Source: Sedimentisphaerales bacterium
GTDB lineage: Bacteria; Planctomycetota; Phycisphaerae; Sedimentisphaerales; SM23-30
DNA: 64,000 nt
Assembly (NCBI GenBank): GCA_963666285.1
Contig: OY762711.1
Strand: one strand, 5' to 3'
Positions 1 through 64,000 of the stretch are shown here, in pieces; position 1 is the first letter of the stretch, and every line of letters starts with the position of its first letter. The notes under the pieces were generated by a model. It saw only the letters and a program-made list of their open reading frames with translations, had not been told where the DNA came from and did no database searches. Both the position numbers and the translations under genes were made by a program.

Positions 1-386
1 TCACCCGCATAATATATACGCTTGCCATCGATATTTACTATAAAACCAAGCCAGTTATTCTCCTTAGGATGAAAATGTTTTGCCGGGTTATATGCACGGA
101 CCGCCTCAACCTTGACCCCGTAATACTCAAAACTGTCACCCGGAGCCACCGCCGTTCCACAATCAGCCCGGCATATTACATCGTTCGAGCTGTATAACCG
201 GCCGTCATCTGACAGTACCTTTGCCACATCATCTTCTGAATAATGATCGTAATGACTGTGGCTTACCAGTATCAGCTTGCCGTCGCGAGGGTCGCCTTCA
301 AGCTTCCATGGATCTATGTAAACCACTTTATCATCAGCATTTATCCTGAACGACGCATGTCCAAACCATTTAATTTCAACACTCAT
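1..386 (-). CDS. MBL-fold metallo-hydrolase (partial, runs off window start; absent from ORF track)
   Basis: Manual translation: MSVEIKWFGHASFRI...YIDPW...ILVSHSHYDHYS...AYNPAKHFHPKENNWLGFIVNIDGKRIYYAG; HxHxDH motif; GGAG upstream of ATG. Confidence 0.85.
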   Translation of the reverse strand, partial: MSVEIKWFGHASFRINADDKVVYIDPWKLEGDPRDGKLILVSHSHYDHYSEDDVAKVLSDDGRLYSSNDVICRADCGTAVAPGDSFEYYGVKVEAVRAYNPAKHFHPKENNWLGFIVNIDGKRIYYAG

Positions 387-433
387 ACCAGGCTCCTATT
401 TTATTTAATCATAAGCTACTTATTCTTGATTAC

Positions 434-733
434 TTACTCCAAATCAGGAATCCCACGAGCTGCATGCCATATCCGCATAATACCTATGGAGTTATTATTT
501 AAATCAACAAAATAGACAATTCGATATGGACATAGTATTGATTCCCTGATTGTTTCATCCTTTTTCTCCGGCACGATTCTATTTGAAAAAGGATGTATGC
601 TTGCTAACTCAATTCGATTTATAACTCTATCTGCTAAACTGGATGCAGCATCAATATCATCACGTGAAATATACGAAACAATCTCTCGCAAATCTTCAAT
701 AGCAGTCTCTGACCATATTACTTTGAAAGCCAT
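434..733 (-). CDS. Type II toxin, RelE/ParE family
   Basis: 99 aa, 'VIWSETAIEDLREIVSYI...PYRIVYFV...IMRIWHAAR'; overlaps upstream 61-aa gene. Confidence 0.85.
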   Translation of the reverse strand: MAFKVIWSETAIEDLREIVSYISRDDIDAASSLADRVINRIELASIHPFSNRIVPEKKDETIRESILCPYRIVYFVDLNNNSIGIMRIWHAARGIPDLE

Positions 734-903
734 TTCTTCAGGCTATCCTTAACTTCCTCATGCGGAACAACCCTACCAGACTTAATATCATTAAGACCTT
801 TATCTATTGCGGCAAGAAACCTTATCCGCTCTTCAATATCAGACCAGCTAACAGTGTCAGGTAGCTCCTGGATTGTCTTTATTGCCATTTCTTTACTAGT
901 CAT
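718..903 (-). CDS. Putative antitoxin of the RelE/ParE pair
   Basis: 61 aa, 'IDKGLNDIKSGRVVPHEEVK' typical antitoxin C-terminus; overlaps toxin start. Confidence 0.8.
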   Translation of the reverse strand: MTSKEMAIKTIQELPDTVSWSDIEERIRFLAAIDKGLNDIKSGRVVPHEEVKDSLKKWLSK

Positions 904-1022
904 GTTTATATTATATCATCTATGACTCACGATAGCAAAGTAAACATAAATCAATATAAAATATATGATTACAGCAATTACACTTACTGGCCGGAAAAAA
1001 TATTTCAAATATTAATTTGCAT

Positions 1023-1065
1023 TGTCTCAATTAATGATACAAAATGTATTAGTAGGATTAATACA
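1023..1065. promoter_or_regulatory. Tandem palindromic operators, probable YtrA/GntR autoregulatory sites
   Basis: TGTCTCA-N5-TGATACA (1023-1041) and perfect TGTATTA-N7-TAATACA (1045-1065) just upstream of the GntR RBS. Confidence 0.6.
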
Positions 1066-1086
1066 ATTTGTACGGAGTACAGCATT

Positions 1087-1506
1087 ATGCCATTATGGAT
1101 TCAAATAGCACCCGGCTCAAAACAACCTGTCTACAAGCAGATTTTTGACCAGGTTTCACAACAGATCGCTCAGGGCAAGCTCAATACCGGCGACAAGCTC
1201 CCGGCAGTACGGAACCTCGCCGCTGAACTGGTTGTTAACCCCAACACAGTAGCACGGGCTTATTCCCTGCTCGAACAGAAAGGACTTGTCATTACCAAAA
1301 CCGGTGCAGGAACCTTTATCAGCGACCCCAAACTTAAGGACCCGGACATGCAGCAGATCAGCATTATCAATGATCGATTTGACAACCTTATCTCACAGGC
1401 CGTCAACATAGGCATGACCGGCGAACAGATCAGGGAATTATTCGAAAAAAGACTTAGCCAGTTCAATAAACTGGATGATATTCACGGAGATAAAACTAAT
1501 GACTAA
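1087..1506 (+). CDS. GntR family regulator, YtrA subfamily
   Basis: 'PVYKQI...GDKLPAVRNLAAELVVNPNTVARAYSLLEQKGLV...GAGTFIS'; start moved to ATG 1087 behind GGAG; precedes ABC ATPase. Confidence 0.9.
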   Translation: MPLWIQIAPGSKQPVYKQIFDQVSQQIAQGKLNTGDKLPAVRNLAAELVVNPNTVARAYSLLEQKGLVITKTGAGTFISDPKLKDPDMQQISIINDRFDNLISQAVNIGMTGEQIRELFEKRLSQFNKLDDIHGDKTND

Positions 1507-2425
1507 TCCATACGCTATCGAGACTAATGACCTGACCAAATATTACGGCACTTCCGCCGCGGTCGATCATCTCAACCTCAAAATCCCTTACGGCAGTATA
1601 TACGGGCTGCTCGGCCGAAACGGTGCCGGCAAAAGCACAACCATCCGCATGCTGCTGAACTTTGCTCGCCCAACCTGCGGCACATGTAGTATCGCCGGCT
1701 GTGACAGCCAACAGCTTACACCTGAGCTGCTTACAAAAATTGGCTATATCAATGAAGGACACAAACTCTACGGATCTATGAAGATCAAAGAGATCCAGCA
1801 ATACCAGGCCGCCTTCTTCCCCGACACATGGAACAGCAAGCTTTTCGATGAAATGATCGATTTCTTCGAACTGTCAAAAAACAAAAAGATCAAAAAACTC
1901 TCCAACGGTCAGCGAGCACAGGTATCGCTCGCACTCACACTCGCACCCGACCCTGAGATACTCATCATGGACGACCCAACCCTCGGCCTCGATGTAGTCG
2001 TTCGACGCCAGTTTCTCGAAGGTATGATCAAGCTTATCCAGCGAAAAGGCCGGACAATACTATTCTCCAGCCATATCTTGAGTGATGTAGAACGAGTCGC
2101 TGACCATATCGCCATTATCGATCAGGGACGCCTCAGGGCAGACTGCACCACCGAAGAATTTCGCTCTGCCGTACGCAAGCTTATCATACATTTTGACAAC
2201 ACACCTCCTCAGGAAATGAATATCCCAGGACTGCTTCATCATCGCTGTAACGAACATATTATCGAAGCAATTCTGATAGCACCGCCGGAAGATGCTCTCA
2301 ACCAATGGTGCAAAGACAACAACGCAAACATTCACTCAGAAGTTGAAATGTCACTGGAAGATCAGTTTATCGAATACACCATAACACCAACTAAACGACA
2401 CTTGTTCTCATGGGATAAATACTAA
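1499..2425 (+). CDS. ABC transporter ATP-binding protein (ABC-2/YtrB type)
   Basis: Walker A GRNGAGKST, LSNGQ signature, ILIMDDP, SSH; start overlaps GntR 3' end. Confidence 0.92.
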   Translation: MTNPYAIETNDLTKYYGTSAAVDHLNLKIPYGSIYGLLGRNGAGKSTTIRMLLNFARPTCGTCSIAGCDSQQLTPELLTKIGYINEGHKLYGSMKIKEIQQYQAAFFPDTWNSKLFDEMIDFFELSKNKKIKKLSNGQRAQVSLALTLAPDPEILIMDDPTLGLDVVVRRQFLEGMIKLIQRKGRTILFSSHILSDVERVADHIAIIDQGRLRADCTTEEFRSAVRKLIIHFDNTPPQEMNIPGLLHHRCNEHIIEAILIAPPEDALNQWCKDNNANIHSEVEMSLEDQFIEYTITPTKRHLFSWDKY

Positions 2426-2440
2426 TACCGGGAGTCAAAA

Positions 2441-3157
2441 ATGAACAAATATACCGCAATAATCCAAAAAGAATTAAAATATATCATACCACTAACAATT
2501 ATTACTATCTTGGTTTTCGCAACTTTAAACTACTCTAGTGGAAAAGGCCACTTCAGCAACAATCATTATATCCAAAAACAAACTGATAGATTTATAACAC
2601 TTGATGACTCACCACACTCAGGGTTCAAATTCAAAAACAATAAACTTTCAAGTGGGATATTAGAATACCTCGGTTTGCCTGCTATATACTTGATAGAATG
2701 TTTTTCATCTTTAGCTATCATTTTAGCTCTTATACAATTCTGGCTGCCCTCTTTTCGCGGCTATTGGAAATTCACATTACATCGCCCTGTAAAACGTCAA
2801 ACAATTATCATTCTATACCTGGCGACAACAATAATAACACTTTTCTTGACAAATGGCATATGCTGGACATTATTATGTAACTATATGGACACCCAAACAC
2901 TGATTCCCGTTGAAAATTATATCATTCTTATCGGTTGGAAATTTGGATTAATACCATTAATATGCTACACAACTATATCGTTAATAGGACTTATACAAAA
3001 AATATCACAGATTGCAAAAATACCAATTGTCCTGGCTGCATTGATTATATTAGCATTTATAAATCAATTCAATGCCCAAACTATCTTGTTAATTATTATC
3101 TTTCTGATAATGACACTGCCTTTAGCAATATACAGATTCACTACAAACGAATACTAA
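2441..3157 (+). CDS. Putative ABC-2 permease / membrane protein
   Basis: About 6 hydrophobic segments, 'IIQKELK' N-terminus, 'LHRPVKR' loop; operon position. Confidence 0.65.
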   Translation: MNKYTAIIQKELKYIIPLTIITILVFATLNYSSGKGHFSNNHYIQKQTDRFITLDDSPHSGFKFKNNKLSSGILEYLGLPAIYLIECFSSLAIILALIQFWLPSFRGYWKFTLHRPVKRQTIIILYLATTIITLFLTNGICWTLLCNYMDTQTLIPVENYIILIGWKFGLIPLICYTTISLIGLIQKISQIAKIPIVLAALIILAFINQFNAQTILLIIIFLIMTLPLAIYRFTTNEY

Positions 3158-3177
3158 TCCCTCGAAAGGAATTTATA

Positions 3178-4746
3178 ATGAAATATTTTAGCCAGTATAC
3201 TAAATCATGCCAAAGCATATTATTTGCCCTATCGATATTTTGCATACTATATATTCTTGCTCAATTAACCGGGGGACTTATTGCCAGCCGCTTCAGACCA
3301 ATAGAAGCATCAGATGAAAAATTACTTATTGATGTCGACAGCAACATTATGCGGCTGAACGAATTCCCAAGGTTATATACTTCAGACGGCAAAATAGTTC
3401 TCTATGCTGCAAATGAAGACAAGATTTCTTATGAAATATACAATCCTGAATCCAACACATTCACTCCGGCATCGCCCATTGACCAAAACAACATTATACA
3501 TGAATCACTTAATATCAAAAGATCTGTCACTCCTGGAAGACTTGCGTTTAACATAAGGGCAGATATAACAATACCTATTTATGAAAACCAGACTCCGACT
3601 CTGTGGCACTATGACAAGGAAAAAATGTATTTTACAGCATATCGCAATAGAAAAACTGTCGGCTACCTCGACCAAAGCGGATTCAAGGATTCTTTAAATA
3701 CTATCACTAAGTTCAATTGCCAAACACAACATATTTGGCTGGATGACACAAAAAGCAATAATGAAACTAAAAACTTTATTATGATAACTCAACAAAACGA
3801 TGGATTATATCTCACAAACTTCATCAAAAAAGAACATAAATTAATATACCCGATAAACAGTGCTGATAAAATCACAACTTGGAATGTGTATCCGGATAAT
3901 GCAAATCAAAACAAAATATACAACATTGACACAAACAAAATAAATACATACAGCAGCACACCTGACATCATTATCATCCAATATAACAACAAAGCCCCAG
4001 AACTATTAACCTGCAACGGAGACACATTTAAAGCAGTAAAACTAAACATCCCAAATATAGATTACGACTATTATATTACTGCATATTTCGACAATAACCC
4101 GAATAATTTATACCTTGAATTTACAGAAAATAATCTTCAGCAGTTTGCTCATCTTCCAGAGAATATACGATACAAAAAAATTTACTACTTTTTAAACTAT
4201 GAATGCACACGCACAACAAATATTGATTCCAGAATAAAAAAACAGCTTTATAGAGTTGATATAGATAACGGAACTTCTGAAAAGCTTAATGATTACACAT
4301 TCATCTCGGCCAGCGCTATGCCTGTTAATTACATTCAATACAATAACATCAATATTTTCACTAGAGAGGTAATCCAATCATTCATACCGTTGGCAACTGC
4401 CGGCCTGACATTTTTCAACACTTTCTGGCAATTACTCGTCTCATTCGAACTCTATATAAATGTGTATACCTATATCCTTTCTCTGCTTTGTACCGCACTT
4501 GCTTTCTACCATATCCGCAACCGAAAGCGGTCCCAGGCATCAATGTACAGCTGGCTTATCTTCGTATTCCTCTTCAATCTCGCCGGACTGCTGACATACC
4601 TCATCTTTAACCACTGTGCCCTGGCCAAATGCCGATCCTGCGGCAAACCTCGCCACCTGCAAAGTGACAACTGTCCCCACTGCAATTCTCCATTACCAAA
4701 ACCGGAATTCATGCCTACTGATATAATCACTGCTCGAACAGCATAA
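3178..4746 (+). CDS. Membrane protein with large extracytoplasmic domain and C-terminal Zn-ribbon
   Basis: N-terminal TM, C-terminal TMs 'WLIFVFLFNLAGLLTYL', CRSC...CPHC; start at ATG 3178 behind AAAGGA. Confidence 0.7.
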   Translation: MKYFSQYTKSCQSILFALSIFCILYILAQLTGGLIASRFRPIEASDEKLLIDVDSNIMRLNEFPRLYTSDGKIVLYAANEDKISYEIYNPESNTFTPASPIDQNNIIHESLNIKRSVTPGRLAFNIRADITIPIYENQTPTLWHYDKEKMYFTAYRNRKTVGYLDQSGFKDSLNTITKFNCQTQHIWLDDTKSNNETKNFIMITQQNDGLYLTNFIKKEHKLIYPINSADKITTWNVYPDNANQNKIYNIDTNKINTYSSTPDIIIIQYNNKAPELLTCNGDTFKAVKLNIPNIDYDYYITAYFDNNPNNLYLEFTENNLQQFAHLPENIRYKKIYYFLNYECTRTTNIDSRIKKQLYRVDIDNGTSEKLNDYTFISASAMPVNYIQYNNINIFTREVIQSFIPLATAGLTFFNTFWQLLVSFELYINVYTYILSLLCTALAFYHIRNRKRSQASMYSWLIFVFLFNLAGLLTYLIFNHCALAKCRSCGKPRHLQSDNCPHCNSPLPKPEFMPTDIITARTA

Positions 4747-4818
4747 GATAAAAACCAATGGTCGCGGGGGTTATATTTGTAAAAACATCCTACATCTCCC
4801 CTCGCGGCCAAAAAGCTG

Positions 4819-6825
4819 CTATCTGTTTTTATACAATTTAAGATCTCTGCCATTCAGCCTGGCCGTCATACCCGCCATCTTACTACTGACACTCGTTGCC
4901 ACATCGCCAATAGCAAAGGTCGTTTTCGGAATTATGAACCTGTTAACTTTTATACTTATACTATCCAGCTGCTTGGCAAAAGCCTTCTCACGCAGCCTGT
5001 CTATCTTCTCTTTATAAATATCAATCTTAATGAGCAGCTGCTTTATCTCTTCCAGCTTACCGATAACCTCTCTCTTGGTCTCCGGCTTCAGCTTTGCCAA
5101 AAGCTCAACTGCATCCGCCGAACTAAAATCAATACATATGCTCTTTTGCAGCAAAACAACTTCCGCCTGAAGTTTTGATATAGCAGCTTTGGCATTCTCG
5201 AGCTGAATACACATCTCCTTATCACCGCCACAGGCTATTATTGTATTCTCTGTGGTCGTACCAACCGAATCAATTTCCGCGCTGCCCATAACCGATATCA
5301 TACTGCCCATTACTGCCCCACGCTGATTGCCGGTTACCCCTCGACCCAGTACACACAGGTTTCCTCGACAACTTATCTTTGCTCCATAGACATATCGCTG
5401 AACTGTCAGATCTCCTGTAACACGGATATTTGCTTCCTGTACATATCCTATATCTGCATCATTCCTGACATAAACCAAACCTTTTTTTGTAAATACACCT
5501 TTCCGAACTACCAGGCTGCCGCATCGGACTTCAACATTATTTTCAATACTGCCGTTAACTATCAACTCATTTCTACATTCAACCGAAAAACCGTTCAAAA
5601 TATTACCTTTTACAAATATTGATGAGCCATGCGTAATATTACCCGTATCCGGGCCAACATCTCCATTGATAAAAAATGTGTCCGTAACCGATATCAAATT
5701 ATTATTGTAGGCCAGGCAGCCGTCACTCTTGGCATATAGCAATACCTTTTCATCACTTTCCTGCACCTGGATATTATCACCTATCTTAATTTCCTTAGAC
5801 TTCGCACTAATCGCTGGAATTTCGTCACCATAAACGTCAATTCCCGGTATACCCTCTACCGACAATGTTATCTCTGCCAGTAACTCGTCTTTTTTCACCA
5901 TCGTATAAAAGGCCTTACGCATAAAGTCTATTATACTGGTCTCGCCGCTATGCTTATCCCTCTCTGCATCAACACAAATATTAATTTCTGCATTCTTGCC
6001 CTGTATCGGCCTGCGACCCTTGGCCACAACAATTTCGTCTATTATATTACCTTCTGCCTGGACCTTATTTATCCTGTCGATAACTTCCATCAGTTCACAG
6101 CTCAGCTGATCTGCTAAAACAACCTCCTGGTATTTTTTAGCATAATAATTCATAAGCTCCTTATAATCATATTCTCCCACCAACGGTAAAATCACAAAAC
6201 TGATTGTTATGCGATCTGCCGAATATTTAAACGGAGAAATAACATGAACACACATCTGGTCGTCTATCGCAAGATAACCTGTTTCTTTCGCTATAAACGA
6301 AACACCATCGACCATCTCTACAATTGCCACATTTCGGCCTGGCTTTAGTTTTATCGGCATATTCTGTTTCTTCAGCTTGCGGCCAAATATGTCTTCCTGG
6401 TCAGCTTCTTTTATACAACACAATACCGAATCTACCCCCACAAAACGAGACTTAAAATCCACAGTCGGAATTTCATCCCCTTCTACCATGACTTTATAAA
6501 CCTTACGGGCAAAATCTATTTCACTCATCACCTCCTGAACTGTCATACTTCCCGAATTCTGAAATGATATCTCATGCTTGATACGAGCTTGTGCCGCAAC
6601 CAGATCTGTTATCGGCTCACCGGTTTTATTCGACCATTCTACTGCCGTATCTATTGCAATAACATCAATATGGTTAACTACACCACACGCCGATAGCTTT
6701 GATATCACATTATCAGAAGTTATTTTCTCGCCAAATACGTTCTCTGCCGCCAGAAAGGCTACTTTTGCCTGGCTGCCGTCTGGCTCACATAGTATTTCTT
6801 TTTGCGGACTCACCAATGACATCAT
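4819..6825 (-). CDS. FapA / DUF342 family protein (flagellar assembly protein A-like)
   Basis: 'GKNAEI', 'GIPGIDVYG', 'INGDVGPDTGNI...IFVKGNILNGFSV' beta-helix region, C-terminal coiled coil. Confidence 0.8.
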   Translation of the reverse strand: MMSLVSPQKEILCEPDGSQAKVAFLAAENVFGEKITSDNVISKLSACGVVNHIDVIAIDTAVEWSNKTGEPITDLVAAQARIKHEISFQNSGSMTVQEVMSEIDFARKVYKVMVEGDEIPTVDFKSRFVGVDSVLCCIKEADQEDIFGRKLKKQNMPIKLKPGRNVAIVEMVDGVSFIAKETGYLAIDDQMCVHVISPFKYSADRITISFVILPLVGEYDYKELMNYYAKKYQEVVLADQLSCELMEVIDRINKVQAEGNIIDEIVVAKGRRPIQGKNAEINICVDAERDKHSGETSIIDFMRKAFYTMVKKDELLAEITLSVEGIPGIDVYGDEIPAISAKSKEIKIGDNIQVQESDEKVLLYAKSDGCLAYNNNLISVTDTFFINGDVGPDTGNITHGSSIFVKGNILNGFSVECRNELIVNGSIENNVEVRCGSLVVRKGVFTKKGLVYVRNDADIGYVQEANIRVTGDLTVQRYVYGAKISCRGNLCVLGRGVTGNQRGAVMGSMISVMGSAEIDSVGTTTENTIIACGGDKEMCIQLENAKAAISKLQAEVVLLQKSICIDFSSADAVELLAKLKPETKREVIGKLEEIKQLLIKIDIYKEKIDRLREKAFAKQLDSISIKVNRFIIPKTTFAIGDVATSVSSKMAGMTARLNGRDLKLYKNR

Positions 6826-7720
6826 TTACACTCCGATAAAAAAACTATCTCTTTTATCCTTGTTATAGCCTGAACTTTATCTGGTTTACACTCGGGAAAT
6901 GCCTTCTTATCCATCTATCCTAAACCCATTTCTAATATTTCGTACTTTCTTTCAACCAGGCCAAGTCTATGACCAGCCCGGATAACACAATAGGTACATA
7001 TACCCATGGTAGTTGGAAATGCCCGTTCGAGCATGGTATAAATGATTACATTATCATTACTCACCTTCCGAGCGACCGGACAAAACCATACACTATGTGC
7101 ATATATCACAATTTTCTCCGCAAACCACCTGCCACACAATCAATACAAACTTAGCCCCTGCCTGTCTTTTACCATCGAATAAATTGACCTCCAATATTAT
7201 ATTATACATTTTTCATGTCAATATTTTCAAAAACAGTTCATAGAACTCTGTTGCCATATACTGGGTGCATAATAGTAATAACTAACAGAACTGGTATTTT
7301 CACAACTCGTTACTGTATACAATAACAAAATAACACCTGAGATATAATCCTTTAAAATATACATATTTGCGGCTATAGCACTAATTATAAAGTATTTCGA
7401 CTATTATAATTTGCGCAAATATGATGTAGGACAAAATCTTTCATACGGCAATTGATTTAAGTATTCTCTATAAATATTTAATAATAAAAGTACAATCTGA
7501 TCGATCAATTATAGGACACAAAATGGAAGATCTCGAACAATATCACTTCATACTTCCGAAACATTGTTTACATAATTCCCGACATTTAGGTACAAACATT
7601 TATAGACATATCGAAATACATCAGCAGAAGCATTTTACAAATAAGAAAAGAAGAATTATAAATACTTCTCAATATAGATAATCCATCAACTTAATACTGA
7701 AAATAATTATTTTTCAAATT

Positions 7721-9805
7721 TTATTTCAGTATATCAATCACAACTGCACTACCCGCATAATTACCCTCAGGCAGAGTAACTGTTTTTATATATTCTTGAC
7801 CTTTATAACGAATCTTCACCACCACACACTTTTCCTTGCGCGACGGATCGGCTATATTCAGAAACAGCTCTTTATCTTCGCCTGTTACAAGCATTGCAAC
7901 ACAAGGCTTATCTACCGAAATACTGTTATCATGCCAGGTAAGTTTCGCCGGCTTATAAAACACCGCCATAATACTCCCATCCGAACTAACCGCCTGGATA
8001 GAACCGCTATTGGAAAGAATAATGGTTTTATCCTCCGGCAATTTGATTACCGGCTGAACAACATAACAGTATTTTGCCCCTTGCGGCTTTTCCCCGTGGT
8101 CGATATACAGCTTGAAAATGTCGTGGTCGATTTTCCTGTCACTTTTCTCAGCTGCTATCATCTTCCAGCTGCCGGACTGCTTACCGCACTCCAGCTTCAC
8201 ATCCTGCTTCTCCGGAAAACTGTAAACAAAACCACCATGCTGAACTAAATGATCGACTTCTACAACAAACGAACCGTATTCTAAAATCCTGCCTTTCAGC
8301 TGATCGACCAGACTGTCCTTATCCAAATGACATTGGTTGATTGTAGTATATATTTTATCTTCACTTGCACTTGTAATACCAGACCCCAAACAAACCAGCA
8401 CATCACCGCAGGCAAACCACGCTTTTTTGGCAGCCACCCCCTCAACATCATAATCCATCACACAAAAACCGTTTTCGCCATCGCTTAGCCCGCCCACAAA
8501 AGGCTGCATATTACCTTTATTACTCCAGCCGGGCCTTGGCGGTGCATCCTCACTATGAATTAACGTAGCACCCGGTATCTGACGCCAGTCCCATGCCGGG
8601 AAAATATCTTTATATTCATTACCGCTGCTATAAAAAAAGCATGCTCCATCACTGAGAAATCCGCCCAGCTGGTTTTCATTGTTGCCGCCCGCCTCGGTTC
8701 CCAGCACAAAATTTGAGTTCATCTTCACGCTCGCCATGAAATCTTCTCGACGATGCACCATGTAATCCGAACGCCAGAAATATGTATTGCCTGTCAGTTT
8801 ATTCTCCCCATCCCGCGACTGCATCTGGTCCAAATACTGCTGATATTCATTCGAATATTCCGGATCCAGCATCTTCATATATTTGAAACCATTTACCAGC
8901 GAACGAGCTTTAGAATTAGGCTGCCCGGCAAATATCTGCCTGCCGCAGCTGCTGATATCATAAAAATCTTTCCACACCACCCAACGCTGGCCATAAAGCA
9001 GGTAATTACGCATCAGTTCAACCTGTTGTTTATTTTCAAACTCTGTGCCGGACACTACCCATAGCCACTTGGTCATATTACCGACAAATGCCAGGCCATA
9101 ATTACCAAACTGCAGCTGCGGGCCATGCTGATGGAAACTCCAATCCGGCTGCATCCCTTCACCGGTAGTAACTTTCAGCTCATCAAGAATAGACTTTATC
9201 GCTTTCTCTGCCATAGCCCTGTCCTTGACAAACAAAGATCGAACAAATACATTATCACTAAGCCAGATCTTATTCTGACCGGTCATCCTTATCTTTGCCT
9301 GCGACATGATCTTATTGAGTAGAAAATCTCTTTCTTCTCCTGTCGCTTCATCTCCCAGCATAAGCATCAACTGCCCGGCTTGCATCGGCATAAAAATCTG
9401 ATGATGCCACCAGTTATCACTGCGAAGATCTTTTGCCTGCCAGAAACCAATCGCCTTATGTATCGAATCTGAATATTTCTGCTTTTGCCCGACATTCCCA
9501 TCTAACCTACAGGCAACCTGGCAAATTCTGATTATATTATTAATATGAGCGGAACTCGGCCAGAACGATCTCTGCCTGCTTTCATAATCTATACCCGGCC
9601 AGCTGCCGTCCGACCTCTGCTTGCCAACCAGGCTATTAGCTTCGGCTGTCTCCTTTGCCGATGGCGGCTCGTTCCCATGATCACCCGGCTGATAGCCTAA
9701 CGCCAAATGCTGCAGACGCGAATCGATAACAGAAAAATCATCAGCAAAGATCAAAGAATTAAATACAAATACAACCAGTAATATAAAACATATCTTCAGC
9801 TTCAT
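7721..9805 (-). CDS. Polysaccharide lyase family 8 (chondroitin/hyaluronate lyase-like), secreted
   Basis: 'NWWHHQI', 'MTGQNKIW', 'GMQPDWSFHQHGPQLQFGNYG', 'WDWRQIPG', 'AKKAWF'; signal peptide from ATG 9805. Confidence 0.9.
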   Translation of the reverse strand: MKLKICFILLVVFVFNSLIFADDFSVIDSRLQHLALGYQPGDHGNEPPSAKETAEANSLVGKQRSDGSWPGIDYESRQRSFWPSSAHINNIIRICQVACRLDGNVGQKQKYSDSIHKAIGFWQAKDLRSDNWWHHQIFMPMQAGQLMLMLGDEATGEERDFLLNKIMSQAKIRMTGQNKIWLSDNVFVRSLFVKDRAMAEKAIKSILDELKVTTGEGMQPDWSFHQHGPQLQFGNYGLAFVGNMTKWLWVVSGTEFENKQQVELMRNYLLYGQRWVVWKDFYDISSCGRQIFAGQPNSKARSLVNGFKYMKMLDPEYSNEYQQYLDQMQSRDGENKLTGNTYFWRSDYMVHRREDFMASVKMNSNFVLGTEAGGNNENQLGGFLSDGACFFYSSGNEYKDIFPAWDWRQIPGATLIHSEDAPPRPGWSNKGNMQPFVGGLSDGENGFCVMDYDVEGVAAKKAWFACGDVLVCLGSGITSASEDKIYTTINQCHLDKDSLVDQLKGRILEYGSFVVEVDHLVQHGGFVYSFPEKQDVKLECGKQSGSWKMIAAEKSDRKIDHDIFKLYIDHGEKPQGAKYCYVVQPVIKLPEDKTIILSNSGSIQAVSSDGSIMAVFYKPAKLTWHDNSISVDKPCVAMLVTGEDKELFLNIADPSRKEKCVVVKIRYKGQEYIKTVTLPEGNYAGSAVVIDILK

Positions 9806-9911
9806 AGTTATAATATACCTCTCTTTACCACAAGGTAACAAACCGTAATCTGTGGATAAGTATTTCTATATCTTCGTGTAGCTGCTTAGGCATGAACATG
9901 GCAAAGTCTGA

Positions 9912-10691
9912 TTAAACAAATACCAGCGGTCTGCCCGTTTCTGGATGTTTGCTTATTATTATATCTTCGTTATACGCCTGCGATATATGTTCAGCCGTTA
10001 TAACTTCTCCCGGTACGCCCGACGCTATCTTCTCGCCCTTATGCATCAATACCAGCTCATCACAATATTTAGCCGCCAGGTTCAGGTCATGCGTAACTAC
10101 CATCACTGCCTTGCCCGCTTGCGACTGCCTTGCCAGCAACGCAAAAAACGATCCCTGATGATGCAGATCCAATCCCGTCGTCGGCTCATCCAGCAAAAGG
10201 ATATTCGGCTCCTGTGCCAGTACCGAACCCAACAGTACCCGCTGCTGCTCACCACCGCTCAACTGGGCAATATCCCGACCGCGAAATTCCAATACCTCCG
10301 CCTCGGCCATTGCCTGCTCAATTACCTCTCTGTCATGGGCACTGCTAAAGCCAAAGCCTTTCAAATGGCAGTACCTGCCCATCGCCACAACCTGCTCAAC
10401 TGAATATCCGGACACAATATTTACATGCTGCGGCATATAGCCCAGCTCCACCGCTACCTCACGACGTGGCATCGTGCTCAGGTTTCGACCTCTTATTTCG
10501 ATCCGTCCGCTGCTAACATTCAATATACCGGCAGCCGCCTTTAGTAGTGTGCTCTTACCGGCTCCGTTAGGCCCTATCACGCCCACCATACGACCGCCAT
10601 GCAGCTCCATCGACACGCCGCGAACTTGCTCAATCTCGCCGTCATAACTGAAACTTAAATTATCAATTGTCAAAAGAGATTCATTTTTCAT
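9912..10691 (-). CDS. Iron-siderophore/cobalamin ABC transporter ATPase (FhuC/BtuD-like)
   Basis: GPNGAGKST, LSGGEQQRV, LLLDEPT, HDLNLA. Confidence 0.9.
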   Translation of the reverse strand: MKNESLLTIDNLSFSYDGEIEQVRGVSMELHGGRMVGVIGPNGAGKSTLLKAAAGILNVSSGRIEIRGRNLSTMPRREVAVELGYMPQHVNIVSGYSVEQVVAMGRYCHLKGFGFSSAHDREVIEQAMAEAEVLEFRGRDIAQLSGGEQQRVLLGSVLAQEPNILLLDEPTTGLDLHHQGSFFALLARQSQAGKAVMVVTHDLNLAAKYCDELVLMHKGEKIASGVPGEVITAEHISQAYNEDIIISKHPETGRPLVFV

Positions 10692-11625
10692 TGATACAGT
10701 TATACAACTCCTCCGCAATCTCTACCATCCTCACACCCGGTCTGTGCAGCAGATTTGCATCTATCAGATACACCATTCCATTTGCAACCGCAGGTACCTC
10801 CAGCGCTTGCCATTGCTTCAGTATCTCATCGCTGCTTTCCGCCAGCAGTTTTGGATCAACCGCCTCTATTATCACATCTGGTGCCCGGCTTATCAGCGAT
10901 TCACGCGAAATATCGGCATAAGGCAAAACGATATCAGAAAATATATTCTCGCCGCCGGCCAGGTGAATCATCTCGGTAAAACAGGTATCATTACCCGCTG
11001 TCGATAAGTTATTCAAAGTACCAGGCTTACGACCCAGACACAGAAATACCTTACGCCTTTTAACAACATCACCGCTCCTGTCCACCAGCCTTTTGCGAAT
11101 ATCCGTCAGACCGTCAAATATATTATTACACAGTTCAACACCCCGCTGCTCGCAGCCCAGTATCTTCGCCGTCAGCAATATCTCCTCATACACACATGCC
11201 AGATTTGACAACTTAAGATGCAGCTGCCGGATATTATTCTCCTCGCAATAATCTGATATTTTCTGGCTCTTACCCAAGGTAATTATCAGATCAGGCGTCA
11301 GCGATGCTATCGCCTCGAAATTCGTGTCAAAAAAACTGCCTACCTTTACCACGGTTTCAACTTCAGGTGGATAATCGCTAAACAGATCTGCTCCCACAAG
11401 CCTGTCCCCGCACCCCAGGGCATATACCAGCTCGGTACCTAAAGGCGTGACCGTAATTATACGCTGCGGAGATGACAAATCACTCACACTACCATAAGTG
11501 TTTTCTAATTCTGTACTTACGGAAATACTATCAGGAGTAGTACTGCTGCCGACCTGCATTATCAATACACCGATAACCGCAAGAACCAATGCCACAATAA
11601 AAGTTTTATCCATTTTCTGGATCAA
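10681..11625 (-). CDS. Helical-backbone metal-chelate binding protein (BtuF-like)
   Basis: 'PQRIITVTPLGTELVYALG..LVG..FSDYPPE..VG..NFEAIASLTPDLI', 'VPAVANG', 'HRPGVR'. Confidence 0.85.
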   Translation of the reverse strand: MIQKMDKTFIVALVLAVIGVLIMQVGSSTTPDSISVSTELENTYGSVSDLSSPQRIITVTPLGTELVYALGCGDRLVGADLFSDYPPEVETVVKVGSFFDTNFEAIASLTPDLIITLGKSQKISDYCEENNIRQLHLKLSNLACVYEEILLTAKILGCEQRGVELCNNIFDGLTDIRKRLVDRSGDVVKRRKVFLCLGRKPGTLNNLSTAGNDTCFTEMIHLAGGENIFSDIVLPYADISRESLISRAPDVIIEAVDPKLLAESSDEILKQWQALEVPAVANGMVYLIDANLLHRPGVRMVEIAEELYNCINEK

Positions 11626-11775
11626 TACACATAACCTTCTAATAATAACATACTTAGCCAGGACAATAAGCAGCCACTTCTACCTGTATTTTACATGCTA
11701 TTATTAGACACGATTATACGTTTTTTTTCAACTGTCAGTTAATTTGCACTGTCATCACACTCTCTTTTGTATATA

Positions 11776-13635
11776 TCATTCAAAAATCTCATCTAAAAAC
11801 GATGTAGTAAACATTACTGTTTTCATATACCACGGATGGAACAGCCAGAAAGAATGCGGAGCATCATCGAGTGTATGAATCTCGCTATAAATCGAATGCT
11901 GATTAAGCTTTTCCACAACCTCATCCCTGCCGGCATGAAATCGCGGCTGAGAACTATTAATAAACAGTATCGGCGGAGATTTTTCATCTACATAATATAG
12001 TGGAGAAGCTTCTTTCCATATCTCAAATATTTCATGATGTCTGCCGCCCAGCCACTTACTCGCCGGTGTTTCCTTCCTCGATGGGTCATCTTCATTTTTG
12101 AGTACTTCCTCACCGGTAAAATCCATAACTCCATCAATATTGATTATAGCGACAATCCGCTTTTTTTCATTTCCACTGCCGTTATCAGTCCCATACGTCA
12201 AACCAACCAGACCCGCAAGCTGGGCTCCGGCTGAACAACCCAGGATAGCCATCCTGTCTGGATCTATTTTATATTCAGCACTATGGTCAACAACCCAGGT
12301 TATCGCATTTTTTATATCTTCTACTGCTGCCGGATATTTCGCCTCCGGTGACAACCGGTATTCTACCGCCACCGCCGCATAGCCATGCTGAGCCAGGTAA
12401 TCTGCCATAGGATACATAAGGCTGCGGTCGCCCGAGCTCCAGCCGCCGCCGTGTATAAGAAAGACCACCGGTTTCGGAGCTTTCACTTTGTCATTAACAA
12501 AAAACAAATCCAATACCAAAACCCGACCGCCAAGATTGGAATATCCTACATCTTTGCACATAATACTGGCCGGATCATATAATGCCGGTTGTATAAATGG
12601 ATAATATTTCCGATATTTTTTCAGCGCACTTTCAAGGGTATAAGATGTATCACGCGGAATGTCAGGCATTATCTGCTTCGGCCGCTCAAACATCATTTCG
12701 GGTAACATAAACGGCTTCAACACTTCCCCGGCACTATACTTTCCAACTTCTTGTTCCGATAATAACCTAAACCATCCAACCCTTTTACCGGTTTTGGCAC
12801 CCGCACCACAATTGCCGCCTTCGACATACGCAACCGTCTGTTCCTTACCCTTATCATTCCAGTTATGCCAGCCTTCCGGACGAATATGGCCGCCCAGCTC
12901 GCATTTCACAAATGCCGTCTTGGCATACTGCCGCCATGGTCGTCCCAGGTAAACCTTATCGACACCATCATCTGCGGTTAATTTGCAATTCAAAAACACC
13001 AGACCATACGGACGGCCCTGCGGGGTACTTGCCGCAGTAATGTAGGAATTCTGCTTGCTGTGTATAACACAATTTTCAAAAAGTGCCGTTGCCTGACCAA
13101 AAATATAATCAGTTGTTCCCTCGATATAACAATTAATATAATGCTGACGGGTATTTGCTCCGTCAACATACAAGGTGTCCTGGTTACCGATAAACCTGCA
13201 ATTTTCAAAAACACAGCGGTCCGACTCGACCGCAAGAGCCACTGCCTGACCTACTCTGCCGGCATTATTTTCAACTACAACGTTCTTCATCCTGAAATTA
13301 TCTGACTGAACCAGCATCGTTGCTGTATGAAATGTACTGTTTCGACCGCGGTCAATTTTATCAAAATAATCATCCCACCGTATAACAACTTCTCCGGCTG
13401 ACCGTCCTATAATAGTCAGGTTATTATTCCAGCTATGCACTTTTACCTTTTCTTGATAAGTCCCGTTCTCTAGATAAATCGTAACTGATTTATCTGGAAA
13501 GGCTTTTGTACCGTCTATCGCAGCCTGTATCGAAGAAAAATCAGCTGTGCCGTCCAATGCAACATGAATTTCTGTCTGATACTGCCCACACACTATTGAA
13601 CATAACACAAAGAGAAGAATATTAATTAGTTTCAT
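11776..13635 (-). CDS. Pectin methylesterase (CE8) fused to alpha/beta-hydrolase esterase
   Basis: CE8 motifs QAVAL, GNQDTL, GTTDYIFG, YLGRPW; C-terminal HGGGW, YRLSPE, GCSAG, HSFW. Confidence 0.88.
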   Translation of the reverse strand: MKLINILLFVLCSIVCGQYQTEIHVALDGTADFSSIQAAIDGTKAFPDKSVTIYLENGTYQEKVKVHSWNNNLTIIGRSAGEVVIRWDDYFDKIDRGRNSTFHTATMLVQSDNFRMKNVVVENNAGRVGQAVALAVESDRCVFENCRFIGNQDTLYVDGANTRQHYINCYIEGTTDYIFGQATALFENCVIHSKQNSYITAASTPQGRPYGLVFLNCKLTADDGVDKVYLGRPWRQYAKTAFVKCELGGHIRPEGWHNWNDKGKEQTVAYVEGGNCGAGAKTGKRVGWFRLLSEQEVGKYSAGEVLKPFMLPEMMFERPKQIMPDIPRDTSYTLESALKKYRKYYPFIQPALYDPASIMCKDVGYSNLGGRVLVLDLFFVNDKVKAPKPVVFLIHGGGWSSGDRSLMYPMADYLAQHGYAAVAVEYRLSPEAKYPAAVEDIKNAITWVVDHSAEYKIDPDRMAILGCSAGAQLAGLVGLTYGTDNGSGNEKKRIVAIINIDGVMDFTGEEVLKNEDDPSRKETPASKWLGGRHHEIFEIWKEASPLYYVDEKSPPILFINSSQPRFHAGRDEVVEKLNQHSIYSEIHTLDDAPHSFWLFHPWYMKTVMFTTSFLDEIFE

Positions 13636-13993
13636 ATATAAACTCCTTCTAAACAGTCTTAATATAAGAGCCGGATATCTAAATTATATAGGGTATCAAA
13701 AGTGGATACAACCGCATAATCGTTACAACCGTTGCATGCGGTGCAATCTCAGCCATCAAACCAATCCGTTTATATTATTACCACAACTATTTTTTTAAAC
13801 AAAATGTATCATTATTAACTCATTATGGCTCAATTCAGTGTCGATTGAATATATTGTTACAAAAGCAGATCTTCTGTTTATATAGTAAATGTTTTTCATT
13901 TACTTATTGGAGTTACTTAAATAAAGCTCTAAGCAAAGGTCAAGGAGAAAACATTGCGAACAAATTATTCAGTTTCGCGGAGGTTAAAATAAC

Positions 13994-14752
13994 ATGCGTA
14001 AAAGAAAATTCGTTGTAGGTAGAGAGACACAAAACTTGTTACACACTGCATTGATGAAAAAGATGCCTCTTACCATAACAAAAAAACATGGCGACGATTG
14101 GGAAATGTATAAATCCCATATTATTTCGATACAGGGTCATAGAATGGTTATCACTCTGCCTTTCGGCCGTGAAGATCAGCCTCCGATGGAACCGGGAAAA
14201 GGGCAGGAGCTGGCAATCACTTTCAAAAAAGGGTATAACAAATGCCTGTTCACCAGCCGAATCATTTCTCAGAGCAGAACCGAAATCGATCCGGGCCAGT
14301 ATATCGACACCCTCATAATATACGTGCCGGAACAAATCGAAAAGATCCAACGCCGTGTTTACGAACGTACAAATGTTCCTGAAGGCGAAACTATCACTGT
14401 TACCTTCTGGGCCATTCATGACAGCAGCGAAAAATATTCCGGATCACTCAACGACCTGTCAGGCGGAGGTATTGGTGTCGATGTGAATGAAAATGTCGAC
14501 CCGGCAATCGAACCGGAACAGCATTGCAATGTTCAGTTTGTCCCACTGCCGGGCCACGAACCTATCATAGCAACCGCTATTTACAGACATATAACCAACC
14601 CGGAAAATGGCAAACGCACGATCGGTTTCCAGTTTATCGGCCTGGAAAACACCGAACAGGGTCGCATGGTCCTTAGGAGAATTGGACGGGTAATTACAAT
14701 CTACGATAGAAGAAATAATATCGCAAAGAATAGATTCATCTATCAACATTAA
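13994..14752 (+). CDS. YcgR-like flagellar brake / PilZ-domain c-di-GMP receptor
   Basis: QRRVYER (RxxxR) and DLSGGG (DxSxxG) PilZ motifs after an N-terminal YcgR-like domain; GGAGG RBS. Confidence 0.85.
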   Translation: MRKRKFVVGRETQNLLHTALMKKMPLTITKKHGDDWEMYKSHIISIQGHRMVITLPFGREDQPPMEPGKGQELAITFKKGYNKCLFTSRIISQSRTEIDPGQYIDTLIIYVPEQIEKIQRRVYERTNVPEGETITVTFWAIHDSSEKYSGSLNDLSGGGIGVDVNENVDPAIEPEQHCNVQFVPLPGHEPIIATAIYRHITNPENGKRTIGFQFIGLENTEQGRMVLRRIGRVITIYDRRNNIAKNRFIYQH

Positions 14753-14786
14753 AAAATATGCAATAAAAACCTATCTCAACATAGCG

Positions 14787-14817
14787 AAAAACAGGCCCGG
14801 AGTTTGGGCCTGTTTTT
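14787..14817. terminator. Bidirectional intrinsic terminator
   Basis: AAAAACAGGCCC-ggagttt-GGGCCTGTTTTT between convergent genes. Confidence 0.8.
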
Positions 14818-14880
14818 ATTTTAAATCTGCTTTTCCGCAGGTGACACATACTAATCAACTGGACTATCAACGGATAATGG

Positions 14881-17211
14881 TTAATTTACATCATAAGACG
14901 GCGGTACATAACCTTTCGCCCAGTCCGTATCCGGCTCGGTTGACATTATAAATTCCAGCTTGTTCTTTTTCTTACTGGCAAGTTCTTCCAGCGTAAGCCA
15001 GGTCTTACCTGCCTCGCTGCCGTTAAGCTTCATCGAGGTTATATATGGTGCTTCATGACCGGCATTATCAGCTGTTATTACCACCTGACTGCCGTCACCA
15101 AGATTAAGCGTAACTTTAGGAAACAGCGGACCGGTCACAGAAAAACCACCAACGCCCGGTATCTCAGGATACAATCCCAGCGATGCAAATATATACCATG
15201 CCGACATCGCGCCGCTGTCATCATCACCCGGTATCCCCTTAACCTTATTAAAGAATGATGCATCCATAACACGACGCATCTGGTTCTGAGCCTTCCACGG
15301 TGCTCCCATCCAGTTATAAACCGGTACGATACCAAAGCACGGCTCATTACCGGCCAGGTATTTCGGATTACCATAATCATAGCCAAACGCTATCTCCGAC
15401 ATCAGCTTATCCAGACGCTCCTGGGCTGCTTCATTTCCGCCAATTTCATTTACCAGTTTGCCCAGGTTATGCGGGATACCCCAGGTATAATGGGTCGAGG
15501 TGCCTTCCTGGCAGCCATCGTTACTAAACGGGTTAAAATCTTCTTTCCAACTGCCGTCTCTCATCCTGCCCCAGATATATTTCTTTTCCGGGTGCAATAT
15601 ATTAAATATACTCTGTGAACGAATCAGAAAATATTCATAGCTCTCCTCATCACCAATAGTCTTTGCCATCTGCGCAATTGAAAAATCAGCTGATGCATAT
15701 TCGACATTCTGTGATACCGGGCAATGAATATTAACATCATAAGGATAATAGCCATATCGCTTGTATTCCGGCAGACAGCCCCAGGTATAATGAAGGTTAC
15801 GACCCCAGTATCGATTATTCGTACCGGAATCGATCATAACTTTTGTCAGACCGTCAACGTCAAAATCCTTCGCGCCAAACGCGTAAGCACTGGCAATAAA
15901 CGGCGCCGCCGGATAACCTGCCATTATCAAAGTCTCATCATTAAACATACTCCATAACGGCAGACCGCCTCCGCCATTATATTCTGTCTGCTGCGAGGTC
16001 TCCAGCATCGTCTGGCAGAAATCGCTCGCAGCCTCCGGGTAGAACAAGCCCCAGAGCTGAGCCTGGGTACGATAGGTATCCCACCCGGAAAATGTACTGT
16101 AAGCATGATGTCCCGGTCGAACGGTATGAACTTTGTCATCCATACCGATATACTCGCCATTTACATCATCAAAGATATTCGGTAATACAACTGAATGATA
16201 CAGTGCCGTATAGAAAATAGTCTTATCATCCTCGCTGCCGCCTTCGATCTGAATTTTATTCAACACATCATTCCAACCGTCTCTGGCTGCATTCTTGACC
16301 GTGTCAAAACACCAGCCCGGCATCTCTGTCGCCAGGTTGAGCCTGGCATTTTCTTCACTGACATATGATATGCCGGTTTTCATCAAAACATCGCTGGCGG
16401 CAAAACTTACATAGGCCGCTATATCATTGCCTTCGGCTGTGTATGCTCCGGCCATATTCTCAGAGCCCTTCCAAATGCCATAGCCTTTGAATTCATTGTT
16501 AAATACAGTATTGAAATAGATCACATAGTCACATTTCTTCTGATGACAGAAACCGCCGCCCCTGACCCAGCCGGAAACTGTCCGTGTTTCAGGATCAATT
16601 GTTATTTTACCATCTCTCATACCGTTTGCCGATGCGGTCGGATCAAAAATAACATGCGCCGAATCTGTATCCCCATACTCAAACTTCGCCATGCCGCAGC
16701 GAGTCGTTGCTGTCAGCTCGGTTTTTACATTATACCGGTCGAGCATCACGGAATAATAGCCCGGAGAGGCACTTTCCTTTTCCTTACTGAACTTCGAACT
16801 GTAAACATTCTTATCTGACGCCGGTGAAGCTTCCAGCGAACCGGTAACAGGCATAAACGGCAGCTCACACACCGCCTCACAGCCCACACCGCTTATATGC
16901 ACCAGGCCGAAACCGCGAATCTGGTCACAGGTGCGGTCATATCCGCTGCCGTGATTGCGAACAGTTGAATGCGGACTGAATGACAGCATACCAAACGGCA
17001 TCTGGGCTCCGGGGTAAGTAGAACCGGAACCTCTGGCTGTACCGATAAATGGATTTACATATTCTGACCAGTCTGGAACAGACGTCTTTTTACCAGATGC
17101 TGATTTCGATGAATCTATTGTACAGCCGGCAATAAAAATTACTACAGATAGAAACACTGCAATAATACAAACGCGCAAGGCCTTCTCGGCCCGAATACTT
17201 AATTCTTGCAT
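14881..17211 (-). CDS. GH92 alpha-mannosidase, probable lipoprotein
   Basis: 'VNPFIGT', 'PGAQMPFGM', 'FSGWDTYR', 'GNEP', 'PGDDDSGAMSAWY'; lipobox-like IAGC. Confidence 0.92.
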   Translation of the reverse strand: MQELSIRAEKALRVCIIAVFLSVVIFIAGCTIDSSKSASGKKTSVPDWSEYVNPFIGTARGSGSTYPGAQMPFGMLSFSPHSTVRNHGSGYDRTCDQIRGFGLVHISGVGCEAVCELPFMPVTGSLEASPASDKNVYSSKFSKEKESASPGYYSVMLDRYNVKTELTATTRCGMAKFEYGDTDSAHVIFDPTASANGMRDGKITIDPETRTVSGWVRGGGFCHQKKCDYVIYFNTVFNNEFKGYGIWKGSENMAGAYTAEGNDIAAYVSFAASDVLMKTGISYVSEENARLNLATEMPGWCFDTVKNAARDGWNDVLNKIQIEGGSEDDKTIFYTALYHSVVLPNIFDDVNGEYIGMDDKVHTVRPGHHAYSTFSGWDTYRTQAQLWGLFYPEAASDFCQTMLETSQQTEYNGGGGLPLWSMFNDETLIMAGYPAAPFIASAYAFGAKDFDVDGLTKVMIDSGTNNRYWGRNLHYTWGCLPEYKRYGYYPYDVNIHCPVSQNVEYASADFSIAQMAKTIGDEESYEYFLIRSQSIFNILHPEKKYIWGRMRDGSWKEDFNPFSNDGCQEGTSTHYTWGIPHNLGKLVNEIGGNEAAQERLDKLMSEIAFGYDYGNPKYLAGNEPCFGIVPVYNWMGAPWKAQNQMRRVMDASFFNKVKGIPGDDDSGAMSAWYIFASLGLYPEIPGVGGFSVTGPLFPKVTLNLGDGSQVVITADNAGHEAPYITSMKLNGSEAGKTWLTLEELASKKKNKLEFIMSTEPDTDWAKGYVPPSYDVN

Positions 17212-17323
17212 ATTAAACCTCTACTATTGTGTTAACATAGATAAAAAAGACAAACAGAATTGTCTTTGCTATCTATTTTTGCTTTGAGTAATATGATAGT
17301 AACAATCTGCCCAATCATCAATA

Positions 17324-17511
17324 GTTAACTTTCGCAGTTTTTAAGATGCAATAACGAAGTGCCTTTGGTAAATCGCCTAAAAGGGCCTTCCTGCAAATAC
17401 CTTAAATTTTCACTTTTCGTTATTAATTTTCACTAAATTGCCCTGTTCCGGCCTTTGCGTATAATGCTGAACAGTCAAAAGTGCGCCATGCATATGATGC
17501 AAAGCATAAAC
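17324..17511 (+). repeat. MITE-like repeat, family 1, copy A
   Basis: Starts GTTAACTTTCGC; shares CGCCTAAAAG.GCCTTC and GCCCTGTTC..CCTTTGCG.ATAA..TGAACAGTCAAAAGT with 62283-62464, and its right end with 60850-60968. Confidence 0.7.
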
Positions 17512-17946
17512 CGCACCAATATAAAACGTCGGAAAAAAATTAGCGACCACTTTTAATATAAATGGAATTAGCGGGTTTTTCACATTAAGGTCTCATAATT
17601 ATTTTAAAAATATATAACATATAGAAATTATAAATGAAATATTACAATAATATTAATAGTACCATACTGACATTAATGTTGAAAATAATATAACACAAAA
17701 TTTAACAAAAAGCCTTATAGTTTCAACGAAATAACGAAATAAATGCAACTTAAAATAAAAGTTTAATAAAAAAACAAAAATACTCATTTTCACCAGAAGT
17801 TCAAGTAATGGTTTTCCCAGCTAGTAACAGAGTCTTAAATATGACAGGTATTATCTTAACCTGCATTTCAAATATATCGATTAATCATTGGACAAGAGAG
17901 AAAAATATAAACACCTATGATAATACCTACACAGAAGGAGATGTTA

Positions 17947-19431
17947 ATGTTTGCAAAGAAAAATAAAATAAGCTTTAAAGTTCTGATGCTTCCGGTTATA
18001 GCGTTAATTTGTATGGGAGGATTATACTCTAGCGAGCAATATGTCAACTCTGCGGTTTCAAACGATGTAATAATGCCTGAATTTAACAAATCAGTTTTAA
18101 ACAGCAAAAAGGAAGCCTTAAAATCAGCTATTGATGTTGAAGCCACCCTCTTGGCTAAAGCTCTTGCAGGCATAAATGACACTGACAAAAAAATAGAAAT
18201 TATCGGACAATACATTCAGGATGTCAGATTTATGGGTGAAGATAAAACTTATATCTTTATTAACTCAACTGACGGGGCCAGCGTCTATCACCCGATAAAC
18301 CCATCGATTATGGGCGCGGATATGTCTCAAGCTAAAGACCCCGATGGAATCTATTTTACCCAGGAATTCATCAAGGCAATCAAAGAAAAAGGTGAAGGTT
18401 TTGTTAATTACTCCTGGGCTAAAGGAGACCTCGGACCTCAACCGAAAATAAGCTATGTAAAAGCTATCCCCGGAACAAATTTATATGCCGGAGCTGGTGT
18501 ATATATTGATGATATTGAAAAGGAAAAAGCAGCATTAACAGCTTCTATCCAGGATAAAAAAAGCCAATATACGGTTTATAAAGGAATTGGAATAACATTA
18601 TCATTAATTGTATTAATATTATCATCCGGCCTGATTGCAAAAAGCATTATTCTTCCTTTGAATAAAGCAATTAGCTCCTTAACAAAAGCAATGGCGGAGA
18701 TTACAGAAGCATCGGAAAACATCTCTTGCAGTGCCAATAACCTGGCTAATAACGCCAACAATCAGGCCGCGTCGATAGAAGAAACAAGTAGCTCACTCGA
18801 AGAAATAAATTCGACAATAAAAGCAACCTCAGAAAACTCAGGAAAAGTTAGCGTACTGGCTGAATCTTCAAGACAAGTCTCACAAAAAGGACAGGAATCC
18901 ATATCTCAAATGACATCGGCAATGGAAGGTATAAAAAAGTCATCGCAGGAAATCGGTAATGTTATCAAGATAATTGATGAAATTGCTTTCCAGACAAACC
19001 TGCTCGCCTTAAACGCTGCGGTTGAAGCTGCTCGAGCAGGCGAAGCAGGAAAAGGATTTGCTGTTGTGGCAGAAGAAGTTCGCAATCTTGCGATGCGTTC
19101 GGCAGAAGCTGCAAAGGGAACTTCCAGGATGATCGAAGAAGCTGTAAAAAGCTCCCAAAATGGTGGAAAAATCGTAACCGAAGTATCAGAAGCATTTCAT
19201 GAATTTTCTGACTCAACCGATCAAGTTAACCAATTGATATCAGAAATACATAATGCGTCAAAAGAACAATCGAATGGCATCGAACTGATCAGCCAGGCTA
19301 TGGTGCAAATCGATCATTCCACCCAGGCTATCACGGCTAATGCCGAGGAAGATGCCACTGCTGCCATGCAGCTAAAGGAACAGGTGCAATATGTACATAA
19401 TGTTGCTGATGAATTGAAAGAGATGATTTAG
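17947..19431 (+). CDS. Methyl-accepting chemotaxis protein with Cache sensor domain
   Basis: Cache-like '[22 protein letters not shown]' between TMs; MCP hairpin [34 protein letters not shown]. Confidence 0.95.
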
Positions 19432-19581
19432 CAGGATATTGTTTTTCACAAGTTAAGAAAACTTATAAAATGTAAGCATTCACAGGTGCGATATTTGCAT
19501 CAGATTCCGTGTTTGTGAAGCTTTAAAATTGGTCGCGATAGCGATACCTTAACTTATTTCTTTTTACTTATATCTTATTAC

Positions 19582-19603
19582 TGTAACCGTGTGAACGGTT
19601 ACA
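19582..19603. terminator. Hairpin between convergent genes (possible terminator)
   Basis: TGTAACCGT-gtga-ACGGTTACA. Confidence 0.45.
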
Positions 19604-19609
19604 TAAAAT

Positions 19610-20491
19610 TTATTTCGTGTCAAACAGTGAATTATTTTCCGGACCGAACCAGCCCAGCTTATTGGCAATTGTACCCTGCTCGTCAGTTTTACCATGTGTG
19701 GTATATTCTGTTGAAAAACTCATTGCTTCTGCTGTAACATGACCGTCCGCCCACGCAGTATTTGTAAACCTGCCATGACGAAAATGAATTGTAGGATCAG
19801 GCATACCATCTACTTCCATAGCTTTGTCACGACTATAACCACTGCTGCCAAACGCATCTACATACCACGGCCAGAACGGTGGATGAACAAAAGAGTACTC
19901 AATCAACCCCTGCTTACCATTTCCAAGATCCTGGTTAAACGCTGTATCTGCAAACATAACCGTTGAATGAGGCTTCTTGACCTTTGTCTCATTCGCACTA
20001 TAATTACCACCCTTAGCAATACCATACTCATCGACCCGGCCGCCAATATATTCGCTGTTATAGCCATAACCGCCGCAACCGGCCTCAAAATTACCATCAA
20101 CCTGTCCCGCCTCGGCATAATAATGCCGCTCCTTAAAGGATGGGCATCTCTTTAGCTCTCCTTCGCCAATATATTTTGCCAGCGGCCCCCTTGCGGCATC
20201 AAATGCCTCATTTACACTATCACGAACTCCATGCCAGCGATGGTGATTATAATTAATATCTTTTGCCGCCAAAACATAATACCCTCTGTTATCCATCGCA
20301 TAGTTTGTGTTTGCCAGGAAAAGCTGCCGTTCATTTGACGCACATACTACCCGGCGGCCCTGTCCGCGGGCATTCGCTAATGCCGGTAAAAGGATACTAA
20401 CCAGCAGTGCGATAATTGATATCACTACCAGTAACTCTATCAGGGTAAAACCTGATGCCTGTTTTCTACTATTGTAAATCAAATTTGGCAT
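19610..20491 (-). CDS. Prepilin-type N-terminal cleavage/methylation protein with H-X9-DG motif (DUF1559-like)
   Basis: [29 protein letters not shown]...CASN.RQL; C-terminal [14 protein letters not shown]. Confidence 0.92.
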
Positions 20492-20530
20492 ATATTTGTA
20501 ATATCGGCTCTATAGTTAGATAATGCTTAA

Positions 20531-20691
20531 GGTGACTTTTGGAAATTGCTTTTGATGCGATAGTTTAAGATTTTGGTTGCTGACAAGAAACATAAAATCG
20601 TGCATATTGGTCTATATTCACTGTTTTATGTGACGCATGCCGGCAGGCAAAAGTAAAACTTGTCGCTCAAAATGAATTTTCAGAGTGTGCC
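20531..20691. mobile_element. MITE-like element, family 2 (161 bp, GG..CC ends, TTAA on both flanks)
   Basis: Imperfect ~30-bp TIRs GGTGACTTTTGGAAATTGCTTTTGATGCGA / TCGCTCAAAATGAATTTTCAGAGTGTGCC; relative at 29685-29759. Confidence 0.65.
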
Positions 20692-21939
20692 TTAATCTCG
20701 TTTAACCGAGTTTAACCAGTTCGTCGCCAGCAGGTATAAATCATTGATATCGATAAACCTGTTCTCATCAAAGTCACCCTGCGGCCAGTTTCCATACATA
20801 TTCCACCGGTTCGCCAGGCGGATAAAATCTGCCATATTCACCTTTCCATCTGAATTAGCATCACCGTAAAGCTGTTCAATCGCCCCGATAGCCTCAAGGT
20901 CAAAACCGCCAGAACCCCAGGTTACCCACGCATCATATACACTATGATTGGTTTGAAAATATTCTCCCCCTTCACCTGTTTCTGGGTCTATACTATTGGG
21001 ATCAATAAGTTCAATGGCCGAATCCTCATAAAAACCACTGCCGGGGATATCCACTATTTTAATGTAGTTAATATTCTGCAGATCAACATCGCCATTTATC
21101 ACCGCCTCGCTGTTTGCCAGATCTTTCAGGTTAAACGGCGTACCCCATGTACGTTCATAAGCATTTACATGTTTGCCTGCCAGATTATACACATTCGATG
21201 GGTCTATTGTACCATATGCTCCTACCTTTGCACTGGTAAGCGAAACCGACGGAAACCGGGCAAACATTTCTCCGTCTGTCGATACCTCAACATAAGCCAG
21301 CTCGGCAAATATCTGGCCGCCAATACCTGCTCCGCCTGCCGAGATAAAACCATTCTCAAATACAGCGAAGTCCGGGCCAGGTCCATCGCAAAGTGGATCA
21401 TCAAAGGAAACAGTAACCTGGCCCGGTTGGATTTTATACGGATCATTAGGATCCAGTATATCATTATCCGCATAATTAGGATCTGAAGGATCAAGCACAT
21501 TAAGCTGGCTTTCATGCAGATCGCCCAATACACATACATCAAAATTATCACCGGTCACGGGGCCTAACGAAGCTTCTGGCCTGCGCCAGTCCTTAGGAAC
21601 GCCGCCATAATACGTATAGCTTTCCCGCCCTATCAACGCAGCACTTGCTGCCGGGGCAGGAATATAGTTTTGATACCCGGTTGCCCATTGCCTGAAAACT
21701 GGGTTAACACGTAAACTGTTTGGATCATCATTTCCACCCGGCTCTTCATCATTAGATCCTGCCGGGCAAATCCCCCTTGTACTGCCGCTGATGTATCCCG
21801 GTATTCCGGCATCAGCCGCCGTTGGATGGCGATTCTCCATCGCGGTTGAATAATGCCCGTAATATTCGCCTTCCTGTCCGTTAAAAGCAAATATTACCGA
21901 TGCAAATATTAAACTTACAAAAAATACTTTAATTGCCAT
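20692..21939 (-). CDS. Secreted surface protein with C-terminal dockerin-like pair; putative cobalamin-associated family
   Basis: Signal peptide from ATG 21939; 'DGPGPDFAVFENGF..FAELAYVEVSTDG..NLAGKH..GTPFNL..IVDIPG..SGGFDLEAIG'; tail GDANSDGKVNMADF..W / GDFDENRFIDINDL..NWL. Confidence 0.7.
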   Translation of the reverse strand: MAIKVFFVSLIFASVIFAFNGQEGEYYGHYSTAMENRHPTAADAGIPGYISGSTRGICPAGSNDEEPGGNDDPNSLRVNPVFRQWATGYQNYIPAPAASAALIGRESYTYYGGVPKDWRRPEASLGPVTGDNFDVCVLGDLHESQLNVLDPSDPNYADNDILDPNDPYKIQPGQVTVSFDDPLCDGPGPDFAVFENGFISAGGAGIGGQIFAELAYVEVSTDGEMFARFPSVSLTSAKVGAYGTIDPSNVYNLAGKHVNAYERTWGTPFNLKDLANSEAVINGDVDLQNINYIKIVDIPGSGFYEDSAIELIDPNSIDPETGEGGEYFQTNHSVYDAWVTWGSGGFDLEAIGAIEQLYGDANSDGKVNMADFIRLANRWNMYGNWPQGDFDENRFIDINDLYLLATNWLNSVKRD

Positions 21940-22000
21940 TTCTATCCTTACATAATATCCGAGACAGGACACATAATTATGCCCTGTCTCATTATATCTA

Positions 22001-22157
22001 AATTATTCAAAGTGACAGATTTTACACTTTTTATTGCTGTAAAACAATTTAATGCAAATTGTTATATTAATGATTTAATTAGCTTGCCGCTTTGCGGCAA
22101 ACCTTCCCTAATACCAAATAACTAATACCTCTCAAACTGACCATCGGTCAGTTTGAG
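22001..22157 (+). repeat. Composite REP-like element (AT-rich arm, GC hairpin, heptamer tract, palindrome)
   Basis: Near-identical sequence recurs, interrupted, from 62245 to window end; contains TTGCCGC-ttt-GCGGCAA and CTCAAACTGACC-atc-GGTCAGTTTGAG. Confidence 0.8.
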
Positions 22158-22161
22158 TAAA

Positions 22162-23250
22162 TTACTGCTTTCTCCGGCGTCGAGCTATTAACATTCCGCC
22201 CAAACCTAAAATCGTCATAGTAGCCGGTTCAGGAACCATGGTAATCTCAGAAATGCCCGCATTAAAACCAAAAGTTCCATACAGAGAATCTCCTTCAAGA
22301 AAATTACCGTCAATATCCAAACCGCCATACCAGCCAAACCCCTGGGTGGAATCCAGGGTTGCGATCACCTCGTAATTAATGCCGCTGCCGATTGCCATGC
22401 TTTCATTCCACATTATTACTTCGGAAGTGCCATTCATAAAATCGTTATATGTCACAAAAACATTTCCGCCATCGTCAACTGTGATACCGTTAGCCCCGTC
22501 ACTAAGGTCTGACAGCAAAATAGCATCGTCCAGCGTTAATATTTCATCAACTTCACCGGCTTCGATATCGTCAAAGACAGAACTTACCAGCCCGGCATCC
22601 CACTTATATAAAGCAGAGCTGCCAAAATTATAAGTCGCATAATAAATATTACCTGACTTATCAACTGTCATCGAAGCTGAATTACCTAGTGTCTGGATAA
22701 GGGTATCATGCTGGCAAACACCACCGCTATTGGTTACCGAACTATCAGAAATATATCTGAAAATATAATTCTCCTGGCCGTAGCCGCCGTTCCATGGCTC
22801 GTTCAGCCCGGAAAAATACAAATCGCTACCGATTGTATCGGCCCCGTAAGCGTTAACCGCACTTGTCGAGCCGGTTTTCCATTCCCCGCTATTATGATCG
22901 TATTCATAAATATGGGCGTCACTTGAACCACTTATCGTTGCGGCATAAAACGTATTTGTCTCAGGGTTATAAACACCAAAGGCGTCGCCCCCTCCATTCG
23001 ATTCAACTCCGCTATCTGGCTTGCCGATCAGGGTGGTATCTCCTGTGGCTGCGTTGGTGGTATAGTAACCGTCACCAGTGTTCCAGTAATGGAGCACTCC
23101 ATCATAAACAGTAAAATCTGTTACCGTTGCTATTGTTGTTATATCTCGCGCTGAATACTTGCTTGTATCAACATCAACATAATCTGATAAATCTGCAGCA
23201 TTAACATAAGCAGAAATGCTCAGCAGCATTATTATTAGTTTTTTATTCAT
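22162..23250 (-). CDS. PEP-CTERM sorting-domain protein, probable beta-propeller
   Basis: Signal peptide; blade-like 'MTVDKSGNIYYA', 'ITVDDGGNVFVT'; VPEPATMTILGLGGMLIARRRRKQ. Confidence 0.85.
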   Translation of the reverse strand: MNKKLIIMLLSISAYVNAADLSDYVDVDTSKYSARDITTIATVTDFTVYDGVLHYWNTGDGYYTTNAATGDTTLIGKPDSGVESNGGGDAFGVYNPETNTFYAATISGSSDAHIYEYDHNSGEWKTGSTSAVNAYGADTIGSDLYFSGLNEPWNGGYGQENYIFRYISDSSVTNSGGVCQHDTLIQTLGNSASMTVDKSGNIYYATYNFGSSALYKWDAGLVSSVFDDIEAGEVDEILTLDDAILLSDLSDGANGITVDDGGNVFVTYNDFMNGTSEVIMWNESMAIGSGINYEVIATLDSTQGFGWYGGLDIDGNFLEGDSLYGTFGFNAGISEITMVPEPATMTILGLGGMLIARRRRKQ

Positions 23251-23268
23251 TTTTTATTTTCCCTTTCC

Positions 23269-24015
23269 TTAATATGCTTTCTTTCTACGTGACACCATCA
23301 AACCACCTAAACCTAATATCGCCAGCGTGGCTGGTTCCGGCACCACCCCGTTCAAGGCCTCTACGTAATTAATCTCGGTGCTGAAATAGCCAAATATTCC
23401 GGCTGAATCATCTGTCGCGGTCCTGATACGAACATAGGCAATATCGGTTAAGCTGACATAATTGCCATCTGCATCAATTGCCTCGCTCAAATCGATTAAA
23501 TCTCCGCCTACGGTTACATCTGCATAACCCGTAACGCTATTTGACCAGTTGGAATTATAGGGATAACCAACAGATAAAGCACTGTCTCTTGGGTCGCCAA
23601 CTAAATCATAATTGCTGGTCTTGATCAGATAAAATGTCTCGTCCATCCAGCCGTCAGCTGTTGCGCCATCGCCATCAGTTTCGCAGGCTACCTCTACATA
23701 GCCCGGTTCATACCAGCTTGACATTGGGTTACCTACTATATTAAGATCTGCTCCGTCACCGTTTAGAATTGAGGTACTGAAACCAAGACAGATTCCGACC
23801 GCTCGGTCATTTGTACCCTGATCCGGGTTATCTGACCATCTGCCAAGTGAAACGATATCTGATGTGTTCAGAGCGTTTTCCGGGGTAGCATAATAGCCGC
23901 CATGGGTTTGTACTCCCTGCTCATAATAGCATAGTACATCACATATGGTCCCAGCATGAGACATCATTGGCAGACAAATTATTGTAAGCATTATATTTAT
24001 TACTCTTTTTAACAT
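23269..24015 (-). CDS. PEP-CTERM protein with putative BtuH-like cobalamin-binding domain
   Basis: Signal peptide; SLG..GF..ILNGDGADL.IVGN..W.EPG.V.V..GYAD..IDLSEAIDADG..I.YV.I.T..G.FG..STE; VPEPATLAILGLGGLMVSRRKK; first gene after B12 riboswitch. Confidence 0.75.
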   Translation of the reverse strand: MLKRVINIMLTIICLPMMSHAGTICDVLCYYEQGVQTHGGYYATPENALNTSDIVSLGRWSDNPDQGTNDRAVGICLGFSTSILNGDGADLNIVGNPMSSWYEPGYVEVACETDGDGATADGWMDETFYLIKTSNYDLVGDPRDSALSVGYPYNSNWSNSVTGYADVTVGGDLIDLSEAIDADGNYVSLTDIAYVRIRTATDDSAGIFGYFSTEINYVEALNGVVPEPATLAILGLGGLMVSRRKKAY

Positions 24016-24345
24016 ATTTTATTTCTCCGTAATTCTGTTGTTTTTGTTTCTTATAAATTCCAACTTTGAGCCTTCAATATAAATTATCTACATTGGTTTC
24101 ACCTCCATTCTTACTGGTGATGAGGCTCTGATTACGGAGAAATTTGCCTTTACAAGCCGTTTCTGCAATTGCTTTCAGGCATATTGCATTTAACCGAAAT
24201 TTGCTTATAATATTTGTTGCTAGGAAGCCGGTTTCCGGTTTCGCGGGGCGTTGGCATCTCCTTGTCAGCGCCCCTTTCCATTAAAACTCTTACCTCAAAT
24301 CTCTCTTACCAAAAGATACACCCGGGCACGAGCCATACGCGTAAT

Positions 24346-24383
24346 AAAAAAAGCCGCTGTTCCGGCGAAAGGAACAACGGCTT
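24346..24383 (-). terminator. Intrinsic terminator in riboswitch expression platform
   Basis: Minus strand AAGCCGTTGTTCC-tttcgcc-GGAACAGCGGCTT-TTTTT, about 90 nt downstream of the aptamer. Confidence 0.8.
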
Positions 24384-24475
24384 AGTTGTTTGCTATGTCA
24401 GGGGTTACGGCATTGTCTATCTGGCAATCCGACTGATGCAGTTCTTTTCGCGAGAACAAAATACAAGTTCATCAT

Positions 24476-24650
24476 ACAGGTATTCTGACTCTCGCTCTAT
24501 CGGATATCACCTTCCCAACTAATTCTATTAATCAGTGGCATAAGATATCTGAATTTCTGGTATGACCAGATCGAACGATCACAGCGGCGCGACCGTCGTG
24601 GATTTTCACCACGTTCCCTGCCAGGCTCTAAACAGCCTGTCTTCTTTTCT
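24476..24650 (-). ncRNA. Cobalamin (B12) riboswitch
   Basis: Minus strand: AGGGAAcgtGGTGAAAATCCacgaCGGtcgCGCCGCTGTgA...GCCACTG...GGGAAGG...GAGTCAGAATACCTG, the canonical B12-element order. Confidence 0.92.
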
Positions 24651-24671
24651 AATTGTTAAAGAACATCATCA

Positions 24672-24700
24672 ATAATACTCTTAGCCTTTTTAGATGTCAA
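24672..24700 (-). promoter_or_regulatory. Sigma70-type promoter of the B12-riboswitch transcript
   Basis: TTGACA-N17-TATTAT on minus strand just upstream of the aptamer. Confidence 0.75.
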
Positions 24701-24831
24701 AGAAAAAGATCTGGAACTATTTTTTACTCAATTTTAGTAGCGAATTATATTTTGTTAAGTATTTAGGACTGTTACAGTTGCACTGGATTATTCGCTGGAT
24801 ATATATATGGACCCACCTTATAATCTCTATT

Positions 24832-26640
24832 ATGGAAACGGAAAATATAAATCTGAATACCGAAAATTCTCCGGCACCGCCCCCCCGGCAAAAGGGCATG
24901 CGGGCTGCTGTTATACTTTCATTACTGACAATCTTTATGCTCTGGCTCAGTCAGGAACCGGCAGGATGGAGCTTCCTTTCATGGTTCGCACTTGTCCCCT
25001 GGGTCGTCGCAACCGTTCGCTGCGAACGATATCTCAAAATGGCGGCCGTTAACTGGGCCTGCGGTTCACTTTACTTTGTCATCAGCCTGTACTGGCTCTG
25101 GGATATCACCGGACCCGGCATGATAGCACTGTCTATCTACCTCGGACTTTACTTCGTTATCTCAGGTTTTATTCTCAGACGCGTTTACGTCGCCCGCAGA
25201 CGGTGGTGGTTCTCTGTCTGCCTGCCGATCGTATGGGTCGGCCAGGAATACCTCCGCGGCACTGTCATGACAGGATTCCCATGGCTGTTCATTTCACACA
25301 CTCTCATCGACTACCGAATTGCACAGGTCGCTGAGATTACCGGCGCTTACGGCGTTACCTTCCTCGCGGCCATGGTCAACGGCCTGCTCTGTGATGGACT
25401 GCTCAGACCACTGTTCGATATCAACCCGCGCACCGGACAGAGACGCGCCGCCGGACTATTCCGCATGCTGCTGGTAGGCGTCATTATCTCAGGTGCCCAC
25501 CTGTACGGCACACTGCGACGCAACTACGTCGCCAACAACAGCACACCCGGACCAATCGTCACCGTCATACAGGACACCATCCCGCAATCAAATAAAGATT
25601 CCGCCGCAAACTTCGACAATATGTTCGACAGCCATATCAGGCTCAGCCAACAGGCCGCTGATGATAATGTCAAAGAAAACCTTATCATCTGGCCCGAGAC
25701 TATCGTACCGGCACATATCAACCAGGAGTTCCTTGACCTGAAACAAAGATATGATTTCCTTACCGAAAACTTTAAAGATCGTGTCGACGCAGCACATAAA
25801 TACAACGACCGGTTAATGAAACTGGCCAAAGATACCAACACCGGGTTACTGGTCGGCACTCCCGGTATGGTTTTGAGATTGTCAGACGATAAATCAGGAG
25901 TTGAAATCGACAGGACAAACTCGGCGGTCATGTATAAAAATAACGGCGACCGGTTCGGGCAGCGGTACGACAAGATCCATCGCGTTCCTTTCGGCGAATA
26001 TGTACCGTTCAAAGAATCCATACCATGGCTCAATAAACTACTGCTGAACCTTACTCCTTACGATTACGACTACAGTATCTTACCAGGCAGAAACCCTGTC
26101 AGGTTCGATGTTCAGCAGTCAACCGAAGAAACCGAAAACCGCCCCGCCCAGACAAACAATTACGGCTACGCCGTTGCTATCTGCTATGAAGATGTTATCC
26201 CACAGACCGCTATACTGCTGAGCAATTACGAAGGCATTGACTTCCTGGTAAATATCAGCAACGAAGGCTGGTACGTCACTCCGCACGAACTCGATTGCGG
26301 CGGCGGCATCATCGAGGTTACTCCATCCAGCGAATTAATGCAGCATTGGAATATCAGCCGATATCGTGCCATCGAAAACCGGATCGGTATCGTCCGATCG
26401 GTCAACTGCGGCATAAGCGGGTTCATCAAACCTGACGGCTACGCCCAGACCTCCGGCACCGGCACTCTCTCTGAACTGCCACAGGACCGACGCTGCCAGG
26501 TCGGATACCTGACCGATAACGTCTGGCTCTATAAAGGCGGCAAGACCATATATGCAAGAATCGGCGACTCTTTCGCTATCACCTGCACCATCCTTATGGG
26601 ATTAATATTTGTTGTAACCCTGAAAAAATCTCGTAATTAA
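24832..26640 (+). CDS. lnt: Apolipoprotein N-acyltransferase
   Basis: N-terminal TMs, GFPW, G.YG, WPET, YDKIHRVPFGEYVP, ICYED, RAIENR, N.GIS. Confidence 0.95.
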   Translation: METENINLNTENSPAPPPRQKGMRAAVILSLLTIFMLWLSQEPAGWSFLSWFALVPWVVATVRCERYLKMAAVNWACGSLYFVISLYWLWDITGPGMIALSIYLGLYFVISGFILRRVYVARRRWWFSVCLPIVWVGQEYLRGTVMTGFPWLFISHTLIDYRIAQVAEITGAYGVTFLAAMVNGLLCDGLLRPLFDINPRTGQRRAAGLFRMLLVGVIISGAHLYGTLRRNYVANNSTPGPIVTVIQDTIPQSNKDSAANFDNMFDSHIRLSQQAADDNVKENLIIWPETIVPAHINQEFLDLKQRYDFLTENFKDRVDAAHKYNDRLMKLAKDTNTGLLVGTPGMVLRLSDDKSGVEIDRTNSAVMYKNNGDRFGQRYDKIHRVPFGEYVPFKESIPWLNKLLLNLTPYDYDYSILPGRNPVRFDVQQSTEETENRPAQTNNYGYAVAICYEDVIPQTAILLSNYEGIDFLVNISNEGWYVTPHELDCGGGIIEVTPSSELMQHWNISRYRAIENRIGIVRSVNCGISGFIKPDGYAQTSGTGTLSELPQDRRCQVGYLTDNVWLYKGGKTIYARIGDSFAITCTILMGLIFVVTLKKSRN

Positions 26641-26855
26641 AATTTAGACAAATTCATCAAAAACAGCTCATATAAAGCTTTTAAGACAAGCCTGCCTAAG
26701 CGAAACTTTGACTAATTTCTTCTTACTGCGACCACATAAACATCTACACAGAAACGACATAGCTCACAAATTCTCCTTTAACTTGAATATTACCTCTCCA
26801 CTGGAATATAATATCATAAAAAGTTAACAACAGAACAAATACATTTGGAGAGTTT

Positions 26856-27458
26856 ATGAATACTTTCGAAGCCATTAAAACCAGACGCTCAGTCAAACAT
26901 TTTGACCCTAACCACGTTATGAGCAAAGAAGAAATCGAACAGATACTTTCTCTGGCCGTTCTTTCTCCCACCGCTTTCAATATACAAAACTGGCGGTTCG
27001 TCATTGTCGATGACCCCAAACAACGACAAAAAATCAGGCAGGTCGCATGGGATCAGTCACAGGTTACCGACACCTCACTTTTCATCGTTCTATGTGCCGA
27101 TGTCAAGGCCTGGAAAAAGCAACCCCAACGATATTGGGCCGAAGCCCAACAGGAAATACAGGATTTCATGGTACCCGCTATCGATCAATATTACCGCGAT
27201 AGGGAACAGGTCCAGAGAGATGAAGCTATGCGATCATGCGGTATTGTCGCACAGACTCTCATGCTCACCACCAGGGCTATGGGCTACGATTCATGCCCGA
27301 TGGACGGGTTTGACTTCGATAAGGTAGCAGAAATTATCAACCTGCCGGACGACCACGTAATCGCAATGTTCGTTGCTATCGGTAAAGCCGCCAACGAGGC
27401 TTATCCGCGTTCGGGCCAGCTGCCGCTTTACGAAGTTATTATAAAAAACAAATTCTGA
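26856..27458 (+). CDS. Nitroreductase family protein
   Basis: RRSVKHFD, SPTAFNIQNWRF, GYDSCPMDGFD. Confidence 0.92.
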   Translation: MNTFEAIKTRRSVKHFDPNHVMSKEEIEQILSLAVLSPTAFNIQNWRFVIVDDPKQRQKIRQVAWDQSQVTDTSLFIVLCADVKAWKKQPQRYWAEAQQEIQDFMVPAIDQYYRDREQVQRDEAMRSCGIVAQTLMLTTRAMGYDSCPMDGFDFDKVAEIINLPDDHVIAMFVAIGKAANEAYPRSGQLPLYEVIIKNKF

Positions 27459-27495
27459 TTTTACCGTCAGTCGAACCTGTCAAAAAGCTGGTCTT

Positions 27496-28548
27496 TTACG
27501 CCACAATACTCTCAGCTGACAACACCGGCCCCATCGACTTCTCGGTGAAGTTAATGATATTCTGCATCATTTCAACTGCTTCCACAGGATGCTTGCCGCT
27601 CGCCGTCTCACCTGACAACATAACATAATCCGAACCGTCGAGAATAGCGTTCGCCACATCGCTCACCTCCGCCCTGGTCGGTCGGATATTCTCGGTCATA
27701 CTCTCCAGCATCTGGGTCGCGGTTATAACAAACTCATCTCGCTGGATACTTTTCTTGATGATCATCTTCTGGACCATCGGAACTTCATACATCGGCAGCG
27801 ATACTCCCATGTCACCGCGAGCTATCATCACGCCATCTGAAACATCCAGTATCTCATCGATATTATTAATACCTTCACGGCTCTCGATCTTCGCGATCAG
27901 CGGACAGTTGTATTTATGCTTATTAATAAAGTCTCGTACGCTTATCATATCCTGGGCCGAACGAACAAAAGACTGCGCTATCAGGCTAACCTTATTCTTT
28001 ATGCCAAACAGCAGATCTTCCTTATCGCCCTCGGTCAAACTATCGAACTCCAGATCGGCATCCGGAATATTGATACCCTTGTTATTCTTTAGCCTGCCCG
28101 GCACAATTACTTCGGCGGTTATCTCGTTTTCGTCACTGCTGATAGCCTTCAGCACGATATTACCGTCATCAATAAATATATTATGACCAGGCTTGATACA
28201 GGTAAACGCTCCCTGGTAATCAAAAGGAATTATATCCGTCTGATCGGTTGCCTCGCCCCGTACCAGCGTTACAATATTGCCCTGCTTGAGCTTGATCGCG
28301 TTATACTCGTTCAGGAACTTTCCGACACGTATCCTGAAACCCGCCAGATCCTGCAATATCGGGATACGCGGACCGCCGTTCTCAAACTGAATCTTACGGA
28401 TCAGGTCAATGTTCTGCTGATGAGTCTCATGTGTACCATGAGAAAAATTCAACCGTGCTACACCCATTCCGGCCTTTACCATACGCGCTAATATCTCAGG
28501 CGTATTACTGGCCGGACCAATAGTACAAATAATTTTGGCTCTTGACAT
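27496..28548 (-). CDS. pyk: Pyruvate kinase, short form (A+B domains only)
   Basis: KIICTIGPAS, RLNFSHG, AKIE, ARGDMG, ATQMLESM, PTRAEVSDVANA, MLSGETA; ends at 350 aa. Confidence 0.9.
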   Translation of the reverse strand: MSRAKIICTIGPASNTPEILARMVKAGMGVARLNFSHGTHETHQQNIDLIRKIQFENGGPRIPILQDLAGFRIRVGKFLNEYNAIKLKQGNIVTLVRGEATDQTDIIPFDYQGAFTCIKPGHNIFIDDGNIVLKAISSDENEITAEVIVPGRLKNNKGINIPDADLEFDSLTEGDKEDLLFGIKNKVSLIAQSFVRSAQDMISVRDFINKHKYNCPLIAKIESREGINNIDEILDVSDGVMIARGDMGVSLPMYEVPMVQKMIIKKSIQRDEFVITATQMLESMTENIRPTRAEVSDVANAILDGSDYVMLSGETASGKHPVEAVEMMQNIINFTEKSMGPVLSAESIVA

Positions 28549-28607
28549 TTTTCTACTCTCTTAGTTATCTTTTGCACTCTACATGTGCAAGTTTTTTAAA
28601 ACAAGCC

Positions 28608-28658
28608 GTGAGCGACAGCGAATTATTCCTGATGTCAACGTACATCAGGACACCTTAA
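28608..28658 (+). repeat. 51-bp palindrome-containing direct repeat, copy 1
   Basis: 50/51 identical to 32464-32514; core TCCTGATGT-caacgt-ACATCAGGA. Confidence 0.9.
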
Positions 28659-28987
28659 CTCTTCTCTTACTTCTTCACTCTTCACTTATTCTAAGTACTC
28701 TCTCTATCTGACTCCGGCTTATATAAGCCGAAATCGTTGCGAATTATAGCGGGTATCCAAATCGATTACAATACTTATTCCGGGAATTATCTCAGTTTTT
28801 TTCTAACCGGCATAAAAATAAACATTTACACAGAAAAAATTAACTCCCAACCCATACAGCACACCCATCTTAACAATGAAATTTTTTTCACTCTAACACC
28901 TCCCTAACACTACAACTCAAAAAACTTCTAACCTCTTACCTCTCTCTTCTCGATTCTCCCTACTCTCTTCTCGCTTCTCTCTTCTAA

Positions 28988-29443
28988 CTATTCTCCTATA
29001 TCCTCATTCCACAGCTCAGGTTTCTCCGCGATAAAACGCTCCATAAGCTCAACACACCTTTGGTCATCTACCACCAGCACCTCTACTCCCCTGGCACGCA
29101 GCGAATCCTCATCACCCATAAACGTTCGATTCTCACCTATCACCACATACGGTATCTTATACAGCAGTGCCATACCCGCACACATCGGACACGGCGACAA
29201 GGTCGTATACAACACACTCTCTTTATACACCGAAGCCGCTCGACGACCCGCGTTCTCTACCGCGTCCATCTCACCATGCAATATCGCGCTGCCCTTCTGC
29301 ACGCGACGGTTATGACCGCGACCGATTATCTCGCCTTTATAGACCAGCACCGAACCTATTGGGATACCGCCCTCGGCATAACCAACCTCCGCTTCACGAA
29401 CTGCCTCTGTCATAAACTTTTCGTCATAAATTTCTTTTATCAT
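28988..29443 (-). CDS. Zn-dependent cytosine/nucleoside deaminase (yeast-FCY1 type)
   Basis: EGGIPIG, HNRRVQ, HGE, LSPCPMC, WNEDIGE. Confidence 0.9.
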   Translation of the reverse strand: MIKEIYDEKFMTEAVREAEVGYAEGGIPIGSVLVYKGEIIGRGHNRRVQKGSAILHGEMDAVENAGRRAASVYKESVLYTTLSPCPMCAGMALLYKIPYVVIGENRTFMGDEDSLRARGVEVLVVDDQRCVELMERFIAEKPELWNEDIGE

Positions 29444-29650
29444 AGCTCACCTGCATTAAAACAATTTACAAACCGTCAAGCACTTACCTCTTACTTCTCT
29501 TTTCTGACTTTTTTTTACTCTTTTTATTTTACACTTTACTCTTTTTTCATACTACCATAACCGCAAAACATATCAAGAAATTCTTTTCAAAATACTATAC
29601 CGCCTGTATATCGTCAATTTCCAACTCGAATCGCCATAATGGATTTATCC

Positions 29651-29680
29651 TTGACCCACCTGTAAAAAATACTGTAGAAT
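29651..29680 (+). promoter_or_regulatory. Candidate sigma70 promoter of fprA
   Basis: TTGACC-N18-TAGAAT. Confidence 0.4.
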
Positions 29681-29684
29681 TATA

Positions 29685-29759
29685 GGTTGCTTCTGGAAAT
29701 TGCTTTTGATGCGAGAAATAGATCTGTTCGCAGTACAAAATGATTTTCTAGAAGTGGCC
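29685..29759. repeat. MITE-like element, family 2, 75-bp minimal copy
   Basis: Shares GGAAATTGCTTTTGATGCGA with 20541-20560; GG..CC inverted ends; flanks TATA/CATA. Confidence 0.65.
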
Positions 29760-29854
29760 CATAACTTAAAAAAACTATAAAAAGGCTAAGGACATTGCTC
29801 ACCACAATATTCTGCAATATCCCGCCTGACCACTCACAGGAGAGAGACACAACT

Positions 29855-31048
29855 ATGCAAAACGCTATACCAATATCAGACAATATATTCTGGGTCGGTG
29901 TCAACGACCGACAGACAGACCTGTTCGAAGGAATGTGGCCGCTGCCCAGGGGCGTATCATACAACAGCTACCTGGTAGCCGGCGAAAAAGTAGCACTCAT
30001 GGACACCGTCAAGGAAGGATCAATGCCGATCTTCCTCGATAGAATCGCAAACGTCCTGCCAAATAAACTCAAAATCGATTATCTGGTTATCCACCATCTC
30101 GAACCGGACCATTCCGGCTCGATCCCGCACCTCAAAAAACTGTTCCCAGAAATGACTATCATCGGCAACCAGAAAACCGCTGAATTCGTCGAACATCTCT
30201 TCGGCATAACTGAAGGCGTACAAATCGTCAAGGAAGGTGACGAGCTCGACCTCGGCGGAAAAAAACTCAAGTTCTTCATGACCCCGATGGTACACTGGCC
30301 CGAAACCATGATGAGCTATGAACTCGAAAGTAAAACACTTTTCTCCGGCGACGCCTTCGGCGGTTTCGGCACACTCGACGGCAGTATCTTTGACGACCAG
30401 CTTGACATCTCATATTACGAAGATGAGATACTACGCTACTTCTCCAACATCGTCGGCAAATACACCGGACCCGTACAGAAAGCGATCGGCAAACTCAGCG
30501 GCATCGATATCAAAACCGTCTGTGCCACCCACGGACCCGTATGGCGCAGCAAACCGGCCGAGATCATCGGACTATACGACAAATGGAGCAAACAGGAAAC
30601 CGAACCCGGCATCGTCATCGCCTACGGCTCCATGTACGGCAACACCGCCAACATGATGGAAGCCGTCGCCCACGGCATAACCGACGCCGGCTGCTCTGAG
30701 ATCAGGGTACACGACCTCTCAAGGAGCCATCTGTCATATGTCATCCGCGACACATGGCGATACAAAGGGCTCATACTTGGCAGCTCTACCTACGACCTCG
30801 GCATTTTCCCGCCGGTTGACGCTCTCGTCAAACTGCTGCAGGCCAAAAAACTATCCAACCGGACCGTAGGAATCTTCGGCAGCTACGGATGGTCCGGCGG
30901 CGCCGTATCCGGCCTCCGATCATTCGCCGAGACTACTAAACAGAACCTCATCGAACCGGTCGTCGAATCACGGTTCACGCCCGGCGATGATCTGCTCGAA
31001 CAATGCCGACAGCTCGGCTATAACGTAGCCAAAGCCGTCATGCAATAG
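29855..31048 (+). CDS. fprA: Flavodiiron protein (A-type flavoprotein)
   Basis: SYNSYL, HLEPDHSG, HWPE, SGDAFG, THG, flavodoxin SMYGNT and FGSYGWSGGA. Confidence 0.93.
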   Translation: MQNAIPISDNIFWVGVNDRQTDLFEGMWPLPRGVSYNSYLVAGEKVALMDTVKEGSMPIFLDRIANVLPNKLKIDYLVIHHLEPDHSGSIPHLKKLFPEMTIIGNQKTAEFVEHLFGITEGVQIVKEGDELDLGGKKLKFFMTPMVHWPETMMSYELESKTLFSGDAFGGFGTLDGSIFDDQLDISYYEDEILRYFSNIVGKYTGPVQKAIGKLSGIDIKTVCATHGPVWRSKPAEIIGLYDKWSKQETEPGIVIAYGSMYGNTANMMEAVAHGITDAGCSEIRVHDLSRSHLSYVIRDTWRYKGLILGSSTYDLGIFPPVDALVKLLQAKKLSNRTVGIFGSYGWSGGAVSGLRSFAETTKQNLIEPVVESRFTPGDDLLEQCRQLGYNVAKAVMQ

Positions 31049-31062
31049 CATACCAACCCAAC

Positions 31063-31102
31063 CAAAACTCAAACATTCAAACATTCAAACATTCAAACAC
31101 TC
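31063..31102 (+). repeat. Octamer tandem repeat (AAACATTC)n
   Basis: About 5 degenerate units after the fprA stop. Confidence 0.8.
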
Positions 31103-31112
31103 AACCAACACT

Positions 31113-31143
31113 AAAGGGCAGGCACCACACCTGCCCTTTTTTT
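31113..31143. terminator. Intrinsic terminator
   Basis: AAAGGGCAGG-caccaca-CCTGCCCTTTTTTT. Confidence 0.85.
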
Positions 31144-31187
31144 ATTTCGCAGACTCCAATCTAACTTTCAACCTATCGACAAACTCC

Positions 31188-32348
31188 TTACCCTTCCTTC
31201 TTAACTATTCGCTCTTTTACCTTATCGATTGCCCTGGGTATCTCTTTTAGAACAGATTCATATTCAAATTTCAACGGACATTCAATATCCTGAGTATTTA
31301 CAATGCCATCAAGCTCTATTAATTTACTATTTAGAAAATCTACTACCTGCTCATCTTTTCCAATACACCCAAGCATATGTGCTGACATCATGCTCAAATC
31401 GTTAAAAGTGCCTTTAATTATTTCAATTGCATCAACATATGGATACAGCTTTGCTATTGCAATTACCAGGTAATAACGACTATCGGCATAAACCGGATTC
31501 TTTACAGCTTCCACCACCCATTCTTTTACATTAGTAACATCACAAAAGGCAATTATCCCGGCTATAGCCCACCTTAACTGGCTATCACTTTCAAGATCTT
31601 CATATATTTCCGCAAGCAGTTTCCCATCAATCTCACCATCTATTCGTCGCAGCGCATAAACGATCACTTCCCTCGCTCTATTATTTTTCGTACTCCCCAG
31701 ATGTTTTAACAGAATCATTTCTTCAGCAGAACTCAAATAATCATCCAGGAACTTATATTCCATCACAAACTCAACATCAAATCCATTATCATTTAGCTCT
31801 TTAATAATTCTTCCATGCTCTGTTTCATATTCCTCTCCATAATCCTGCGTTACAAACAAAGCTTCTTTCCTTGCCACAGCTAAATTCTTCTTATCCTTTC
31901 TGTACCGCTTCGGCCGCCCATGACTATAATCTTCAACCTCACCACCGGTCACCTCTTTACGAGCATCATGCAGCTTGTACTTTTTCTTCCTGCCCTTAAC
32001 CCCAAGGCTCTTTCTCAGCTCCAGCAACACCTGTTCACGTTCCCGAATAGTTTTTTCGTCCGCCTCCAGCCCTTCCCAATTCCGCAGGTCGATATCTCTC
32101 TCGATTATCTCGATAGCTTTCTCTTTCACTTTTTTTTCAATATTCCCGGATTCCAGCTGTATCTTTGCTAACGGCAGCCAGAAACTACCGCAATATTCAG
32201 ATTCCAGGTCTGCATCATCAGCAAATTCATCGATCAGTTTATCAACTGCCTCTTCAATACTCAGCCCTTCACTAATCAAATCCTCATACCAGTCACGCAC
32301 ATCACATGCTGCATCATTTTCAAATATACCTGCACCCCAGGTTCCCAT
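31188..32348 (-). CDS. DUF4259-like N-terminal domain fused to HEAT-repeat-like domain
   Basis: MGTWGAGIFENDAACD start; helical C-half 'ILLKHL..REVIVYAL..LRWAIA'. Confidence 0.6.
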   Translation of the reverse strand: MGTWGAGIFENDAACDVRDWYEDLISEGLSIEEAVDKLIDEFADDADLESEYCGSFWLPLAKIQLESGNIEKKVKEKAIEIIERDIDLRNWEGLEADEKTIREREQVLLELRKSLGVKGRKKKYKLHDARKEVTGGEVEDYSHGRPKRYRKDKKNLAVARKEALFVTQDYGEEYETEHGRIIKELNDNGFDVEFVMEYKFLDDYLSSAEEMILLKHLGSTKNNRAREVIVYALRRIDGEIDGKLLAEIYEDLESDSQLRWAIAGIIAFCDVTNVKEWVVEAVKNPVYADSRYYLVIAIAKLYPYVDAIEIIKGTFNDLSMMSAHMLGCIGKDEQVVDFLNSKLIELDGIVNTQDIECPLKFEYESVLKEIPRAIDKVKERIVKKEG

Positions 32349-32463
32349 AAACTATATTCCTTTCCATTTCCGCCAACCACTATACCTTCTAATTATTTTT
32401 TTCGTGTCTTTCGTGAATTTTCGTGGTTAAGCATTTTTAGCCGCAGACGATTAAAAATAAGTT

Positions 32464-32514
32464 GTGAGCAACAGCGAATTATTCCTGATGTCAACGTACA
32501 TCAGGACACCTTAA
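32464..32514 (+). repeat. 51-bp palindrome-containing direct repeat, copy 2
   Basis: See 28608-28658. Confidence 0.9.
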
Positions 32515-32713
32515 TTTTTCATTTTTCACTATTCATTTTTCATTTAGCGAAGCTTGCCTCTCCTACTATCTTTCCTTCTATCTTCTAACTCTTTCCTCTT
32601 CACTATCTTCATGAACTTCATGGTAAAAAACAAATATTAAAATATCCGTTTTTCCACACGAACCTGTCCGCCCAAAAACACAACAACACCACTTTTCGCC
32701 CTTTCCCAGCCAA

Positions 32714-33973
32714 CTACTCTCTTCTCCTGCACACCATATCCAAAACAACTCCCGTTATCCAGCCCGGCATCAAACCGGCCCAAACTCCAAACGGCACTCC
32801 CGCCAGCATCGGCATCAGAGTCATCTCTTTATGATAGACCATCAGGAAAGCATGCAGCAGCGTCGAACAGATAAGCCCCGTAATCGCGCCATAATATGTA
32901 CTCCACGCTTCAATATGTTTATACTCACTTCTATATTTCAAACCGGCCATCTGCAATACAAATAAAGCACCCACAACACAACCAAAAACAATCCCGGCCG
33001 GATGGAAATTATCATATATCCCTTCTCTCACTATCTGCAGCCCGTAAATTCCCTCTGCCGCCGAACCCAAAAATCCGCCCGCAGCTGCACCAACCGCACC
33101 AACAACCAGCATAAGCGGAATACTTATCAAAATACTCCTCCTGTTCCGCCATACTATATATACTCCTCCAACCGCAGCGATAACGGCAAAACCATATACC
33201 GCCATATCATTATGATCCGGCTCCGGCAGTTCTTCCAAGCCCCAGCGCAGATACTTAGCTCTGGATGTCTTCACAACTTTCTCGCTGCCGTCACCCATCA
33301 TACAACATATCGTCCGGCCAACCCTGCCAACCATCTCATCATAACCGCCAACCTCCCCCCATTTATCATCATACATCGCCACACCTAGTACCATATCATC
33401 CGGCATAGCATCTCCCAGCTCAAGGGCCGCTGGATTCAAAACCATCGCATACATCTCTCTTATACCATATTCCTTCAACTTACCTTCCGGAAACAACTCT
33501 TCATACCACCCCTCCGCTGGCGGATAAGCTCCGTCATGCAATTCGGCATAATCTGTAAGCGACTTATACACTCCCTCAATATTCTCATTCGAAGGATAAT
33601 GACTCCATGACATAAACATATTATCAATCAACCCAAATATTCCCACCATGCCAACTATAAGAGTAAAAAGCAAAGCCGCTATTTTATTAAATGGTTTACC
33701 GTATTCTCCTAATAATACCTTCGCCTCTGCCTTCTCCAGCTTTTCTGTACAGGACTTTAGCTTAAATAAACAATATCCAGCCTGTAACGCCAGTAAAACC
33801 AGAAATAATACTGCGTTCATACCAATTGATACTGAAATCGCTATTACTAACACCAGCAAGGTTACAATCGAATGCACATACAAGCGAAACGCATATTTCA
33901 AACTCAAGGCTATTTCATTTACATCTACTTCGCCGCCGTCAGCTTCAACCTTATTTTCTATTTCTTCGGTCAT
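32714..33973 (-). CDS. Hypothetical multi-pass membrane protein
   Basis: 419-aa ORF, about 8 hydrophobic segments around a soluble loop. Confidence 0.7.
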   Translation of the reverse strand: MTEEIENKVEADGGEVDVNEIALSLKYAFRLYVHSIVTLLVLVIAISVSIGMNAVLFLVLLALQAGYCLFKLKSCTEKLEKAEAKVLLGEYGKPFNKIAALLFTLIVGMVGIFGLIDNMFMSWSHYPSNENIEGVYKSLTDYAELHDGAYPPAEGWYEELFPEGKLKEYGIREMYAMVLNPAALELGDAMPDDMVLGVAMYDDKWGEVGGYDEMVGRVGRTICCMMGDGSEKVVKTSRAKYLRWGLEELPEPDHNDMAVYGFAVIAAVGGVYIVWRNRRSILISIPLMLVVGAVGAAAGGFLGSAAEGIYGLQIVREGIYDNFHPAGIVFGCVVGALFVLQMAGLKYRSEYKHIEAWSTYYGAITGLICSTLLHAFLMVYHKEMTLMPMLAGVPFGVWAGLMPGWITGVVLDMVCRRRE

Positions 33974-34016
33974 AATTTATTAACACCATTCCATTCTGTC
34001 CATCTCGTCCATAAAG

Positions 34017-34733
34017 TCAATCTTTCACCACCTCATCTTTCAATCCCAGATTACCACACCCATTATCCATCAACGACCATTTATACAAGCCATAACAGGC
34101 ATTCAGCAAAAATACTGACCACATTGTTGTCATTATCCAATCTCCCGCCAGAACCCACATAACTACAGTAACAATATCAACAACAATCCACAATATCCAT
34201 TGCTCGCGATATCGAAATACCATCAGCGCATTTGCGATCACTGATAATATTGTACTCGTACTGTCAAGCCAGGTAGCGTTTCCCTTAAGTTCTGACAAAA
34301 TAACCTGATAACCAGATACAAAAATTCCTGAGATTACCAGGTAAATACATATTTGAGACATACTCATTTTTTTACATCTTACACTGTTTGATGATTCATT
34401 ATAATTACGGCTCCATATAAATAAACCTATAAATTGCGTTGGCAGATAGTACAAGGCATTCAGCATAACTTCACCGTAATACCTGTTCAGCCACGCAATA
34501 ATTATATATCCGAATATATTGAAAAAGCCCCAGTAATATTGCGACTTCCTGCCGGCAGCACAAAGCACAACACATACTATTCCGCAAACTGCCGCTATTG
34601 AACTGACAAGAATATACCACCATGGATTTACCTTATCAATTGCCGCAAAATATACAGTAAATATAACTACAGCTAATATTTCAAACCATTGAAACGGAGT
34701 AAAATAGCTTCTTATCCTGTCAAATACCCTCAT
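34017..34733 (-). CDS. pnuC: Nicotinamide riboside transporter
   Basis: 'GIVCVVLCA.G', 'YGE', 'WLDSTST', 'RYREQWILWIVVD'; overlaps nadR. Confidence 0.9.
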   Translation of the reverse strand: MRVFDRIRSYFTPFQWFEILAVVIFTVYFAAIDKVNPWWYILVSSIAAVCGIVCVVLCAAGRKSQYYWGFFNIFGYIIIAWLNRYYGEVMLNALYYLPTQFIGLFIWSRNYNESSNSVRCKKMSMSQICIYLVISGIFVSGYQVILSELKGNATWLDSTSTILSVIANALMVFRYREQWILWIVVDIVTVVMWVLAGDWIMTTMWSVFLLNACYGLYKWSLMDNGCGNLGLKDEVVKD

Positions 34734-35748
34734 TACAACTAGCCTTTTTAAACAATCGGTCTATCTTACAAACTGCTGATTTAAAACGGTTATGATAATC
34801 ACCGTCAATACATTCAAACTCGAACCCATATCTACTATAGATCTCTTTAATTGCATTACTGTATTTCTCCCTGTCAGCTGCAATGACTTCGCTCCGGTCA
34901 CCATCCTGAATAAACGCAACATCAGGCTCTAGAAACAAAATTAAATCATAATTATTGTGTTTTGAAATTACTCTGGCAAGCTCAGCGTTTTTTTTCTTAT
35001 TCTTATCTTCCAGAAAATCAATATAAAATAAGGTTGTCAGACAATCGGTATCTTCAAACAAGACACGGTTACTGCTTTTTAAAGCTTCTAATTGCCTGAT
35101 CTTATGCTGATAAAGAATATCTGCAAAATCTTCCGGGACCATCATTAGGTCAGTCCCCGATCGTGCAGAAATCTCTCGCCCAACTTCCTCAACATAGTTC
35201 GTATTATAATAATTTGCCAGGTTAACAGTAAGAGTTGATTTGCCGGAACTTTCGCCTCCGATAAGTAAAACTTTTTTAACATAGTAAGGTTTTACGATAT
35301 TAGGTAGATTGTCCCAGTTACCGTAAACATCTTCCCTTATCTCTGTTGATGAAACATTATCTCGTTCAATTATTACATGGTCTGCATCCGGATAACATTT
35401 CGACCAGAAACTGTTATTACCATAATCACTTCCACAGAATACAGCATCGATTTTTTCACCTGCAAAAAACTTCACTTTCTCGGCATCATCCAGCCAGCAG
35501 TTCTCATCATATTCATCTTTACTTTTCGCCTCATCTCGCAAAATGAATATTCTGACATTCCCGATATGCCTGGTAAGCTGATATATCCAGCGATACCTGA
35601 CCCTGACATCGATCTCTTCCCTGTTAACACCTTCGCTGATTACTATTAACAGGCATTTACATTGATTCGCTGCCTCAATAATACAGCGGACATGTCCCAT
35701 ATGAAGTGGATTAAAACTACCACCAAACATTCCACATTTATACTTCAT
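34720..35748 (-). CDS. nadR: NMN adenylyltransferase / ribosylnicotinamide kinase (NadR without HTH)
   Basis: GSFNPLHMGH, SSTEIR, GGESSGKSTL, DTD, QDGDR. Confidence 0.88.
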   Translation of the reverse strand: MKYKCGMFGGSFNPLHMGHVRCIIEAANQCKCLLIVISEGVNREEIDVRVRYRWIYQLTRHIGNVRIFILRDEAKSKDEYDENCWLDDAEKVKFFAGEKIDAVFCGSDYGNNSFWSKCYPDADHVIIERDNVSSTEIREDVYGNWDNLPNIVKPYYVKKVLLIGGESSGKSTLTVNLANYYNTNYVEEVGREISARSGTDLMMVPEDFADILYQHKIRQLEALKSSNRVLFEDTDCLTTLFYIDFLEDKNKKKNAELARVISKHNNYDLILFLEPDVAFIQDGDRSEVIAADREKYSNAIKEIYSRYGFEFECIDGDYHNRFKSAVCKIDRLFKKASCNEGI

Positions 35749-36120
35749 TTATACTCCACATCTTAAACCTGACATATAATTAAATCCGCTCGCCGCTCCG
35801 CTGCATATTTTACCTGATAGTCACTGACTATTCAATACAGCCTTCTTTTCTTCGAATCTGGATAACCTGTGCAAATTTATCATTTATTTCGCGAGCTGTA
35901 ACGAGCCTTCTAAATATTATCCGTGTGCATCGGTATTCATAGGTGGTTCTCTTTTTTTGAATTTTGAATTCTTAATTTTGAATTAATTATAATCTGTGGA
36001 CAAATAAATCACCATTCCCAATTCTACCATCAACTCTAATATAATCCAAATCCAAAATTCGTGTCCTTTCGCTCCATTCTTCCCTCTTACCTCTTACTTT
36101 TTACCTGTATCCGCTTCCCC

Positions 36121-36245
36121 CCTCCCCTTATGCCTTATCCCCTATCTCTTATCCCTTATCCCTTATGCCTTATGCCTTATCCCTTATCCCTTATCCCATA
36201 TCCCTTATCTCTTATGCCTCTCAAACTGACCATCGGTCAGTTTGA
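36121..36245 (+). repeat. Heptamer tract (CCTTAT[C/G])n followed by REP-like palindrome
   Basis: About 13 heptamer units, then TCAAACTGACC-atc-GGTCAGTTTGA; same junction at 63948-64000. Confidence 0.85.
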
Positions 36246-36469
36246 ATTAATAATTTATTGTGGCCTCCTCCAACCTTTCCCGCTATCATAAATCCTGCTA
36301 TGGCATTTTATCTCAACAAGACCCAACACAACCAACTTACCGCGCCAGCCTTTAAAATAAGGTTCTGTACCGTACGGTGCTGGACACCTTCTTTACATTT
36401 TTTATTTTACACTTTACCCTTTTCAAACTCATCCCAAAATCATAACAAAACAAAACATCTTATCGCTAT

Positions 36470-37195
36470 ATGACCACCCAACCAAACAACCATTATGAAC
36501 AAGCCTTCCAGGCATACCTCGACTCACGCGAGCAGCCCTACGTAACTATCTCACAGGCTCGCAAAGCCATCATCCACGGCACAGCCCAAAAGAGTTTCGA
36601 CTTCATCGTTCACAAACCCAATGGCACCGCGATGCTCATTGATATCAAGGGCAGAAAGTTAAAATTTTCTTACTTCAAAAATGACAGACCTGGCCAAAAC
36701 TGGGTCACCTCCGACGACGTTGACTCCATGCTCAAGTGGCAAGCCCACTTTGGCGAAACCCACTTCCCGCTGTTTATTTTCGCATACTGGATTTTCGACA
36801 TCCACTCTCCGTACTATTTTTCGCTCACGCGCCGGACCCTTCCGGACCCGCCCCGGAACACACCGCGATCATCCACTCACCCTCCATTCGCCGCCGTTCC
36901 ACGCCGTTTTAAACGCCAACGATTCGCCCTTCCGTCACCCCTCCGTTTACCGCCGCACTACCGCCTCATTACCCCGCTTTCGGTCCCCGCTGCCTGCAAA
37001 CAGATTGTCAACCCGCAACCCCCTTCTTCTGACAGCTGCTTCATGCACAACTCCAGGTTATACTGGTTCGTCGCCATAAACGTCTCCGACTACCAGGCAC
37101 TCATGACCACCCGCAGCCCAAAATGGCATACAGTAAACCTGCCCGCCCATAAATTCCGACTGCTCTGCAAACCATTTCACCACTTTTTATCTTAG
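36470..37195 (+). CDS. HYExAFE family protein (nuclease-like) with internal Pro/Arg-rich insert
   Basis: NHYEQAF, KSFDFIV, DIKGRK, NWVT.DD, FAYW, RSPKW.TV.LP..FR. Confidence 0.8.
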   Translation: MTTQPNNHYEQAFQAYLDSREQPYVTISQARKAIIHGTAQKSFDFIVHKPNGTAMLIDIKGRKLKFSYFKNDRPGQNWVTSDDVDSMLKWQAHFGETHFPLFIFAYWIFDIHSPYYFSLTRRTLPDPPRNTPRSSTHPPFAAVPRRFKRQRFALPSPLRLPPHYRLITPLSVPAACKQIVNPQPPSSDSCFMHNSRLYWFVAINVSDYQALMTTRSPKWHTVNLPAHKFRLLCKPFHHFLS

Positions 37196-37362
37196 ACAAA
37201 ACCAGTCAAAACGGATAATATATAGTCCGATGAACAAGCATGTTCCTCTTTGGTAATTATGGCATAAGTATCTTTAGATTAGGTTGTTATATATTGCTGC
37301 TTTTTATAATTCAGCATTCATAATTTATTTTTTATATTAACTCATCATTTGTACTTTTGAAT

Positions 37363-38076
37363 ATGGACTTCGACTTAAATACTGTTATCCTGGGACTCGT
37401 CTGGTACGCGGTCTTCCTCATATCCGCTATCGCACACGAAGCGGCACACGCTCTCGCAGCCTTCAAGCTCGGCGACCGCACCGCCTACCACGGCGGACAG
37501 GTCTCACTCGACCCCATACCGCACATGCGACAGGAACCGCTAGGCATGATACTATTCCCGATAGTATCCTTCTTCCTCAACGGTTGGATGTTTGGCTGGG
37601 CCAGCTGCCCGTACGACCCTTATTGGGCCGCCCGTAACCCTAAAAAATCCGGCATAATGTCAATTGCCGGACCTGCTGCGAACCTGATATTAATGCTTGC
37701 AGCACTTATATTTATAAAAATCATGATTGCCGTCGGACTCTTTGTTCCACCAGATACCATAAGATTCCCGCTCATCGCTCAGGCTGCCCAACCCGGATTT
37801 ACCCATGCCCTTGCAATGTTCTCCGGCATCACCTTCGGACTAAATCTGCTATTGCTGCTGTTCAACCTGCTGCCGCTGCCGCCTCTTGATGGCTTCGGCG
37901 CACTTGCACTTGTACTTGACGAAAGAACTTATAACAATTTCAAACAGAAACTATACCAGACTCCAGGCGTATCGCTAATCGGATTTATTATCGCCTGGCA
38001 TATTTTCCCGTTTTTTTTCGACCCTATATACAACATCGCTATAAAGATCTTATATCCTGGATATATATACAGTTAA
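37363..38076 (+). CDS. Site-2 protease family (M50) metalloprotease
   Basis: HEAAH, GDRTA, AGPAAN, FNLLPLPPLDG. Confidence 0.92.
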   Translation: MDFDLNTVILGLVWYAVFLISAIAHEAAHALAAFKLGDRTAYHGGQVSLDPIPHMRQEPLGMILFPIVSFFLNGWMFGWASCPYDPYWAARNPKKSGIMSIAGPAANLILMLAALIFIKIMIAVGLFVPPDTIRFPLIAQAAQPGFTHALAMFSGITFGLNLLLLLFNLLPLPPLDGFGALALVLDERTYNNFKQKLYQTPGVSLIGFIIAWHIFPFFFDPIYNIAIKILYPGYIYS

Positions 38077-38107
38077 GTAACTTTCCGAACATATACGGAG
38101 CAATAAT

Positions 38108-38527
38108 ATGACCCCAAAATACATCATCGCTCTTCAATGTCATATCGTTAAAGAACGCTGCAGCGGATACCTGTGCGAAGAGTCTTTCTATAACCGCCAG
38201 GGCGGTTTCTCCGGCTACCCCAAAGATGCCGATATCCGATACCTCAGCTTCACCTGCGGCGGATGTTGCGGCAGAGCGACCCTCCGTAAACTCGCTAACG
38301 CATTGAAACTGCTGAAGAAACGGGCCGACATAGACTCAGCCGAGGTCGTTCTCCACTACTCCAGCTGTATGTGCCGCGAAAGCTTTCACGGGCCAAAATG
38401 CCCACACTTTGACTATATCCAGGAACTGGTTAGTAGAAAAGAACTTACAACCGTTGAAGGAACCCAGATCAGCGACAAGACTTCCTCACGACTCGACGAA
38501 AACGGCAAATGGCATAAACCAGAATGA
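38108..38527 (+). CDS. CGGC domain-containing protein
   Basis: CSGYLC, TCGGCCG, SSCM, CPH. Confidence 0.85.
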   Translation: MTPKYIIALQCHIVKERCSGYLCEESFYNRQGGFSGYPKDADIRYLSFTCGGCCGRATLRKLANALKLLKKRADIDSAEVVLHYSSCMCRESFHGPKCPHFDYIQELVSRKELTTVEGTQISDKTSSRLDENGKWHKPE

Positions 38528-38587
38528 CATAAATAGTAGCAATAGTTACATAATTGAGAATACGTAATAACGATACTTAGTTAGAAT

Positions 38588-39610
38588 ATGCTATACAATC
38601 CTCCATATAAAATCACTCCAAATATACTTCACTTAGTTGAACAAATCGGGGAAGCTCTTGGGCGATATTCAATACTTGCAGGAGACCAAGATCTAAAGCT
38701 TAGAAGGATTAAACGCATTCAAACCCTTCAAGGTTCACTGGCTATTGAAGGTAACACTCTGTCAGAAGAGCAGATAAGTACGATACTTGACGGGAAAACA
38801 ATTATTGCTCCTCCCAGGGAAATACAAGAAGTAAAAAATGCCATTAAAGCATATGATCAATATCAAAAATGGAATCCTTCAAGTCAGGTTGATTTATTAT
38901 TCGCTCATAAACTGTTAACTGAAGCACTCTTAGATAGACCAGGGTATTATCGAAGCTCTAACGTTGGGGTGGCTGGTCCAACTGAGGTAATTCATATTGC
39001 CCCCCCTGCCGATAAAGTCCCTCAACTTATGAACAACCTGCTTAATTGGCTTGATTCAACTAATGAACATCCACTTATCAGCAGTTGTGTTTTTCATTAT
39101 GAATTCGAATTCATCCACCCTTTTGATGATGGCAATGGCCGCGTCGGGAGATTATGGCAAACTCTAATCCTTACTAAATGGAATCAGCTTTTTGCATCGA
39201 TCCCTATTGAAAGCATGATATACTTACATCAAAGTGAATATTATGATGCAATCGCACAAAGCTCTAAGGATGGTCAAAGTACTGTATTTATTGAATTTAT
39301 GCTTAAAATTATTCTTATGGAAATCAAAAAGTCTTCAAGTACTTCCGACCCAGTTAGCGCCCCAGTTAGCGCCCCAGTAAATTTACTCCTAAAATTACTT
39401 TTTAAACATAAAGATCAACAATTTAGCCCTTCGCTATTAATGAAAAAATTGGGATTATCACACAGGCCGACTTTTCGTAAAAACTATTTATATCCTGCTT
39501 TAGAGCTAAACCTTATAGAAATGACCATTCCGGAAAAACCAAGCAGCAGGAACCAAAAATATCAACTTACCAATAAAGGTAAAGCTTACATTAGTTCCAA
39601 TGCAAAATAG
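38588..39610 (+). CDS. Fic family protein with C-terminal HTH
   Basis: SLAIEGN inhibitory motif, HPFDDGNGRVGR, C-terminal 'FRKNYLYPAL..EMTIPEKPSSRNQKY'. Confidence 0.92.
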   Translation: MLYNPPYKITPNILHLVEQIGEALGRYSILAGDQDLKLRRIKRIQTLQGSLAIEGNTLSEEQISTILDGKTIIAPPREIQEVKNAIKAYDQYQKWNPSSQVDLLFAHKLLTEALLDRPGYYRSSNVGVAGPTEVIHIAPPADKVPQLMNNLLNWLDSTNEHPLISSCVFHYEFEFIHPFDDGNGRVGRLWQTLILTKWNQLFASIPIESMIYLHQSEYYDAIAQSSKDGQSTVFIEFMLKIILMEIKKSSSTSDPVSAPVSAPVNLLLKLLFKHKDQQFSPSLLMKKLGLSHRPTFRKNYLYPALELNLIEMTIPEKPSSRNQKYQLTNKGKAYISSNAK

Positions 39611-39680
39611 CTCTCAATTTAAGCAAAACAGCAAATGGCATAAACCCCTATAGTAACCTACCTCCCGGCTGTCTGTGCAA

Positions 39681-40574
39681 TTACTCTCTTACCAGGTAAA
39701 TACTTGATACAAAACCATTTATGTTTTTATCAGTTGACCATACCAGTTTCTTGTCACGGGTTATCTCCACTACCGCCCCACCTGATGATCCGCCGTGGCC
39801 GCCCCAATTGCAAACCATTATATTGCCATTACTTAAAATAGCAAAGTCAGCTATAAAACCAAACGTAACCCCTTCAATATCATTCTGACCAACTTCCCAG
39901 ACTATATTATTATCCTTATCTACTTCAATCAGCCGATGCTCATCACCACAGGCTATCATGGTATTACCATTTTCAAGCCTCTCGCATGCAAACCGACCTG
40001 CCGGAAATGTACGCATCAATGTACCGTCAGAACTATACTCACGTGATTTGCCGCCATTTTTCTGTTGAGATGTCAGGTAAGTACCAGCAACTGTCTTGCG
40101 TACCTGTCGAAAAGAGGTGTGCGCTCCCTTTTGCCCTTCAACTTCTATCTTCTTGTATTCATTACCTTTAGAGTCTATCTCTACCAGATAAGAACCTTCA
40201 TTCGAGGAGTAACCTACCAGGAATCTATCCTCACCTATAGGCTGGCACGCATGACATTCTGATCCTGTCGGAGATTTTACCTCCCAGATTATTTCTGCAC
40301 CAACACCCAAAGCGTAGTTTGGTCGTACCTCGCGGATACCATTTTTTCTGGAATAGACAATATTACCACTTTCCAGCAGCCAGATATCTGACACCTCATG
40401 CTTTTCTTCCATCTGCCAGATTACCCGGCTTTCGCCATCTATCAGCATCACACTGCCAAAGTTACAACCACTAATAAATATTCGACGCTCCGGTTCAGCA
40501 GCTAAAACACCAGATACTGTCGCCAGTATAACTAAACACAAAACTATTACTCGAAGTACTAAATTGCTCATCAT
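39681..40574 (-). CDS. Secreted beta-propeller protein
   Basis: Signal peptide; repeats LESGNI / LENGNT / LSNGNI, 'IEVDKDNNIVWE', 'VEITRDKKLVW'. Confidence 0.7.
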   Translation of the reverse strand: MMSNLVLRVIVLCLVILATVSGVLAAEPERRIFISGCNFGSVMLIDGESRVIWQMEEKHEVSDIWLLESGNIVYSRKNGIREVRPNYALGVGAEIIWEVKSPTGSECHACQPIGEDRFLVGYSSNEGSYLVEIDSKGNEYKKIEVEGQKGAHTSFRQVRKTVAGTYLTSQQKNGGKSREYSSDGTLMRTFPAGRFACERLENGNTMIACGDEHRLIEVDKDNNIVWEVGQNDIEGVTFGFIADFAILSNGNIMVCNWGGHGGSSGGAVVEITRDKKLVWSTDKNINGFVSSIYLVRE

Positions 40575-40667
40575 AATATCTTTATTCACAAGGCATTAAA
40601 TTGAATTTGGAAAACTCATTAGTCTTTATAAATTTCAAGCATATTGTACTGTTGCTAACACAGTATA

Positions 40668-41153
40668 TTACTCTTCCTTTATCCCAAATACTTTCATCCA
40701 GTATTTGGTTTCAGCCGGCGTCAAACCCTGGAACTTCTGCTCCGCGTCACGCGGAGCCGGGGCCGGACGATCATAACGCCTTACCATCTCCGCTAGGTAT
40801 TCATGGCTGGTTAGCGATATCGCCTTTCGCCTTTTTGCCGCTGCTCGCACCCGACGGTCACTGCTGACAACTGTCAAACGCTTAGGTGCAGAGTCATGGT
40901 CAAGAATATCTTCAATCAAGGTATCGGCATCTGTATCATAATCGCCACTGTAATATATACTTAGACCGCCTAGCTGAACTATATCCTCACGTCCGCGAGG
41001 ACGGATCCCATCAAAGATCATCTTGCCCGGCTGCTTGATATAATGCAGGTCTCCGGCAATATATTCACACAAACTCATTACAGTAATATCTGACCACTGT
41101 TCAAGTGCCTTTCTTGCTGCGTGATATATATTGTAACCGTCAAATATATACAT
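40668..41153 (-). CDS. NYN/YacP-like RNase domain protein
   Basis: IFDGYN, IFDG, DADTLIE, VVSSDR. Confidence 0.85.
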   Translation of the reverse strand: MYIFDGYNIYHAARKALEQWSDITVMSLCEYIAGDLHYIKQPGKMIFDGIRPRGREDIVQLGGLSIYYSGDYDTDADTLIEDILDHDSAPKRLTVVSSDRRVRAAAKRRKAISLTSHEYLAEMVRRYDRPAPAPRDAEQKFQGLTPAETKYWMKVFGIKEE

Positions 41154-41350
41154 TATCAAAAATAAATCCGGCATAAATATCCGGATTTGCAATAATCAAA
41201 TTTCAATTTATGATGATATAAAATATTGTAAATAAATGCATTACATAACAAAACAATAATTTTATCAGGGAAAATAACTGGAATTGGAAGGTTTTTACCA
41301 TCTATTAATAGTTTCGGCACAAAACCAATCCAGCTTTACTGGATTTTTCA

Positions 41351-42310
41351 TTATTCCAGCTCAATCCTGGCATCAACCAGGGCATATGCCATATCAACAA
41401 TCAGATTAAAGATTATGATTACACTGGAAAACATCAATACTGTCGCCAGTATCATCGCCCGGTCGCGGTTTTGAACACTGTTTACAAAGTGCTGGCCAAT
41501 ACCGGGAATGTTGTAAATGCTTTCTACAACGAAAGATCCCATCATTATCGCTGCCAGTGCCGGACCAAGGTAACTCAAGACCGGCAAAAATGCGTTCTTC
41601 AACGCATGCTTCCAGATTACTTGACGCTCACTTATTCCTTTCGCGCGAGCTGTACGAATATAATCACTGCCCATTACATCCATCATCCCCAGCCGAGTCA
41701 GCCTGGCAATATAAGCCATAAAAGGAAGCGACAGAGTCAACGCCGGCAGCCATATCTGACTTATCATTCCCCAGCCGCCGACCGGAAACCACTCCAGCCA
41801 TATCGTAAAAACTATAAGTAATGATATACCAACAACAAACGACGGTAGAGAGATACCTATCAAAGATAGGCCAAGTGTAGCGTAATCAATTGTACTACCC
41901 CGCTTTATCGCACTTATTACACCCGCCGGGATACCGACCGCGCACGCTATCAGCATCGCCACCAGTCCCAGACATACCGACACCGGCAGCGAAGATGCTA
42001 TTATCTGGTTACAGGTCCAATCGCGATATTGCCAGGACGGTCCAAGATCTATCAATGGACCTTCGCCCTTGATCGCTTTTACCGGTTGGAACAATCCGGA
42101 AAGGTAGCTGAAATAAAATGTTACGTTATCATCAGCTTTATACTTGGCCATAATGGCACGCGAAGAAGCCTCGTCTGCACTTCGCTCGCCTGACTGAAAA
42201 GGGTTGCCCGGCACTGTAACTACCATCAGAAAGGTAATTGTATAGATTGCCCAGAGCAAAACCGGGAAAAACAATAATCTTTTAGCCACGTATTTCAGCA
42301 TGGCAAACAT
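41351..42310 (-). CDS. oppB: Oligopeptide ABC permease (OppB-like), stand-alone
   Basis: VPGNPF, DLGPS, SLPSFV, DYIRTARAKG, KHALKNA, VESIYNIPGIG. Confidence 0.85.
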   Translation of the reverse strand: MFAMLKYVAKRLLFFPVLLWAIYTITFLMVVTVPGNPFQSGERSADEASSRAIMAKYKADDNVTFYFSYLSGLFQPVKAIKGEGPLIDLGPSWQYRDWTCNQIIASSLPVSVCLGLVAMLIACAVGIPAGVISAIKRGSTIDYATLGLSLIGISLPSFVVGISLLIVFTIWLEWFPVGGWGMISQIWLPALTLSLPFMAYIARLTRLGMMDVMGSDYIRTARAKGISERQVIWKHALKNAFLPVLSYLGPALAAIMMGSFVVESIYNIPGIGQHFVNSVQNRDRAMILATVLMFSSVIIIFNLIVDMAYALVDARIELE

Positions 42311-42691
42311 TATAATGCAGACACAACAAATTCACAACTCTTATCATCAAGACCTAACTGCACTTAGATATTTTTTTCATAAAAATATCAAATAATCAGT
42401 GGTCGATCTGACAAATGACCAGTAAAATTAATTAGTTATAATCGCAAAGCATCTTCTTTTTGCCTGATTTTAGAAGATGCTGTATCTGCACGTGCCTGGT
42501 CATTCACCCCTGATTCTATTTATTGAATTATTTTGCGCAAACATTATGCGATTCTATATTATCGACCAGTAAACTTATGCAGAAAGCCAGCCAAACATTA
42601 CCAGGCAATTTTGAGGTCTTAACAATATAAAGTTCTTATATAAGCAGCTTTATGGAAGAAAAGGTTTTATGAAAGAAAAGGTTTAGCACAT

Positions 42692-42720
42692 TCTCAAACT
42701 GGTCCAGGACCAGTTTGAGA
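42692..42720. repeat. REP-like palindrome variant
   Basis: TCTCAAACTGGTCC-a-GGACCAGTTTGAGA. Confidence 0.8.
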
Positions 42721-42809
42721 TATTATATAAAAACATACATAGCTGTCAGATTTATCTATAAACTTCTGCAAACGAGGTTTACGTTGTGAGGAGCCCCGCT
42801 GCGTGAAAC

Positions 42810-45800
42810 TTATTCTCCAGCGGGACTTATATCTTCAGCACCTATCTCGGATCTATTACTGTCAGTAATTATCTCGGAATTCTTATCTTCCGGTTTAGCT
42901 TCAGACTTTTTCCCTTCCTGAACAATCACAGGAGCATTTTCCTGACTTACTGTAACTGGAAACTTAATATCTGATGATCGAAGATGCAAATCTCGCTGCG
43001 GGAATGCAATTTCAATATTGTTCTTCCTGAACTCAGCATCAATATCACAATTTATCTTATGCCAGACCTTTAGATAATCATCAATATCCGATATATATAC
43101 CCTCAACTCAAAATCAAGGGTACTATCACCAAAGCCGGTGAAGATAACCTTCGGCTTCGGGTCTTCCTGGGATACTTTCTTACATGATCGAGCTATCTTA
43201 AATAGCGTCTCTTCTACCCTCTTTATATCTGAACCATAAGCAACGCCAACATTAAAATCTATACGCAAAACCTCATCTGAAAGTGTCCAGTTAATCAGTC
43301 TGCCGGTAATGAATTCCTTATTTGGAACTAAAAGTTCCTTCCTGTCCCATTTTACTATCGTTGTTGCACGAATCTTTATCTGGCTGACCTGGCCGCTGAC
43401 ATCGCCAATAGTAACATAATCACCAACTCTAACCGGCTGCTCAAACAATATAATCAAACCTGAAATAAAATTCGCAAATATCTCCTGTAAACCAAAACCT
43501 AAACCAACCGAAACCGCCGCAATCAGCCATTGTACCGTTTGCCATCGTAAACCTAATGCCGCACAAGCGTAAATCACACCGGCAATAGTAATGATGTATT
43601 TCACCATTGTAGTAAAGGCAAATCTGGTACCAGATGCTATCTCAAGTTTCTGCAGGATAAAGATTTCCATCAAACCAGGAATATTTTTGGAGGTAAATAT
43701 GGTCAGAATTATTATGATAACCGCTTTAAAGGTACTACCTAAAGTAATTACATTTACACCACCTAATCCATCCTCTGTACTCCCCAGCTTGATCTGCTCT
43801 ATTGCTTCCAATGCTGGTAATGTCGATTTCCATATCCACCAGAAACCGAGCAGGACAACAAACGTTGTTGCAACGTTAATAATTTGACGTGACTGCTTTG
43901 AAAGATTCAGAATTGAATCATGAATTTCGTCAAATTTCACCTCTACGCTATCTGCTTTTTCCTGATTTTCCTGCTTCTGCTGCAAATATTTCTTGAGTAC
44001 AAGTCTTCTCCTGGAAACGTATAACCATCGTAATATCAACCTGTTAACAAACAATACAGCAAGGAAAAACAGCAAAGATTTTGCCAGGTGATAATGAAGA
44101 AGTCTCGCTGCGTTTATATATCCCACCATTGAAATAATACAGAAAATAAACGGAACAATTATTACCAAAATAAACCACACCCTGATAAGTTTGTGAATTC
44201 GTACGCTTGAATTCATTTCCTGCATATTACCAACAATAGAACCATTGGGATTAAAAACAATAAAAAGAAACGCGGTCACAAAAATCTGCTCAACCAAAAA
44301 TATCGACCTTAAACCGGCATTTTTAATATCCAGGTGTAATGGCAGACTTTCCAGCGTTGAATACAAAAATGTCAGGACAATAACGCAAACATAAAACCAG
44401 AGCAAATGTTTCCGAAAAGCAACCTGAGACTTTTTATCAAATTTCAGGTGAGTACATAATCCACCGGGAATTGTAAACCATCGCAACAGGAAAAACATGA
44501 GTGTTATTGTCGTAATGTTCTGTAAACCTGAATACAATTCCGAACCTGAACTAGAAGCCACAATCGATACAGAATATCTCCAGGCCAGAAAAGCCAACAA
44601 AAGAGGTACAGGTAATGCTGCAATAGTAGAAAGAAAGGTGGTATTTACAGTGTATAAGAACCTGTCTGTAGCAGCCTGTTTTATTTTTTCAGTATAACTA
44701 TTGATCCTGGAACGAAACCAGAATCTCGAAGCGGATAATATTATAATAACCAACAGCGTCATATAATATGAGACAGAATTAATTTTAAAATCTGTGACAT
44801 ATGAATTAAAGTCACGAACATATATCTTTTTATCAAATAGAGCCTTTAATGCTGATAGTGTATGCTTGATCTGATTCTTCTCGAAAGATGACCTGCTCTT
44901 AATCCAGAGAAGATTTTTTTCAATCAACATACTATATTCCTGAACAATATCGATAAGATCACGTTCTTCAGCATCTAACTGAGCCAGAGAGCTTAAATAA
45001 TTAATATAATCCCCTGATATCATACTCAGCAATTGCCTTTCCTGTTCAAGGTACTGCTTCAACTCATCAAGATACCTGCCATATTCAGAATCATTTTTTG
45101 TGATATCTACACGGGCGAGCATTTCTTCAGCTCTAGCTTCAATATTTAACAACTCTGTCCATTTAGCATCAGTAGTATGCCATTCAAGCTGTGCAGATGA
45201 AATTAAATCAAATCGTAACTTGATATTCTTTGAATACTGCTTGATTTCCGGAAGATTATCTTTCTTGGTCTGAAGAAGCATTCCCATTGTACTGGTAACT
45301 TTTTCAGTTTTACCGATAAGTTCTTTTGTCTTTGTGAAATCACCCTCAGTCTGAGTTTTTAATGATGATATCTGATTTAACTCTTTTGTTACAGACTCGA
45401 TTTTTTTCAACAAACCAGCTTGAGTTTCCGTCAACCTGCCTATTTCCTGTGCAACTTCTTTTGCGGCATCATTAGAATATTTCGCCTGCTGAGCAGTAGA
45501 TTGAGCCTCCTGCTTTACCTGCTGCAGATTTCTTTTGCGGATTTGATTTACCACACCCTGCCAGTTCTCAACCTTCTTTTCATTAGCCGCCAAAATTTTA
45601 GCAGCCAGTTCTCTACGAAGCGGAAGCACAGTTTTTGCTGCTTCGTATGCTTTCATTTCTTCCTGTAAAGTTTCTATCTGGACTCTATTAAGCTGAATCT
45701 TTACTTGATTTTTTAAGAAGTCAATATATGCTAAGCCGTTTTGTGCTGTTATATCTACAGGAGGTTTGAGACTGGTAAGAGATGAAAGAGACTCAGTCGC

Positions 45801-46340
45801 TTTTGAAATAGCTTCAGGTATTTCAGTAGTTCTTTTTGCCCTGCGCTGCGGCTCGTTCTCAAATTTAGCACTGATCTGCTTGGCATTATTAAAGTCCAGC
45901 TGGACCTGTGCCAGTTTACTCTCCGCTTCAGAAATAGTCAGTTCTTCACTTACCTTTTCTGCCGGTATCTCTTTTTTAGCATCTGCAATCTGCTTTTCCA
46001 GCTGCTCTTTATCAGCCGGAGCGTTTTTTTGCATCTGGATATAATTAGTCCTCTGAGCTTCCAGCTCTTTTATCTGCTCCAGATCTTTAATGACCTGATT
46101 ATATCCTGCCTCAAAACGAGCCAGATCTTCCGGTGACACATTTGCCTGAGCTGTAAAATCTTTTTTAAGCTGATTTACCTGATCAATAGTAACGACTACT
46201 ACCTCATCGCTTATTCCATTAGCAGCAAGTGAGAGAGTATTGCTATTGGCATCAGTATCCTGTCCAAAACTGACAGCAGGATTTATTACCAGCAACAACA
46301 ACAGACATAGAAACAATGCTGACCTAATTATTTTCACCAT
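42810..46340 (-). CDS. mscK: MscK/KefA-like mechanosensitive channel
   Basis: Signal peptide, long coiled coil, many TMs, AVSVGLGFGLQEIFANFISGLIILFEQPVRVGD, VPNKEFIT, IAFPQRD. Confidence 0.88.
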   Translation of the reverse strand: MVKIIRSALFLCLLLLLVINPAVSFGQDTDANSNTLSLAANGISDEVVVVTIDQVNQLKKDFTAQANVSPEDLARFEAGYNQVIKDLEQIKELEAQRTNYIQMQKNAPADKEQLEKQIADAKKEIPAEKVSEELTISEAESKLAQVQLDFNNAKQISAKFENEPQRRAKRTTEIPEAISKATESLSSLTSLKPPVDITAQNGLAYIDFLKNQVKIQLNRVQIETLQEEMKAYEAAKTVLPLRRELAAKILAANEKKVENWQGVVNQIRKRNLQQVKQEAQSTAQQAKYSNDAAKEVAQEIGRLTETQAGLLKKIESVTKELNQISSLKTQTEGDFTKTKELIGKTEKVTSTMGMLLQTKKDNLPEIKQYSKNIKLRFDLISSAQLEWHTTDAKWTELLNIEARAEEMLARVDITKNDSEYGRYLDELKQYLEQERQLLSMISGDYINYLSSLAQLDAEERDLIDIVQEYSMLIEKNLLWIKSRSSFEKNQIKHTLSALKALFDKKIYVRDFNSYVTDFKINSVSYYMTLLVIIILSASRFWFRSRINSYTEKIKQAATDRFLYTVNTTFLSTIAALPVPLLLAFLAWRYSVSIVASSSGSELYSGLQNITTITLMFFLLRWFTIPGGLCTHLKFDKKSQVAFRKHLLWFYVCVIVLTFLYSTLESLPLHLDIKNAGLRSIFLVEQIFVTAFLFIVFNPNGSIVGNMQEMNSSVRIHKLIRVWFILVIIVPFIFCIISMVGYINAARLLHYHLAKSLLFFLAVLFVNRLILRWLYVSRRRLVLKKYLQQKQENQEKADSVEVKFDEIHDSILNLSKQSRQIINVATTFVVLLGFWWIWKSTLPALEAIEQIKLGSTEDGLGGVNVITLGSTFKAVIIIILTIFTSKNIPGLMEIFILQKLEIASGTRFAFTTMVKYIITIAGVIYACAALGLRWQTVQWLIAAVSVGLGFGLQEIFANFISGLIILFEQPVRVGDYVTIGDVSGQVSQIKIRATTIVKWDRKELLVPNKEFITGRLINWTLSDEVLRIDFNVGVAYGSDIKRVEETLFKIARSCKKVSQEDPKPKVIFTGFGDSTLDFELRVYISDIDDYLKVWHKINCDIDAEFRKNNIEIAFPQRDLHLRSSDIKFPVTVSQENAPVIVQEGKKSEAKPEDKNSEIITDSNRSEIGAEDISPAGE

Positions 46341-46387
46341 ATTACTCCTCGTATAATAAATACCGGAAGGTTAAGAGTACCAAAGAA

Positions 46388-47464
46388 TTAAAACCACTTA
46401 TTCCTCTTGAAAAGGTATAACATTATAATAGTCATTACAAACATAATACCCCAGACGGAAGGATATCCCCATTTCCACCCCAGCTCTGGCATATTCACAA
46501 AATTCATCCCGTAAATTCCCGCAATGAAAGTCAGTGGAATAAATATTGTGGCAATTATTGTAAGAACCTTCATTACTGAATTCATCTTATGACTTACACT
46601 AGACAGGTAAAGGTCCAGTAAACTGGAAACCATTTCACGGAAGGTGTCCACTGAATCTGCAACCCCGTTCGAATGATCAAAAACATCCGACATATATGGC
46701 ATAACAGTGTCACTGAAAAAATCAGTCTCACTCTTTGCCAGTGAGCCAAGCATCTCTCGCGATGCCCAGTTCGCCTTTCGTAGAATATGTAAATCACCTT
46801 TTATACTATGAATCTTCTGAACTATATCCGGCTGCGGGTTTACAAAAACCTGGTCTTCGAGCTTTTCGATTAATTCAGCTTCAGTTTCAAGTATTGAGTA
46901 ATAACTGTCTACAATTGCATCCAGTAAACTGTAGGCCATATAGTCGGTCGAAAGCTTCCTGATCCTTCCTTTATCATTTCTTATCCTGTTTCTGATTGAA
47001 TCAAAAACATCACCGGGCTGCTCCTGAAAAGTAATAACCACATTATCAATAAGAATAATACTTACCTGCTCAGATTTAATAGTTTGATTATCAGTATCAT
47101 ATGACAGCATCTTTAAAACAATAAATAAATAATCACCAAAATCCTCATACTTAGGCCGCTGTCCGGTATTGACAATATCTTCAAGTACGAGTGGATGAAT
47201 ATTATACTTTTTACCGATCACCTGAATAACTGACACATCATGCAGGCCGTCTATATTTATCCAGTTGACACAATCACTTTTGACATAATCTGAAATAGTG
47301 TCGATTGTGACATCTTCTTGTTCAAATACACTATCCTTATTATAGGATATTGAGGTAATAAAAACTTTTTCAGTTTTCTTTTCTCCAACATGAACCATCG
47401 TCCCAGGAGGCATACCTGCTTTTTTTGACTGTCTCGTTATTTTCTTGTTCAAATGCCAGTTCAT
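46388..47464 (-). CDS. corA: Magnesium/cobalt transporter
   Basis: GMPPGT, HPLVLEDI, QRPK, PLTFIAGIYGMNFVNMPEL. Confidence 0.95.
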   Translation of the reverse strand: MNWHLNKKITRQSKKAGMPPGTMVHVGEKKTEKVFITSISYNKDSVFEQEDVTIDTISDYVKSDCVNWINIDGLHDVSVIQVIGKKYNIHPLVLEDIVNTGQRPKYEDFGDYLFIVLKMLSYDTDNQTIKSEQVSIILIDNVVITFQEQPGDVFDSIRNRIRNDKGRIRKLSTDYMAYSLLDAIVDSYYSILETEAELIEKLEDQVFVNPQPDIVQKIHSIKGDLHILRKANWASREMLGSLAKSETDFFSDTVMPYMSDVFDHSNGVADSVDTFREMVSSLLDLYLSSVSHKMNSVMKVLTIIATIFIPLTFIAGIYGMNFVNMPELGWKWGYPSVWGIMFVMTIIMLYLFKRNKWF

Positions 47465-47477
47465 AACAATACCTGTA

Positions 47478-48530
47478 TTAAGCTAATGTTTGTTTTTCCA
47501 TTTCGACACGCAGCTTTGGAAGTTTATCTGAATGATTTTCATTTATAAATTTAACAAGCTTTTCTCTCACTTCGCACCTTAAATTCCATGCCGTCGGCCC
47601 GTCACAGGCACTCATAAGAGCACGCAGCTCGATTGTCTTTTCTGTAGTATTAGTAACTTGCAGCACGCAGCACTTTTTATCCCAATACTCCGACCCTTCA
47701 AGAATAATCCGCAACTGATCGCGAATATCATCTATAGGTGCATTATAATCCGCATACACAAATACTGAGCCCAGTAGATCAGCCGATGTCCTGGTCCAGT
47801 TTTGAAAAGGTCTTTCAATAAAATATGTTATCGGCACAATAAGCCTGCGCAGATCCCAGATTCTCACTACAACGTAAGTTAAATTGATTTCTTCTATCCA
47901 ACCCCATTCGTTTTCCACAATTACAACATCATCTATCCGTATTGGCTGGGTAAATGCTATCTGAAGCCCGGCGATAAACGTAGCAATAGTTTTTTGAGCC
48001 GCCATACCAACAACAATACTCAATATCCCGGCAGAAGCCAAAATCGTTGTGCCAAGCTGCCTGACTCTCTCAAAAGTCATCAATATTGTACCAAGAGCAA
48101 CAATGAAAACTATAACAAGAATAATCCTCCTTGTAACCTTTAGCTGAGTATGAACTTTCCTGGCTTTCAGATTATCTTTTCGGCCAACATCGAACCGGGC
48201 TAATACCACCTCCTCAATAACACTGGTTAACCTGATAATCAGCCAGGATATAACTACAATAAGTAGTATTGCAACTAACTGTTTAGCTGCTTTTTCAATA
48301 TCCTGCGGAAACTTGGCAAGCGTAATAAATAGATTAAAAGAGAATAGGATAATCATCCACTGCAGCGGCTGCCTGCATTTTCTTAATACAGAATTAGATA
48401 AGGCAAAAGTTTCGCTTTTACCAAACTTCTTGAGAATATATGAACTTACAAGCAGGGCTGCTGCTACAAGCCCGGCGAATACTATTACCTGAAACATATA
48501 CTGACTTAGATATTCATATAAATTTTCCAT
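47478..48530 (-). CDS. MscS family mechanosensitive channel
   Basis: LASAG, AGLQIAFTQPIRIDDVVIVENEWG.IEEI.LTYVVV, PFQNW. Confidence 0.9.
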   Translation of the reverse strand: MENLYEYLSQYMFQVIVFAGLVAAALLVSSYILKKFGKSETFALSNSVLRKCRQPLQWMIILFSFNLFITLAKFPQDIEKAAKQLVAILLIVVISWLIIRLTSVIEEVVLARFDVGRKDNLKARKVHTQLKVTRRIILVIVFIVALGTILMTFERVRQLGTTILASAGILSIVVGMAAQKTIATFIAGLQIAFTQPIRIDDVVIVENEWGWIEEINLTYVVVRIWDLRRLIVPITYFIERPFQNWTRTSADLLGSVFVYADYNAPIDDIRDQLRIILEGSEYWDKKCCVLQVTNTTEKTIELRALMSACDGPTAWNLRCEVREKLVKFINENHSDKLPKLRVEMEKQTLA

Positions 48531-48718
48531 AGCACCGTCACCATCATAATTTCTTTTATTAAACACACTTACCTGCTGGAAAGCGGACAGTTGCTTCTAA
48601 TAATTATATGCCTCTGATAAAATGATAAGCAAATAAAAACGGCTCTGCAAGAGTTAACTTAAAACGCTTGAAAAAACTGACAAAACCAGAAATTGCAGGA
48701 TAATTCCATCATAATCAT

Positions 48719-50863
48719 CTACAAAGACCTGATCAGCATTGCCAGAAGCAGGCTGCGGTCTATTATGCTCGCACGCACAATCTTTTCTTTCCTGCTTTCA
48801 TCCCATTCACCAAGCGGCCCCATCCCGCCAATTCGCGGTTTATCTCCTTTTACATTACATAACTCAGATGACGACCAGCGATGCTCCGGTTTTACCCTTA
48901 CATCAATAGACTTGGCAACAGATTTAGTAGCCTCAAATAAAGCGTCATTTTTGTCACATTGCGGCATAGGTAACCGATGTATGCCGCCATCAAAAATTAC
49001 CTCTATATCTTTCTTAAGTTTACCGGGAGAAGCCAGCTTACGGACACGTTTATCAATACTGTCGAAAGATTCCAGGCAGTTAAACCTTACACTCAACCCG
49101 GCAGAGCCGAAAGCCGTAGCCCGAAAAATATTTGACTTAAACGAGATATCATATGGTGATATCACAACCGTATCATCATTTTGCGATAGTTCACTGATAT
49201 TCATCAAAGTTTTATTGAACAGAGTTGAAACAGAGACAACTTTTTCCGGTTCGATATTATTTTTTAACCTGATTGTATATCGATATGAAGCAGAACCCGA
49301 ACGCGATGTTACAATACCTCCATCCATTGTGCCTCCGTGCATACCAATAATATAGTTTGCATTTAATGACTTAGCATCTATTGCCGGGCCGGAATATTTC
49401 CCGTTCAGGGTATCATCTGTCGATAGCATAATGCCAACTTTTTTCTTCTTTAAGCTGCGAGCAAATTTAAGAGCCTGAAGAGCCGCTACACAAACAGCAA
49501 TTCCACCTTTATTGTCCCAGATACCGGTGCCGGAAATATACCTGTCAGATTCAGAGTAATACAAATGATTGGAAATCCCTACCCTGGTATCAAGAGAAAG
49601 CATAATAAGTACATCCAGATGTTCATCATAAGAATTGGTAAAAAACATAGGATTACCAACTTCAATCTGCGGGTATACCTGATATGTAAAACCAAGCTGG
49701 CTAAGCTCTGACTGTACCATCTGGGAACATTTATTTACACCTTCTGTATTACGGACATATGTATTAATATTTACAAGCTTCTTTAAAAATTTCTCTGTCT
49801 GCGGCTGCCGACCTCGCAGGAAAGTTCTCAACCTGCTGTGCAGCGGTGTCTTTACTGATTTGGGGCTTGGTGTTTCAGCCGGAAAGTCTGTAAAATAGCG
49901 AATCGTCGCGACATCAAGCATTTTTGTCACCATCGACTGATAATCATAACCGGCAACCTGGGCAGCATTGAAATACGAGCCTGTCAGGCCAAGACTGGCC
50001 ATCGAGTTAATCTCCAGCAAGAAAATGTTATCCTGTTGGTCCATACGAATATCTACCCTGGCGAAATCACGGAGGTCAAGAGCCTTAAACGCATCCCTAC
50101 TTAATTTAGCCATCTTTTCAGCTATCTCTTCGGATATATTCGCAGGACATATTTTATTGCGAGGTCGCTGTTTCTTATCACCCTCGGTCTGGATAGCATC
50201 GGGGTCATTTTCAAGATCTATTTCAAGAACCGGAAAGGTCTCAACCGGTGAGTTCCCCAATATCCCGACGCAAAATTCCCTACCTCTGATAAATTGTTCA
50301 ACCAGGGCCTGCTGTTGAAACTCAGTAATAATAAAATGGACAGCCTCCTTCAAATCCTGCTCGTTATAAACAACCTTCAAGCCAAAAGAAACGCTCTCCA
50401 TCTTGGGCTTTACTATCACAGGATACTTAACCGACGACATATCATCATTAGGCGTGCTGAATACCCAATAGTCAGGAGTAGGTAATCCGTTATTTTTCCA
50501 GATAACTTTGGTCAAAACTTTATCAAGGGCAAGTGCATGTCCGGCAGGTGAGGAACCGACGTAAGGTATTCCCAGCATTTCCAGTAGTGACGGGATATGC
50601 GTGTATCTGCATTCTCCCTGGATACCATAAGCCATATTAAAGACCATACCCATTTGTTCGCCTTCGATCACTCTGGGCATAAATTCTTCGAGCCTCTCGA
50701 TAATATATTTATTACCGTCAAGAACCGCGACATTATGCCCAACATTCTCCAGGCATTTCGCAACCCTGAGTACAGTTTTTTCTGAATAAGTTTCCTTATT
50801 CTGCATTCCAAGCTGGTTAATAACACCACTCATATCCTTGTTGTGAATGATAGCGACTTTCAT
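48719..50863 (-). CDS. Ddl-like ATP-grasp ligase fused to M20-peptidase-like domain
   Basis: LEMLGIPYVGS, DK.LTK, PVIVKP, LVEQFIRGREF, ARVDIR, LEINS; C-half LVNINT, G.GIWDNKGG, GMGP.G. Confidence 0.8.
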   Translation of the reverse strand: MKVAIIHNKDMSGVINQLGMQNKETYSEKTVLRVAKCLENVGHNVAVLDGNKYIIERLEEFMPRVIEGEQMGMVFNMAYGIQGECRYTHIPSLLEMLGIPYVGSSPAGHALALDKVLTKVIWKNNGLPTPDYWVFSTPNDDMSSVKYPVIVKPKMESVSFGLKVVYNEQDLKEAVHFIITEFQQQALVEQFIRGREFCVGILGNSPVETFPVLEIDLENDPDAIQTEGDKKQRPRNKICPANISEEIAEKMAKLSRDAFKALDLRDFARVDIRMDQQDNIFLLEINSMASLGLTGSYFNAAQVAGYDYQSMVTKMLDVATIRYFTDFPAETPSPKSVKTPLHSRLRTFLRGRQPQTEKFLKKLVNINTYVRNTEGVNKCSQMVQSELSQLGFTYQVYPQIEVGNPMFFTNSYDEHLDVLIMLSLDTRVGISNHLYYSESDRYISGTGIWDNKGGIAVCVAALQALKFARSLKKKKVGIMLSTDDTLNGKYSGPAIDAKSLNANYIIGMHGGTMDGGIVTSRSGSASYRYTIRLKNNIEPEKVVSVSTLFNKTLMNISELSQNDDTVVISPYDISFKSNIFRATAFGSAGLSVRFNCLESFDSIDKRVRKLASPGKLKKDIEVIFDGGIHRLPMPQCDKNDALFEATKSVAKSIDVRVKPEHRWSSSELCNVKGDKPRIGGMGPLGEWDESRKEKIVRASIIDRSLLLAMLIRSL

Positions 50864-50924
50864 AATTCACCTTTACTATTTGACTTCGCCCGGTCGAGCT
50901 TAAAACCTCTTTCCAAAGACATCT

Positions 50925-51515
50925 CTAAACTGAATTTTCATCAATAAGCCCGCAAATATTCAAAAAATTCTGCATTATTTTTATACCATCCTTACCGGAA
51001 ACTTCCGGATGTGACTGGAAACCATAAACAGGTTTATCCTTATGTTTGAATATTTCGATCGGACAAGCCTGGGAATATCCCAACAGCTCAAAACCTATCG
51101 GCATTTTACTCACACAATGATGATGCTTTTCCCGAAGCATAATTTCAGTCTTATCAATGCCGGCAAATATTGGATCATCCGGCCTGGTTATTGTTACTTT
51201 TTCCATCTTCTGCTGGGGAACAGCCATTCTCTTTACCCGGCCCTGCCAGGCAACCGCAAGAATCTCAAAACCAAGACAAAAACCTATTATAGGAACATCA
51301 TAGTTCATAATAGCGACAAAATTTGCCGTCAAATTCAGCGGTTCCCAAGGGGTACCTTTTCCACCGGAAAGAATTATACCTTGCACCTGTGTATTTTGAG
51401 GCACAATAACAGGCTGGTTGTGGTCAAAAAACATAACATCAAAATCATGCTCACTTAGAAAGTTACGCTTGAATTTCTTTATAAAGCTGCTCTGATTGTC
51501 TATTACGATAAGCAT
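50925..51515 (-). CDS. Stand-alone class I glutamine amidotransferase
   Basis: MLIVIDN, GIILSGG, PIIGFCLG (Cys), FQSHPE (His-Glu). Confidence 0.88.
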   Translation of the reverse strand: MLIVIDNQSSFIKKFKRNFLSEHDFDVMFFDHNQPVIVPQNTQVQGIILSGGKGTPWEPLNLTANFVAIMNYDVPIIGFCLGFEILAVAWQGRVKRMAVPQQKMEKVTITRPDDPIFAGIDKTEIMLREKHHHCVSKMPIGFELLGYSQACPIEIFKHKDKPVYGFQSHPEVSGKDGIKIMQNFLNICGLIDENSV

Positions 51516-51735
51516 AACCATACCATCTTTCAATAGAGGTAAATCGATTAACTATAGACAGATTACTATATCCAGTCGGAATTCTAGTCTTTTTGATCGG
51601 CATGTCTATAGTAATATTTGTTTTTTTGAAAAACGATAAAGCAATATTTCTATTACATTATACTTTAAGCTAGAATCATTCCAACATGAAGTAAAACGAT
51701 AAAAATCTGTTTTGGTTCAGCAGCTTTGATAAATG

Positions 51736-52848
51736 CTAACCTTTAGGTTCAATCGTCTTGCCTGTATATTCCAATATGCCAATAAGAACCAGAATCATGA
51801 TAGTCTGGACGAAAATGAGTATCATTCCAAATGTTGATACCTGATGCAAAATCGTAGCCCCCAATCCGGTAACAGCGGTCGTAAGATAAATAGTCAGAAC
51901 CGCAGTTCTCTGGCTCATGCCGTGATTTGTCAACCTGTGTGAAAAATGCTGCTTGTCACCAACAAATGGACTTTTACCCTGCAGCAGGCGAATAACCACA
52001 ACAACAAAAAAGTCATATAACGGTACAGCCAATACTATCAGCGGCATAAGGGCGGCATAGCGTGGAGATGAACCTTCAGCTGAGTAATAAGTTGTCTTGA
52101 CTGAGGCAACCGCCATAAACAACCCAACCAGCAGCGAACCGGCATCACCCATAAATATCGATGCCGGGTTGAAGTTATAAAAAAGGAATCCTATCAGTGA
52201 ACCAACCACCATAGCAATAAAGCAACCCACAAATACCTGGCCGCTGGCTATCGCGGCAAAAAGTATTATACTCCCCGCAATTGCAGCAATACCGGCAGAC
52301 AAACCATCCATATTATCCAGAAAGTTAAACGAGTTTATTATTATTACTATCCATACCACAGACAGCAAAACCCGTAGAGCATAACTTTCTATAAAGAAGT
52401 CAAAACGAATATTTCCCGCAGTAGCCAGTAGTAATGCTGCCAGCAGTTGAACTGCCAGTTTGACTTTTGGACCCAATGCTTTTCTGTCATCAATCAAACC
52501 TGTAATGTGCAGAATTGTTGCTGCCAGAACAAATATCAGTAATTGAGGAGCTCGCTCTTTTAGACCGGGTAAATGAGACGCAAAAGTGCCTCCAAGAAGT
52601 TTTTCTGCAACATCTGGAGTCATCGCCAAAACAGATACACATAATATCCCCAGCGGAGCTACCACCGTCAGAAAAATTGCTATCCCGCCGCCAAGTGCAA
52701 TCGGCCTGGTATGCACCTTTCGATGGCCGGGCATATCAGCAAAACCACTTGCTATTGCCAGCTTGCGGACAACTGCTGTTAATACGGCAGAAGCGATAAG
52801 AGCGAAAACTCCTGCTGATATTATAAATGTCAGTTCTGTTATATTCAT
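51736..52848 (-). CDS. MraY/WecA family polyprenyl-phosphate HexNAc-1-P transferase
   Basis: RKVH.P..GG, GLIDD, NSFNFLDNMDGL, FMGDAGS, DKQHFSHRL. Confidence 0.92.
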   Translation of the reverse strand: MNITELTFIISAGVFALIASAVLTAVVRKLAIASGFADMPGHRKVHTRPIALGGGIAIFLTVVAPLGILCVSVLAMTPDVAEKLLGGTFASHLPGLKERAPQLLIFVLAATILHITGLIDDRKALGPKVKLAVQLLAALLLATAGNIRFDFFIESYALRVLLSVVWIVIIINSFNFLDNMDGLSAGIAAIAGSIILFAAIASGQVFVGCFIAMVVGSLIGFLFYNFNPASIFMGDAGSLLVGLFMAVASVKTTYYSAEGSSPRYAALMPLIVLAVPLYDFFVVVVIRLLQGKSPFVGDKQHFSHRLTNHGMSQRTAVLTIYLTTAVTGLGATILHQVSTFGMILIFVQTIMILVLIGILEYTGKTIEPKG

Positions 52849-52912
52849 AACTCTATCTGTTATTCAGCCAGAATATTTATAATTTGTCAAACAATCTTGA
52901 ATCGCAATTCGA

Positions 52913-53476
52913 TTACCAGACATCTGGCCTGTCTTTTGTAGCCTCGATATATGACTCTCGAGCTGCATTCAAAAACGGGTCATAGTCACCAGATCCATAG
53001 TCAGGATAAGTATAAGGCCAGGAATTCCATTTTTCATAGCAATAATGAAGGGTAGCCTCTGCATACATATCATTACCTATATAAACCCGATGAGAATAGT
53101 CTTTTGTCGTTACCAGTACCAGTTTACTGCTGTTAATATACCCCGGGTCGAGATTAACTGCCCGCTTTACCGCGAGCGACTGTGCAGCAGGCACTTCCTG
53201 CAAGTCCAGCTCAAGCTTATTGGATTGATGTTTTATGCCGGAAATATCCTCGGGCAAAATCAGCTTTTCAAAGGCAACAAATTTTCGCAGCAGACCTTCA
53301 CCCATTGCTTTATTGTAATATCGGGTATAGATAAACGGCATTACCTCTGACCTGACATCTATCCGGCCCCAAAGTTCTGCCATAAACTGCTCAGCCAGAT
53401 CAAACAATTGCTCATTCAGGCTCAACATGCCTACAATAAGCTTAACCGGTTTTTGTGGATATAATTTTTGAGTCAC
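52913..53476 (-). CDS. DUF4416 family protein
   Basis: T.YY..MG, NLDPGY, LVTTKDYSHRVYI, WPYTYPDY. Confidence 0.8.
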   Translation of the reverse strand: MTQKLYPQKPVKLIVGMLSLNEQLFDLAEQFMAELWGRIDVRSEVMPFIYTRYYNKAMGEGLLRKFVAFEKLILPEDISGIKHQSNKLELDLQEVPAAQSLAVKRAVNLDPGYINSSKLVLVTTKDYSHRVYIGNDMYAEATLHYCYEKWNSWPYTYPDYGSGDYDPFLNAARESYIEATKDRPDVW

Positions 53477-53508
53477 GATAATCCAAAATATTGAAAAAAT
53501 GCCATATT

Positions 53509-53548
53509 AAAAAAGGCACAAGGACTCTTCGCCGTCCATGTGCCCTTT
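53509..53548 (-). terminator. Probable intrinsic terminator
   Basis: GGCACA.GGAC..GTCC.TGTGCC stem with T-run on minus strand. Confidence 0.6.
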
Positions 53549-53579
53549 ATATTTATTATAATAATTGTGATTAAATCAC

Positions 53580-55016
53580 TTAATTCTCTGCCTGCTTATC
53601 AGAGTATCCAATAAAGCGGAAGAATCGCTTCATATTAAATGTTGGAACTCCAAGCCTTGACCCTTCATCGATTGCTGCCTTATACTGTTCAACTCTTTTC
53701 ATTGCTTTTTCTGCTGCGTCAGTGGCATCCTGACTACCGCCAATTACATTTTGCGGTGCTATCGGCTCGTATCCATATACCAGGAAGTCAGTGTCAACAC
53801 CAACTGTATTTACGACCTTACCACCCCAGCCTTTAATCAAGGTTACAATCCTGTCGTAACCATCAATATCAATTTCTTCGTTCATATCAAAATCAAAATC
53901 ACCTACAACACAGAAATTGAATTCTTTTTCCTTATCCCAAACCAGGTTGGCAATAATATCACCTTTTATAATCGGGTTCGTGCTTTTCGTTTCCACAACA
54001 CGACATTTTGATATACTATCAAGAATCTCTACAACTTCAATGGTGGCTTTACCCTGACCGTTAGTCGGAACTGTTTTATCAAGACCATCATAAACACTGA
54101 AAGTCAAGCCGCGATATATTTTATCGTTGGCAGCAAGGTTGATATAAACCATTCTCTCACGAGCGTCAACTGATATAATTGTACCATCAGGATCAAGAGC
54201 TTCCAAGCCCTCTGTAGGATTCGGACGAATAATTTTTACTATTTCTTCAAGATCTTCAGCTTTCTTGGTCAGACTTTCGACAACTTCCTGCTTCTGATCC
54301 AGTTCCTGCTTCATTGTATCAGTCTGTTTCTGGATCTCGTCTTTTTCTTTCTGCAGGGCCTGGACATGATTTTCAAATCTTCCCTGGATATCTTCAATAC
54401 TGTCATTAGTCTGATTTTTCATATTCGCCACTGTCATACCAAGCGAATCAATCTGGGTCTGAAGTTCTTCGATTTGTTTTTTATAAGTATCGTTCTGCTG
54501 TGCACTGGAGTCAAGCTGCTGACTGGCTTCTTGTGCCAGCTGATTCATCTGGCCATTTAACTCATCAAGCAATCCGATTAGATCTCCAATGATACCTGCC
54601 AAACCTTTCTCTTTTGCCTCTTCTTCGGTAATCCCTAAGATTCCAGAAACATCCAGCCATACTGATTCCAGACGGTTATCAATATTTGCCTTGGCAGTCG
54701 ATAAACTGTAATTCACCTGGTTTTTACCTATTAGTGAATTACTGAAATCCCTTACAACAGCATCAAGCTTCTTAAAAGTGGTACCACCACCTTGAACGCT
54801 GGCACTTTCAGCCAGTTTTTTAACTTCATTAATTTCACTTGCATTTCCAAGCTGATCAAGTTGCGATTTCGCATCTTTTGCCTGCTTGTTATACTTTTCA
54901 ATATTCACATATAATGTTATTGCCAGACCGGCGGTAATGAGAAACAAAACGATGAATATCACCATTACTATTACGGCTGTATTGCCACTATCAGAGCCGC
55001 CTTTGGGAGCTGCCAT
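53580..55016 (-). CDS. Membrane-anchored coiled-coil protein with beta domain and BRCT-like C-terminus
   Basis: N-terminal TM, long heptad region, 'DGTIISV..VYINL..GLTFSVYD..IEVV..GDII.N', 'IKGWGGKVV..TDFLVYG'. Confidence 0.75.
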   Translation of the reverse strand: MAAPKGGSDSGNTAVIVMVIFIVLFLITAGLAITLYVNIEKYNKQAKDAKSQLDQLGNASEINEVKKLAESASVQGGGTTFKKLDAVVRDFSNSLIGKNQVNYSLSTAKANIDNRLESVWLDVSGILGITEEEAKEKGLAGIIGDLIGLLDELNGQMNQLAQEASQQLDSSAQQNDTYKKQIEELQTQIDSLGMTVANMKNQTNDSIEDIQGRFENHVQALQKEKDEIQKQTDTMKQELDQKQEVVESLTKKAEDLEEIVKIIRPNPTEGLEALDPDGTIISVDARERMVYINLAANDKIYRGLTFSVYDGLDKTVPTNGQGKATIEVVEILDSISKCRVVETKSTNPIIKGDIIANLVWDKEKEFNFCVVGDFDFDMNEEIDIDGYDRIVTLIKGWGGKVVNTVGVDTDFLVYGYEPIAPQNVIGGSQDATDAAEKAMKRVEQYKAAIDEGSRLGVPTFNMKRFFRFIGYSDKQAEN

Positions 55017-55252
55017 AAGTTATTTCTCCTAAATACGTTAAGGTGTGAAACATGGTTGGTTTATGTATCATTGACGCCGGATAGCAATATATCAGCGTAT
55101 TGAACAGTAACGTAATATATCTAAAATATAGTAACAGGTCAAGAATAATTCATAAATGGCTAGATTAACAAAAGGATAGCCCAAAGCACGCCAACCTCTT
55201 GGGCCAACCAAAACTGCACACCCTTTTTTATCGCTAAGAAGCTATTTATTTC

Positions 55253-55280
55253 TTGACTAACAGGGCGTTAACACTATAAT
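55253..55280 (+). promoter_or_regulatory. Candidate sigma70 promoter
   Basis: TTGACT-N16-TATAAT, about 370 nt upstream of 55654. Confidence 0.5.
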
Positions 55281-55653
55281 GAAATTCTGCGTTTTTGGAA
55301 TTAATTACATCTAAAAATGCGTAACAGACAGTATAGCAAATTGTTAGATTACTTTGATTTGACTATTTGCTTAACACGCCTGAGTTATTGCAGTTTTGGA
55401 CTTTAATGGCCAAACGCAAACCTTACCTGATTTATCAAACAGATAACATTGTGTAATTTATTCTACAAAATCAGTGTATTATGTTGTAGAATAAAGACTT
55501 ACAAGCATTAGCATGCAGGTAAAATTGAAAAATCTCATGCAAGTTTTGGCTTTCAGGTATGATTGATTACTAAAAAATAAATATTAAGTTTAAAAGCAAT
55601 CAGATATTATTATACACAATAGTGTAGTATAGCCCTGCTTAAGGAGTAATAAC

Positions 55654-56520
55654 TTGAGTACCATAACAAAAGTATTTGCCGTATTAGTCTCTCTTTTATC
55701 AATCTTCCTCTGTGGTGTTGTTATAGCATTCATGGGAAAAGTTCAGGATTACAAAGAGCTTTATGAAGACCAGAAAGTTTTGGCTGATGCCGCTCAGGTT
55801 ATGGCATACAGTGCCGAACAGAGACTCGAAAAAGCCAACCTTACCTATGGCAAAGCTGCAGAACTTACCAGCGAAAGGCTCAAAGATCTGCGTGATCAAT
55901 ACAACACCATGAGTGTTGACCTTGCTCAAGCCGAACAGGAAAGTGTTTTGGAAAGCAGTAAAGCTGACTCTGCTGTTAAGCTGGTCACTGCTATGCGTAC
56001 TACTATTCAAGACATGCAAAATGCATATGAAACCCTTTGGTCTGATTTTGACGACAACAGATCTCAGATGCTTCAGGCTCAAACTCAGGTTACTGAGCTT
56101 ACCCGCCAGCTAAACAATGAAATGGCACGCACAAAACAGATGGAAGATACCAACCGTCGTCGTGCTGAACAGATTGCCGGACTGGAAGAGCAGATTGCTA
56201 AACTTAACCAGCAGCTGGATAAATACAACATCGCCCAGAAAGAGTTCGATAGCGACACCGCTGTTGCTCAGGTACTGCCTGAAATGACTGGCGTTCCAAT
56301 AATGGGTGAAATTACTGAGATGGATGATAACATTGTTGCTATCTCTGTTGGCAGCACTTCCGGTGTTCGTGAAAACATGAGATTCTGGATTGTTCGCGGT
56401 GATAAATTCCTGGGTAATCTGGACATTATCTATGTTGAAGCTGACGAAGCTGCCGGACGCTTAAGTAACAAACAGGATGTTATCGTTGAAGGCGATATGG
56501 TTACTACTGACTTTAACTAA
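55654..56520 (+). CDS. Membrane-anchored coiled-coil protein with C-terminal beta domain
   Basis: TTG start behind AAGGAG; N-terminal TM, coiled coil, 'GEI..VAISVGSTSGV..F.I.RG..FLG.L.I..V..GDMV'. Confidence 0.8.
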   Translation: MSTITKVFAVLVSLLSIFLCGVVIAFMGKVQDYKELYEDQKVLADAAQVMAYSAEQRLEKANLTYGKAAELTSERLKDLRDQYNTMSVDLAQAEQESVLESSKADSAVKLVTAMRTTIQDMQNAYETLWSDFDDNRSQMLQAQTQVTELTRQLNNEMARTKQMEDTNRRRAEQIAGLEEQIAKLNQQLDKYNIAQKEFDSDTAVAQVLPEMTGVPIMGEITEMDDNIVAISVGSTSGVRENMRFWIVRGDKFLGNLDIIYVEADEAAGRLSNKQDVIVEGDMVTTDFN

Positions 56521-56554
56521 ACCAGGCTATTAACTGCTTATTTGAGGATAGAAA

Positions 56555-56722
56555 ATGGCTAAGAAGAAACCAGATGCCGTTAAGAAAAAAGTACCTAAAG
56601 GTGGACCGGCCGCTGAGATGGACGTATATACCGGCCTGCTCGGCATAACCCTGATGGCTATGATTGGCACCACTGTATGGGTTTGCTTGAAGAGCATGGC
56701 GTTCTTTGATACCCTATTCTAG
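56555..56722 (+). CDS. Small (55 aa) single-TM protein, not in ORF track
   Basis: GAGGA RBS; MAKKKPDAVKKKVPKGGPAAEMDVYTGLLGITLMAMIGTTVWVCLKSMAFFDTLF; hairpin follows at about 56750-56776. Confidence 0.75.
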   Translation: MAKKKPDAVKKKVPKGGPAAEMDVYTGLLGITLMAMIGTTVWVCLKSMAFFDTLF

Positions 56723-56897
56723 TCCTGGCTGGTTTATTGAAAAATTAAATGCCGTTAGGATATCTTCTAACGGCAATTTTATTGATTCGCGTAATTTAGA
56801 ATAACAATTTGGGCATACCGTATTTTTATCAGCTCTGGTTGTTATAAACATTATACAGAAAATTCTCTACATATTGGTACGAAAGGATTGACTTTTT

Positions 56898-57065
56898 ATG
56901 CTAGAATATGAAAACCTAAAAAAACTGGTAGCTGAAGTTGAAGAAGATGTAATTAAAGCAGAAGGTGGTAACAAAGCTGCCGGTACACGTGTTCGTAAAT
57001 CTATGCAGGATATTAAAGCCGCTGCTCAGGAAGTAAGAGTAAAGATTTTGGAAGGTCGTGAATAA
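56898..57065 (+). CDS. Hc1-family 'histone H1-like' small protein, not in ORF track
   Basis: AAAGGA RBS; MLEYENLKKLVAEVEEDVIKAEGGNKAAGTRVRKSMQDIKAAAQEVRVKILEGRE; GNKAAGTRxRK signature. Confidence 0.85.
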   Translation: MLEYENLKKLVAEVEEDVIKAEGGNKAAGTRVRKSMQDIKAAAQEVRVKILEGRE

Positions 57066-57132
57066 TTTTTACAGCTGCTAAAATTGTGGGCCGGAGCTGA
57101 GACAGTTCTCGCTCACAGCTAAGAGAAAAAGG

Positions 57133-57167
57133 GCCGCAAAGAGAATATTGCTTTTTGCGGTTTTTTT
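57133..57167 (+). terminator. Intrinsic terminator
   Basis: CCGCAAAGAG-aatattg-CTTTTTGCGG-TTTTTTT. Confidence 0.75.
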
Positions 57168-57264
57168 ATGGATTATTTTTCACTATTAAACAGTTCTTGT
57201 ACTAGATAATAGTATAACCTTCTTTATTTTGCGGATTAACCGCTCAAAAACTTCAGGAGTTAAT

Positions 57265-57738
57265 ATGCCGCCGAAATGGTTATTCGATATTAGTGATATT
57301 GATTTTGAAAATGTTGTTATGGATGTTGATAAAATCGAATCTATAAACCCGCATAGATTTGAAATGCGGCAAATAGACGCAATCATTTATCACGCACCGG
57401 AAAAAGATGAAATTATTGCCCTTAAAGAAGTTAAAGACGATGAATTCTGGGTCAGAGGACATATCCCGGGTCGCCCTATTTATCCTGGAGTACTGATGGT
57501 AGAAGCCGCTGCCCAAATGGCAAGTATTGCAGCTATCAGTGAAACCGGCGAAAAACGCTTTGTTGGTTTCGGCGGCATTCAGGACGTCAAATTCCGCCAG
57601 CAGGTAGGACCGGGTGATAAGCTGTACATTCTGGGAAAATTCCTGCAAAAATCTCCTAGAAAATTTACTATGGCCGTTCAGGGAATTGTTGACGGCAAGA
57701 TGGTATTTGAGGCACAGGTTATCGGAATGCCTCTGTAA
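57265..57738 (+). CDS. fabZ: 3-hydroxyacyl-ACP dehydratase (FabZ-like)
   Basis: PHRFEM, EFWVRGHIPGRPIYPGVLMVEAAAQ, VKFR.V.PGD; AGGAG RBS. Confidence 0.85.
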   Translation: MPPKWLFDISDIDFENVVMDVDKIESINPHRFEMRQIDAIIYHAPEKDEIIALKEVKDDEFWVRGHIPGRPIYPGVLMVEAAAQMASIAAISETGEKRFVGFGGIQDVKFRQQVGPGDKLYILGKFLQKSPRKFTMAVQGIVDGKMVFEAQVIGMPL

Positions 57739-57787
57739 GTGGCACTTCATATCTCTGGAAATTTCAATTAATACGCCGAAATTTGAG

Positions 57788-57816
57788 TTGAATTTACTTT
57801 TGAGCCGTGATATAAT
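57788..57816 (+). promoter_or_regulatory. Sigma70 promoter of tRNA
   Basis: TTGAAT-N17-TATAAT with extended TGn. Confidence 0.75.
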
Positions 57817-57832
57817 GCGGGTCTGTATCGCT

Positions 57833-57906
57833 GGCTGGATAGCTCAGATGGTTAGAGCGGCGGATTCATAGCCCGCAGGTCCCCGGTTCAATTCCGGGTC
57901 CAGCTA
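57833..57906 (+). tRNA. tRNA with CAT anticodon, probably elongator Met (CCA not encoded)
   Basis: GGCTGGA/TCCAGCT acceptor, GCTC..GAGC D-arm, TT-CAT-AG loop, CCCGG-TTCAATT-CCGGG T-arm. Confidence 0.92.
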
Positions 57907-57916
57907 CTTACATTAT

Positions 57917-57951
57917 AAACCTCATTATTGAATTAATAATGGGGTTTTTTT
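57917..57951 (+). terminator. Intrinsic terminator after tRNA
   Basis: AAACCTCATTATT-gaatt-AATAATGGGGTTTTTTT. Confidence 0.8.
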
Positions 57952-58009
57952 ACGGTCTTTTTTTGACAAACTACTATATACAATATACAACCAACATCCA
58001 TAATACCTT

Positions 58010-59068
58010 TCATTTCTGTTCTGAAAAACAAGGCATTACGTCCTGCTCAAAATAAGGTTCCTGATTTACCCAAAACATATATTGTACTTTAAGAAAGTCT
58101 TTTGCAAATGCCTGAAGTAAAGGAACCATATTGTTCCTATTCTCCAATACTTTTTCAGAGTTCGTTTCACCTATATAATTCCCATCCTGTATTGCTATTC
58201 CTAACGGCACAGTATATTCGCTCTCATGCATCATAGCAATCGCATGGTTAAGTTGTCCTTTTCTATGAACCATTAAATCAGGAGCTCCCAAACCTACCCC
58301 TATTTCTTCACCATACTGATAAATAGATTTCAAATACCCTTTATCATCCCATGGCAACCATTCTCCGGGCATAAAATTCGCATACTGCATAGTCGTTGAT
58401 CTTGGAAAAGCCTTCTTTAGAGCAAGCATATTTACCTTAACTGCTTCAGCGTAACCTGAGCCAGAAAATGACGCATCATCTTTACCGGAAACTTCAATTA
58501 CAGTCTCCTGTAAATTTATTCCTTCAATCTTACCATCGAATTCCTTACCAAGTGCCATAAGCAAACTAGCAAACCTTACTTGAACGTTTTTATCCCATCT
58601 TCTGGCAGTCCATCCATATGGAGTTCCATTTTCTGATCGCTGATAAATAACTCCGCCACCATATTCCCCCGACATTAAATAGTTCGGAACCCCTTTGTAC
58701 TTTGTCGAAAAAGTTGCATCCTGTAATTGAATAAAGAGCATTTTCTTCTTTAATTTAAGATATTTATAATCTTCTAAAATGATTGAAAAATCATATTGAT
58801 CTTTCTTTGGCTCAAGCTGCCGCCAAGAGTACATAATTTGAGCTCCCCTAAACCTAGAGTTGCTCAAAAAAGGATGATCATGTATGAGTTCTCTATCCCT
58901 GGCAAAGTATACAAAATGTTTAATACCATCCTCTTCAATAGGACATTTAGCATCTAAATACTTTTTATAGGCATTTACATATTTTTCGCCTGGGTTAGTT
59001 GGCTCTTTAGCATAGATGCATGCTATAAAACTACTAAATAGAATAACACAAATAACATATTTATTCAT
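58010..59068 (-). CDS. Secreted hypothetical protein, glycoside-hydrolase-like TIM barrel
   Basis: Signal peptide; 'YSWRQLEPKKDQYDFS', 'VPNYL', 'LGKEFDG..EGINLQET', 'GAPD'. Confidence 0.6.
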   Translation of the reverse strand: MNKYVICVILFSSFIACIYAKEPTNPGEKYVNAYKKYLDAKCPIEEDGIKHFVYFARDRELIHDHPFLSNSRFRGAQIMYSWRQLEPKKDQYDFSIILEDYKYLKLKKKMLFIQLQDATFSTKYKGVPNYLMSGEYGGGVIYQRSENGTPYGWTARRWDKNVQVRFASLLMALGKEFDGKIEGINLQETVIEVSGKDDASFSGSGYAEAVKVNMLALKKAFPRSTTMQYANFMPGEWLPWDDKGYLKSIYQYGEEIGVGLGAPDLMVHRKGQLNHAIAMMHESEYTVPLGIAIQDGNYIGETNSEKVLENRNNMVPLLQAFAKDFLKVQYMFWVNQEPYFEQDVMPCFSEQK

Positions 59069-59590
59069 TTAGAAACACTCCATAGATAATAAAACAAACA
59101 ATTAGACCTTTTCTTACTGCCAGTAGAGTATATTATAAATGGAAATATTTCAATTATCCTTATAATTAATATTTTCCAGATAATTACGTTTCAGATAACT
59201 GTGTATTCAACATCTTTTTCAGTGATTCCCTGATTTTAACCGGACATACCAGAATTGTTCGAGTGTTGTTTGGAATCTGTAATAAAAACTGTCTATATGT
59301 TGTATATATTGCTTTCACGCAATGACTTATGGAAATCCATAGCCGCAAGCTCACGATTCAATTCCAGGTCCAGTTACTTACAAATTACCCCTTGTACATA
59401 TTTAAGTTCAAGGGTTTTTTATTTTCAGTTTTTGATAGTAACATAGCATTAAATCCTTCTATCCTTACCCTTCAAAAAATATTGTAAAATTGCATACAGC
59501 TATTTTATGCCAGCTTACCTGTCACTCTTTTTCTATTCATGTTTTGATAAAAACTTACCGATAAACAATGCAATCGATAAGGATAAAACT

Positions 59591-60829
59591 ATGCCAATAA
59601 CATTACCAGTAAGCCAGCTTGAGCCAGGTATGTGTCTTTCTAAAAGTATTGAGAATAAGTATAACATACTTCTGTCTCAGGGACGTATACTTACCCAAGA
59701 AGACATAGAAGCGTTAACCAAGAGGTTTCCTGCAGAGTTAGTCCAGATTGGCAACCCCATACTTGATGACCTGGTTGAGTTTGACGACACATCCTCATCT
59801 GATAAGATTTCAAAAGAAGTACGCAAAGCTGTTTCAAAAATTACAGAAAAAATAAGTTGTTCTGTTAGAAATGGTGTTGTACTTAATGCCAATAATGTTA
59901 CCGGCCTGAAAACCATAGTCAACAACCTTATGGCCTATATGTCCAAAAACCCTGTCGCTCAGGCATTAGTCGAACAGAGCAATGGCTGGGATGACTATAT
60001 CAAAGAACATAATGCTAATGTCTTTTATCTCAGTATGGTAATCGGCAACACTATCAGGAACTATGTAAAAACTGAACGCCACCGCCAGACAGCAGCTTCC
60101 AAAGTAAAAAATGCAATGGATCTTACTCCTCTTGCATTTGCTGCATTATTAAAAGATATCGCACTTGCAGATAAAGCACATTTGCTGACAAAGACCAAAC
60201 CTCTTACTCCTTCTGAAATCGCTATGATCAGGATGCACCCTCTTGAAGGAGCCCGACTTATCCCCAACGAACTTCACCCAATGGTAAAGAGTGTTGTGCG
60301 TACTCATCACGAAAACATGAACGGAACCGGCTATCCGGAAGGCGTAAGTGGAAACAAAATATCAATCTTTGCCCGAATTATTCGAATAGCCGATGCTTAT
60401 AGCGCTGCAATCTCCACCAACACATTCAAAAAAGCTAAACCAACTGTCCAAGTTTTATATGATATGATTTATGGCAGCTACAAAACATATTATGACCCAT
60501 TATTGTTGAAAGTACTGGCCAGTATAATATCACCTTTCCCTTGCGGTGCTAAACTGGAACTTTCTGATGGACAATTCGCTGTAGTAACTAAACATAATCC
60601 GAAAAATCCATTTAAACCTCAAGTCATAATTGCCTTTGATAAGAATAATGAACCCATTATCAAAGCTAAACTGGAAGAGCCTTTTTACCTGAACGAAAGA
60701 AAAGAAATTGAAGTTTTTTATTATAACGACCAGGACATTTCGTTTATTAATAATTGCAATCAAGGCTACGATTCTCTGGAGATTGCCTCAACCGACTGCT
60801 CGCAAATATTTAACCTTACCTATCCTTGA
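59591..60829 (+). CDS. HD-GYP domain protein (HD motif degenerate)
   Basis: LEPGM N-terminus, MHP..G, HHENMNGTGYP, ARIIRIADAY; LLKDI instead of LLHDI. Confidence 0.85.
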   Translation: MPITLPVSQLEPGMCLSKSIENKYNILLSQGRILTQEDIEALTKRFPAELVQIGNPILDDLVEFDDTSSSDKISKEVRKAVSKITEKISCSVRNGVVLNANNVTGLKTIVNNLMAYMSKNPVAQALVEQSNGWDDYIKEHNANVFYLSMVIGNTIRNYVKTERHRQTAASKVKNAMDLTPLAFAALLKDIALADKAHLLTKTKPLTPSEIAMIRMHPLEGARLIPNELHPMVKSVVRTHHENMNGTGYPEGVSGNKISIFARIIRIADAYSAAISTNTFKKAKPTVQVLYDMIYGSYKTYYDPLLLKVLASIISPFPCGAKLELSDGQFAVVTKHNPKNPFKPQVIIAFDKNNEPIIKAKLEEPFYLNERKEIEVFYYNDQDISFINNCNQGYDSLEIASTDCSQIFNLTYP

Positions 60830-60849
60830 TAAATCAGACTTCACATATA

Positions 60850-60968
60850 GTTAACTCTCGAGTTTTTAAGTTGCAAAAGCCTTCTTGCAGCACTTTCTGT
60901 CAAAAAGAAGCATAAGACGCAATGTTGAGCTCTCAAAAGTGTGCCATGCTATGATGCGAAGCATAAAC
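60850..60968 (+). repeat. MITE-like repeat, family 1, copy B (shorter)
   Basis: GTTAACTCTCGAGTTTTTAAGTTGCAA...CAAAAGTGTGCCATGCTATGATGCGAAGCATAAAC matches both ends of 17324-17511. Confidence 0.7.
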
Positions 60969-61019
60969 CGCACAACATATTCTCTTTCCCTTATCGATCC
61001 AACTCACTATAATATACAA

Positions 61020-62183
61020 ATGCAACCTGCCAGAGTAATACTTCATATAGACATGGACGCTTTCTACGCTTCTGTTGAACAATTGGATTTTCCTAACCTG
61101 AAAGGAAAACCGGTTCTTGTAGGAGGTTCACCTCAACAAAGAGGAGTTGTTGCAGCCTGTTCATACGAAGCTCGAAAGTTTAACGTCCGCTCTGCAATGC
61201 CAATGTCTCAGGCAATTAAGCTTTGTCCAAGTGCTATTATGCAGCCGGTGAGAATGGACCGGTATATCGAAATCTCCAGGCAAATCCACAATATATTCCA
61301 TCAATATACTCCGGATGTCGAAAAGCTGTCAATTGACGAAGCTTTCCTGGATGTTACCGGATGCCAAAAACTTTTTGGCAATGCCGAATCAATCGGAAAA
61401 CAGATAAAGTCGGATATTAAAAATACAGTCGGCCTTACCGCCTCTGTTGGTATTGCTCCTAATAAATTCCTGGCCAAACTCGCATCTGACCTTGACAAAC
61501 CTGATGGCTTTGTTGTGATTACCGAAGATAATAAACAAAAAATACTGGACCCGCTTCCGGTATCAAAAATATGGGGGATCGGCAAAGTCACAAACGATGC
61601 CTTAAATCGTTTAGGTATCCAAACCGTAGAACAACTCAGAACCACTCCACCAAATACCCTGGCTTTGGTATTCAAAAACAGAGTTGACAAAATACTAAAA
61701 TTAGCCCATGGCATAGATAACAGACCGGTTGAAACTTATTCAGAGGCAAAAAGCTTCTCTGCCGAAGAAACTTTTGCCGCAGACATAATGGACAAAGATA
61801 CCCTGCTCTCTATTTTACATAATCAGGTGGAAGAAGTATCACAAAGACTTCGAGCCGAAAAACTACAGGCGCGGACAGTAACGCTAAAACTCAGATACAG
61901 CGACTTTAAAACTATTACTCGCAGTTCAACCCTGGAGTCGCCAACAAACGTAACACAGCTTTTTCTGCTTGAAGCTAAAACCCTTTTCTCAAACTGGTAT
62001 ACTAAATCCGCTGCTCCACTTAGACTCATCGGGTTCGGAGCCTCTGGAATTTCTCCGCAAGGTTCCGGTCAGATGATGCTGTTTAACGACCCTGAACAGG
62101 AAAAACAGAAGAAAGTCGACAATATCCTCGACAAGATAAAAGAAAAATTCGGCACAGACAGCCTGAAGAGAGGCGATTTCTAA
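61020..62183 (+). CDS. dinB: DNA polymerase IV
   Basis: HIDMDAFYASVE, SYEAR, SIDEAFLD, NKFLAKLASD..KP.G, WGIGK. Confidence 0.95.
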   Translation: MQPARVILHIDMDAFYASVEQLDFPNLKGKPVLVGGSPQQRGVVAACSYEARKFNVRSAMPMSQAIKLCPSAIMQPVRMDRYIEISRQIHNIFHQYTPDVEKLSIDEAFLDVTGCQKLFGNAESIGKQIKSDIKNTVGLTASVGIAPNKFLAKLASDLDKPDGFVVITEDNKQKILDPLPVSKIWGIGKVTNDALNRLGIQTVEQLRTTPPNTLALVFKNRVDKILKLAHGIDNRPVETYSEAKSFSAEETFAADIMDKDTLLSILHNQVEEVSQRLRAEKLQARTVTLKLRYSDFKTITRSSTLESPTNVTQLFLLEAKTLFSNWYTKSAAPLRLIGFGASGISPQGSGQMMLFNDPEQEKQKKVDNILDKIKEKFGTDSLKRGDF

Positions 62184-62282
62184 AACACCTTTCTTCAAAC
62201 TATCCTTGCTCATTCATACATACGCTCATCTCTCCTCTTTCATTAATTACTCAAAGTGACCGATTTTACACTTTTTATTGCT

Positions 62283-62464
62283 GTTTACTTTCGCATTTTT
62301 CAAGTTGCAATGAACGCCTAAAAGAGCCTTCTTGTTATAGTTTGAATTAAATATACTTTCGAGATTTAACCTCGAAAATGATAAAAATAATCCAATCTTC
62401 ATTCACAAGGCCCTGTTCTGACCTTTGCGGATAACGTTGAACAGTCAAAAGTACGAAAGCGTAC
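62283..62464 (+). mobile_element. MITE-like element, family 1, copy C (182 bp) with 5-bp TSD
   Basis: Imperfect GT..AC TIRs (14/20); TTGCT at 62278-62282 and 62465-62469; empty site visible at about 22034-22040. Confidence 0.8.
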
Positions 62465-62646
62465 TTGCTGTAACACAATTTAATGCAAAATTGTTACATT
62501 AATGATTTAATTAGCTTGCCGCTTTGCGGCATTCCTGTCAAGTCCTGATTAAAAGTTGTCACTTTCCGTTTCTATTTCCTATTGTATTTTGGTGATATAT
62601 TCCGTAGTGAAGGGAGCCCGGAGGGCGACCGGAACGGAGGAATATA

Positions 62647-63432
62647 TCACGCCGCGGCATGCACTTCCGCAGGTATACGATACTTCAACGCAACATGCGG
62701 TCTACGAGTGTTGTAAAGCTCAATTGCCTGCCTTACTGCTGCATATACATGAGCCTTTTCCTTAAACGTTTCTTTTAATCCATATTCATATTTCAATATA
62801 CCATTTAGCCGTTCCGCCTTGGCATTCTCATAGCAATGGTTCTCTTCGGTCATGCTTATCTGTAATCCATTTCTCTGCAACTTATCAATATATCTGTGAC
62901 AGCAATACTGACAGCCTCTATCCGAATGGTGAATCGCTTTACTCCCTTTCGGCAGCTGCTTTATCGCCATCGACAATGCCCTTAAACAACCTTCGGCTTC
63001 CAAGCTATCACTACAATCATAACCTACTATCTTGCGGCTATAAGCATCCATTACCAATGCCAGATACATAAAACCTTCATTTGTACGTATATATGTTATA
63101 TCACTTACCAGAGCCTGATTAGCTCCTGTCAGTTCTGCATCTTTCAACAAATTATTATAAACCTTAAAACTATGACGACTATTTGTAGTTGTAACATATC
63201 GTCTTTTACGCTTTATCAGCTTATCATACTTATCCATAAGCTCAAAAAAGCGATCACGGCCTATTTCTATACCAACAAGCTCCAGTACTGGACTTATCAA
63301 CTCCAAAACCTTACGACAGCCTAACTCTGGTTGCAATCTGCGCTCTGCCTCAACCAGTTCTATAATCAAAGCTTCATCTATAGATTTCTTCTTACGTTCC
63401 TTGCGTGCTTTATAGTAGTTTTGCCTGCTCAT
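62647..63432 (-). CDS. IS3 transposase OrfB (DDE)
   Basis: SDITYI, DAYSRKIVG, HHSDRGCQY, ENAKAERLNGILKYE; frame open upstream to the A9G slippery site. Confidence 0.95.
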   Translation of the reverse strand: MSRQNYYKARKERKKKSIDEALIIELVEAERRLQPELGCRKVLELISPVLELVGIEIGRDRFFELMDKYDKLIKRKRRYVTTTNSRHSFKVYNNLLKDAELTGANQALVSDITYIRTNEGFMYLALVMDAYSRKIVGYDCSDSLEAEGCLRALSMAIKQLPKGSKAIHHSDRGCQYCCHRYIDKLQRNGLQISMTEENHCYENAKAERLNGILKYEYGLKETFKEKAHVYAAVRQAIELYNTRRPHVALKYRIPAEVHAAA

Positions 63433-63455
63433 ACCTACAAGACGACAAAAGCCTG

Positions 63456-63881
63456 CTATCGTCGCCTTTTGGGAACTACCTTCCTGCGGCTTCTGCGAGG
63501 CACGTTCAACTGCTGTGTGCTTACTTTTTTTTTGAAAGCTTCTGGATCGACGCTAACTTCCTCACATAGCTCCTCAAATACTGCTTCATTCAACAAACTC
63601 TGCATATGAGTATCTGCTAATGCCTCTTTCAGCTGCTTAATCTCAGACTTTAGCTTCTTTATCTGATTCTGCTCTTCTGGTTTTTCCACGCGTATAACCT
63701 TTGGTACTAAGTGGTTACGGCCATATTTAATTAGCCATTTCTTTACTGTCTCGCCACCTGGTATCCCATAATGACGATTAGCTTCCGATATACTACCCAG
63801 CTTACCAGATTCCAGATCATTTACAACTTGTAACTTAAATGCCTCACTATATCTATTGTTTGCCTTCTTAATTATTGCCAT
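63456..63881 (-). CDS. IS3 transposase OrfA (HTH + leucine zipper)
   Basis: RYSEAFKLQVV..YGI..TVKKW; A9G at 63524-63533 shifts -1 into the OrfB frame. Confidence 0.92.
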   Translation of the reverse strand: MAIIKKANNRYSEAFKLQVVNDLESGKLGSISEANRHYGIPGGETVKKWLIKYGRNHLVPKVIRVEKPEEQNQIKKLKSEIKQLKEALADTHMQSLLNEAVFEELCEEVSVDPEAFKKKVSTQQLNVPRRSRRKVVPKRRR

Positions 63882-64000
63882 TGCTGTCTCCTGAAAAAGT
63901 TACTACATTATTTCTATAATGTGACAACTTATCACAGGACCAGACATCCTCCCCTTATGCCTTATCCCTTATCTCTTATGCCTCTCAAACCAACCATCGG

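Follow-up and report, generated by a model that had tools for sequence, protein, structure and literature searches.

A probable corrinoid-scavenging operon with a dedicated pseudopilin behind a cobalamin riboswitch in a Sedimentisphaerales bacterium

The closest described counterparts of the operon analysed here are the btu loci of Bacteroides thetaiotaomicron, in which, according to the available text of three papers, BtuJ (a DUF4465 protein), BtuH and BtuG feed the receptor BtuB, followed by BtuF-BtuCD (PMC8941943, PMC10404256, PMC13616437). The available portion of one report describes a B12-bound crystal structure of BtuH2 and a requirement for this protein for fitness when B12 is limiting (PMC8941943); that of another gives 7BIZ as BtuH2-B12 and 8BLW as BtuB1G1 (PMC10404256). 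DUF4465 members of B. thetaiotaomicron are described, in the accessible part of a further study, as high-affinity B12 binders, and DUF4465 proteins of Coraliomargarita and of the planctomycete Mucisphaera were selected there for binding tests (PMC13398666). A 2026 review reports that DUF4465 binding is confirmed in seven diverse members and places homologues of BtuH mainly in Bacteroidota, along with three Firmicutes; the terms 'pilin', 'Planctomyc' and 'PEP-CTERM' have 0 occurrences in it (PMC13616437). We found no published description of a B12-riboswitch cassette that combines H-domain and prepilin genes.

We analysed a stretch of 64,000 nucleotides (the window) from the genome of Sedimentisphaerales bacterium GCA_963666285.1, which is 97% complete. 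A preliminary description of this DNA had reported a promoter, a B12 riboswitch, a terminator and four co-oriented genes, all of which were found on the minus strand, with the near-consensus promoter, the riboswitch and the terminator standing 5' of the genes g1-g4 (Table 1). The riboswitch assignment was borne out by a strong, full-length Rfam match (model positions 1-189 of 189; gathering score 31.5), one of only two Rfam matches in the window, which was recovered again by a whole-genome search. The promoter ranks first among the 21 promoter-like sites of region 19300-24800, and the terminator hairpin, 330 nt from the g1 start, is present in both the MFE and the centroid folds. The g2-g3 and g3-g4 gaps are ~190-200 nt each, and that before g3 holds a promoter-like site (22018-21991, 10/12) and a 14-pair hairpin (21991-21960). 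With gaps of 190-330 nt and these two elements before g3, g3 and g4 could be uncoupled from the riboswitch here. Many genes for glycan degradation surround the operon (GH92, PL8, pectinesterase); they lie on separate transcription units and are not conserved beside the cassette in relatives.

Table 1. Features of the operon and the btuF- and btuD-like genes in the same window
Feature	Coordinates	Strand	Evidence
Sigma-70-type promoter, TTGACA-N17-TATTAT	24672..24700	-	11/12 consensus positions
Cobalamin riboswitch aptamer, RF00174	24458..24683	-	64.5 bits, E 1.2e-13
Intrinsic terminator of the expression platform	24351..24383	-	13-pair stem, 7 G-C pairs, 7-nt loop, TTTTTTT tail
g1, secreted, 248 aa, compact BtuH-type H domain and PEP-CTERM anchor	23269-24015	-	PEP-CTERM 24.6 bits
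g2, secreted, 362 aa, NHL/SBBP-type beta-propeller and PEP-CTERM anchor	22162-23250	-	PEP-CTERM 26.1, SBBP 21.6 bits
g3, secreted, 426 aa, BtuH-type H domain and type I dockerin-like C-terminal module	20692-21972	-	profile, structure model
g4, 293 aa, prepilin-type (pseudopilin), H-X9-DG motif	19610-20491	-	N_methyl 30.9 bits
btuF-like periplasmic binding protein, outside the g1-g4 unit	10681..11625	-	Pfam Peripla_BP_2 E 7.9e-25
btuD-like ABC ATPase adjoining btuF	9912..10718	-	ABC_tran E 1e-31
The PEP-CTERM cut-off is 20.7 bits.

Profile and PDB comparisons place g1 and g3 in the BtuH family of B12-binding domains. The g3-family profile A1 matched the H domain of BtuG1 (8blw_B, residues 388-641) at E 8.4e-14, BtuH2 (7biz_A) at E 2.2e-7 and dockerins from E 1.7e-10, and a Foldseek search with the g3 structure model (pLDDT 80.4) returned 8blw_B at rank 1 (E 7.6e-5) and the dockerin 2y3n_B at rank 2 (TMt 0.78). 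The H domain occupies residues ~85-365 of g3 and the dockerin-like module residues ~366-420, the Dockerin_1 score of 20.8 bits being slightly below the cut-off of 22.9; the true start of the protein is probably Met12, at 21939. A great many proteins encoded by the genome have dockerin-like modules. The g1 sequence matched the same two chains (8blw_B, E 6.5e-4; 7biz_A, E 0.01) and aligned with the g3-family profile by hhalign over 62 columns (probability 95.4%, E 1.7e-8). In a HMMER alignment that allows no other contact residue to be placed, the B12-contacting Trp577 of BtuH2 corresponds to Ile in g1. For g2, there were 0 PDB sequence matches at E up to 10 and no relation to BtuG was detectable; its nearest ESM-Atlas clusters are NHL/PEP-CTERM proteins, and orthologues lie behind riboswitches in four relatives (L016, L034, L026, L022). 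Searches of Pfam and NCBIfam gave no match of g1-g4 to a Plug/TonB-barrel, BtuF, BtuC or BtuD family, in agreement with the earlier remark that btuB and btuFCD genes are absent from the unit.

Sequence and a structure model (pLDDT 84.9) identify g4 as a prepilin with the fold of a pilin. The H-X9-DG motif can be read in its sequence, and by VIA-align the model most resembles pilins and pseudopilins (best matches PilA4, Z 5.5; EpsG, Z 4.5; ComP, Z 4.2). The protein scores below the Pfam DUF1559 cut-off (9.8 bits versus 23.3). An HMM of the riboswitch-linked prepilin subfamily gave 350.8 bits for g4 versus 152.1 for the top-scoring of 62 paralogues; g4 is the sole member of this subfamily in the genome, and its C-terminal tail is missing from 61 of the 62. 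By these sequence measures, g4 is a distinct orthologue among the prepilins of the genome. In the available text of the literature that mentions DUF1559, no function is assigned to this family. The preliminary description had anticipated that an orphan family would gain a substrate; this does not hold for the binders, g1 and g3 being related to Bacteroides BtuH, but it does for the prepilin, an orphan that gains a candidate substrate.

H-domain and g4-type prepilin genes are conserved as a pair behind cobalamin riboswitches across the order. Our survey covered 40 relatives drawn from the family and order of this organism, 37 of which gave a riboswitch match, and 48 riboswitch sites, 44 of them informative. 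A g4-family prepilin follows the riboswitch at 35 of the 44 informative loci (33 of the 37 riboswitch-bearing relatives), and a g3-family H-domain gene does so at 38 loci in 34 genomes; the two are paired at 35 of 44 loci (33 genomes). They adjoin in nearly all loci, the commonest order being PEP-CTERM protein, H-domain protein, prepilin. At 8 of the 35 loci, btuF, btuD or btuC lies 3' of the prepilin, with all three genes at L027, L030, L031 and L035 and part of the set at L033, L036, L023 and L041; fusion to, or adjacency with, DUF4465 and btuFDC also recurs. In the wider phylum, a prepilin within 5 kb of the riboswitch is the minority arrangement (13 of 100 sampled loci), with prepilin scores of 78-257 bits that overlap the paralogue level, and at 20 of 98 such loci the gene nearest the riboswitch, in first place, encodes a TonB receptor. 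At two loci from other classes of the phylum, L091 and L093, a prepilin follows the riboswitch beside btuFCD; the order at L091 is riboswitch, DUF1559 prepilin, an ORF of 139 aa (no Pfam match), BtuF, BtuC, BtuD, CobQ.

The host genome has three B12 riboswitches: besides that of g1-g4, one controls the B12-independent isozyme genes nrdD-nrdG-dcd-metE and another a DUF4465 PEP-CTERM protein (DUF4465 E 1.4e-48). CbiC is absent by genome search (97% complete), and CobU, CobT, CobS and CbiB have no blastp homologues in the genome. These missing synthesis genes, together with 13 B12-binding-domain matches and one BtuF and one BtuC, suggest a need for B12 import. The btuF-like gene (Table 1) encodes the only Peripla_BP_2 protein of the genome; its top NCBIfam match is BtuF (93.4 bits, under the 234 cut-off), and it is 35-37% identical to the BtuFs 3' of the cassette in relatives, where the corresponding ATPases are 44-50% identical to the adjoining btuD-like protein. 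The btuF-like protein is likely the inner-membrane partner of the cassette.

From these comparisons we judge that g1-g4 probably constitute a corrinoid-scavenging module that is repressed by B12 and has its own dedicated pseudopilin. This upholds the earlier interpretation of surface corrinoid binders working with a pilus-type subunit, for which the checks that could be run were favourable. When B12 is scarce, the riboswitch would permit transcriptional read-through; g1 and g2 would be exported and anchored at the surface of the cell through PEP-CTERM tails, and g3 through its dockerin-like tail. Outside the cell, g1 and g3 would bind corrinoids through their H domains; the DUF4465 PEP-CTERM protein from the other riboswitch locus would bind them too. 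Processed like a pilin, g4 would be built by one of the type II secretion (T2SS) or type IV pilus machines of the genome into a short pseudopilus in a secretin; this pseudopilus would move the corrinoid, or a corrinoid-loaded binder, through the outer membrane and on to BtuF and BtuCD, and would thus do the job that BtuB does elsewhere. Macromolecule import through a secretin is established for DNA, in DNA-uptake pili; we know of no pilin that carries a vitamin. Capture of B12 by the g1-g4 set is likely and the corrinoid capture step well supported, while the part of the pseudopilin is proposed from gene position. We infer a route in place of BtuB for a genome in which TonB-dependent receptors do exist.

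It is unlikely, but deserves weighing, that the operon serves capture only. In that case g1, g2, g3 and the DUF4465 protein would concentrate corrinoids at the surface, much as Bacteroides BtuH and BtuJ feed BtuG-BtuB, the vitamin would cross through an unlinked TonB-dependent receptor, and g4 would be a short surface fibre merely holding dockerin-tailed g3 off the cell. The genome does encode seven TonB-dependent receptors, any of which could carry B12, and one relative (G009) has, besides the cassette, a cob-salvage operon under riboswitch control whose last gene encodes a TonB receptor (L028), so that both routes can occur together. Moreover, the genome has no Pfam cohesin as a partner for the g3 dockerin, which consequently needs another, possibly g4, and the near-constant adjacency of g3 and g4 fits such a pairing. 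However, the genome search for btuB found none in the operon, and all seven receptors fall far under the BtuB equivalog cut-offs, with none behind any of the three riboswitches. In relatives the prepilin stands directly 5' of btuF, btuD and btuC in an operon without a TonB receptor, and in Aquabacterium such a receptor takes the prepilin's place.

We regard it as still less probable that g4 is a dedicated pseudopilin adapting a T2SS to export g1-g3, with no vitamin contact and co-regulated solely through its cargo. Its prepilin motif and its pilin/pseudopilin fold, with the T2SS major pseudopilin EpsG as second structural match, would suit this role, as would the seven secretins and 13 T2SS-E-type ATPases of the genome. 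Yet PEP-CTERM proteins undergo Sec export and then exosortase sorting, not type II secretion, and a T2SS with a single pseudopilin for each set of cargo proteins is not known. At L091 and L093, too, no H-domain or DUF4465 gene lies within the 5 kb examined, so that the prepilin has no co-encoded cargo there. It is highly improbable that B12 is a signal only and that the products of the operon are adhesins or surface proteins that bind polysaccharides: the glycan-degrading neighbours and the generic nature of dockerin and PEP-CTERM surface tags, the former so widespread in this genome, would fit, but the H domains are homologous to a B12 binder proven by crystallography, association with DUF4465 and btuFDC recurs, and the glycan genes belong to other transcription units that the cassette does not keep in relatives.

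Compared with type IV pilins and T2SS pseudopilins, among them the DNA-uptake pilins ComP and ComGC, g4 shares the class III signal peptide (N_methyl) and the long N-terminal helix with a beta-sheet head, and with the planctomycete DUF1559/H-X9-DG prepilin-like family it shares the H-X9-DG motif, sitting in a 63-member paralogous group of the genome. It differs in its size, roughly double that of classical pilins, in its subfamily-specific C-terminal tail, and in its riboswitch control and linkage to vitamin transport genes. In common with E. coli BtuB-BtuF-BtuCD, the outer-membrane step is under riboswitch control, and the genome has homologues of BtuF, BtuC and BtuD, whose counterparts in relatives come after the cassette, whereas a TonB-dependent receptor is absent from the regulated g1-g4 unit. 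The likeness to the B. thetaiotaomicron btu loci extends to cobalamin riboswitch control, more than one known or candidate B12 binder exposed at the surface in each locus, the same domains (H domain in g1 and g3, DUF4465 at the other riboswitch), a propeller protein, a link to BtuF, BtuC and BtuD, and a host apparently unable to make cobamides. In contrast, g1-g3 carry PEP-CTERM or dockerin-like tails instead of lipoprotein anchors, the unit is without BtuB, the propeller g2 has no detectable homology to BtuG, and the most conserved partner of the cassette is a dedicated prepilin, of which none is reported in Bacteroides. Finally, Aquabacterium soli (L062, NZ_RSED01000006.1) has a riboswitch of the same family (87.6 bits) followed by an H-domain PEP-CTERM protein, a DUF4465 PEP-CTERM protein and, at the end, a TonB-dependent receptor. 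It thus has both PEP-CTERM-anchored binder families in common with our genome, and its H domain is 34% identical to that of g3, but the receptor stands there without a prepilin: this is the form that the cassette takes where uptake follows the classical path across the outer membrane.

The promoter, B12 riboswitch, terminator and four co-oriented genes (g1–g4, window positions 19610..24700) that the preliminary description had proposed were all borne out by promoter scoring and by Rfam, Pfam and NCBIfam searches, with a full-length match to the cobalamin aptamer family RF00174. The terminator hairpin is the predicted expression platform of the riboswitch, and its switching would depend on ligand. 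In the same Pfam and NCBIfam searches, no TonB-dependent receptor, BtuF, BtuC or BtuD was found among g1–g4 and no Plug or TonB-barrel domain, in agreement with the earlier claim that the unit carries neither a TonB receptor nor btuFCD; PF14717 (DUF4465, the BtuJ family) likewise matches none of the four. Untranslated stretches of 330 nt lie 5' of g1 and of ∼190–200 nt before g3 and before g4, and with gaps of this length g3 and g4 could be expressed independently of the riboswitch. Just 5' of g3 (21960–22018, minus strand), a promoter-like CTGTCA-N16-TATAAT sequence (10/12) and a 14-pair hairpin lacking a T tail overlap the listed GTG start of g3; transcription might begin internally here, or the transcript might be processed. 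The divergent lnt ORF (apolipoprotein N-acyltransferase; 24694–26640, plus strand) has a listed start that falls inside the riboswitch promoter; its LNT_N domain does not begin until residue 82, so translation probably starts at a codon downstream of the listed one.

Coordinates and properties of the regulatory elements and genes of the riboswitch operon
Feature	Window position	Strand	Description
Promoter TTGACA-N17-TATTAT	24700-24672	minus	consensus 11/12; best among 21 promoter-like sites in 19300-24800
Cobalamin riboswitch aptamer (RF00174)	24683-24458	minus	64.5 bits against a gathering score of 31.5; E 1.2e-13; model positions 1-189 of 189
Terminator hairpin	24383-24351	minus	13-pair stem and T7 tail; predicted expression platform 3' of the aptamer
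g1	23269-24015	minus	248 aa; PEP-CTERM
g2	22162-23250	minus	362 aa; PEP-CTERM and SBBP propeller repeat
g3	20692-21972	minus	426 aa; H domain and dockerin-like C-terminal module
g4	19610-20491	minus	293 aa; prepilin N-methylation motif and H-X9-DG

Searched against PDB sequences, g1 gave weak but specific matches to 8blw_B (E 6.5e-4) and 7biz_A (E 0.01), entries that PMC10404256 describes as BtuB1-BtuG1 and as BtuH2 with B12, respectively. The matched region corresponds to what PMC8941943 calls the 'H domain', the B12-binding domain, which makes up roughly 270 aa at the C terminus of BtuH2 and BtuG1. A profile of the g3 family, built from 33 proteins (alignment A1), found the H domain of BtuG1 (8blw_B residues 388–641) at E 8.4e-14 and BtuH2 (7biz_A) at E 2.2e-7. 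As g1 aligns with this profile (hhalign probability 95.4%), g1 and g3 are therefore two H-domain proteins with different anchors. An AlphaFold model of g3 (pLDDT 80.4, pTM 0.81) returned 8blw_B as its first Foldseek match (E 7.6e-5, probability 1.00) and 7biz_A as its third (E 0.011), with TM-scores that are low (0.21–0.29) because both proteins are multidomain; the second match was the dockerin 2y3n_B (TMt 0.78). We conclude from these sequence comparisons that g1 and g3 are members of the BtuH family of H-domain proteins, with cobalamin binding itself predicted. PMC8941943 lists Gln333, Asn399, His476, Tyr510, Trp511 and Trp577 as the B12-contacting residues of BtuH2. In the HMMER alignment (chain offset 100), the only positions that can be placed are Trp577/Leu578, which are Ile/Phe in g1.

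Proteins g1, g2 and g3 carry putative surface anchors of two kinds. PEP-CTERM tails were recognized by Pfam in g1 (24.6 bits) and g2 (26.1 bits, cut-off 20.7). The dockerin family PF00404 scores 20.8 bits on g3, just under its cut-off of 22.9, and the C-terminal 55 positions of the g3-family profile match solved type I dockerins (best E 1.7e-10). Pfam cohesins gave no match anywhere in the genome of the window (G000), even though the dockerin-like module occurs there in very many proteins and seems to serve as a general tag. The g3 profile itself makes 223 domain matches over this genome, most of them at dockerin positions. The nearest ESM-Atlas neighbours of g2 are NHL, SBBP and PEP-CTERM propeller clusters; a relation to BtuG, though conceivable, gains no support from sequence, with 0 PDB matches at E up to 10.

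The N-terminal prepilin motif of g4 scores above cut-off with both PF07963 (30.9 bits vs 21.2) and TIGR02532 (26.2 vs 16.3). Its structural model (pLDDT 84.9) places an N-terminal helix of ∼50 residues (17–67) on a beta-sheet head; a Foldseek search of the model against the PDB gave no match at E up to 0.001, and the best 20 rows of a VIA-align comparison are all pilins or pseudopilins, at modest scores for PilA4 (Z 5.5) and with EpsG (Z 4.5) and ComP (Z 4.2) among them. By motif and predicted fold, g4 is a pilin or pseudopilin, and its assembly into a fibre is predicted. DUF1559 (SBP_bac_10, PF07596) scores 9.8 bits on g4, below the cut-off of 23.3 (E 1), and is reached weakly by two members of its family (L045, 28.5 bits; L057, 26.6 bits). 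The H-X9-DG motif of planctomycete prepilin-like proteins was read from the sequence near the C terminus as H239-x9-D249-G250; in 33 family members H239 and D249 never vary, and the conservation of G250 is 90% or higher. The NCBIfam search of g4 did not return TIGR04294. A g4-family HMM matches 63 ORFs of G000, with g4 at 350.8 bits and the runner-up at 152.1, and a C-terminal tail of g4 (G280 to N287) is missing from 61 of its 62 paralogues.

Conservation of the unit was assessed by searching 40 relatives from the same family and order with RF00174. Thirty-seven had a match, giving 48 sites that were each fetched with ∼7 kb of downstream sequence; 4 of the 48 stretches were shorter than 900 nt owing to contig ends, leaving 44 informative loci. 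HMMs were grown from g3 and g4 with PEP-CTERM tails trimmed; iteration pulled H-family sequences into the DUF4465 profile via the fused protein of locus L044, so only first-round DUF4465 matches and Pfam were used. The gene set proposed for the window proved to recur behind B12 riboswitches in these relatives: a g4-family prepilin is present at 35 of the informative loci (33 genomes) and an H-domain gene at 38 (34 genomes). The cassette usually runs from a PEP-CTERM protein through an H-domain protein to the prepilin, its first slot being filled by a DUF4465 protein at 14 loci, by a g2-like propeller at 3 and by a small unnamed protein at the rest. The nine informative loci without the prepilin comprise nrdDG-metE (L014), a DUF4465 gene alone (L015 and L018), a cob-salvage operon with a TonB receptor last (L028), contigs that end after the H gene (L022 and L034), a PEP-CTERM gene alone (L038), several PEP-CTERM and propeller genes in a row (L042) and a locus with nothing recognizable (L051).

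The cassette is also linked to importer genes. Genes of the btuF, btuD or btuC type lie 3' of the prepilin at 8 of the 35 loci with the cassette, all three being present at L027, L030, L031 and L035 and a partial set at L033, L036, L023 and L041; the BtuF and BtuD encoded in the window are 35–37% and 44–50% identical, respectively, to these cassette-linked homologues. The order's other families instead have a ComF-like gene, with a double zinc ribbon, a phosphoribosyltransferase domain or both, behind the cassette (L044, L045, L047, L052, L053, L055, L056, L058 and L059), and murJ as well in L044, L052, L058 and L059. Elsewhere, ComF functions in DNA uptake, a curious association for a pilin-like gene; the arrangement may be mere synteny.

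Several loci depart from the common layout. In a 530-aa protein at L044 (708–2300, genome G025), a DUF4465 domain (E 3.9e-50) and an H domain are joined in one chain, a gene fusion that ties the two binder families together. At L058 (2453–3829, G038), a DDE_5 transposase gene interrupts the cassette between the H-domain and prepilin genes. L042 (G020:C3) has five surface-protein genes, encoding an H-domain PEP-CTERM protein, a PEP-CTERM protein, a protein with an H domain and FG-GAP repeats, another PEP-CTERM protein and a PQQ-type propeller PEP-CTERM protein; no prepilin was found there within 7 kb. L028 (G009:C48) is a second riboswitch, preceding cobC-cobU-cobT-cobS-cobD-cbiB and a TonB-dependent receptor. 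The same genome holds the prepilin cassette with btuFDC of L027, and thus has both routes.

Across the phylum, the riboswitch was detected in 138 of 151 sampled genomes, and one site was taken from each of 100, with 38 further positive genomes left out. A g4-family prepilin lies within 5 kb at 13 of these 100 loci and an H domain at 7. The first ORFs of at least 150 aa (n = 98) encode TonB-dependent receptors (20), propellers (11), prepilin/DUF1559 proteins (7), BtuF (5), FecCD (3) and CbiM (3). No DUF4465 match was obtained with our own HMM at the 100 loci, nor with Pfam in the first ORFs of the 98 loci and 58 more ORFs. These counts indicate that the cassette is general in the order and sporadic elsewhere in the phylum, where BtuB-type loci are commoner. 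At L091, a DUF1559 prepilin comes first behind the riboswitch, then a 139-aa ORF that matches no Pfam family, and then BtuF, BtuC, BtuD and CobQ. Recurrent partners in other classes are DUF6580 proteins (riboswitch operons L080, L093 and L155) and a Diphthami_syn_2-like gene (L093 and L099); L080, L093 and L099 also have a prepilin, and L093 also BtuF. In genome G041, of the same class as the window's organism, L126 carries two g4-family prepilins in tandem, of 255 and 275 aa. They lie behind a 553-aa ORF in which a match to the H-domain profile is combined with a PEP-CTERM motif at residues 258–280.

A search of genome_contigs for related loci with g3 returned a single locus, from the betaproteobacterium Aquabacterium soli. 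There, a cobalamin riboswitch (87.6 bits) leads into genes for two PEP-CTERM proteins, the first with an H domain and the second with DUF4465, and then for a TonB-dependent receptor. The same binder families thus lie behind a cobalamin riboswitch in both lineages, whereas BtuB takes the place of the prepilin in A. soli.

Three cobalamin riboswitches, that of the window among them, were found in the G000 assembly (6.35 Mb, 97% complete); beside its 6.15-Mb contig, contigs C2, C3 and C4 are nearly equal in size (65.6, 65.6 and 66.6 kb). One riboswitch precedes nrdD-nrdG-dcd-metE, whose gene types are classical B12-independent isozymes. The other (94.2 bits; L002/L006, C1:5844027–5845205) precedes a lone DUF4465 PEP-CTERM gene (C1:5844027–5844896, E 1.4e-48), the only DUF4465 gene of the genome. 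An FMN-reductase-like gene and an HD-domain gene come after it, and two genus-mates (L015 and L018) share the arrangement. Since the DUF4465 gene lies within the cassette in most relatives, this genus has split it off with a riboswitch of its own. DUF4465 proteins of B. thetaiotaomicron are high-affinity B12 binders, and verrucomicrobial and planctomycete members were chosen for binding tests, as reported in PMC13398666; the review PMC13616437 gives binding as confirmed for seven diverse members.

CbiC was not found in G000, and blastp with a relative's CobU, CobT, CobS and CbiB gave no homologues; the organism therefore probably needs complete cobamides. The genome has 13 matches to the B12-binding domain. 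Its sole Peripla_BP_2 protein is BtuF-like (window 10681–11625, minus strand) and adjoins a BtuD-like ATPase (9912–10718, minus strand); the pair lies 8 kb from the operon and lacks a permease. The sole FecCD permease gene (C1:5834306–5835253) is ∼680 kb away, ∼10 kb from the DUF4465 riboswitch; the importer genes are dispersed in G000 but contiguous with the cassette in relatives. Cotranscription of the BtuF/BtuD pair (9912–11625) with g1–g4 was rejected because of intervening pectinesterase, PilZ and GH92 genes and an opposite-strand chemoreceptor gene. Neighbours at 4819–17211 (PL8 polysaccharide lyase, pectinesterase/esterase fusion, GH92, PilZ protein, FapA and Cache-domain chemoreceptor) indicate a glycan-degrading, motile lifestyle; none is kept beside the cassette in relatives.

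We consider it probable that g1–g4 form a B12-repressed corrinoid-scavenging module. The data show an RNA regulator, assign the binders to their families, identify g4 as a pilin-type protein and reveal a conserved linkage of these genes to one another and to btuFDC. In the proposed mechanism, g1, g2 and g3 would be located at the cell surface, where H domains would bind corrinoids, and a g4 pseudopilus would relay the vitamin over the outer membrane to BtuF; for this last step we infer a role from gene position and the Aquabacterium swap. That the prepilin replaces BtuB outright is tentative. Equally doubtful, if conceivable, is a fuller scheme of vitamin import independent of TonB. In it, the H-X9-DG prepilin behind the riboswitch would provide the passage through the outer membrane: a short pseudopilus, housed in a secretin, would take corrinoid from BtuH- and BtuJ-type binders tethered by dockerin and PEP-CTERM modules and pass it to BtuF.

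The non-conserved Trp577 contact in g1 and the gaps before g3 and g4 count against the module and its relay, as do the coexistence of both routes in one relative and the seven TonB-dependent receptors of G000. The receptors also bear on an unlikely alternative, in which capture feeds an unlinked TonB receptor and g4 is a tether: a genome-wide search for btuB, proposed earlier, placed all seven below the BtuB equivalog cut-offs and none beside a riboswitch. Seven secretins and 13 T2SS-E-type ATPases in G000 are candidate partners of g4, and either a relay or a secretion pseudopilin serving the binders could draw on them; we regard the latter as improbable. A function unrelated to B12 supply is very improbable.

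To our knowledge, B12 surface capture by proteins of the BtuH, BtuJ and BtuG types has been described essentially for gut Bacteroidota, always feeding a TonB-dependent BtuB. Here, the same binding domains occur in another phylum, on other anchors, and are tied order-wide to a dedicated pilin-like protein and BtuFCD, in a unit that lacks BtuB. Should the pilin-like protein take part in uptake, this would be a new outer-membrane crossing for a small nutrient, and a transport role for a prepilin would be new in kind. It would also give a testable job to a very large planctomycete prepilin-like family of no known function, and a first substrate to the large DUF1559-type prepilin family of Planctomycetota, whose many paralogues might then be substrate-specific uptake pilins. 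The riboswitch provides a simple experimental handle, as B12 can be added or withheld. For annotation, the result concerns H-domain proteins and prepilins behind RF00174 that are now left as hypothetical, PEP-CTERM or dockerin proteins.

A literature search by listing, covering main texts outside subscription journals, turned up no account of a B12 cassette with a pilin. A September 2026 review (PMC13616437) places BtuH homologues predominantly in Bacteroidota and three Firmicutes, and mentions neither pilins, Planctomycetes nor PEP-CTERM. The nearest known system is the Bacteroides btu relay, which has in common with the cassette its control by a riboswitch, binders of the H and DUF4465 families, a propeller and BtuFCD. 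According to PMC8941943, btuB accompanies >80% of btuH homologues and btuG is universally conserved in btu loci, whereas the window operon has no recognizable counterpart of either (no Plug or TonB-barrel domain, and no PDB match for g2). The Bacteroides binders are surface lipoproteins, unlike g1 and g2 with their PEP-CTERM tails and g3 with its dockerin-like end, and the cassette of the window differs further from the Bacteroides relay in having a dedicated prepilin.
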